Source: Candidatus Thalassarchaeaceae archaeon
Lineage (GTDB): Archaea; Thermoplasmatota; Poseidoniia; Poseidoniales; Thalassarchaeaceae
Assembly: GCA_030747885.1 (NCBI GenBank)
Contig: JASLJW010000049.1
Coordinates: 1 to 35,204 of the forward strand
Direction of reading: 5' to 3'
Length of the DNA: 35,204 nucleotides
Every line of letters begins with the position of its first letter. The stretch's first letter is position 1. Below, piece after piece: positions 1 through 35,204 of this stretch. The position numbers and the translations under genes are program-made. The notes below the pieces were generated by a model. It was not told the DNA's origin. It ran no database searches and worked only from the letters and a program-made list of their open reading frames with translations.

Positions 1-729
1 GCTTTACGTGATGCTTTTACAAAGGCTGAAAATGAAGGTATTTTCATTGAATTAATGGCAATAGAACCTGTACAAGGTGAGGGCAATCCTGGACAATGTG
101 TTACTCGAGAATTCTATGATGAAGCACGTCGATTAACCTTAGAACATGGAAGTATGCTTCTCGTCGATTCTATCCAAGCAGGCCTTAGGGGACAAGGCTG
201 TCTTTCAGTAATAGATTACCCGGGATTTGAGGATTGTGAAGCACCTGATTTTGAGACTTGGTCTAAGGCCTTGAATGCAGGTCAATATCCGTTATCAGTA
301 CTAGGGATGAATGAACGCGCTTCTGAATTGTATGTAGTAGGGATTTATGGAAATACGATGACTACTAATCCAAGGGGATTAGAAACAGCAGTTTCAGTTT
401 TGGACAGTATCACTCCAGAACTCCGTGAAAATATTCGAAAGAGGGGATTGGAACTTGTTTCTGGATTACAAAGATTATCAGAAGAAATGCCAGAGATTGT
501 ACTAAAGGTGCAAGGTACGGGCCTTCTTTGCTGCGCTGAATTAAATCCAGAGACGCACATGGTTGTAGGCTTTGGCCAGATTGAAGAGAAGTGCCGAGAA
601 ATGGGATTAGGGATTATTCATGGTGGGAAAAACGCTCTTAGATTCACACCTCATTTCGAGATTACTTCAGAAGAGGTTAATCTTGTAGTTGATCTAGTTC
701 GTGAGGCGCTCATATCTCACCAAGAATGA
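1..729 (+). CDS. Class-III PLP-dependent aminotransferase (ArgD/GabT/ornithine-aminotransferase-like), C-terminal ~240 aa; the 5' end lies outside the window
   Basis: Frame 1 is open from nt 1 (ALRDAFTKAENEGIFIELMAIEPVQGEGN...), so the track Met at 55 is internal. Motifs seen: 'EPVQGEGN' (cf. EP.QGEGG), 'LLVDSIQAGLRGQG' (cf. DEVQTG.GRTG), Schiff-base Lys context 'TWSKAL', and 'ALRFTPHFEIT' near the C-terminus. Stop is TGA 727-729. Confidence 0.8.
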   Translation, partial: ALRDAFTKAENEGIFIELMAIEPVQGEGNPGQCVTREFYDEARRLTLEHGSMLLVDSIQAGLRGQGCLSVIDYPGFEDCEAPDFETWSKALNAGQYPLSVLGMNERASELYVVGIYGNTMTTNPRGLETAVSVLDSITPELRENIRKRGLELVSGLQRLSEEMPEIVLKVQGTGLLCCAELNPETHMVVGFGQIEEKCREMGLGIIHGGKNALRFTPHFEITSEEVNLVVDLVREALISHQE

Positions 730-738
730 GGTTTTTGA

Positions 739-1218
739 ATGTCTTCATCACTTCAAATTGAACAGATTGATGTTTATTCTCCGCATGGCAATGGCCCAAT
801 CAATTATTGGATACGAGACATAATTGAGGGAAGAATTCCGGAGGTAGATGATGAGGTATATTATTGGGTTCACATCCGTGATGCTGAACGAGCAATTGAA
901 ACACTCGAATTGAATAATATTGCAGGAAATTTCTCACTTTCTGGGCGACGTGCATGGGATCAAAGAATGGTATTAGATGAGATTGTTAGGCTTTGGACCC
1001 GATTTCAAAATGCAGTCCATGGAACACACACTGCTGAATCACTGGGTGAATCCCCTTCTCCTGCTGCTTCCCAAGTGGAAGGAAATCAAACAAGGCCTGA
1101 TTTGGGACCGCTTCATGAAGCTATGATGAGTTGTGGTACAGATGGCTGGAGGCCTTTGATAGCAATGCGAGTTGGTTTGATGGAATGTATTGCTGCGGAA
1201 TTAGAAAATTCAAAATAA
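739..1218 (+). CDS. Hypothetical protein resembling only the C-terminal (substrate-binding) half of an extended-SDR NAD-dependent epimerase/dehydratase
   Basis: The ATG lies 9 nt after the upstream stop. 'YYWVHIRDAERAIETL', 'AGNFSLSG' and 'GTDGWRPLIAMRVGLMECI' resemble the R.F.HV.D.A.A / YN.G / LGW.P...L.EGL blocks of epimerases. The ORF has no GxxGxxG Rossmann motif and no YxxxK. Confidence 0.4.
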   Translation: MSSSLQIEQIDVYSPHGNGPINYWIRDIIEGRIPEVDDEVYYWVHIRDAERAIETLELNNIAGNFSLSGRRAWDQRMVLDEIVRLWTRFQNAVHGTHTAESLGESPSPAASQVEGNQTRPDLGPLHEAMMSCGTDGWRPLIAMRVGLMECIAAELENSK

Positions 1219-2199
1219 ATCTGAACCAAGTAGGGGTAACAGTACTGATGCTTCCCCTTCAACAGTAACATGTGGTGCATCTGGTCGGATCTTCCCCCAT
1301 GAAACAGCCTCTCTTGTTCTAGCCCCTGATAATGATCCATCATGTTCGGGAGCAGTAGTAATTCCTACGGCAGAATCTAATCCGCCTCTATATTGATTCC
1401 ACCAGATTACATGATGTTTTGATATGCCTCCGCCTACCATTAATGCGTGAGACGTGTCTGCTGTCCAAGTAAGATCTGATAGAATTTGTTCATCCGCCAA
1501 AAAGTCAATCATAAATTCAGGTGATTTTTGCCGATGCATGAAGAGTTGGGCACCAATACTTCCATCTGAAAGCCCAGGTATTACAATGGGAATTCTATGC
1601 TTTGCTGCATGATGGAGGAAAGATGATTCATCATTTATTCTGTCTCCAAATGCCCAACATAGTTCTACTGAACCAAATCCTAGCCAAGGATTTTCAGGAT
1701 TTATTTTTCTTCGTTCCTCTTCAATTTCTTCTAACCATGGGAGAACAATTGGCTCTAGGATGTCACCATAACATTCGTTTGGAACAATAACATTCCCAAG
1801 TCGATTTAATCCAATGTCTCCTAGTAAAGCATCGTCTAGGTCAAATGAACCATGATAGTAGTGCCTGAATGTTCTTGCAATGTCGTGGTCTAAAGTGCCA
1901 CAGGTTGTGCTGATTACATTGTATGAGCCACTTTTGATTGCTTCAATGAAGAACCCCCTAGTTCCAGTTGCCATGAGGCAAGCTGGAAATGATAGCCAAT
2001 TGAGTACAGATTTTTCAGTATTCTTTGCATTGACTGTTTCGTCAATCGCAGCTCTCAGGATGTCTCTTGCTTTGACTAGTTTTGTTGCAGTAAATCCTCC
2101 TGCAACTTTCATTTGTTCAAACAGTTCGCCTACGGTGTTTGTTTGAGAAAGATCGTAATCCGATACCGGTTGATCGAAGTCCTCCTTCTCGTATGCCAT
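1210..2199 (-). CDS. dys: Deoxyhypusine synthase
   Basis: 329 aa. 'LMVGGGISKHHVIWWN' and 'ITTAPEHDGSLSGARTREAVSWGKI' are typical of deoxyhypusine synthase, an enzyme of archaea and eukaryotes. Its 3' end overlaps the convergent ORF 739-1218 by 9 nt. Confidence 0.9.
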   Translation of the reverse strand: MAYEKEDFDQPVSDYDLSQTNTVGELFEQMKVAGGFTATKLVKARDILRAAIDETVNAKNTEKSVLNWLSFPACLMATGTRGFFIEAIKSGSYNVISTTCGTLDHDIARTFRHYYHGSFDLDDALLGDIGLNRLGNVIVPNECYGDILEPIVLPWLEEIEEERRKINPENPWLGFGSVELCWAFGDRINDESSFLHHAAKHRIPIVIPGLSDGSIGAQLFMHRQKSPEFMIDFLADEQILSDLTWTADTSHALMVGGGISKHHVIWWNQYRGGLDSAVGITTAPEHDGSLSGARTREAVSWGKIRPDAPHVTVEGEASVLLPLLGSDLF

Positions 2200-2256
2200 A
2201 TTACGTGCGAAAGAGCAATCACCTATCGTTTCTATGGAAGATTATATCAAAATTTT

Positions 2257-4641
2257 TCAATTGATAAATTCATTTTCCAATTGGATAATTCTATCTCGTA
2301 TCTTGGCAGCTCTTTCAAATTCCAATCGAGATGCAGCAGTATTCATCTCTTTTCTTAACCGCTCAATTAATTTGATTTTATTTCCAAGAGTTTCATCTTC
2401 TATTCTATGTATTCCTTCTTGCAATGTATCTGAAGCAACCTTAACCCAGGATGGTTGACTGACATTGGATAAAACAGAATCTTCCTCAGTGGCGTGTTCA
2501 CTCCAAGTACCTGCACCTAACCCGAATTTTTTGACTAAATCAGGATCACGCTTCTGTTGAGATTTTGTAAAACTACCAACAAATCTTTTTCCGCCTGAAG
2601 ATCCTTTTCCAGCAGTACCTGCTAGTAATTCTTCCACTTCTTCTCCCATCGTGGGTAGTGCTTTTTTGATGGTTGTAGGTATGATTCCATTTTCTTTGTT
2701 GTATTTCTGTTGTCTCTGTCTCCGTTCTACAGTTTGTTCAATAGCAGCTTGCATGGCAGAACTAACTGAATCTGAATAAAGAATAACCCTCCCATTTTCG
2801 TTCCTTGCAGCTCTTCCAATGGTTTGAAGGAGGCTTCTTTCATTCCGTAAGAACCCCTCTCTGTCCGCATCGAATATGGCAACTAGGCTAACTTCAGGGA
2901 GATCTAACCCTTCTCGTAGTAAGTTAATTCCTACAATTACATCAATATGGCCAATTCTCAATGCTTTGATAATCTCGGATCTTTCTATCGTTCCAATTTC
3001 GCTATGTAGGTAATGTGCCTTAATTCCCATTCGTTGAAGATAATCTGCAACTTCCTCTGCGAATTTAATGGTCAGTACCGTAACTAGAATACGTTCATCT
3101 CTTTGGATACATTCGTTTATTTCATCGAGTAAATCTTGAACTTGTCCCTTAGTCTGACGAACTTCAATTATCGGATCTAGTAGCCCAGTAGGCCGAATTT
3201 CCATCTGTACAATCCCTTCAATTTCATTCATTATATCCAACATACTTCTACGTATTTTTGGATCATTTGATTCGATTGCGCCTCCACCTCCTGGTGCATG
3301 TAGCAATCCTTCAGGTACAGGCTGCCCTGTTACTTCAGCCAAATGTCGAAGTTCTCGTTCACCAGGGGTTGCAGAAACATACACCATTCTTGGAATAAGA
3401 GATTGAAATTCATCTATTCTTAATGGCCTATTGTCAAATGCTGATGGAAGTCGGAAGCCGTGCTCAATCAGATTCCCTTTTCTTGAGCGATCACCTGCAT
3501 GCATCCCCCCTACTTGGGGGAGAGTAACATGACTTTCATCCATGATTACGAGATATTTTTCTGGATCTCCATGAAAGGTTTGAGCACATGCAGACATGAA
3601 ATCAAACAAGCAGTACGGCCTTTCTCCACTATCTCTACCATCAAAGTGTCTGCTATAATTTTCAATTCCTTTACATGTGCCTAGTTCTCGTAATAATTCC
3701 ATATCGAAATCAGTTCGTGTGACAATTCGATGTGCTTCAAGATCATTCCCTTGAGATTTGAACCATTTTTCACGTTCCTTTGTCTCTTCTTCGATTTGTT
3801 CAAGTGCACGCTCAAATGAATCCTCTGACGTAATATAGAATTCCTTAGGGTGAATCCAAGCTTCTTCTATTTCATCGAGGGGCTCAAAACTAATGGATTC
3901 ACAAATTTGAATTTGTTCGATTCCATCGAATCCAAACTTGACCCTGATTGGATCATCTCTACTAGGCATCCAAACATCTAGTACTTCGCCACGAAGCCGA
4001 ATGTCTCCTCGTTGAAATTCTGCTCCACTCACCCTTCCATAGTGTAATCCAACGAGCCCCTTGACGATTTCCATGGGTTGCACTTTTTGCCCCACATGTA
4101 TTCTGAGATGATGCTGGAGAAACGTTTCTGGTGGATTCAACCCATAGATAGTAGATACACTTCCAACTACTACTACGTCTGATCGGGTAACTAGCGAAGC
4201 AACAGTGGAGAATCGTTCTTGTTCAATCCGTTCATTCATTTGGAGTTCTTTGTCGATGTATAAGTCTCGAGTAGGGACGTATGCTTCAGGTTGGTAGTAG
4301 TCATAATGGCTAACAAAATATTCTACAGCATTTTTTGGAAAAAGAGAAGACATTTCTTGCCATAATTGTCTAGCTAGTGTTTTGTTGTGACTGAGTATTA
4401 GAGTGGGGATTTGTAAATGTTCAATAATGTGAGCCATTGCAAAGGTTTTACCAGATCCAGTTACTCCTAATAGTACACATCTTTCTTGTGAATTTTCCAA
4501 TTGAGAAATGATTTTTTCAATTGCTTTTTCTTGGTCTCCCGCCGGATCAAATTCTGCTTCAATTCGAAATGGGATTTGATCTAAATCAGCCCGTTTGCCC
4601 ATTAATTTGGAGAGATCATATGGGTCGTTTTGAGACTGCAT
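2257..4641 (-). CDS. uvrB: Excinuclease ABC subunit B (UvrB), expanded form
   Basis: Walker A 'GVTGSGKTF', 'YFVSHYDYYQPEAYVP', 'MDESHVTLPQVGGMHAGDRSRK', 'GINLLREGLDLPEVSLVAIFDADREGFLR', 'QTIGRAARN', and a C-terminal UVR motif 'LEFERAAKIRDRIIQLE'. I set the start at ATG 4641, which lies 10 nt after the upstream TGA and is preceded by GAGGA. The longest ORF reaches 4674 but would overlap the SDR gene. Confidence 0.92.
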   Translation of the reverse strand: MQSQNDPYDLSKLMGKRADLDQIPFRIEAEFDPAGDQEKAIEKIISQLENSQERCVLLGVTGSGKTFAMAHIIEHLQIPTLILSHNKTLARQLWQEMSSLFPKNAVEYFVSHYDYYQPEAYVPTRDLYIDKELQMNERIEQERFSTVASLVTRSDVVVVGSVSTIYGLNPPETFLQHHLRIHVGQKVQPMEIVKGLVGLHYGRVSGAEFQRGDIRLRGEVLDVWMPSRDDPIRVKFGFDGIEQIQICESISFEPLDEIEEAWIHPKEFYITSEDSFERALEQIEEETKEREKWFKSQGNDLEAHRIVTRTDFDMELLRELGTCKGIENYSRHFDGRDSGERPYCLFDFMSACAQTFHGDPEKYLVIMDESHVTLPQVGGMHAGDRSRKGNLIEHGFRLPSAFDNRPLRIDEFQSLIPRMVYVSATPGERELRHLAEVTGQPVPEGLLHAPGGGGAIESNDPKIRRSMLDIMNEIEGIVQMEIRPTGLLDPIIEVRQTKGQVQDLLDEINECIQRDERILVTVLTIKFAEEVADYLQRMGIKAHYLHSEIGTIERSEIIKALRIGHIDVIVGINLLREGLDLPEVSLVAIFDADREGFLRNERSLLQTIGRAARNENGRVILYSDSVSSAMQAAIEQTVERRQRQQKYNKENGIIPTTIKKALPTMGEEVEELLAGTAGKGSSGGKRFVGSFTKSQQKRDPDLVKKFGLGAGTWSEHATEEDSVLSNVSQPSWVKVASDTLQEGIHRIEDETLGNKIKLIERLRKEMNTAASRLEFERAAKIRDRIIQLENEFIN

Positions 4642-4651
4642 TTTCTCATCC

Positions 4652-5377
4652 TCATGGTAGGAACAATCCACCATTCACATGGAGGACAGCCCCAGTGATG
4701 TATGAGGAATCATCGCTACATAAGAAGGAAACCACTGATGCAATTTCTTCCGGCTTTCCAACTCTCCCTATAGGTATCTGATTTTCGCGTTCTTTTCGTT
4801 TAGAGGCGGTATCATTTCCGATGATATCGGTATCAATTGCACCGGGTGCAATGACATTTACTCTCTGGCCTGAATCTGCTAGGTTGATTGCAAGGCTTCT
4901 AGCCCAAGCGTGAAGTGCTCCTTTTGATGCTGCATAATCTGCCCCATGTGGGCTTCCTTTGATTCCCAGTTGGCTGCCAATAGCAATTATTCTTGCATCA
5001 TCATTAAGATGACGAGAAAGTGCAGTATAGACTGCCACCGAACCTCTGAAATTCACTGCCATAGTACGTTCTAGTTCTTGCAAAGAAAGATCCTTTGCAG
5101 AATTACGTTCATACATTCCATGGTTTAGAATTAGCGTATCTATTCCTTCTTGCATCCATGGATGATCTGCTAGAATGAATACCTCGTCAGTATTACCACA
5201 ATCTACCTTTACTGCTACACAATCCACACCATCTTTTCTAAGATCAGAAATAACGGATTCTGCAGATTGAGAATCGTTGTTGTAGGTCATTAATATTCGA
5301 TAACCATCAGCACCCAGGCGTCTAGAAATTGCAGCTCCAATTCCTCTACCCCCTCCAGTAATTATTGCAATACTCAT
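4652..5377 (-). CDS. Short-chain dehydrogenase/reductase (FabG-like classical SDR)
   Basis: 'ITGGGRGIGAAI' (TGxxxGIG), 'YAASKGAL' (YxxxK), 'NVIAPGAIDT', 'GRVGKPEEIASVVSFLCSDDSSYITGAVLHVNGG'. Confidence 0.85.
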   Translation of the reverse strand: MSIAIITGGGRGIGAAISRRLGADGYRILMTYNNDSQSAESVISDLRKDGVDCVAVKVDCGNTDEVFILADHPWMQEGIDTLILNHGMYERNSAKDLSLQELERTMAVNFRGSVAVYTALSRHLNDDARIIAIGSQLGIKGSPHGADYAASKGALHAWARSLAINLADSGQRVNVIAPGAIDTDIIGNDTASKRKERENQIPIGRVGKPEEIASVVSFLCSDDSSYITGAVLHVNGGLFLP

Positions 5378-5386
5378 TTTTTCACC

Positions 5387-6331
5387 CTAATTTTGTAATA
5401 GCCCATTTTCTGGTTGAATCAAAATAATAGGGATAAGAAGAATCCACCCTGTTAGCATTGATGTACGGAACAAAACTGTTTGAAAATCCGAAAATTTTTC
5501 TTTCGCAAGAATCACTGCAATATTGGTTAATGCCATTACAGCACTGGCACCTAAGAACCATATTTCATCCATTGGGTTGGATATTGCGAAGCAGGCAAAC
5601 CAAAGCAGTGTTAGTTGAATCGATGTTCTAGTTGTTGCATCCTCTCCAAAACGAGCAGGGAAGGAATATACTCCTGTAGCTCGATCATTTTCAATATCCA
5701 TTCGTGCATAGTTAATATCGAACGATGTAATCCATAGTGCTACTCCTAAACTGATAGGAAAAATAGTAGGTAACCAGAGTAATTCAGTTCCAGTTTCAAA
5801 CATGCCAGTAATTGCTGCCCAACCATGAACATCTGCTGCAATAGCGACCCAAGCTCCAGCAGGTGCAAGTCCTAAGCACAAGCCAAGCCATAGGTGGCAA
5901 AGCCACGTGTAACGCTTAGTATACGGATAGATTACAAAGGCAAGAACAGGGAGCCATGACATCATTAATGCAACTTTATTGAGAAGTCCAGCTCCAATTA
6001 AGAGCATCAAAAGAAAGCAACCTGCGAGAATTGATGCTGTTTGAATAGACATTGTACCTGTTGCTAGATGTCTCCCCTGTGTTCGAGGGTTTGCGGCATC
6101 GATGTCCTTGTCTACAATTCGGTTTAGTGACATTGCAAGGCCTCTAGCGCCAATAGCTGCCACGAGAATCCAGATAAGATCCATTCGAAACCAACTAAAT
6201 TCTGAGACGGGCAAGTCGTGCATGAATTGGTTGAATGCGAGAATATATCCTATGAGGATGAATGGAAGTGAAAATAATGTATGTTCTATTTTTATGAATT
6301 CAAGAATTTCCTTTACACCCATCGAAATCAT
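5387..6331 (-). CDS. ubiA: UbiA-family aromatic polyprenyltransferase (4-hydroxybenzoate polyprenyltransferase-like / MqnP-like)
   Basis: First Asp-rich motif 'NRIVDKDIDAANPRTQGRHLATG', second 'DINYARMDIENDRATG', and at least 8 hydrophobic spans. I set the start at ATG 6331, which lies 2 nt after the UbiD stop. The longest ORF reaches 6358. Confidence 0.85.
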   Translation of the reverse strand: MISMGVKEILEFIKIEHTLFSLPFILIGYILAFNQFMHDLPVSEFSWFRMDLIWILVAAIGARGLAMSLNRIVDKDIDAANPRTQGRHLATGTMSIQTASILAGCFLLMLLIGAGLLNKVALMMSWLPVLAFVIYPYTKRYTWLCHLWLGLCLGLAPAGAWVAIAADVHGWAAITGMFETGTELLWLPTIFPISLGVALWITSFDINYARMDIENDRATGVYSFPARFGEDATTRTSIQLTLLWFACFAISNPMDEIWFLGASAVMALTNIAVILAKEKFSDFQTVLFRTSMLTGWILLIPIILIQPENGLLQN

Positions 6332-6333
6332 TC

Positions 6334-8295
6334 CTATTTTAATAGATGAGGGGGCCAATTTCGACTTCCTAATCCATCTTCTTCTGCATGTGACCTAACT
6401 CGTTCAATGGTTTCTTGATTATGGAGTGTGACTGCAGGCCATCTTCTGACTGGGTGGGGGCCATCCATTGATGGAATAGGTGTTGTAGCGTCCCAAGCGA
6501 CCCTACTTTTCCCTATGTCGAATTTAAGGCCACGATCAACATCGAATCTTGCAAATAATTGCCATAGTAACCGTCTTCTTGCTTTTGGGCCATGTAGATC
6601 TAAATCATTATCTGTGATGAAAAGCCATCGTAATGTCTTCGAATTTTGCAATTGCCAAATTGAATTTATCAATTGAGAAATCGTTTCATCCTTATCCTTC
6701 GCAAGTTCTTCATTCAACCCGAACATTCCGTTTTCGGGCATAGGGCGCCCTTCGATTGAAGTCGTCACCACAAGCATACTTGGACGGAGTAGTCTAGCAT
6801 CTGACACTGCATCTAAATCAAGTACAGATTGCAGAAATCCTTCTGGAACTCCTGGAGCCTTGACCTTCCCCTTTCTCCAACCGGGAGCAATACGTTTGGG
6901 AGACCCTTCTGGGCCATCTGAATCACTTCGGGGATCAGCATTTGGTATGGTTGTAGCATCTATCAGAATCTTTGATTGTACATTTTCATATGGTGTTGCA
7001 GGGTCTAATGAATCACCAACCATTCCCTCGATTACAAGTATGTCTTCTCTTGGGTCGACTTTGTCATTTAGAGCATCCAATAATGATTCTAGATTATCCG
7101 GTTCTTGTTCAGAATCAACTGCAACAATGGTTTTGAGGAACATCATTTGTCCCGCCCCGAATAATCCCAACGCTGTTTTCCTTGCTTGTCTAGGGTAACG
7201 TTGTTTTGAAGAAACAATAGCTAAATTATGGAAACCAGTTTCCATTGGTAAGTGCACTCCCATTACATCTCGATGTTGAAACTTTAGCACTGGGCTGAAT
7301 TGCTTTCCAATTGCTTCCCCAAGGAAACCATCTTCCATTGGGGGCAAACCTACTATGGTAGCAGGCATCATTGCATCTTTTCTATGAGTGACAGCTGTTA
7401 CTTTTAGAACAGGATATTGACCTGTATGTGAATAGAATCCAAAGTGATCTCCAAACGGACCTTCTGATTTTGTTTCACCAGGTTCAACATATCCTTCGAT
7501 AATTATATCTGCGTCAGCAGGGACCCAAATATCCTGTGTTAGAGCTTTAACGATTCTTAACCGTCTACGTCCTAAGAATCCCGCAAACATGTATTCTTCT
7601 AAATTATCAGGCAGTGGAGAAATTGCGGAGAAAATGAGTTCTGGAGGTCCCCCGATACAAACTGCAACAGGCATTCTTTTTTCATGATATGATGAGGCAT
7701 GATCGGCTCCATGTTTATGGATTTGCCAATGCAATCCCAACTCTTTCTTACTGTGAACTTGCGCCCTATACATCCCAAGATTATGTTCTCCAGTTTCTTG
7801 ATTTTTTGTTACAACTAATGGCAATGTAATGTAATGCCCCCCATCCATCGGCCATGTTTTTGGAATGGGGAGTCGTGTTAGGTCAACCCCTTCCATAGCA
7901 ACTTCCTGAGAACGTGCACGACGGACTTTTTTTGGAGGTAGTGACAAGGCGTCTCTTGCCAGAGGGAATCCTTTCCATGGTTTTTTGACAAAATTTCCAA
8001 TATCCGGTTTCATTAGTGTAACTAATCTATCTCCTATTTCTGTATCTGAATCTACTTGTAAAGCACGCAAAGTTCGTTCTTTTGTTCCAAAGAGATTCAT
8101 TACTAGGGGAATTTCAGAAATTGTCCCATCTGGTAATTCTGGTTTTTCAAAGATAACTGCTGGACCGCCAGTTTTCACAAGTAAGTCAGCAATACATCCT
8201 GCTTCTAGTTCAACACGAACTGGACGTTCTATCCTGATTGCATCCCCATCTTTTTCGAGAGCACGGACATAACGCTTCAAGGTCTTCCACGCCAT
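6334..8295 (-). CDS. ubiD: UbiD-family (prFMN-dependent) aromatic decarboxylase, long form with ~190-aa C-terminal extension
   Basis: 'LVMNLFGT', 'GHYITLPLVVTKNQETGEHNLGMYR', 'HWQIHKHGA', 'VAVCIGGPPE', 'EGPFGDHFGFY'. The N-terminus 'MAWKTLKRYVRALEKDG' aligns with UbiD N-termini. GGAGG lies just upstream of ATG 8295. Confidence 0.88.
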   Translation of the reverse strand: MAWKTLKRYVRALEKDGDAIRIERPVRVELEAGCIADLLVKTGGPAVIFEKPELPDGTISEIPLVMNLFGTKERTLRALQVDSDTEIGDRLVTLMKPDIGNFVKKPWKGFPLARDALSLPPKKVRRARSQEVAMEGVDLTRLPIPKTWPMDGGHYITLPLVVTKNQETGEHNLGMYRAQVHSKKELGLHWQIHKHGADHASSYHEKRMPVAVCIGGPPELIFSAISPLPDNLEEYMFAGFLGRRRLRIVKALTQDIWVPADADIIIEGYVEPGETKSEGPFGDHFGFYSHTGQYPVLKVTAVTHRKDAMMPATIVGLPPMEDGFLGEAIGKQFSPVLKFQHRDVMGVHLPMETGFHNLAIVSSKQRYPRQARKTALGLFGAGQMMFLKTIVAVDSEQEPDNLESLLDALNDKVDPREDILVIEGMVGDSLDPATPYENVQSKILIDATTIPNADPRSDSDGPEGSPKRIAPGWRKGKVKAPGVPEGFLQSVLDLDAVSDARLLRPSMLVVTTSIEGRPMPENGMFGLNEELAKDKDETISQLINSIWQLQNSKTLRWLFITDNDLDLHGPKARRRLLWQLFARFDVDRGLKFDIGKSRVAWDATTPIPSMDGPHPVRRWPAVTLHNQETIERVRSHAEEDGLGSRNWPPHLLK

Positions 8296-8374
8296 AACCC
8301 TCCGTCTATGTCGACACATGAATATCTTATCTTACAAGCGACTAGTTGATGCACTGGTTTTCTTTCGCTTATTC

Positions 8375-9604
8375 ATGGCCACAACTTGCGATGTACTTGT
8401 TGTGGGTGCGGGGCCAGGGGGAGGCTCCGCAGCATTACACGCATCCAGGTTAGGATTAGACGTCATGGTTATCGAAGATCACAATGAGATTGGAACACCA
8501 GTTCATTGTGGTGAATGCATTTCTGATGTTGCAGTATCTAATCTCGATCTTGAATTACCGATTGAAGTAATCAGCAAGCGAGTGCATGGGATTCGAGTAA
8601 TCTTTCCAGATGGGACAAAGAAATGTCTAACCGAAAAAGGATACGTATTGGAAAAGCATCTTTTTGAACAATGGTTGATGGAACAGGCAGTCGATTTTGG
8701 AGCTAAATTCTTTCCTGATAACAAGTTACAAACAATGGAGAGAATTGAGGAAGATGGCAGATTTGTAGGCCATCTTTGTAATGGTAAAGGAGACGCATTT
8801 CCAATTAGGGCTAGAATTGTAATTGATGCATCTGGAGTTGCAGGTGTTTGTTCAAAAATATTAGAACTTAATGAGCGACCCAAAGTAATTGCAGGAATGC
8901 AATATGAAATGCTTGAAGTTCCAACCGATGATTATCTCGATTTTTACATCTGGCCCGAATATGTTGAGAAAGGGTATCTGTGGATGATTCCCAAATGTGA
9001 TGGGCGTGCTAATGTTGGATTGGTTACTGAGGATAAGAGTGGAGCAGTGAAAGAATTAGATCGTTTTATTTCGGATATGCCTGAATTTAACCAACTAGAA
9101 ATTGTAAATCCTCCCTGGAGAGATGATGGCCGCAAAATTCGCGGGTTCGGAGGAACAATTCCCATTTCAGGCCCTCATAAGCGAACACATTCAGACGGGG
9201 TTCTCTTGATAGGAGATGCTGCAGGATTTACCTCTCCATTGTTTGAGGGGGGTTCACATTTAGCATTGAAATCTGCTCAATTTGCTGCGATTACTGCTGC
9301 TGATGCAATATCGAAGAATGATGTCTCTGCTAGTGTTCTAGGAAGTTACCCTCAGAAATGGAAGTCTGAATTCCCACCATATGAGAAGATATTGAGAGGA
9401 AAAAGTGCGCTATATTCACTTTCTGAACAAGATATGTCTATCATGGCTCGTTGTTTTCCTGAAGAGATGTCGAATATGGGAGTTTCAGGAAAATCAATGG
9501 TTGTGCTTCGCTTGTTATTGCGAAGACCGAGTTTATTTTTCCGAAGGATTATTCCAGCAATGTTGGCATTTGGTTACAGTCGAGCTAAGCACTATGGTTG
9601 GTAA
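8375..9604 (+). CDS. Geranylgeranyl reductase-family flavoprotein (lipid or quinone prenyl-chain reductase)
   Basis: 'MATTCDVLVVGAGPGGGSAALHASRLGLDVMVIEDHNEIGTPVHCGECIS' closely parallels archaeal GGR N-termini. 'LLIGDAAGFTSPLFEGG' is also present. I moved the start from the track's 8318 to ATG 8375 so that the Rossmann motif sits at the N-terminus. Confidence 0.85.
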   Translation: MATTCDVLVVGAGPGGGSAALHASRLGLDVMVIEDHNEIGTPVHCGECISDVAVSNLDLELPIEVISKRVHGIRVIFPDGTKKCLTEKGYVLEKHLFEQWLMEQAVDFGAKFFPDNKLQTMERIEEDGRFVGHLCNGKGDAFPIRARIVIDASGVAGVCSKILELNERPKVIAGMQYEMLEVPTDDYLDFYIWPEYVEKGYLWMIPKCDGRANVGLVTEDKSGAVKELDRFISDMPEFNQLEIVNPPWRDDGRKIRGFGGTIPISGPHKRTHSDGVLLIGDAAGFTSPLFEGGSHLALKSAQFAAITAADAISKNDVSASVLGSYPQKWKSEFPPYEKILRGKSALYSLSEQDMSIMARCFPEEMSNMGVSGKSMVVLRLLLRRPSLFFRRIIPAMLAFGYSRAKHYGW

Positions 9605-9628
9605 CCGTATACCGATGCCCTATTGAGC

Positions 9629-9652
9629 GGGGGGCATCAGTCCCCCTTCGGG
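9629..9652 (+). other. GC-rich alternative-hairpin element immediately upstream of ccmF
   Basis: 'GGGGGGcatcagtCCCCCttcGGG'. The G-run 9629-34 can pair with the C-run 9642-46. The same C-run can instead pair with GGG 9650-52. The element ends 8 nt before ATG 9660 and stands out in an AT-rich context. Confidence 0.35.
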
Positions 9653-9659
9653 ATTGGCA

Positions 9660-12014
9660 ATGTGGTTGGACTTACTTCTTCTTGGAGTTCCATCAATTGC
9701 GACATTAATTGCATTGCACCATACTGTTATTCATCGCACTTCTCACCCACATGAATTCACTATTCTTGGATTACAGGCTTTACCATTCATAATTCTCATT
9801 TTTGCATTTTTAATCGATTATGACGCATTGCGTACTGTTCAAATAAATGGTTCTCATACTCTTCCGATTCATTATCGGATTTCAGCAGTGTGGGCTGGAC
9901 GTTCAGGACCATTATTACTCTGGATTGCCATGTTAGTCTTGGTTCGATTGTGGTGGCGACACCTTTCTTCAGAAAATGTTGAAAAGAAAACGATTGGAAC
10001 TGCTGGCGTCCTACATTGTCTAATCTTTTTCCTATTCATTGTGGCCTTTCTCCTCCAACCATTTTCATTGGATAACTCAGTAGCTAGATCGGAACTTAAT
10101 GTATTTCTTCAAACTGATTTGATGGTTATTCACCCTCCAATTGTTTTTGCATTCTATGCATTTTGTCTTGCAGTTGGTTCAGTAGCATTGGAAGGCATGT
10201 TGAATGGAAAAAACCCTTCATTGATTCATCAGGAACAATTACCCTTAGCTCGAGCAGCCTTTGTTTCTGGAACTTTAGGAATTGGTTTGGGAGGTTTGTG
10301 GGCTTACTCTGTCTTGGATTGGGGAGGGTATTGGGCGTGGGATCCTGTTGAAACTGCGTCTCTACTTCCTTGGCTTTGCACCCTGCTTATTGTTCATTTA
10401 CGAATGTCCCCAAAAGTGAAGAATCGAGGGTCAGCGATTGTTTGGTCCCCTGCTCTTGGATTACTGACAGGAGCTTTAGCCATGCATTCGACATTAGTCA
10501 CTCGTGCAAATGGAGCATGGGCCTCAGTACATGCCTTTGTTGCTTCAGAAAATGGAGACGTGTTGGCCAATGATGCATATGTCAGAGTTCTTTCATTATG
10601 GAATTCTGGTGCAGAAGGTGCTGAAGTGTTGCTTCAGTTTATCGTGATGCTTGTTTTCATTTTCTCTGCTACATATTGGCTTGGTCGCCATCAGGCAGAG
10701 AAGGTATTGATTTCAGGCCAAGAGATTTTGTTGACATCTCGCCCAATTCTAGGATTTTTGATTGTTATTGGCATAATTTCGATTCTAATTAATTCCGGAT
10801 CACTTTCAGTTGCCATTCTATTATTGCCCTCAATATTTTTGATGTTGCATGATCGAGATCAGGCACTTTTGTGGCCTTCAATAGGAGTCACCATCTTACT
10901 ATTTTCACGTTGGTCGTGGCATCTTGATTCTATTCAAGCAGGAATTGGAATGTTTTTGTTGCTTTTACCGTGGCTATTAGCACCTGAGGAAGATAAAGCG
11001 GAACAATTTCCATCTCTTTCTAAATTAGCTCTGCATGTTCCTTTAGCAGGAGGCGGTTCTTTTCTTGTCTTAACTTGGCTCTTATTATTAGCTGAAATCG
11101 ACGGCTCTTCTCCAGAAGCTCACGAAGCCTTTGGCTCTATTTTAATTGGATTATTATCAGCAGCTTTGCTAATTTATTCACTAAGAAGTGCAACGAAATT
11201 CCAACGGAGAGCAATACTTACCATGGGAATATTCATTTCAATTTCAGCAGCAATTTATGGGATGGAGATATTCCCTCTTCCTGGAAATTCAGATCAATTG
11301 TTGACCCAGTCAATCAATCGAGGACATATTAGCCGTTTTCTTTTGGTTTGGTTAATTATCGCTGCACCTCCCTCGATAGCTGATTTAGCATCTACAATTA
11401 GAAAAATAACTACAACACGTGATAGAAAACCAGCATCATTGCGTCTATTAGGTTCGCACATGGCTCATGCAGGAATTCTTCTCCTACTCATTGGACACGT
11501 TCTTACAACCACATTAGTTGATCGTGTTGACCCCTCGCATCAAATCACGTTGATTAGAAATGAAGAGGTCCGTCATGGGGATTACATTTTCAAAATGACT
11601 GACATTTTGACCACAAGTCCTGAGGATCCTGAATATGATGAACGTTTTTCAATCGGAGATGGTTTTTTTGGTATCCATATTGAAGTGTATGATCTAAGTG
11701 GTGATTTACTTGGTTCTGTTGAACCTGGTGTTTTGAGGTTTGATTCTGCCGATGGGGCAATTCGGCCACGTTCCGAAGTAGATAGAATAGTACATTGGAC
11801 TGGAGATACAATCTTGATTCTCGATTTAACTCAAATGAATCAAATAATGACTCAGGCTATGATGGGTGAATTGGATGATGTAGATAGAATACGTCTAACG
11901 GTTTATGACCTTCCTGGAAGCCATATGGTATGGATTGGATGGGCAATGATTGTTCTTGGCTCTAGCCTCACTTTAACGAGGGTCCGCACCAATGAATCCG
12001 ATGAATCTGAGTGA
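9660..12014 (+). CDS. ccmF: Cytochrome c maturation haem lyase CcmF (System I)
   Basis: 'VIHPPIVFAFY' (P-His1 context) and 'WAYSVLDWGGYWAWDPVETASLLPWLCTLLIVH' (WWD Trp-rich motif plus P-His2). The protein is polytopic, with a C-terminal periplasmic domain and a final TM ('HMVWIGWAMIVLGSSL'). The track start at 9654 is TTG; the first ATG is at 9660. Confidence 0.85.
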   Translation: MWLDLLLLGVPSIATLIALHHTVIHRTSHPHEFTILGLQALPFIILIFAFLIDYDALRTVQINGSHTLPIHYRISAVWAGRSGPLLLWIAMLVLVRLWWRHLSSENVEKKTIGTAGVLHCLIFFLFIVAFLLQPFSLDNSVARSELNVFLQTDLMVIHPPIVFAFYAFCLAVGSVALEGMLNGKNPSLIHQEQLPLARAAFVSGTLGIGLGGLWAYSVLDWGGYWAWDPVETASLLPWLCTLLIVHLRMSPKVKNRGSAIVWSPALGLLTGALAMHSTLVTRANGAWASVHAFVASENGDVLANDAYVRVLSLWNSGAEGAEVLLQFIVMLVFIFSATYWLGRHQAEKVLISGQEILLTSRPILGFLIVIGIISILINSGSLSVAILLLPSIFLMLHDRDQALLWPSIGVTILLFSRWSWHLDSIQAGIGMFLLLLPWLLAPEEDKAEQFPSLSKLALHVPLAGGGSFLVLTWLLLLAEIDGSSPEAHEAFGSILIGLLSAALLIYSLRSATKFQRRAILTMGIFISISAAIYGMEIFPLPGNSDQLLTQSINRGHISRFLLVWLIIAAPPSIADLASTIRKITTTRDRKPASLRLLGSHMAHAGILLLLIGHVLTTTLVDRVDPSHQITLIRNEEVRHGDYIFKMTDILTTSPEDPEYDERFSIGDGFFGIHIEVYDLSGDLLGSVEPGVLRFDSADGAIRPRSEVDRIVHWTGDTILILDLTQMNQIMTQAMMGELDDVDRIRLTVYDLPGSHMVWIGWAMIVLGSSLTLTRVRTNESDESE

Positions 12015-12076
12015 TTTTTCAGATTGAAGTAAGGGCCACGCTCATAAGGGTGGAGCAGGTCGCGCGGTTGTCCTTC

Positions 12077-12084
12077 AAGGAGGT
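12077..12084 (+). promoter_or_regulatory. Shine-Dalgarno site of the FKBP gene
   Basis: AAGGAGGT lies 7 nt upstream of ATG 12092. Confidence 0.7.
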
Positions 12085-12091
12085 AATATGT

Positions 12092-12922
12092 ATGGAGACC
12101 GGTTCCATTGTCCACATAGATTATGACTTGTATAATGCAGATTCAGGAGACTTAATCGAAACTACTCGAGAGGCTGTAGCCCAAGAACACGATAGACATG
12201 AAGCCAGTCAAACATATTCTCCATTAATTACGGTGATTGGAGATGGACGTCTAATCAAGGGTTTTGAATCACATCTTGAGGATGCTAAAGTCGATACAGA
12301 TTATGAGTTTGACATCCCTCCCGCGGATGCATATGGCGAACGTGATGCTAGTGCTGTAGAGGTAATGAGTTTACAGCAACTTTCACGCTCTGTTCGAGAC
12401 GCAGAAAATCTACAGATTGGTGGAATGGTTGAAATTGGAGGCAGAACCGGGATTTTGAAGTCTTTCCGTTCCGGTCGTGCTAGTGTTGATTTCAATCATG
12501 CATTAGCTGGTGTGACTCTTCGCTACAAATACAAAATCATCAAGGAAGTTACAGATCGTGCTGAGAAGGTAACGACATTGCTCGAAACAAACACTGGCCG
12601 AGATGGCTTTGAGAGTTCTTTTGATGGTGATGATCTTACTATTACTCTTCCAGAGTATGTGTCCTATGATCAGAATTGGGCCTACACGAAGTTTGGCTTA
12701 ATTCGTACATTGAGGGATCACGTAGGAGTTCAGACTATCGTTTTCAGAGAAGTTCATTCTCCGATGGTTGCAGATGAAACTAATGGTGATGCAGATGAAG
12801 ACCTAGGTTCTTTGTCCGTTGCTGAGTTGAAGGAACGTTGCAAAGCAGCGGGACTCCCTGTTGGTGGCAAGAAGGCGGATTTAATCGCTCGACTTTCAGA
12901 ATCTTCTACTGAAGAAGAATGA
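12092..12922 (+). CDS. Long-type archaeal FKBP peptidyl-prolyl isomerase (FKBP plus insert-in-flap plus C-domain) with an added C-terminal SAP motif
   Basis: 'VHIDYDLYNADSGDLIETT', 'ITVIGDGRLIKGFESHLEDAKVD', 'VDFNHALAGVTLRYKYKI'. The C-terminal 'LSVAELKERCKAAGLPVGGKKADLIARL' matches the SAP consensus. AAGGAGGT (12077-12084) lies 7 nt upstream of ATG 12092. Confidence 0.85.
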   Translation: METGSIVHIDYDLYNADSGDLIETTREAVAQEHDRHEASQTYSPLITVIGDGRLIKGFESHLEDAKVDTDYEFDIPPADAYGERDASAVEVMSLQQLSRSVRDAENLQIGGMVEIGGRTGILKSFRSGRASVDFNHALAGVTLRYKYKIIKEVTDRAEKVTTLLETNTGRDGFESSFDGDDLTITLPEYVSYDQNWAYTKFGLIRTLRDHVGVQTIVFREVHSPMVADETNGDADEDLGSLSVAELKERCKAAGLPVGGKKADLIARLSESSTEEE

Positions 12923-12943
12923 TTTGAGCGCAACGGTCATGAC

Positions 12944-14347
12944 TTGGATGCTTTTCGGCAGTTTGTGGATCCATTACGTTCTAGCCCTTGTCTTGATGAC
13001 ATGAGTTTTTCATGGTGGGAGAGATTATCGATTTATTCACTAGGAGTAATCATTTCTATTGTTGGATTAGCAGTTCTTTCAGAATCAATGATGCAGGGTA
13101 ATTTTCTAGATTCTATTTTTCAAGAATATTTTCTCGATCCCATTCGAGCAGAGAGTATGGCCGATGGTTCTTACAACCAAGTGAATACTCTTTCATACAA
13201 CATCACTCTCATTCTTTCAGTCGTTTCTATTGCAGCAATTCTTAGAAGATTTAGAATAAGTGCTACAGAGTGTACTATTTTTGCAATTTTCCCATGGATA
13301 ATTTGGGCGTCTCTCGGTGAAGTAGTGGAGGATGCAGGACTTTTCGGGACGAGCCTTCAACCTTGGTTTGTTTCCCCAGGAATCCATTTCCAAGGTGCAA
13401 TATGGGTAATTTCTGCAGGCTTTTTTGCATCTATTGCTGCTAAATCTGGAAATCAGGAAGATGACCGTGTTTGGGTTACTGGTGCATCAATTTCATTGAT
13501 TTTGTTTCAAACAATTCTATTTCTCACATCTCTCCAAGATGGACGATTAGACACCCCCATGGAAGATTATCTCAATCTTTGGCCAGTTGCTATTTTTGGT
13601 GCTATTGGCATCATTGTTGCTATTCTATCTCATCCATTCATGGAGCGTTGGTCATCTATTGAACAGGGGCTTTTCCAAGTTGGAATAGGTGGTTGTTTGG
13701 TATTATATGGTTGTCTGCACTCTTACATTCGCATGATGATTGGATTGGAGACTTCAGGCCAACATTCAATTTTACTATCAATTGACAGATCAGCAATATT
13801 AGAATCAGGTGCGATAGAAATTTTCCACCCAGAAGTCCTTTTCTGGACTCTAATAATACCTGCATTAGTTCTCTTTCCAGTGTTTCTTTTTGTTGGCCGT
13901 CCTAATCTGCAGCGTATGAAGAATCGAGGCATCTCAATTCCAGGTTTACTTCCTTCGGGTTTATCATTAGTTGATTATGAGAAAGAAAGGACACAATTAC
14001 ATGATGACATGGAATCTCTAACATGGAAAGCAATTCTTGCATCTCCAATAGTGCTTCTTGCTATGTATGGTCAGGCAGTTGATGGAATCGCTACAGGTAT
14101 TGGATTAGTTGAATATGGATATATTGAGAAACATGTCTTTTCTAGTGCAGTAATAGAATTCTTTGGTTCTGCATATGGTTTCACGGTACTAAAATGTGTA
14201 ATTGGTCTAGTAGTTTGGTGGTTTTATTCACTTCAACGTTGGGAACATCGATATCGTCACCTTAGGATTTTGATGGCTCTTGCATTAATGACAGTAGGTT
14301 TGGCTCCTGGTCTAAGAGATGCATTCCGAATGGCCCTAGGCGTCTGA
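12944..14347 (+). CDS. Polytopic membrane protein of unknown function (possibly DUF63-like C-terminal region)
   Basis: 467-aa ORF with at least 9 hydrophobic spans. '[28 protein letters not shown]' reminds me of the archaeal DUF63 family, from memory and unverified. The start is uncertain: TTG 12944 or ATG 13001. Confidence 0.55.
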
Positions 14348-14396
14348 TTCCCCGCTTCATTCAAGGCCGACCTCGTACTGGATAGGCCTGAGCCTC

Positions 14397-16007
14397 ATGG
14401 ATGTCCTTCCCTCTAGGGTTAATCGGTCTGACGAGATATTTATGGAAAGAACTGCCCATAATAAGGGACTGGTCCTTACTTTGAAGGATGAATTACAGAA
14501 GATAGAGAAGGGAGGCGGCGAAAAATATGTTGAGCGCCACCGAAATCGTGGAAAAGCATTAGCTAGAGAGCGCATTCAATCAATATGTGATCCTGGAACT
14601 GCCTTCTTGGAAATCTCTCCATTGGCAGCTCATGGGTTGTATGATGGAAGAGCCTCATCAGCTGGACTTGTTACAGGGATTGGGGTAGTACATGGTCGAG
14701 AATGTATGTTTGTTGCTAATGATGCGACTGTGAAAGGTGGCTCATATTATCCGATGACTGTTAAGAAGCATATTCGTGCACAAGAGATCGCAGAAGAGAA
14801 CAACATACCTTGTATCTATCTTGTCGACAGTGGAGGAGCATTTCTCCCAATGCAAGATGAAGTATTTCCAGATAAAGGCCACTTTGGTAGAATATTTCGC
14901 AATCAAGCAATTATGTCTGGAAAAGGAATTCCACAAATTGCTGCCGTTTGTGGTTCTTGTACCGCTGGAGGTGCATATGTTCCAGCTATGTCTGATGAAT
15001 CAATCATCGTTAAGGGAAATGGTACAATCTTCTTGGCAGGCCCTCCTTTGGTTAAGGCTGCAACTGGAGAGGAAGTTTCTGCTGAAGATTTAGGCGGAGC
15101 AGATGTTCATACTCGACTATCAGGGGTTGCAGATCATTTTGCTGAAGACGAGCCAGAAGCATTACGGATGGTTAGGAACATAGTGGAAAACCTAAATCCA
15201 ACACAAAAGACCCGTCTAGATACCATCGATTCAGAACCTCCTCGACATGATATTGAAGATCTTCTAGGGATTATTCCAGAAGATAACAGAACTCCATATG
15301 ATGTCAGAGAAGTGATTTCTAGAGTAGTTGACGGTTCCCGATTTCATGAATTCAAACCACGTTATGGGACCTCTTTAGTTTGTGGTTTTGCTCGGATTCA
15401 TGGATATCCAGTAGGAATCGTAGCAAACAATGGAATTTTGTTTTCTGAATCTTCTTTGAAGGGAGCACATTTCGTTGAACTTTGTGGCCAACGTGGTGTT
15501 CCCCTAGTTTTCTTACAGAATATTACTGGCTTTATGGTTGGCAAAGATTACGAAGCAGGCGGAATCGCGAAAGATGGAGCAAAGTTAGTAACTGCAGTTT
15601 CTTGTGTTCCAGTTCCTAAATTTACAGTGATTATTGGGGGTTCTCATGGTGCAGGAAATTATGGCATGTGTGGTAGAGCGTATGATCCACGATTTTTGTT
15701 TACGTGGCCCAATGCGAGAATATCCGTAATGGGAGGGCCTCAGGCTGCACAGGTTCTCAGTACAGTAAAGCAAGACCAGAGAATTCGAGAGGGATTAGAA
15801 CCAATGAATGATGCAGAATTGAAGGCATTTGAAGAACCAACATTGCAGAAATATGAGACTGAGGGAAGTCCATACTATTCAACCGCCAGATTATGGGATG
15901 ATGGAATTATTGATCCGAGAGACACTCGTGACATCTTGGGACTCTGTATTAGTTCTAGTCTCAACGCCCCTTTACCAGATACGAATTATGGTATATTCAG
16001 AATGTGA
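14397..16007 (+). CDS. liuB: 3-Methylcrotonyl-CoA carboxylase (or geranyl-CoA carboxylase) carboxyltransferase beta subunit
   Basis: Long identical runs to MCC-beta as I remember it: '[22 protein letters not shown]', '[26 protein letters not shown]', '[12 protein letters not shown]', '[16 protein letters not shown]', '[29 protein letters not shown]'. Confidence 0.92.
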
Positions 16008-16011
16008 TAAT

Positions 16012-16878
16012 ATGAAGTCTGTAACCAATAATCAACCTGAAACCGAATTATGTAAATTAATTATTGAAGGTCCTGTTGCAAGAATCACTCTTTCCCGACC
16101 TGATGTGTTTAATGCTCTTAACATTCAATTAATTTCTGAATTAATTGAAATTTTTGATTGGACATCTAGCAGATCTGTTTCTACACTAGGTGAATTGAAG
16201 GATTCAGAAGGAAATGAAAATCTAAGAGTATTAGTTTTGAATGGAGACGGTAGACATTTTTGTGCTGGAGCAGATATCAATATGATGAGAGACGCAGGTG
16301 CAAAAAGTTCTGAAGAGAACCGTATCGATTCCGAACGATTAGATCGATTATTCAATTCTCTATGGTCTCACCCATGTTTCACAATTGGAGCAATTCAAGG
16401 TGTGGCATTAGGAGGTGGTGCAGGATTGATTGCTTGTATGGATCATGTCATTGTGGAACCAAAGACGAGGATTGCCCTATCAGAAGGAAAATTAGGAATT
16501 TTACCCGCAGTTATTGGGCCATATGTGTATCGAAGACTGGGGAGTGCTCAATTTAGACGACTTGCGATGTTGGCATCTCGCATAGGGTCAGAAGAAGCCC
16601 TCCGAATAGGGATGGTTAACCAAGTCGAAGATAGTCCTGAAGATGCTTTAGTTGCAGTTGATGCTGTAATTTCGGAGGTATTGACTACTGGGCCAATGGC
16701 AGTTGGTGAAGCGAAACGATTGGCATTGACTTTTGATCGTTGGACTGGTACAGATGAGGAGTTACGGCTTTGGACATTAGATAAGACAAGTGAGATGCGT
16801 GCTTCGAGAGAAGGTCAAGAAGGTCTCGCCTCTTTTTTGGAAAAGAGACCTGCTGATTGGAAACCAGATCAGGAGTGA
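16012..16878 (+). CDS. liuC: Crotonase-fold enoyl-CoA hydratase, probably methylglutaconyl-CoA hydratase
   Basis: 'ARITLSRPDVFNAL', 'FCAGADINMM', 'GVALGGGAGLIACMDHVIV', 'EGKLGILPA', 'REGQEGLASFLEKRPADW'. The ATG lies 4 nt after the liuB stop. The position between the MCC beta and alpha genes matches the Pseudomonas liuB-C-D order. Confidence 0.78.
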   Translation: MKSVTNNQPETELCKLIIEGPVARITLSRPDVFNALNIQLISELIEIFDWTSSRSVSTLGELKDSEGNENLRVLVLNGDGRHFCAGADINMMRDAGAKSSEENRIDSERLDRLFNSLWSHPCFTIGAIQGVALGGGAGLIACMDHVIVEPKTRIALSEGKLGILPAVIGPYVYRRLGSAQFRRLAMLASRIGSEEALRIGMVNQVEDSPEDALVAVDAVISEVLTTGPMAVGEAKRLALTFDRWTGTDEELRLWTLDKTSEMRASREGQEGLASFLEKRPADWKPDQE

Positions 16879-16882
16879 TTGA

Positions 16883-18433
16883 ATGGCTGAGCCTGAATGG
16901 ATGAAGTCGGCTCCAACGCCTATTTCATCTGTTCTTGTTGCAAACAGGGGTGAAATTGCTTGTCGAATTATCCGAGCGTGCCAGGAGATGGGAATAGAGG
17001 GAATAGCAATTCAGTCAGATTCTGATACGGGGTCATTGCATTCAGAGATGGCAGACCGGGTAGTCAATTTACCAGGTACTAGTTTAGCTGATACATATCT
17101 CAATAGTGATGCGATTATCGAGGCTGCAAAATCATGTGGTGCTGATGCAATACATCCAGGGTACGGATTTCTTTCTGAGCGAGCAGATTTTGCAAAATCC
17201 GTAACCTCAGCAGGATTGATTTGGATAGGCCCCTCGCCTGATGCGATAAATTCGATGGGAGACAAAGTAACTGCACGACGTCATATGGAGGATGCATCTG
17301 TACCTGTTATTCCTGGAAGAGAAATATTGGTTGGAGGTGATGAAAACACTACCATTGACTCATTAGTTGATGCAGCGACTTCTGTAGGGTATCCTCTCTT
17401 GTTGAAAGCTAGTGCTGGAGGAGGAGGTAAAGGAATGCGGGTTGTTCGTGAGCCTAAACGTCTTCAACAAGAATTTGCAGCCGCTCAAAGAGAGGCAGAA
17501 ACTGCTTTTGGAGATGGAACTGTATACATCGAACGTCTTTTAGAAAATTCAAGGCATATTGAAGTACAAATTCTTGCCGATAATCATGGGAATACACTTC
17601 ATTTGTTTGAAAGAGAATGTAGTATTCAACGTCGTCATCAGAAGGTAGTGGAGGAGGCTCCTTCCCCAGTACTCGATCCAAAAACTAGGGATGCCATGGG
17701 TGCAGCAGCCGTTTCGGCAGCACAGGCAGTATCTTATTCGGGAGCAGGAACAGTCGAATTCCTACTTTCTCCGGATGGTTCATTCTATTTTTTAGAAATG
17801 AATACTAGACTTCAAGTTGAGCATCCCGTCACAGAATGTATATCTGGAATTGATTTAGTTGAACAGCAGATTCGTGTTGCATCTGGTCTTCCATTACCAT
17901 TCACTCAAACTGATTTATCGATAAGAGGGCATGCAATAGAAGTCAGAATATATGCAGAAGATCCGTCTCTAGGGTTCCTTCCAGCAACAGGACCGCTTGC
18001 GGTATTCCGTCCACCTGAAGGACCAGGTGTTAGGCTAGATACGGGTGTCCGCCAAGGAGATGAAGCAAGAATTGATTTTGACCCCATGCTTGCAAAGTTG
18101 ATTGTTCACGGATCCAGTCGAGATCAAGCAATTCGAAGAATGGAAAGAGCATTGCAATCGTTTGTTATTCTTGGAGCCACAACGAATGTTGGTTTTCTAA
18201 TTGATATTATGCGTCATGAATCTTATATCGCTGGAGAAACCACTACTAATTTCATAGATATTCATTTCCCTGATGGTTGGAATTCGAAAATGTCCAACTC
18301 AACAGCAGCTGTTTTGGCCGCATCAGCAGAATTCATGGGCCTTCATAGAAATCATGCAAAATCATCTATGGAAGATGGTGGTAGAACTACATCAAATGAT
18401 CCATTTTTGCTTTTGTCTAGGAGATTCCCTTGA
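16883..18433 (+). CDS. liuD: Biotin carboxylase component of acyl-CoA (methylcrotonyl-CoA) carboxylase alpha; lacks a BCCP domain
   Basis: 'VLVANRGEIACRIIRA', 'IHPGYGFLSE', 'YPLLLKASAGGGGKGMRVV', 'EVQILADNHGNTLHLFERECSIQRRHQKVVEEAP', 'GAGTVEFLL', 'FLEMNTRLQVEHPVTE'. AGGAG lies 8 nt upstream of the ATG. Confidence 0.92.
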   Translation: MAEPEWMKSAPTPISSVLVANRGEIACRIIRACQEMGIEGIAIQSDSDTGSLHSEMADRVVNLPGTSLADTYLNSDAIIEAAKSCGADAIHPGYGFLSERADFAKSVTSAGLIWIGPSPDAINSMGDKVTARRHMEDASVPVIPGREILVGGDENTTIDSLVDAATSVGYPLLLKASAGGGGKGMRVVREPKRLQQEFAAAQREAETAFGDGTVYIERLLENSRHIEVQILADNHGNTLHLFERECSIQRRHQKVVEEAPSPVLDPKTRDAMGAAAVSAAQAVSYSGAGTVEFLLSPDGSFYFLEMNTRLQVEHPVTECISGIDLVEQQIRVASGLPLPFTQTDLSIRGHAIEVRIYAEDPSLGFLPATGPLAVFRPPEGPGVRLDTGVRQGDEARIDFDPMLAKLIVHGSSRDQAIRRMERALQSFVILGATTNVGFLIDIMRHESYIAGETTTNFIDIHFPDGWNSKMSNSTAAVLAASAEFMGLHRNHAKSSMEDGGRTTSNDPFLLLSRRFP

Positions 18434-18442
18434 GGTGATTTT

Positions 18443-18946
18443 ATGGTAGATCTCAAAGATTCTAGTGGAAGGATTTGGAAAATCCAGGTAAGTGGTTCTC
18501 CAGTTGTTCCAATTTCTATCGAATCAGATGGGGGGGAAATTGATTCATCTGAGATATCAATCAGTCTAGATCCTCGTCCTAATAGATTGGTTATCCATAG
18601 AAACGGAGTAGAGCAAGTTGTTTTCTGTACAAAGGTTGGAGACAAATGGTGGGTGCATCTTGATGGATCTGTAGTTGTCTTTGAAGTAATCGAACCCGGT
18701 GCATCTACATCTGGGAATAACGATGGGGAATTAACTGCTCCAATGCCCGGAAAGGTTCTGGAAGTATTGGTACCTGAAGGGGCTTCAGTTTCTGAAGGTC
18801 AACCACTAATGGTCTTGGAGGCAATGAAGATGGAACACCGAATCCTTGCTGACCTTCCAGGAATAGTTACAGCAATCCATTATGCCCCTGGAGATCAAGT
18901 GGATGCTGGAGCAGTTCTATTAGATTTGGATACTGAAAATGAATAA
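18443..18946 (+). CDS. Biotin carboxyl carrier protein (BT-like N-region plus biotinyl domain)
   Basis: Biotinylation motif 'LEAMKMEH' sits in a lipoyl/biotinyl fold context ('APMPGKVLEVLVPEGASVSEGQPLMVLEAMKMEHRILA'). GGTGA lies 4 nt upstream of the ATG. The ORF is in the same frame as the preceding ORF, separated by TGA plus 3 codons. Confidence 0.85.
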   Translation: MVDLKDSSGRIWKIQVSGSPVVPISIESDGGEIDSSEISISLDPRPNRLVIHRNGVEQVVFCTKVGDKWWVHLDGSVVVFEVIEPGASTSGNNDGELTAPMPGKVLEVLVPEGASVSEGQPLMVLEAMKMEHRILADLPGIVTAIHYAPGDQVDAGAVLLDLDTENE

Positions 18947-19000
18947 TTTCAATTGAATTATTATTTTTTATTAATTGAATTTCCCAATTGAAAATTAAAT
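18947..19000. terminator. AT-rich convergent (bidirectional) termination region between the BCCP gene and serS
   Basis: 54-nt gap between convergent stops with a T-tract ('tattttttatt') of the archaeal oligo-T terminator type. It also holds repeated palindromic CAATTG-containing words (CAATTGAA 18948, TAATTGAA 18970, CAATTGAA 18984; CAATTGCA 19004 lies just inside serS). Function was not tested. Confidence 0.3.
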
Positions 19001-20284
19001 TTACCAATTGCATTTTTCTAGATGCGTTTGTTCTTTGAACCAAGGTTGTAGAACTGCAGGAATTCGCACTCTTCCGTCATCTTCTTGGAATTGTTCCATA
19101 ATTGCAACTAGAGCTCTAGAAGTTGCAACCGCTGTAGAATTCAATGTATGGACTGAAGAGTTACCTTCCGAAGTTCTGAATCTCATTCGTAGTCGATTGG
19201 CTTGATAATCTGTACAATTAGAACATGAAACCACTTCTTTGTAATTACTAACACCTGGCAACCAGGCCTCTAAATCATATTTTTTGGCAGCAACAGTCCC
19301 CATATCACCTGTACAAATGTTGACTACACGGTAATGAAGCCCTAATTCATCCCATAAGTCAATACAATTCTGTAGAAGATCTTCATGATGATCCCATGAT
19401 TCATCTGGTTTGCAGATTATAATTTGTTCAACCTTGGTGAATTGATGTACTCTCCAAATTCCTTTGTCGGACAATCCATGCGCTCCTACTTCGCGCCTAA
19501 AGCAAGGACTAACTCCAACCATTTTCAGAGGTAGTAATGCCGGTTCAATGATTTCGTCCATGAACATCGCAGTTAGAGGATGTTCACTTGTTGCAATCGC
19601 ATAATATCCATCGGGTTGAATATCATACATGACAGTCTCAAAATCACTCAAATCAGTCACACCTTCGTATGATTCTCGATTCATCATAACTGGAGGTTGG
19701 ACTAATGTATAGCCCCGATTTACTAGAAATTCGATTGCATATTGCTGCAATGCTAATTCTAGGCGTGCAAGATCTCCTTTGAGATAGTAAAATCTTGATC
19801 CAGTTACTTTAGCAGCCCTCCCCAAATCAACCCATGAGTTTTCCTCGATGAGGTCATTGTGTACCTTTGGATCAAAATTGAATTTTGGTTTTTCTCCATG
19901 TATTGAATGAGGTGTATTTCCTTCATCATCATCACCCTTGGGAACACTTTCATGCAGAATATTGGGTATTTTCATGCGGATCCTATCTCTTTTTTCTTCA
20001 GTCTCATCTGCCTTTGAACCCAATTCTTCAATTTGTGCTCCAAGGTTAGAAACTTGAGCAAGGATTCTATTTGCTTCATCTACATCTCCAGTTTTCTTTG
20101 CAGCAGCAATTTCCCTCGCAGCTTCATTTCTTTGTTTTCGAATCTGATCTGCTCTGTAACGAAGGTCTTTCCATTCTTGATCCAATGTAATGACTTGATT
20201 GATTAAATCGTGAGAGATTCCTCTGCGATCATGATCTGCCCGAATAACCTCGGCCAGTTCTCTGAACATTCGCATCTCGAGCAT
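19001..20284 (-). CDS. serS: Seryl-tRNA synthetase (bacterial-type class II)
   Basis: N-terminal coiled-coil arm beginning 'MLEMRMFRELAEVIRADHDRRG'. Class II motifs 'SPCFRREVGAHG', 'RVHQFTKVEQ', 'NSTAVATSRALVAIMEQ'. The track start at 20308 is a GTG; I prefer ATG 20284 by alignment to SerRS N-termini. Confidence 0.92.
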   Translation of the reverse strand: MLEMRMFRELAEVIRADHDRRGISHDLINQVITLDQEWKDLRYRADQIRKQRNEAAREIAAAKKTGDVDEANRILAQVSNLGAQIEELGSKADETEEKRDRIRMKIPNILHESVPKGDDDEGNTPHSIHGEKPKFNFDPKVHNDLIEENSWVDLGRAAKVTGSRFYYLKGDLARLELALQQYAIEFLVNRGYTLVQPPVMMNRESYEGVTDLSDFETVMYDIQPDGYYAIATSEHPLTAMFMDEIIEPALLPLKMVGVSPCFRREVGAHGLSDKGIWRVHQFTKVEQIIICKPDESWDHHEDLLQNCIDLWDELGLHYRVVNICTGDMGTVAAKKYDLEAWLPGVSNYKEVVSCSNCTDYQANRLRMRFRTSEGNSSVHTLNSTAVATSRALVAIMEQFQEDDGRVRIPAVLQPWFKEQTHLEKCNW

Positions 20285-20327
20285 ATGAACGGGCCTAGGA
20301 GGGGGCACTTCGCTTCAACGGTTCGCA

Positions 20328-22466
20328 TCAAAAGAGGGTGATATTGAATGCCAACGCATCGAATCCAAGAATCACTATAGTTGTGAGTAGGTATCCTAGA
20401 ATTGACCCACCATTTAGTAATGGTAAACCTGCTTGAGGTTTTCCTCTTGCAACCTGAGTCATTAGAATCATGTAACCTATCAATCCACCAATCAGGGTCC
20501 CAAATGCCACTGTTGTTGGTCCGTGCAAGCCAGCGAATCCAACTTCATTGGGTAACCAACTCATGGCAGAAATTACCAAAATTCCTGGGAAGATTACATC
20601 TCCCAATCCCATGAACATAGCATCCGAGGTTTTCTTTTGTTCTTTTTCAGGCTTGAAGGTTAAATCACTAGTTTCGATAGATTCCTTTGAAATCTGACTT
20701 TTCCTATCTCTTTCTACCATTGTTCCTTCATCTGCATTAAGGAATGAATACTCTTTGTCCTTAGGAGCTACCAATAGAATTGGAAGTTTTAGATCAATCA
20801 TGGTATCAGCAAGAGTAAGCATATGTTTGCTACCATTTACAGCCCAATGGTCATAAAATGCCATTGCAACCATGAAGATAATTACAATCCATGGAACAAA
20901 TGAAACTCCTAGCATTACACTCACTCCAGCCCCAACAAGTATTCCCGTAGTGTTTACGACATACCATTCTGGCCATAGGATAATAGCGGCCATTAGAACA
21001 ATGCTTAATCCAAATGCAATCAAGTCAGCCCAACTTACTCCAATTCCTGCAACTTCGAAAGGAGCCGCCTCAGATAGTTTCCACACCACCATATTCAATG
21101 GTTCATCGAATGAACTTGAATTCGTGTCGAATAAAATCACTCCTTCTTTCAGAATGTTGTAATCTGAGTGAGTTCGATATTGAATTGCGATAGCAACCAT
21201 TTCATCTCCAGAGATTGTAGTAGTTCGAGTACGATCAATTTTTGAACTTCCCATGAAAACATTTAGCTCTTCTCCATCTAGAACCCACAAATCATTCACA
21301 CCTCCATTACAGCAGTCTTCCAACAATAGGCCTCTGATTGGTCCGTCAAATGCTCCTTCGAAACTCACTGCTTCGTTCGCAATGACGGTTCCATTGGAAT
21401 GAACTCTGAATCCATTTACCACCCCATCTATTCTTCCTAAATACAGACTGTATTCATTTGCAGTCTCATTCTTTATCTCATTGGTATCACTACCGTAAGT
21501 CACTGCTGTGAACATATTTCCTTCTGGAAGAGTGTAATTCCATACAGGCTCAATAAAGGGTGCATCGAATCCTTCTCCATGAGGTTCGTTTGGAATTTCA
21601 AAGACTCCAGCCCAACGAGTTGAAACGATAAGCATATGATTTTCTCCAATATGCTCTGAAGCAAGGATATTGTTAGGATCAAATCCTTGAGGCATTAACC
21701 ATTCCCAGTTTGCGTTCCTTGAACTGTTGACTTCTTCTATTGGTTTGAATGGGTCAATTTTCATTAGACTACTTCTCACAATATGCCATGGTTCTCCTGA
21801 ATCAACAAATCCAAGATTGCAATCATCATCGTATCTTTCTAGAATCGTTCCATCATTTGAATCAATTCTAATCCATTGTGTTGAGTCACACATTACGAAA
21901 TCGTTAGTAGATGACATGAAGAATAGATTGGGAGAAGCTATTTCGCCCTGTAAATTAGAGACATTTGTAGTCCAATTTACTGTACCTCCAGCATATAATC
22001 CATCTCCTCCAATTGCTTGATTCACTGAAATGAGATCATTTCCATCATAGAGAATTAAATGTTCAACATCACTTAATCCTTGAAGAATTTGTGCACCCGA
22101 ATCCGTTTCTGTTGTAGTTGCAGTAAGTTCATCTGCTGGAAGAGCCAAATGCGCCATTGGAACTAGGGAGTACGACAACGCAATCCAAAGTACGAATAGA
22201 ATCCCAAATTGGATAAATTTCTGCAAATTTTTCTTTGCTAGCCAGATTATTGTAAAGGTGAATAGGAGGATGAATACTCCTTCAATAAGGATAAATCCGA
22301 CTCCGGTCTCGGAACCTGGTCCGAAAGCACGAAATTCATCTCGATTGTAAAATGGTTGAATTAATGTTGCAAGATATATTGTAATTGTGAACATCCCTGC
22401 CATTCCAAACATGGATGTCCATTGCCCCTTCAGTTCCTCCATTAGGGGTATCTCGGCCTTCGCCAT
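20328..22466 (-). CDS. Presenilin/SPP-type (A22) intramembrane aspartyl protease homologue with a large ectodomain inserted between TM3 and TM4
   Basis: Three hydrophobic spans, about 365 polar residues, then six more spans. These carry 'AFYDHW' (YD), 'FMGLGDVIFPG' (GxGD) and 'QAGLPLLNGG' (PAL-like) in the expected TM6/TM7/TM9 order. A long loop lies between the two catalytic-Asp helices. The first ATG is at 22466; the track start at 22511 is TTG and collides with the folC ATG. Confidence 0.72.
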   Translation of the reverse strand: MAKAEIPLMEELKGQWTSMFGMAGMFTITIYLATLIQPFYNRDEFRAFGPGSETGVGFILIEGVFILLFTFTIIWLAKKNLQKFIQFGILFVLWIALSYSLVPMAHLALPADELTATTTETDSGAQILQGLSDVEHLILYDGNDLISVNQAIGGDGLYAGGTVNWTTNVSNLQGEIASPNLFFMSSTNDFVMCDSTQWIRIDSNDGTILERYDDDCNLGFVDSGEPWHIVRSSLMKIDPFKPIEEVNSSRNANWEWLMPQGFDPNNILASEHIGENHMLIVSTRWAGVFEIPNEPHGEGFDAPFIEPVWNYTLPEGNMFTAVTYGSDTNEIKNETANEYSLYLGRIDGVVNGFRVHSNGTVIANEAVSFEGAFDGPIRGLLLEDCCNGGVNDLWVLDGEELNVFMGSSKIDRTRTTTISGDEMVAIAIQYRTHSDYNILKEGVILFDTNSSSFDEPLNMVVWKLSEAAPFEVAGIGVSWADLIAFGLSIVLMAAIILWPEWYVVNTTGILVGAGVSVMLGVSFVPWIVIIFMVAMAFYDHWAVNGSKHMLTLADTMIDLKLPILLVAPKDKEYSFLNADEGTMVERDRKSQISKESIETSDLTFKPEKEQKKTSDAMFMGLGDVIFPGILVISAMSWLPNEVGFAGLHGPTTVAFGTLIGGLIGYMILMTQVARGKPQAGLPLLNGGSILGYLLTTIVILGFDALAFNITLF

Positions 22467-22510
22467 GATGGTAGGGAACTTCAAATTGCATTTCAGTATA
22501 TGGACATACA

Positions 22511-23977
22511 ATGGGCACAGAAGGGGGGTCAGAGGATTTTGAGGACAAACTCACACCTCGTGAGTGGCTTGAAACTCGAAAAAGTATTGGAATGCGCCCT
22601 GGATTAGAAATTACATATGCGATGTTAACCCGTTTAGGAATGCCCCAGATGTCCTTTCCATCTATACATGTGGCAGGATCAAATGGTAAAGGAACCACTT
22701 CAGTATTCCTTGCAAATACTCTTACATTTTCAGGAACTAAGACAGGTCTGTTCACTTCCCCTCATCTCTGTCGTGTTGAGGAAAGGATTCGAATTGATGG
22801 ATGTCCTGTTGAACCTAGACAATTGGATAAGGCAATACATGCAGTTAGGGTAATGTCTAGAGAAGATCCAGTACTTGAACCAACATATTTTGAGACCTTG
22901 TTTCTTTCAGCTATGATTTGTTTTCGAGCATTGAATGTGAAACGTGCCGTAATTGAGGCAGGCCTTGGTGGACGTTTGGATGCCACAAGATGTTGTTATG
23001 CAGATTGTACAATTTTGACTGAGATTTCCTTAGAACATACTGATGTATTGGGCGATTCATTAGAACTAATTGCAAGAGAAAAATCTGCGATTGCACGACC
23101 TGGAGCAAAAATGATTGCTAGATGGCCATATGATCCTTCAGTTATGATGGCAATAGAAGAAGCAACTAGTTGGGGTTGTGGATATTGGTGGCGAGGGGAT
23201 CGACTGACTTTGGTTAGTTTTGAAAATGCAAATGAGCCATTTAGAGGAATAAAAAGTGGAGATGGAGAAACCATTCCTATTGGATTGTATGATGGATCCA
23301 TGACAATGAAAATGGATAATGCAATGTTAGGACATAGTGCTGCTCAATTTGTAATGGACCCACCATTGGTTCCTGCTTTACACGATGTAATGGAACGAAC
23401 ATTTTGGCCCGGTAGGATGCAGGAAATTACGGGACCAAAAGATGTAGAACTCCTCCTAGATTGTGCCCATAATCCCAGTGGTTTAACGAAAATGGTTGAT
23501 GAATTGAAAATAAGGAAAATAAGAGAGGAAAATGCTGGACGCAAATTCTCTCCATCTGCTTTACTGATTGGAGCCACACATCAGAAAGATTTGGCCATTT
23601 TTGTGCATCCCATTGTAGAGTTAATTTCTGAAATGGGAAATCCAATGGTAGTAGTTACAGAGCCACCAAATGGTCGTCTTGCACCTGTTTCATGTGACGA
23701 TTTGGCGGCTGAAATAAAATTGCAATACCCCTCTGCTAGAATTCAGGTTAGACCCGAAATTCAAGTGGCTCTTTCAACAGCCATAGATGAAGCTGTAGAT
23801 TCATCATCTCATTCAGTTTTTGATGGAGTTACTGGAACAGTATGGAGTTTCGGGAGTATTCATTTGATTGGTGGGATTCTTTCAATTCTTGGGCAAGATA
23901 CCGATGAAGCATTAACCACAATTAGATGGCAGGATGGAGACGTTATTGGAGACCGTGATGTTCCCATGAAACCATAA
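22511..23977 (+). CDS. folC: Folylpolyglutamate synthase / dihydrofolate synthase (Mur-ligase family)
   Basis: 'IHVAGSNGKGTTS' P-loop, 'TSPHL', 'IEAGLGGRLDAT', 'ITEISLEHTDVLG', 'LLDCAHNPSG'. Confidence 0.88.
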   Translation: MGTEGGSEDFEDKLTPREWLETRKSIGMRPGLEITYAMLTRLGMPQMSFPSIHVAGSNGKGTTSVFLANTLTFSGTKTGLFTSPHLCRVEERIRIDGCPVEPRQLDKAIHAVRVMSREDPVLEPTYFETLFLSAMICFRALNVKRAVIEAGLGGRLDATRCCYADCTILTEISLEHTDVLGDSLELIAREKSAIARPGAKMIARWPYDPSVMMAIEEATSWGCGYWWRGDRLTLVSFENANEPFRGIKSGDGETIPIGLYDGSMTMKMDNAMLGHSAAQFVMDPPLVPALHDVMERTFWPGRMQEITGPKDVELLLDCAHNPSGLTKMVDELKIRKIREENAGRKFSPSALLIGATHQKDLAIFVHPIVELISEMGNPMVVVTEPPNGRLAPVSCDDLAAEIKLQYPSARIQVRPEIQVALSTAIDEAVDSSSHSVFDGVTGTVWSFGSIHLIGGILSILGQDTDEALTTIRWQDGDVIGDRDVPMKP

Positions 23978-24010
23978 GCGAGTGATTTCAGAGACTGATT
24001 AGGTGAAGCC

Positions 24011-24451
24011 ATGAGTGAGAAGTGGGACCGTCGATTTATCGATTTAGCATTGCATATTAGTGATTGGAGTAAAGACCCATCAACAAAGGTGGGTTGTGTA
24101 GTAGTTGGGGCAGATCGTGAGATTCGTTCCACCGGGTTCAATGGATTTCCAAGAGGAATTGAAGATTCAATAGAACGTCTAGAAGACCGAGAAATGAAAT
24201 ACCCTCTTATTTGCCATGCTGAAGAGAATGCAATAATGCATGCGGCACGAATTGGAATTTCATTGAAGGATTGTGTAGCATATGTAACATGGCCACCATG
24301 TACTCGTTGTGCTCGTTCTTTGATTCAAGCAGGTGTTGTTGAAGTTGTTTTCCCAAAAGACATCGAAATTCCTGATAGATGGGTCGAAGATTTTGAAAGG
24401 TCACTTTCAATGATGAATGAGGCTGGAGTAATAGCCCGCTCTACATCATAG
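24011..24451 (+). CDS. Deoxycytidylate (dCMP) deaminase, ComEB-like
   Basis: Zinc motifs 'CHAEENAI' and 'PCTRCA'; 'VGCVVVGADREIRSTGFNG'. AGGTGA lies 4 nt upstream of the ATG. Confidence 0.88.
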   Translation: MSEKWDRRFIDLALHISDWSKDPSTKVGCVVVGADREIRSTGFNGFPRGIEDSIERLEDREMKYPLICHAEENAIMHAARIGISLKDCVAYVTWPPCTRCARSLIQAGVVEVVFPKDIEIPDRWVEDFERSLSMMNEAGVIARSTS

Positions 24452-25000
24452 TCATGACTCAATTGTAGAGAGTAGAATTTTTAGTGAGTCGTCCAGTTCT
24501 TGTCTAGTCCCATCATTAATGATTAGTAAATCTGCCAATTCTGCAGTTGCGATAAGTGCTTGTCCAGATGGATTCTTTGCTACTGCTTCTGTTTCTTCTT
24601 GTGCGAGAAAATCTTGGTAGTTTTCAGGATCTCCCTCTCTGGCTCGTTGTTGCATTCTTTCCCATCTCAAATCTGCTGGTACATTGACTTCGATTAGTAG
24701 AAACCCCTCCCTTTCTCGCAAGGCGTGAACTTCGTCAGGAGTTCTAATTGAGTCAATGATGGTGGGTTGTTCAGGAGAGATTCTTTCAAGAAGTAATTCT
24801 GCCAATATTCCAGGTCCACCTTCGGAACGAAGAGTTCTCCCACCTTGAGTTAGATTTTCACGGTTAATTTCCTTCCCATTTTCCCTTAGCCAATGTCTTA
24901 TTGAATCTGAACATGAACATCCATTCCATCCTTGTTCCACAAACCATTCGACTACGGTGGTCTTTCCAGCAGCATTGCGCCCTGTGACTGCTAGAAGCAT
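24452..25000 (-). CDS. P-loop nucleotide/nucleoside-monophosphate kinase-like protein (CoaE / UPF0200-like)
   Basis: Walker A 'VTGRNAAGKTTV', 'IIDSIRTPDEVHALRE', and the lid-like 'RWERMQQRAREGDPENYQDFLAQEE'. GAGGA lies about 7 nt upstream of the ATG. The substrate cannot be told from sequence alone. Confidence 0.55.
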   Translation of the reverse strand: MLLAVTGRNAAGKTTVVEWFVEQGWNGCSCSDSIRHWLRENGKEINRENLTQGGRTLRSEGGPGILAELLLERISPEQPTIIDSIRTPDEVHALREREGFLLIEVNVPADLRWERMQQRAREGDPENYQDFLAQEETEAVAKNPSGQALIATAELADLLIINDGTRQELDDSLKILLSTIES

Positions 25001-25072
25001 GAATAATCCTCAGTGTCGGATGAAATTATAGTTGTGTATGGCAATTATCGAAATGTTGAGCATATTGGATTA

Positions 25073-28000
25073 TTATTCCCATCCATCATCATCATCATCA
25101 TCATCAAAGTCATCATCTTCGAATAGTAAATCTACAAATTCGTCATCTATGCCGTCCTTATTCATTTGACGAATACTAACGAATGTAACTGTTGGGACAA
25201 CAATAATTGCAATTGCAATAAGCAGGATAGTCAGAGGATTTTGTCGAGCTTGTTCAATCCAACCTAATCCCCAACCGTATGCAACATCTATACCTACAGA
25301 AATGGCATTATCTTGTTCATCTATCTCTTCTATCTCATTACTAGCATCAACAACAACTCGAATTCTTTCTATGCCTTTTTGAGCATCCCAAATTGTATCG
25401 ATGTAGATTGTATCTCCATCTTCTATTCGATCAATTCTTTGTGTATTGAATGGTTCAGTAGAATCACCTGCATAGAATGAGACATCGAATGATGAATTCA
25501 GAGAACCTCCGAAGTTTGTTAGGAATGCTCTGAGTTCTACATCTGTACCGACACTAACACGTTGCTGCCCTACTTCGAGTCTCACTGCCCTTAATTCAGG
25601 ACTCTTATCTGCTCCAAGTGTAACCCATGCTAGTTCGAGATCATTATCCAAATAACTTGGTTCTCTTACAGGATCACTTTCACTATTGCTAGTTTGTGGG
25701 AATGTATTTCCTGCTGAATCTTCACCAGTAAGATAGAACCCTACAATATATCCCGTTCGAGGTGTTACTAGTCCTTCACTGGTAAGATCAACTGTTCCAG
25801 TCCATAAGAGAAGGTCATCTTGTAATTCCATTGAAAGAACAGAGAATCCAGCGGCAATTGTAGTCGTCCCATCTCTCATTATCCAGTGTACTTTTTGAGG
25901 AGCTTGTGCTAAATCTGAACATCGCTGATCGGAGGGGTCATTGACACATTCTTCGGTTCCAAGGAATGCAACATCGACTGCAGTAAGATCTGCTTGAGTA
26001 CCTATATCGATTATATCGATTGGAAGGATTCTATGAATTACTCTAGGTGGAGTATGGTCAACACTTAGTTGCAAAGTAGTAGAAACAGAATCTCTAGTCA
26101 TATCTTCACCTCGTCCAGGAATACCGGTGATTCCGGTCAAGAAAGTCCTAGTTTCCGCTGAAGCGAGAGTTGGAGCCGCGCTCAATGGAACTTCCACCAT
26201 GTAATCTCCATTTTCAGTTAGACTTCCATCAGACCACATTTGTACTCCATCGAATACTTCTACTATAATCCCTAGATTATTTGGTGGGGGCGTTTGAGAA
26301 TCTTCATACACTACTCTTCCAGTCCATTGAATACGATCATCTGGCCTAATTGAAGTGGAACTATCTATGGGTCCAACTCGTGGATGCATCACATCGGTGA
26401 TTGAGTAACTGGTTGGATCAAGAATCAAGTCGTTTTCTACGTGGAATGTACGATCAACAAATTCAATTCGACGCATATTTGCACCCAATTGTTTGTATTC
26501 AAATGCTAAATCACTAATTTCTTCATCTGGCCATTCCCAAGACATCTTGAAACGGAAGTCAACGAGAATCCAAGGTAATCCCGTATCGTTACTAATTACA
26601 GTAGTTTGACTATTAGGAAGAATTTCGATATAATCTGAATCACTCCAGAAAGAATTGTTTCTTCCAGAAAATGAAATAGTTTGGCGATCTCTTTCAGGAT
26701 CTGGGCCCTCAAAGTCGAAAATTAAACTAATTATTTCAAAATCTATTATTCCATTTGCATCAACCAATCCAGCACTAATTACTTGTTCAGTGCCTGCGAA
26801 AATTGCATCTCCATCATTATGGCCGGACCAATGAATTCCTGTGAAAACAGACTCCATGTCCTTTCTTGTTCGATATGTAGCAAGATCAGAAGAGAAACCA
26901 GGTCCTTCTCCTGAGTCTAGTAAATTACCTGCAGGATCATTTCCAGTAACATAGTATGAAACAGAAGCAAGGTTAGGATTTCTACTATCATCAATAGTGG
27001 TGAAGAATCTCTTGTTTTCTGCGGATGTTGTGTTAACCATTGTCCGATTCATATATTCGTCAGCATCTGCAATTCCATTTCGATTTATGTCATGATCTGC
27101 TTCCACCCAATAGTGTAGAGTAAGTTCGGTGGGGTCTCCTACTCCGTCTTCAACATCAATTACAATTGATTGATCATATCTGGCAGCAACATAGTCGTCT
27201 TGTTTAGGGCTATTATGGGTGATTTCTGGAGATGTAGCATCAATGTAGAAGGTTCGCCTTGAGTCAGAACTTGGTGGTGAAACTAAAGTCGGATCTCTTT
27301 CATTATATGTTTGAACTTCGTAAGTTATTCCATCAGGAATATCGATATCTGGTACTGTTAAACTGATGAAGAAAGAGCCATCTGGGTTATTTTGATCCTT
27401 CCAAGAAGATTGTACAAAGTCTCCTTGTTCTCCCTTTTGTGCAATTTGAACATCAAATACAGAATTCAAAGGAGTATCTTCAGTATCTGCGAACCACATT
27501 TGGCCTTGGAAAAAGATAGTTTCACCTGCTGAAACCCATGCTCCATCAGTTAGATTTTGACTTGTTGTAATTCCCTCCACATCTCTGACGCCTAGCCAAC
27601 CTAGCCCATATGTCTGATTTACTCTGATTCCCGTGTTTCCAGTTTCTGATAACATAGCTGGAGTAGATCCTTGATCATCGGTACATGTGACTCTAAATCC
27701 TACATTGTCATTGTTATGTTCAGGAAATTCACTGGTAACTCGGAATCTCCAATGGATTTCAAAAATACCATTGTTATTTGTGGTGTATGTGCCACCTTCT
27801 TGCCCTGGCTGAATAGGAATAATCCAATCTGCTGGATCGTCATCCATCAGAGTTCCAGTTTGTGACCATGTTAGTGATGGAGAATCTGAACTAGGTGAAG
27901 CAACAAAATCTAGAGTAGCATCCGTAATCCCAGATGCTCCTTCTCCGATGACATGTCGAGTTACAACTTCGTAAGCTTGGCTACGCTCGTGTAGAATCAT

Positions 28001-30094
28001 CCCTTGATCCCAAATGATGTCTAAGTTCACTGTTTGCATGGTATATGAGAGTTCAAATGAATTGATTTTTACTAGGCCTGGAGCAGTGGACGAAAGACTG
28101 ATTGGAATAGTTATAGTGCCTACACCAGTTCCTGGAATTTCGGAATTAATTGCACTTAGTAGGTTTGCATTGCTTGCATCTACTATCCCAAGAAGAGTTC
28201 CAGTATGAGCCCATTCATCTGTTCCATCATCCCCAATATCCATCTTTACATTTTGAGGTGCTTGACTGAAAATTTGAATGTTGAAATCATCTAAAGTGGG
28301 CGTATTAGCGTTGCCTGATCCTGAATAGAAATAGATGTAGAAATAGATGTATGAACTACTCCCAGAAAAAGAAATTGTTTGCCCAGGAGTATTAACGCTG
28401 TATTGCTGTCCGATTTGAAAATACATATTGAAATATGAATTACCGGGAGTTGTTGAATTCCACCATACTTTTGCAGCAACTGGAGCAGTTCCTGTAGTGC
28501 CTAGATATTTGTAACCTCTAATGTAACCACTTGAAGAGAAGCTTGAGACATATGTTAGTTGAACTCGATCTATAATTGGGGAGATACTGTTGTTGGTACC
28601 GTTGAGATAGGCTCGCCATTTGACTTGGTTTCCAGCATTTGCGAATGTAATTTGATTCCCTAGAGTTGCTGCTTTCCAAGAGTTTCCACCATCCACACTA
28701 ACTTCGATTTCTACAGAAGTTCCACTAGGTTCGTATGTGATTAGTCCGTTTAGTGTAATTGCACTGATTGGAGAAGCCAAATTTGTCGTTGATCCTATTG
28801 CTATACTACTTGATTGAGACGATGCTCTATGTTCAAAAGTAGCCCCAATTCCCGACTTTAAGACAGTTCGACTGGTTGTAGTAGGACAATAACTTGTAAT
28901 GGCTGAGTAAAAACAAGAGTAGAGAACATTTCCTTCTCCATCATCTGCAATTCCATAATGGCCTTTACTGTTCAGAGTGATTGAACCTTGGAAATCAACC
29001 CAAGCCCCAGCACTATGTAAAACAAAATGAGTAGACGAAGAAGTCCGATAAGAATTAATCAAAATCCTAGGGTAGTTGACTGCAAGCCCGGATACTGTAC
29101 CTGAAATTGTAGTACTCGTCCCAAGATAAGTGATAGAATTCGCAGTAGTAGGATTAGATCTTGAAACATTCCATAGATTGTAAGTCAATGATCCGGAACT
29201 TGAACGAACCAGAACTTTCAGAGAATCACTTTCTTGATCTATTGCAATCCCGACAGGATACGAACTAGAACTAGACATTGTCCAACTACCAACACAACTC
29301 CATGTAGAATCGGTAACCGTCCATTTTGTAATTAATCGATAATTGTATGAAACAGCCCAAACAGTATTCTCCCCATCTGCAGCTAAGTCGTAAAGTGAAT
29401 AAAGGGCTTGACTATTGCAATTGTTGTATTGTTTTGTTACTTGATTTACAACATTTGATGAAGATGAGTTGTAAGAATTTATTGCAGGTGTTTGATACAC
29501 CGTACTTGAACCATAATTACTTGAGAATAAGGTATCACCTACCTTTACTAAGGCTCCTGGGTAGTTCCAATTCATACTATTTGGTACAGTCATTGCATTC
29601 CCGCTGACTGTAGGGCTAATGTACCCTTGATCCCCATTTGAAGCAAATCTTCCAGAAGTATTGTGATATGAAGATGAAGCACTATCCCAATCCCTAGAAG
29701 CAGCTAGATTGTTTGAACTGGTGGTTTCTTGAGTATTGAGAGTTATTTCGTCATTAGCTACTTTCAAATTATTCCTATACCAACTAGAGAAGTATGTACC
29801 TGTGAATGATGCTGTGGTAGTCCCAGCACCTCCAAATTCACTGTCCGTAGTTCGGTTTTCCCATTGTGTATTCTGCGCAGTCCCTTCAATGGCAAATCGT
29901 GCTTGAGTAACTGCTGCACCATATGGGAGTGTTATTCCGGGTGTCTGAGCATCTCCACCAGTCGCACTAGTGAAACTATGGCTGAATGTAGTAGTCCCAT
30001 CAGCAAACTGAGTTTCTGTAGTTGCTGCCGAGACGAGTGGCGAAAGTGACATGGAAATAAGCAGAAAAAGAACAAATATTGGAGTACGTCCCAT
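25073..30094 (-). CDS. Giant (1673 aa) secreted type-I membrane-anchored surface protein: candidate S-layer/adhesin glycoprotein
   Basis: Sec signal peptide 'MGRTPIFVLFLLISMSLSPLVSA|ATTE'. The ectodomain is S/T/N/G-rich with many N-x-S/T sequons and paired Cys. A membrane-proximal CARDB-like module runs 'VELRAFLTNFGGSLNSSFDVSFYAGD...IRVVVDASNEIEEIDEQDNAISV'. There is a single TM 'LTILLIAIAIIVVPTVTFVSI' and an acidic tail 'DDEFVDLLFEDDDFDDDDDDDGWE'. GGAGGT lies 6 nt upstream of the ATG. Confidence 0.85.
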   Translation of the reverse strand: MGRTPIFVLFLLISMSLSPLVSAATTETQFADGTTTFSHSFTSATGGDAQTPGITLPYGAAVTQARFAIEGTAQNTQWENRTTDSEFGGAGTTTASFTGTYFSSWYRNNLKVANDEITLNTQETTSSNNLAASRDWDSASSSYHNTSGRFASNGDQGYISPTVSGNAMTVPNSMNWNYPGALVKVGDTLFSSNYGSSTVYQTPAINSYNSSSSNVVNQVTKQYNNCNSQALYSLYDLAADGENTVWAVSYNYRLITKWTVTDSTWSCVGSWTMSSSSSYPVGIAIDQESDSLKVLVRSSSGSLTYNLWNVSRSNPTTANSITYLGTSTTISGTVSGLAVNYPRILINSYRTSSSTHFVLHSAGAWVDFQGSITLNSKGHYGIADDGEGNVLYSCFYSAITSYCPTTTSRTVLKSGIGATFEHRASSQSSSIAIGSTTNLASPISAITLNGLITYEPSGTSVEIEVSVDGGNSWKAATLGNQITFANAGNQVKWRAYLNGTNNSISPIIDRVQLTYVSSFSSSGYIRGYKYLGTTGTAPVAAKVWWNSTTPGNSYFNMYFQIGQQYSVNTPGQTISFSGSSSYIYFYIYFYSGSGNANTPTLDDFNIQIFSQAPQNVKMDIGDDGTDEWAHTGTLLGIVDASNANLLSAINSEIPGTGVGTITIPISLSSTAPGLVKINSFELSYTMQTVNLDIIWDQGMILHERSQAYEVVTRHVIGEGASGITDATLDFVASPSSDSPSLTWSQTGTLMDDDPADWIIPIQPGQEGGTYTTNNNGIFEIHWRFRVTSEFPEHNNDNVGFRVTCTDDQGSTPAMLSETGNTGIRVNQTYGLGWLGVRDVEGITTSQNLTDGAWVSAGETIFFQGQMWFADTEDTPLNSVFDVQIAQKGEQGDFVQSSWKDQNNPDGSFFISLTVPDIDIPDGITYEVQTYNERDPTLVSPPSSDSRRTFYIDATSPEITHNSPKQDDYVAARYDQSIVIDVEDGVGDPTELTLHYWVEADHDINRNGIADADEYMNRTMVNTTSAENKRFFTTIDDSRNPNLASVSYYVTGNDPAGNLLDSGEGPGFSSDLATYRTRKDMESVFTGIHWSGHNDGDAIFAGTEQVISAGLVDANGIIDFEIISLIFDFEGPDPERDRQTISFSGRNNSFWSDSDYIEILPNSQTTVISNDTGLPWILVDFRFKMSWEWPDEEISDLAFEYKQLGANMRRIEFVDRTFHVENDLILDPTSYSITDVMHPRVGPIDSSTSIRPDDRIQWTGRVVYEDSQTPPPNNLGIIVEVFDGVQMWSDGSLTENGDYMVEVPLSAAPTLASAETRTFLTGITGIPGRGEDMTRDSVSTTLQLSVDHTPPRVIHRILPIDIIDIGTQADLTAVDVAFLGTEECVNDPSDQRCSDLAQAPQKVHWIMRDGTTTIAAGFSVLSMELQDDLLLWTGTVDLTSEGLVTPRTGYIVGFYLTGEDSAGNTFPQTSNSESDPVREPSYLDNDLELAWVTLGADKSPELRAVRLEVGQQRVSVGTDVELRAFLTNFGGSLNSSFDVSFYAGDSTEPFNTQRIDRIEDGDTIYIDTIWDAQKGIERIRVVVDASNEIEEIDEQDNAISVGIDVAYGWGLGWIEQARQNPLTILLIAIAIIVVPTVTFVSIRQMNKDGIDDEFVDLLFEDDDFDDDDDDDGWE
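25085..25105 (-). repeat. Perfect (GAT)7 trinucleotide microsatellite encoding the poly-Asp tail of the giant surface protein
   Basis: The plus strand reads (ATC)x7 at 25085-25105. On the minus strand this gives GAT x7, i.e. DDDDDDD, followed by GWE and the stop. Confidence 0.95.
28327..28350 (-). repeat. Perfect 12-nt tandem duplication inside the giant gene
   Basis: The plus strand reads 'agaaatagatgt' twice (28327-38 and 28339-50). It encodes 'YIYFYIYFY' within '...SGSSSYIYFYIYFYSGSG...'. Confidence 0.95.
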
Positions 30095-30100
30095 TGCCTA

Positions 30101-30106
30101 ACCTCC
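30101..30106 (-). promoter_or_regulatory. Shine-Dalgarno site of the giant surface-protein gene
   Basis: Plus-strand ACCTCC corresponds to GGAGGT on the minus strand, 6 nt upstream of ATG 30094. Confidence 0.7.
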
Positions 30107-30237
30107 GGTGGTGTTTCATCTCTTACTGAATGGACATATCAACATGGCGTCGTCTCGTCAAACTTTATTGAAGTAAAATATCGAAGATTATATGAGAAAG
30201 TAGAATAGAATTGAACTTACAGGAAAGGTTGGTTATC
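30107..30237. promoter_or_regulatory. Divergent promoter region between the giant gene and the membrane-protein / signal-peptidase genes
   Basis: 131-nt AT-rich spacer with TATA-like words: 'ATTATATG' at 30187-94, about 45 nt upstream of ATG 30238, and minus-strand 'TATTTTAC' at 30173-80, about 80 nt upstream of ATG 30094. These are only sequence resemblances to archaeal TATA boxes. Confidence 0.3.
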
Positions 30238-31044
30238 ATGGCTCGTCGAGACAGGAAGCAGAGTGGCAACGTGTTCAGTCGTTGGTGGGAAGAGCGTAGA
30301 GATCAACATCTTAGTATCCTATTCATTCTCTCTATGGTAGGTCTTGGAGCATTCCTTTGGTCACTTGTTTTCTTTATGATGATGGATGGCGTTACTGAAA
30401 TGCCAGACCTCATTGGTCTTTCATGGTTTATGGCAATTAGTGGTCTAATTTTACTTGGGGTTGTAGGTCCTGAATTTTTTAGATATAATGAACAATTAAC
30501 ACTCCTCCGAGAAATTCTAGAATTAGAATCTCGAGCTGAAATTCAGAAAAGAAGAAAAGAAGCAGAAGAAGCAGCAACATTACTCGGAAGTATCCATCAA
30601 GGTAAGTTACTAGCACATTACAAGACCCACGGAATTCGAGCAGGCCGTGCATTTGGGTCAGCAGCCACAAATTTTGCGACTGAAGAATCATCTCTTGCTT
30701 CGTGGTGGAATGCGGAAAGAACTAAATTATCTGAAAATACTGGTGTAGAAGGTTTTGCTTCCCCGAATGTCCACAAATCATTGATTGTAGGTGGGATAAC
30801 AGGGATTGTTCTTCTTTTATGGAATTCATTATTTGGAATTGCTCGAATGACAATCGATGGTCCACGTGACTATTCAATCAATGTTCTTGCCTGGTTCAAA
30901 GGGATGCTTGGTTCAGAAGGCAATCTTCTCGTAGAACCCATTTCTTTTGATTTAATGACCGTTGTATTGTTAATTCTATTGGGGGCATTACTTTGGTCCA
31001 CCATTCCAACGGTTTCGTTGAAATTTTCAACGGAAGAGGAGTGA
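30238..31044 (+). CDS. Hypothetical membrane protein (2 TM, cytoplasmic coiled-coil/basic segment, 2 TM)
   Basis: Hydrophobic spans 'LSILFILSMVGLGAFLWSLVFFMMM', 'LSWFMAISGLILLGVVG', 'LIVGGITGIVLLLWNSLFGI' and 'LMTVVLLILLGALLWSTI'. A charged segment 'LELESRAEIQKRRKEAEEAA' is also present. I recognise no family. The track start at 30211 is TTG; the first ATG is at 30238. Confidence 0.55.
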   Translation: MARRDRKQSGNVFSRWWEERRDQHLSILFILSMVGLGAFLWSLVFFMMMDGVTEMPDLIGLSWFMAISGLILLGVVGPEFFRYNEQLTLLREILELESRAEIQKRRKEAEEAATLLGSIHQGKLLAHYKTHGIRAGRAFGSAATNFATEESSLASWWNAERTKLSENTGVEGFASPNVHKSLIVGGITGIVLLLWNSLFGIARMTIDGPRDYSINVLAWFKGMLGSEGNLLVEPISFDLMTVVLLILLGALLWSTIPTVSLKFSTEEE

Positions 31045-31053
31045 GGAGAATCG

Positions 31054-32022
31054 ATGTCCAACGGCTATGGATGGATTCGAGAGATCCTTCTTGCTGCTGG
31101 TATGATTCTAGTTTTATACGGCTCACTTGTATTGATGACTGGTTCTTCCCCTCCAATGGTTGTTGTTGAATCACAATCAATGATGATGGACGAAAATTCC
31201 CATATTGGAAGTATAGATCCAGGAGATATCATCCTAGTCACTGATTCAGATAAAAGAGATGTGATTACATATGCTGAAGCAGTAGAACCGGGCAGTCGTT
31301 TCGAAGGATTTTCCACTCACGGAATGCCAGGTGATGTAGTAATCTACAGAAAGAATGGGGGCAATGATACTCCAGTAATTCATCGGGCAATATTGTTTGT
31401 TTCAGCGAATGAAATTGAAGATACACAATCTGATGGTACTTGTTTGGAGGGAGAATTGGATGAACAATTGATTAGTTCCGAAGGTTCAGTTGGAGCATGT
31501 ATTCTTACTTGGGATGTACGCGGGACATCAATATCTAATGTGTCTTCGATTAGTTTGAATCTGACTGGTTATTCTTGCCAATCGCATGGATATTTGGTAA
31601 TTCAGAATTGGGTCCCTGAGCATGAAGGGTATCTAACTTCAGGAGATAATCCAAGGACTAATGGCTGTACTGTAGATCAACTCATTGCTACAGGATCTAG
31701 TGGTTCAGGGCCACACTATTTTGGATTAAGAGATGAATTTGGAAAACCTGTAACTGCTGTCCGTTCAGATTGGGTATCTGGAATTGCAGGCCCTGAGATT
31801 CCATGGTTTGGAATTGTCAAACTTGCAGCATCAAGTAATTCTAGTGAAGTTACTTCTGATGCTTGGACCAATCTCTTCTTAGCTGTTACAATTTTACTTG
31901 GAAGTGTAATGATTATAGAGAAAAGCATGAGTTACCTAGTTGGTTCTTCTCCTGAATTTGAACATTCAAATCAAGAGTCTGAAAAGAATCGGGATCATGA
32001 AAATTCCTATGAAGAGGAGTGA
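31054..32022 (+). CDS. Archaeal/eukaryotic-type (Sec11-like, S26B) signal peptidase I with an inserted Cys-containing segment and a C-terminal TM
   Basis: N-terminal TM, then 'VVESQSMMM' (catalytic Ser box), 'PGDIILV', 'PVIHRAILFV' (His box), 'YLTSGDNPRTNGCTVDQ' (GDN...D box). GAGGAG lies upstream of the ATG, inside the end of the preceding gene. Confidence 0.8.
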   Translation: MSNGYGWIREILLAAGMILVLYGSLVLMTGSSPPMVVVESQSMMMDENSHIGSIDPGDIILVTDSDKRDVITYAEAVEPGSRFEGFSTHGMPGDVVIYRKNGGNDTPVIHRAILFVSANEIEDTQSDGTCLEGELDEQLISSEGSVGACILTWDVRGTSISNVSSISLNLTGYSCQSHGYLVIQNWVPEHEGYLTSGDNPRTNGCTVDQLIATGSSGSGPHYFGLRDEFGKPVTAVRSDWVSGIAGPEIPWFGIVKLAASSNSSEVTSDAWTNLFLAVTILLGSVMIIEKSMSYLVGSSPEFEHSNQESEKNRDHENSYEEE

Positions 32023-33471
32023 CGTAATATTTGCAGTTTTATTTGCAAATATTTTAGCTCTTTGAGGATGAAAAATTCCTAATTTATTTGACGCCCAAGT
32101 GATAATTACCAGAATAGAATCTCTCATGATATGTCCCCCATCAAAGGGGACAACGGGGATTAGATTTGCAAAACCCAATAGGAAATTAATCCAAAATAAC
32201 CAGAAGATAGCATCCACAAAATGTTTCTCAAGATTATTCCAAACAAGCATTTTTTCCTCTTCTTCTGTCATTAATTCCCCATCAAATGTAAAAGGAGTTG
32301 CCAGTAAATTAATTGGATGAGCCAAAGATTTGAATAATCGCATTTCAGATGACAAACCTGGATAGAACGGCCCCATTAATTGGTATCTTCCATCATCGGT
32401 GCTTCTGATTGGGTTCCCTCCGTAACTGTCAGTGGTAACTCCAATGAATGCATCACCTGGCTCGATTCCAGCCATTGCTAGATTTTCTTCAGAAAAATTG
32501 TTTGAAAGATAATGTTCGAATTTGTCACCTAATGTGATCTCAATTGTTTCTTCTTCCATCCATTTTCCATCATTGTATGGCCTAATATGAAATTGAAGAA
32601 CATCGTTTGCTTTTGATGAATCCACGATTAGACGTAAATCGTCAGCATTGGAAATTGTTGTTTCGTTAACTCCTACAATGATATCGTAGGGTTGCAATCC
32701 AGCCTCATTTGCAGGTCCATCTACTACAATAGCCGGGCTATATGCTCCTTGAATCGCAGGATCAACTCCACTGATTCCAACAGCTAAAACAAATGTAAGC
32801 AATGCAGCAAAAACCAAATTTACAGCAGGCCCTGCAGCGTATATTCTCATTCGCTCTCTTTTTGGTGCTTTCATAATTTCTTTAGTTTCAGGTTCAGCAA
32901 AAGCACCAATAGGAATCAATGAAACAATAAGTAAACCAAAACTCTTGACTCTCATTCCATGTGCTCTCATTTGGATTCCATGCCCATATTCGTGTATTAC
33001 TAAAGCAACAATAAGAGAAACTAGGGGCCAAAATAGAGGAATTCCTTGAGAAACGCCCGGAATAAGCAAGACATCAGATGTTTGTATCGATTCGACTTCT
33101 GGAGTTGTGAATGTTGATACTGCAGTTAGAATTAGTAAAAGTGAGGTAAGAAATACTACACATACACAAATCCAAAGTGAAAACTCTCCAAACCATCGCC
33201 AAAATCTCCTAGGTTGAGATATTTTTTCTAGTACTCCTTGTCCACGATTCGTTCTAACCATTAGAATAAAGCCTAGAACCTTAGTAGCATTCCACCTTTC
33301 GAGAATCCCTTTTTTTTCCAGAATTAGTAGTATGAAGACATTGAATAAAATGACTGAAAAGAAATATGAACCATTCAACAGCGCCATTACTCCAATTATA
33401 AGAATGAACAAATCCCTCAAACTGAGAGTCTCCACTATACTCTTCACAGCATTTGCTATCTTTGACCGCAT
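31966..33471 (-). CDS. Site-2 protease (M50 zinc metalloprotease, RseP-like) with internal PDZ domain
   Basis: 'VIHEYGHGIQMRAHG' (HExxH), 'NLIPVVPFDGGHIMRD' (NxxPxxxxDG), and the PDZ-like 'AGLQPYDIIVGVNETTISNADDLRLIV'. The first ATG is at 33471, with GGAG 8 nt upstream. An alternative GTG start lies at 33516. Confidence 0.88.
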   Translation of the reverse strand: MRSKIANAVKSIVETLSLRDLFILIIGVMALLNGSYFFSVILFNVFILLILEKKGILERWNATKVLGFILMVRTNRGQGVLEKISQPRRFWRWFGEFSLWICVCVVFLTSLLLILTAVSTFTTPEVESIQTSDVLLIPGVSQGIPLFWPLVSLIVALVIHEYGHGIQMRAHGMRVKSFGLLIVSLIPIGAFAEPETKEIMKAPKRERMRIYAAGPAVNLVFAALLTFVLAVGISGVDPAIQGAYSPAIVVDGPANEAGLQPYDIIVGVNETTISNADDLRLIVDSSKANDVLQFHIRPYNDGKWMEEETIEITLGDKFEHYLSNNFSEENLAMAGIEPGDAFIGVTTDSYGGNPIRSTDDGRYQLMGPFYPGLSSEMRLFKSLAHPINLLATPFTFDGELMTEEEEKMLVWNNLEKHFVDAIFWLFWINFLLGFANLIPVVPFDGGHIMRDSILVIITWASNKLGIFHPQRAKIFANKTANITSLLFIGIFMIPILFRLLI

Positions 33472-33519
33472 TTGAATGCTCCATTGATTTATCACCGCTG
33501 GTTTCTTACCTCCCACCTA

Positions 33520-33726
33520 ATGTCGTACATCATGGAAGAAGAGAATACAACCTCTCCTTCTACTCGTCGAAAGATAGATTCTATGGTAAGAGATCTTGAT
33601 TCGATAGTACGTTTACTTCAACAGGCTTCTTTAGAACAAGTTAAGTTAGACGTAGTAGAAATTGAGAATAGAATTGATACCATGGAAGAACAGTTGGGTT
33701 CCCCTACAGAAAACCCTAACGAATGA
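33520..33726 (+). CDS. Small hypothetical coiled-coil protein (64-68 aa)
   Basis: ATG at 33520 or 33532. 'IDSMVRDLDSIVRLLQQASLEQVKLDVVEIENRIDTMEEQL' has a heptad-like pattern. I recognise no family. The 3' end overlaps the convergent hjc by 11 nt. It could be a non-coding shadow ORF. Confidence 0.3.
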   Translation: MSYIMEEENTTSPSTRRKIDSMVRDLDSIVRLLQQASLEQVKLDVVEIENRIDTMEEQLGSPTENPNE

Positions 33727-34345
33727 AACCCTTCATCCAGATAGGTGTTTCTGGTTCTAATTCACAACTTTCAATTTGAGATGAAGATCGTTCTTGTATT
33801 GAATCGAATGTTGGTTTTCTCTTTCCCGTTTCCTTGCAAACCAATGCTAGGAATCGATGGAGTGGCATTCCTTGATCCCAGATTAGATGTGGATTCCCAT
33901 TACTAGTCAATGGACATGAAGGAATTCTTCGAGCCAAAATGGATAGCCTACCTTCCAATTCACCACAATCAATTCTAAAGATCCTCCATGAATCACCTCT
34001 AACTCCTTTGAGTCGATATGCGTATAGAGGCATTAATCCACATCTTTTACCTACGTCCTCAAGTGCAGAATATTGGTCTGCTAATCGTCCATTAAGATAC
34101 AATTTTTTTTCTTTACTTGATTTGACTTCTATTGGAAAACAAATATCTCCACGTAGTGCAAGAAGATCACCACTCCCTTCGATTCCACTTCCTGCTGCTC
34201 TCACAACCAAAAACGGTCTTTCAATTACAAGCCGAGCCTGGGCCCTTTCTGATTCTGTACAGGAACGAGTCACTGCCCGGACACCTTCAGGGATGCCAGC
34301 TAGTACATGACGAAGCTCTCGTTCGTATTGGGCTCCCTGCACCAT
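33716..34345 (-). CDS. hjc: Holliday-junction resolvase Hjc (archaeal endonuclease fold), expanded form
   Basis: 'QGAQYERELRHVLAG', 'FLVVRAAGSG', 'GDLLALRGDICFPIEVKSSKEKKLYL' parallel Pyrococcus Hjc 'KGAQAEREL..L', 'FAVVRSAGS', 'VDLVA....L.IEVK'. This gives the E...D...E-x-K motif. The ORF has a ~27-aa insert and a ~70-aa C-terminal extension (209 aa against roughly 120-140). Confidence 0.72.
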   Translation of the reverse strand: MVQGAQYERELRHVLAGIPEGVRAVTRSCTESERAQARLVIERPFLVVRAAGSGIEGSGDLLALRGDICFPIEVKSSKEKKLYLNGRLADQYSALEDVGKRCGLMPLYAYRLKGVRGDSWRIFRIDCGELEGRLSILARRIPSCPLTSNGNPHLIWDQGMPLHRFLALVCKETGKRKPTFDSIQERSSSQIESCELEPETPIWMKGFIR

Positions 34346-34410
34346 CGTTCGACGCGTAATGTTCCAAGCCTAATCTCTTCGGTCCTAAAGGGGTAGTTTG
34401 AGTGCATTTA

Positions 34411-34469
34411 TTCAATGTTTGAAACCCCTCCGAATACGTTTTTTGAACCCCGACATTCAAAACCCTCGC
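34411..34469. repeat. Three copies of a TT(G/C)AA(A)(A)CCC(C) motif plus short dyads in the hjc / RNase-H-fold divergent intergenic region
   Basis: 'TTGAAACCCC' at 34419-28, 'TTGAACCCC' at 34443-51, 'TTCAAAACCC' at 34456-65. Dyads are 'TTCAAtgtTTGAA' (34411-23) and 'TTTTGAA...TTCAAAA' (34441-47 / 34456-62). There is also a 6-bp inverted repeat, AGGGGT (34389-94) with ACCCCT (34424-29). Confidence 0.6.
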
Positions 34470-34619
34470 GTGTGCACTTGATATCACGTGGGATACATCG
34501 CTGTACGCACTGCTGATTTCCGTCTTGCATATCATTTGTTATCTGAGTTGAAGAGACGAGAAATTCGTTGCATCCAAATTCTTCCTTCAGATTTAGTTCC
34601 TTCAGATGTTACGGCATGG

Positions 34620-35204
34620 ATGGGAACTCCTAGTGAAGTAGTTTTGAGTGGAGATTCTCGAGGAATATCTGCGACATTGGATACATTTCAGCATTCGGTA
34701 GAGCAGGCAGTCCATCGTTTGAGTCATCAAGGTACCATTAGGATACTTACATTCGGAGTAGATCCAGGACCTAGACCTGGTATTGCATGGGTGGGGGACG
34801 GTCTATTTCTTGGCAAAGCTCAACTTGAGGGAGTTGATGATGCTGTGAATAGGATTTTCAATATTGCACAAGCAATAGAACATAAGTCGTTGATTATTCG
34901 GGTAGGAAATGGTTCGAAGACAATTGCAAATAGAATCATTAACACCTGTATTGCTAGAGGTTTATTGGTTCAGAAGGTCGATGAATCTAGAACTTCTGTT
35001 GGCGTACCTCGGCATGCTCATTCTTCTGCCGCATTACGAATTGCTCAACTCCCTGGAAATGATGTCAAAGAAAAGCAAAGAGTTCGTCCTACAAATGGTG
35101 AGATTCGAGATATTCAACGGAGAAGTAGAAAAGAATCCGGGGGGAGAGCAACAATTCCTAGCAATCTTGCTCGAGCGGTTGCAGTTGGTCAATTAACGAT
35201 AAAT
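34620..35204 (+). CDS. Hypothetical RNase-H-fold (RuvC/YqgF-like) protein; the 3' end lies outside the window
   Basis: This ORF is not in the supplied track because it has no stop in the window. The frame is open from 34482 to 35204. Possible starts are GTG 34488, TTG 34536, TTG 34548 and ATG 34620. 'ILTFGVDPGPRPGIAWVGDG', 'LIIRVGNGSKT' and 'VQKVDESRTSV' resemble the D.G..R.G.A / VVG.P / DER.T blocks of YqgF/RuvX. Confidence 0.45.
   Translation, partial: MGTPSEVVLSGDSRGISATLDTFQHSVEQAVHRLSHQGTIRILTFGVDPGPRPGIAWVGDGLFLGKAQLEGVDDAVNRIFNIAQAIEHKSLIIRVGNGSKTIANRIINTCIARGLLVQKVDESRTSVGVPRHAHSSAALRIAQLPGNDVKEKQRVRPTNGEIRDIQRRSRKESGGRATIPSNLARAVAVGQLTIN

Follow-up and report, generated by a model that had tools for sequence, protein, structure and literature searches.

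A Poseidoniales orthologue of the archaeal presenilin homologue PSH with a predicted beta-propeller ectodomain between TM3 and TM4

There is still debate over how presenilin-family proteases select their substrates and over the contribution of nicastrin's large ectodomain; the archaeal presenilin homologue PSH serves as a minimal, partner-free model of presenilin. The stretch of DNA analyzed here (the window, 35,204 nucleotides from a Candidatus Thalassarchaeaceae archaeon) encodes a protein that raises the question of whether such an enzyme may carry an extracellular domain of its own and, if so, what that domain might do. The host lineage of the gene is Poseidoniales (marine group II, MGII, with the families MGIIa and MGIIb), and in the surface ocean MGII outnumber all other planktonic archaea. 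The CDS runs on the minus strand from an ATG at 22466 to a TGA stop at 20328-20330 and specifies 712 aa (Table 1). The longest mechanical ORF begins at a TTG at 22511; the ATG start is backed by the N-termini of the orthologues.

The first-pass annotation of this locus had taken the protein for a presenilin-type protease, and profile and structure-database searches bear this out. The NCBIfam equivalog for archaeal PSH, NF041679, matches in two stretches and scores 218.2 bits (cut-off 125), Pfam PF06550 matches at 3.2e-50 (171.7 bits, cut-off 23.9), and the sequence of PSH in PDB 4HYC is matched at E = 2e-28 with both catalytic Asp residues aligned. PF04258 (A22B) stays under its cut-off (20.5 versus 23.3 bits), and no SPPL2-type PA domain was matched in the protein. 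By sequence, the protein is thus assigned as a Poseidoniales orthologue of PSH in peptidase family A22. It resembles PSH of Methanoculleus marisnigri (MCMJR1, PDB 4HYC/4HYG; MEROPS A22) in its nine helices, in the YD and GxGD motifs, in a PxL before TM9, and in being a single-chain enzyme with no partner subunits.

The catalytic motifs can be placed residue by residue. Residues 489-577 match PSH 112-200 gap-free, so that D539 corresponds to PSH D162, and residues 615-703 align to PSH 212-297 with D623 at PSH D220; D162 and D220 are the catalytic aspartates of PSH (PMC9282858). The YD motif occupies residues 538-539 (nt 20850-20855) within AFYDHW, the GLGD motif residues 620-623 (nt 20598-20609) within MGLGDVIFPG, and the PAL-type motif, PLL, residues 682-684 (nt 20415-20423) within AGLPLLNGG, which aligns with the GLPPLNGG segment of PSH at the start of TM9. 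These are the counterparts of YD, GxGD, and PAL originally proposed, and they hardly vary among 80 long-form sequences: all 80 have GLGD, PLL, and the Tyr of YD, and 79 have D539, the remaining sequence having an ambiguous residue there. Both Asp residues lie inside helices predicted by AF2, D539 in helix 525-545 and D623 in helix 621-637. With every catalytic motif intact, the protein is predicted to be proteolytically active. AF2 and hydropathy together predict nine TM helices arranged 3 + 3 + 3; the N-terminal three (residues 8-42, 55-78, and 82-108 in the AF2 model) align only weakly to PSH residues 5-100.

The division of the family match into two stretches is due to an insert between TM3 and TM4, which interrupts the profile between positions ~88/89 and 91 and PSH between residues ~100 and 112. 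The order of three N-terminal spans, a polar segment, and six further spans that had been read from the ORF is therefore upheld, with the insert at nt 21033-22142 rather than 21042-22139. PSH itself has 301 aa and a TM3-TM4 loop of ~10 residues, and the compact architecture of ~280-300 aa with a short loop at this position is replaced here by one with an insert of ~370 residues. The protein therefore has a variant architecture within the PSH family. The insert is strongly acidic (17 K+R versus 57 D+E), and the loops on the predicted cytoplasmic side carry K/R (TM2-TM3, +2; TM6-TM7, +12; TM8-TM9, +2). This alternation is consistent with the proposal, made from the basic loop before TM3, that the insert lies outside the cell, and the predicted extracellular placement fits both the positive-inside loop pattern and the known presenilin/PSH topology.

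Table 1. Features of the PSH gene and its neighbors in the window (nucleotide positions are those of the window; residues are those of the 712-aa protein)
Feature	Residues	Position (nt)	Strand	Basis or remark
PSH-type GxGD intramembrane aspartyl protease with inserted ectodomain, complete CDS		20328..22466	minus	ORF, HMM, PDB matches
TM1-TM3, N-terminal third of protease core	18-108	22143..22415	minus	AF2, hydropathy, NF041679
Basic TM2-TM3 loop KNLQK, predicted cytoplasmic	79-83	22218..22232	minus	2 K/R, 0 D/E
Inserted ectodomain, predicted all-beta acidic propeller	109-478	21033..22142	minus	AF2, Foldseek, dN/dS
Approximate propeller blades (predicted)	130-172, 176-214, 215-262, 263-315, 316-366, 370-420, 421-466			AF2
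Cys216	216	21819..21821	minus	C in 79/80 long-form sequences
DCCNGGVNDLWV	384-395	21282..21317	minus	among best-conserved insert stretches within MGIIb
TM4-TM6, including catalytic YD	479-545	20832..21032	minus	PSH alignment
Basic TM6-TM7 loop, predicted cytoplasmic, low-confidence/disordered	546-616	20619..20831	minus	12 K/R, pLDDT
TM7-TM9, with GLGD and PAL-type motif	617-700	20367..20618	minus	PSH alignment
Seryl-tRNA synthetase (SerRS) gene		19001..20308	minus	Pfam; 19 nt downstream of PSH
FolC-like Mur-ligase-family gene		22511..23977	plus	weak Mur_ligase matches; divergent, 44 nt upstream of PSH

AF2 predicts the insert to be all-beta, with 27 strands in approximately seven groups of four. 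For the central blades, most pLDDT values are 75-93; confidence is low for the first blade and for the last, the full-length model has a pTM of only 0.61, and the pLDDT falls below 50 for residues 576-615. When the PDB was searched with Foldseek, all 50 best matches were beta-propellers (E down to 2.8e-8), the best being DDB1 BPB, BamB, BBS/BBSome, and WD40 structures (probability 1.00, TM 0.44-0.56). The insert is accordingly modeled as a beta-propeller, most likely of seven blades, as the initial reading of a propeller-like fold had anticipated. That reading had started from recurring strand-like blocks. The quoted blocks do lie in predicted beta-strands, but they are not a detectable sequence repeat: blade-versus-blade comparisons with hhalign on the 80-sequence alignment gave probabilities of at most 3%, equal to those of transmembrane controls. 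Pfam likewise returned no family at E up to 10 for this insert or for 12 homologous inserts, the named propeller repeat families (WD40, Kelch, PQQ, FG-GAP, NHL, YVTN, and others) included. In the model, the first strand begins at residue 116 after helix 82-108, and the last strands, at 470-477, precede helix 479-497. These linkers, of ~8 residues to TM3 and ~2 to TM4, imply that the propeller must sit directly atop the membrane core.

Could the ORF have arisen by chimeric assembly or by the joining of two genes, or could the insert be cytoplasmic or disordered? The weak points that such an explanation could build on are the low model confidence in the TM6-TM7 loop and in the blades at either end of the propeller. 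We regard it as very improbable indeed. The HMM match resumes in register beyond the insert, folded beta structure is predicted within it, and the charge distribution and PSH topology described above put it outside. The same full-length architecture recurs in ~75 protein clusters, and it occupies the same slot in all 80 best genome loci, which come from independently assembled genomes, on which grounds we reject the chimera. All 80 loci are from Poseidoniales, in agreement with an MGII origin, and they span MGIIa and MGIIb. The slot has the conserved order FolC-like gene, PSH, SerRS: the FolC-like gene adjoins PSH in 77 of the 80 long-form loci and SerRS in 78, and both are also found next to the short forms described below. 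SerRS and PSH are probably co-transcribed. The tRNA and Rfam scans of the whole window gave no matches.

A profile of the insert was searched against 1.84 billion (1.84e9) protein representatives and was found only inside PSH proteins. Ten long matches that were checked are all PSH, and the shorter ones (P0096 and P0103, for example) are truncated long forms, judging by the match coordinates. No free-standing or otherwise-fused propeller, which could represent a version acting in trans or a donor, was present among these representatives.

Sequence conservation in the insert is low. Mean pairwise identity is 24%, versus 62% for the core, and only 3 of 370 insert positions are conserved at 95% or above across the 80 long-form sequences, so that no order-wide conserved binding surface is evident. 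One of the three positions is Cys216. The insert had been described as rich in N-x-S/T sequons and in Cys, and neither description holds: 7 sequons are seen where 4.06 are expected from composition (P = 0.09, not significant), and there are only 4 Cys residues, of which C193 is present in 41 of the 80 sequences. Several insert motifs are strongly conserved within MGIIb; in DCCNGGVNDLWV, residues D384, C385, C386, G388, G389, N391, D392, L393, W394, and V395 are invariant or near-invariant in that family. A vicinal C385-C386 disulfide was considered as a functional hallmark and rejected, since the pair occurs in only 32 of the 80 sequences and is clade-specific.

Not every orthologue has the propeller. 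The survey of its presence and absence, which had been suggested with the original reading, places the long forms in both MGIIa and MGIIb and the short forms in one sublineage labeled Thalassarchaeaceae, where a PSH orthologue of 350-370 aa without propeller (P0276, 367 aa; P0252, 357 aa) fills the same slot. The short forms share 52-60% core identity with the long form, and the same motifs are visible; they differ in that TM3 runs directly into TM4 and in a longer extracellular TM7-TM8 loop. The propeller therefore appears to be modular and dispensable for catalysis, and its absence from orthologues in so close a lineage marks it as an accessory that the protease itself does not require. NJ trees give 100% support for MGIIa versus the rest. 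In the PSH-core tree, rooted with Methanoculleus PSH, the short forms branch outside a weakly supported group of all long forms, and the SerRS and FolC trees disagree on where exactly the short-form clade belongs. The propeller was probably ancestral and lost once, a direction that these conflicting trees and the weak PSH-core support leave favored, not proven.

Orthologues lacking the domain, the very low order-wide conservation, and the tolerance of the loop for another insertion (P0238 has ~45 extra hydrophobic residues between TM3 and TM4) would all suit a propeller that is a largely dispensable decoration of a permissive loop, kept mainly for folding or stability. We consider this improbable. 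In 17 independent close pairs, the median dN/dS of the insert is 0.12 (range 0.05-0.24) versus 0.066 for the core, which shows sustained purifying selection on ~1.1 kb of coding sequence. An intact CDS of more than 1.9 kb is present in 77 of 88 loci, the rest including short forms, loci cut off at a contig end, and records that contain N. The retention of the propeller in all 80 best loci of both families and the motifs conserved within MGIIb also speak against mere decoration.

What the domain does can be approached from its position. In the reading that we favor, to which we assign a probability of about one half, the propeller serves as an exosite or lid on the extracellular side and controls substrate access, as an accessory selectivity module on the PSH core. 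From its place atop the membrane core, it would decide which membrane proteins get to the active site. It might let only signal peptides or shed stubs through by shutting out substrates whose bulky ectodomain is still attached, or it might bind the short juxtamembrane stub of a substrate; in either case, the membrane core would then cleave the substrate transmembrane helix as in PSH and presenilin. The propeller would be a selectivity add-on outside the catalytic machinery, and the suggestion that it acts as a substrate gate or receptor is plausible in this light. Weighing against a gate are the fast divergence of the insert, the existence of a whole sublineage without it, and the low confidence of the end blades. 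For the archaeal A22 proteases, function is listed as "Unknown" and no substrate is known (PMC9263693).

The propeller could instead be a binding platform unrelated to gating, such as an envelope or S-layer tether, an oligomerization module, or a ligand or glycan sensor that switches the protease. Beta-propellers are generic interaction scaffolds, and the DDB1 BPB, BamB, BBSome, and WD40 domains found by Foldseek are all adaptor or scaffold domains; a fast-diverging sequence on a retained fold would fit co-evolution with a variable partner, and one lineage dispenses with the domain. The very short linkers, however, set the propeller on the protease core and leave no outward-reaching stalk. Its confinement to PSH argues for a protease-specific role, and there is no conserved adjacent partner gene, the neighbors being housekeeping genes. 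We therefore judge a platform of this kind unlikely, although clearly less so than decoration, and prefer the exosite or lid.

Nicastrin also places a large extracellular domain over a presenilin-type core, with steric exclusion proposed, and is a possible functional parallel only. It forms a subunit apart, anchored by a transmembrane helix of its own, whereas the long-form domain is part of the protease chain, in cis, and lies within one of its loops. The nicastrin fold is aminopeptidase/transferrin-receptor-like and not a propeller, and no nicastrin chain appeared in the PDB sequence search (E up to 10) or in the Foldseek top 50. The propeller might do in cis, by convergence, the substrate selection that nicastrin does in trans, which would make the enzyme a single-chain "presenilin plus gatekeeper"; this is an analogy that we hold tentatively, at odds of about one in three. 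In gamma-secretase, substrates are enclosed by the presenilin TMDs, and access is discussed between TMD2 and TMD6, past extracellular loop 1 (PMC13507816); nicastrin sterically hinders substrates with long ectodomains according to Bolduc 2016, as cited there.

Should the gatekeeper analogy hold, the protein would be the first enzyme of the presenilin family in prokaryotes to have an ectodomain dedicated to filtering, and it would offer a tractable system for the study of substrate choice by GxGD proteases. A PSH with its own extracellular domain would make ectodomain-dependent substrate selection testable in one polypeptide, and the long and short orthologues in the same slot offer a natural comparison of substrate choice with and without the domain. 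The long-form family could also help to find the substrate and function of archaeal A22 proteases, and a propeller with no detectable relatives beyond PSH raises the question of its origin. In our literature search, no paper connected presenilin with a propeller or with MGII/Poseidoniales; the survey of Raut, Glass and Lieberman 2021 (Proteins 89:232) lay outside its coverage.

Other proteases carry domains that can be compared with the propeller. SPPL2a/b/c (A22B) are GxGD proteases to which a luminal or extracellular domain is fused in cis; it is an N-terminal PA domain of another fold in a eukaryotic enzyme, whereas the long-form domain is internal. The topology of SPP-type enzymes is inverted relative to presenilin. 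In the prolyl oligopeptidase family, a seven-bladed propeller over the catalytic domain acts as a filter that gates the way to the active site; these are soluble serine peptidases, and their likeness to the PSH propeller implies no homology. RseP/S2P (M50) is, like PSH, a prokaryotic intramembrane protease, and it has an extracytoplasmic domain between transmembrane segments, but it is a metalloprotease with PDZ domains, of unrelated fold and catalytic mechanism. The PA domains of SPPL2 play a part in substrate recognition and discrimination (PMC12043953), and the PDZ tandem of RseP filters by size exclusion (PMC7728848). The window itself also has a gene for an M50+PDZ protease, at 31966-33516.

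The presenilin homologue (PSH) gene of the window is an intact open reading frame of 712 codons, from an ATG at nt 22466 to a TGA stop. A mechanical ORF call could extend it upstream to a TTG at nt 22511, which is also base 1 of the divergent neighbour gene; the ATG agrees with the N-termini of orthologues, e.g., 'MADSEIVDLL...REQWTSMAGMA' in P0276, a homologue lacking the insert. The motifs cited in the first-pass annotation were all found in the translation, and its presenilin-family assignment is borne out. The protein scores 218.2 bits against NF041679, the NCBIfam equivalog for archaeal PSH (cut-off 125), in a match of two stretches, and residues 480-697 align with positions 91-279 of the 283 in Pfam PF06550 (3.2e-50). 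The sole match in a PDB search is Methanoculleus PSH (4HYC, 2e-28), in which query 489-577 pairs with PSH 112-200 and query 615-703 with PSH 212-297. Because both alignments are ungapped around the motifs, D539 and D623 are equivalent to D162 and D220, the PSH catalytic pair (PMC9282858). Among 80 long forms (PSH proteins carrying the insert) from independent genomes, the YD, GLGD, and PLL motifs show essentially no variation; 79 have Asp at position 539, and the remaining one has an ambiguous residue there. Since both profiles, the 4HYC match, the catalytic Asp residues, and motif conservation agree, the protein is, by its sequence, a PSH/A22 family member that departs only in architecture. 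These proteins already carry the name 'presenilin family intramembrane aspartyl protease PSH' in databases, and the gene is not unannotated.

Features of the window PSH gene and its surroundings
Feature	Residues	Window nt (strand)	Remark
PSH gene	1-712	20328-22466 (-)
Helices 1-3	8-42, 55-78, 82-108		hydropathy and AlphaFold2 concordant
Insert	109-478		long non-helical stretch; hydropathy and AlphaFold2 concordant
Later six helices	479-497, 501-521, 525-545, 621-637, 649-673, 680-700		hydropathy and AlphaFold2
'DCCxGGxNDLWV' motif	384-395	21282-21317	homologues in P0168, P0075
TM7-TM8 loop	638-648	20523-20555	'LPNEVGFAGLH'
SerRS (seryl-tRNA synthetase)		19001-20308	tree marker
FolC-like (Mur-ligase family)		22511-23977	tree marker
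Conserved block		~14400-25000	DEAD-box helicase, AAA_18 kinase-like, dCMP deaminase, FolC-like, PSH, SerRS, biotin carrier, biotin carboxylase, enoyl-CoA hydratase, carboxyltransferase
CARDB ORF		25073-30094 (-)	1673 aa; CARDB at residues 1505-1599
M50 protease		31966-33516 (-)	site-2 protease with PDZ domain

The insert is flanked by profile positions ~88 and 91 in the HMM alignment and by PSH residues ~100 and 112 in the PDB alignment, i.e., it occupies the TM3-TM4 loop, as had been proposed. It is acidic (57 D+E vs 17 K+R). The sequon enrichment and Cys richness previously ascribed to it did not hold up: seven N-x-S/T sequons compare with 4.06 expected from composition (P = 0.09), and cysteines number only four. 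No Pfam family was detected in the insert at E up to 10 in the window protein or 12 homologues. In the full-length AlphaFold2 model (38-sequence alignment; mean pLDDT 70.8, pTM 0.61), the insert is predicted to be all-beta with pLDDT mostly 75-93 centrally, and a model of the insert only (pTM 0.77) contains the same 27 strands, which are compatible with seven blades of four strands; the first and last blades are of low model confidence. The best 50 matches in each of two Foldseek searches against the PDB are beta-propellers only, including DDB1 BPB, BamB, BBSome, and WD40 proteins (probability 1.00, E down to 2.8e-8, TM ~0.44-0.56, identity ≤13%). Blade-to-blade profile similarity was not detected (hhalign ≤3%, equal to transmembrane controls). 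Model and fold matches are consistent with the beta-propeller-like fold suggested earlier, and we refer to the insert as a predicted propeller. In the divergent long forms P0168 and P0075, the 'DCCxGGxNDLWV' motif is replaced by 'GDDQRDGRIDVWV' or 'ADYNFGGINDVFV', which we take to resemble calcium-binding loops of FG-GAP-type propeller repeats, with no supporting Pfam match.

A survey of 5.8 billion clustered proteins returned ~75 clusters (677-771 aa) with 99-100% coverage of the window PSH and 37-92% identity; their source names are Poseidoniales or Thalassarchaeaceae. Scanning genomes at one per species gave 444 relatives. Of the 80 best, all span the full length save one truncated where its contig ends, and every one with a name at order level or lower belongs to Poseidoniales, with both Thalassarchaeaceae (MGIIb) and Poseidoniaceae/Poseidonia (MGIIa; family names per PMC6461757) represented. 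The recurrence of this full-length architecture across the clusters and the best 80 loci shows a marine group II (MGII) origin and, as far as sequence data go, rules out an assembly artefact. In 77-78 of the 80, the gene has a FolC-like gene on one side, transcribed divergently, and a SerRS gene on the other, in the same orientation. P0081 and P0090, the long forms that diverge most, occupy this slot too, and the window SerRS begins 19 nt past the PSH stop codon. A block of ~10 genes is conserved order-wide, propeller present or not (loci L081-L089). One locus in this slot, L088 (779-aa long form; ENA contig of 3,002,195 bp), has a local G+C of 69.5% vs 38%-54% in other checked loci (window ~41%), which is unusual for marine group II.

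A search with the core only (residues 473-712) yielded many 349-377-aa proteins that share 50-60% identity with the core and in which the end of TM3 joins TM4 directly. The five of these short forms that were located all lie in the FolC-like/PSH/SerRS slot, one with acyl-CoA carboxylase genes downstream as in the window, and their genomes are labelled Thalassarchaeaceae or Poseidoniales in several independent NCBI submissions. Long and short forms are thus positional orthologues, and because propeller-less orthologues exist, the propeller is an accessory domain. One propeller-less PSH, P0238 (411 aa; L087 5001-6236), carries ~45 extra hydrophobic residues at the TM3-TM4 site, predicted as additional membrane spans; this loop seems to be an insertion hot spot. 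The extracellular TM7-TM8 loop is longer in the short forms P0276 and P0252 (e.g., 'LPEMGPVVFDFWGDPTKPVHLG') than in the window protein, and might partly compensate for the absent propeller.

Neighbour-joining trees of SerRS and FolC separate MGIIa from everything else, short forms included, with 100% bootstrap, and the concatenated tree places the short-form clade beside or inside MGIIb long-form genomes (70%). SerRS alone unites the short-form clade (L081, L085) with the window clade at 99.5%, whereas the FolC-like gene gives this split 0%, a conflict that may be an artefact of tree building or may mark a recombination boundary at PSH. If MGIIa and MGIIb are treated as sister families (PMC6461757) and the short forms are so placed, one ancestral propeller acquisition and one later loss would be the most parsimonious, though not proven, history. 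When the tree of the PSH core is rooted with the Methanoculleus protein, the short forms fall outside all long forms, with 90% support for short-form monophyly and only ~40% for long-form monophyly.

An insert profile run against 1.84 billion representative proteins gave 29 matches. The full-length ones are proteins of 688-779 aa matched at ~residues 105-480, and all ten matches examined have PF06550 at the C-terminus; therefore, no relative of the propeller was detected outside PSH proteases in this set. The 80 long forms share on average 62% pairwise identity over the core vs 24% over the insert, and positions at least 95% conserved number 74/242 vs 3/370. In 17 independent close pairs, dN/dS of the insert is 0.05-0.24 (median 0.12) vs a core median of 0.066, and the insert is thus a selected, functional module evolving ~2 times more freely than the core. 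Conservation with freer evolution than the core is typical of an exposed domain.

The charges of the loops fit an extracellular insert, as previously proposed. K/R residues give +2, +12, and +2 in the TM2-TM3, TM6-TM7, and TM8-TM9 loops, and the TM1-TM2 loop, insert, and TM7-TM8 loop are neutral or acidic; this alternation is expected from the positive-inside rule and matches the established presenilin/PSH topology, from which we infer that the insert is probably extracellular. Propellers have adjacent N- and C-termini and are suited to short-loop insertion. In the AlphaFold2 model, the propeller starts ~8 residues past TM3 and ends ~2 residues ahead of TM4, and with such short linkers it would rest right against the extracellular side of the core. 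In gamma-secretase, the presenilin TMDs enclose substrates, and entry between TMD2 and TMD6, past extracellular loop 1, is the route under debate (PMC13507816); by analogy, a domain attached where TM3 ends on the outer side would adjoin such an access region. Three precedents exist in which an extracytoplasmic domain governs what reaches an active site within the membrane: nicastrin, by steric hindrance of substrates (Bolduc 2016, as relayed in PMC13507816), the RseP PDZ size-exclusion filter (PMC7728848), and SPPL2 PA domains (PMC12043953). None is homologous to the ectodomain described here, and any similarity is functional analogy only. From its position on the core and these precedents, we favour a propeller that would act as an exosite or lid choosing substrates, e.g., shed stubs or signal peptides. 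For archaeal A22 enzymes, the clearing of signal peptides has been put forward as a candidate role (PMC8305020), although another source lists their function as unknown (PMC9263693). We found no paper linking presenilin to MGII/Poseidoniales or to a propeller insert in the literature covered, which did not include the Raut et al. 2021 survey.

The window also encodes a second intramembrane protease, of family M50; an M50 protease with a PDZ domain is the classical case of an extracytoplasmic filter. The 1673-aa ORF, with a C-terminal CARDB domain as its only Pfam match, is probably a giant surface protein.
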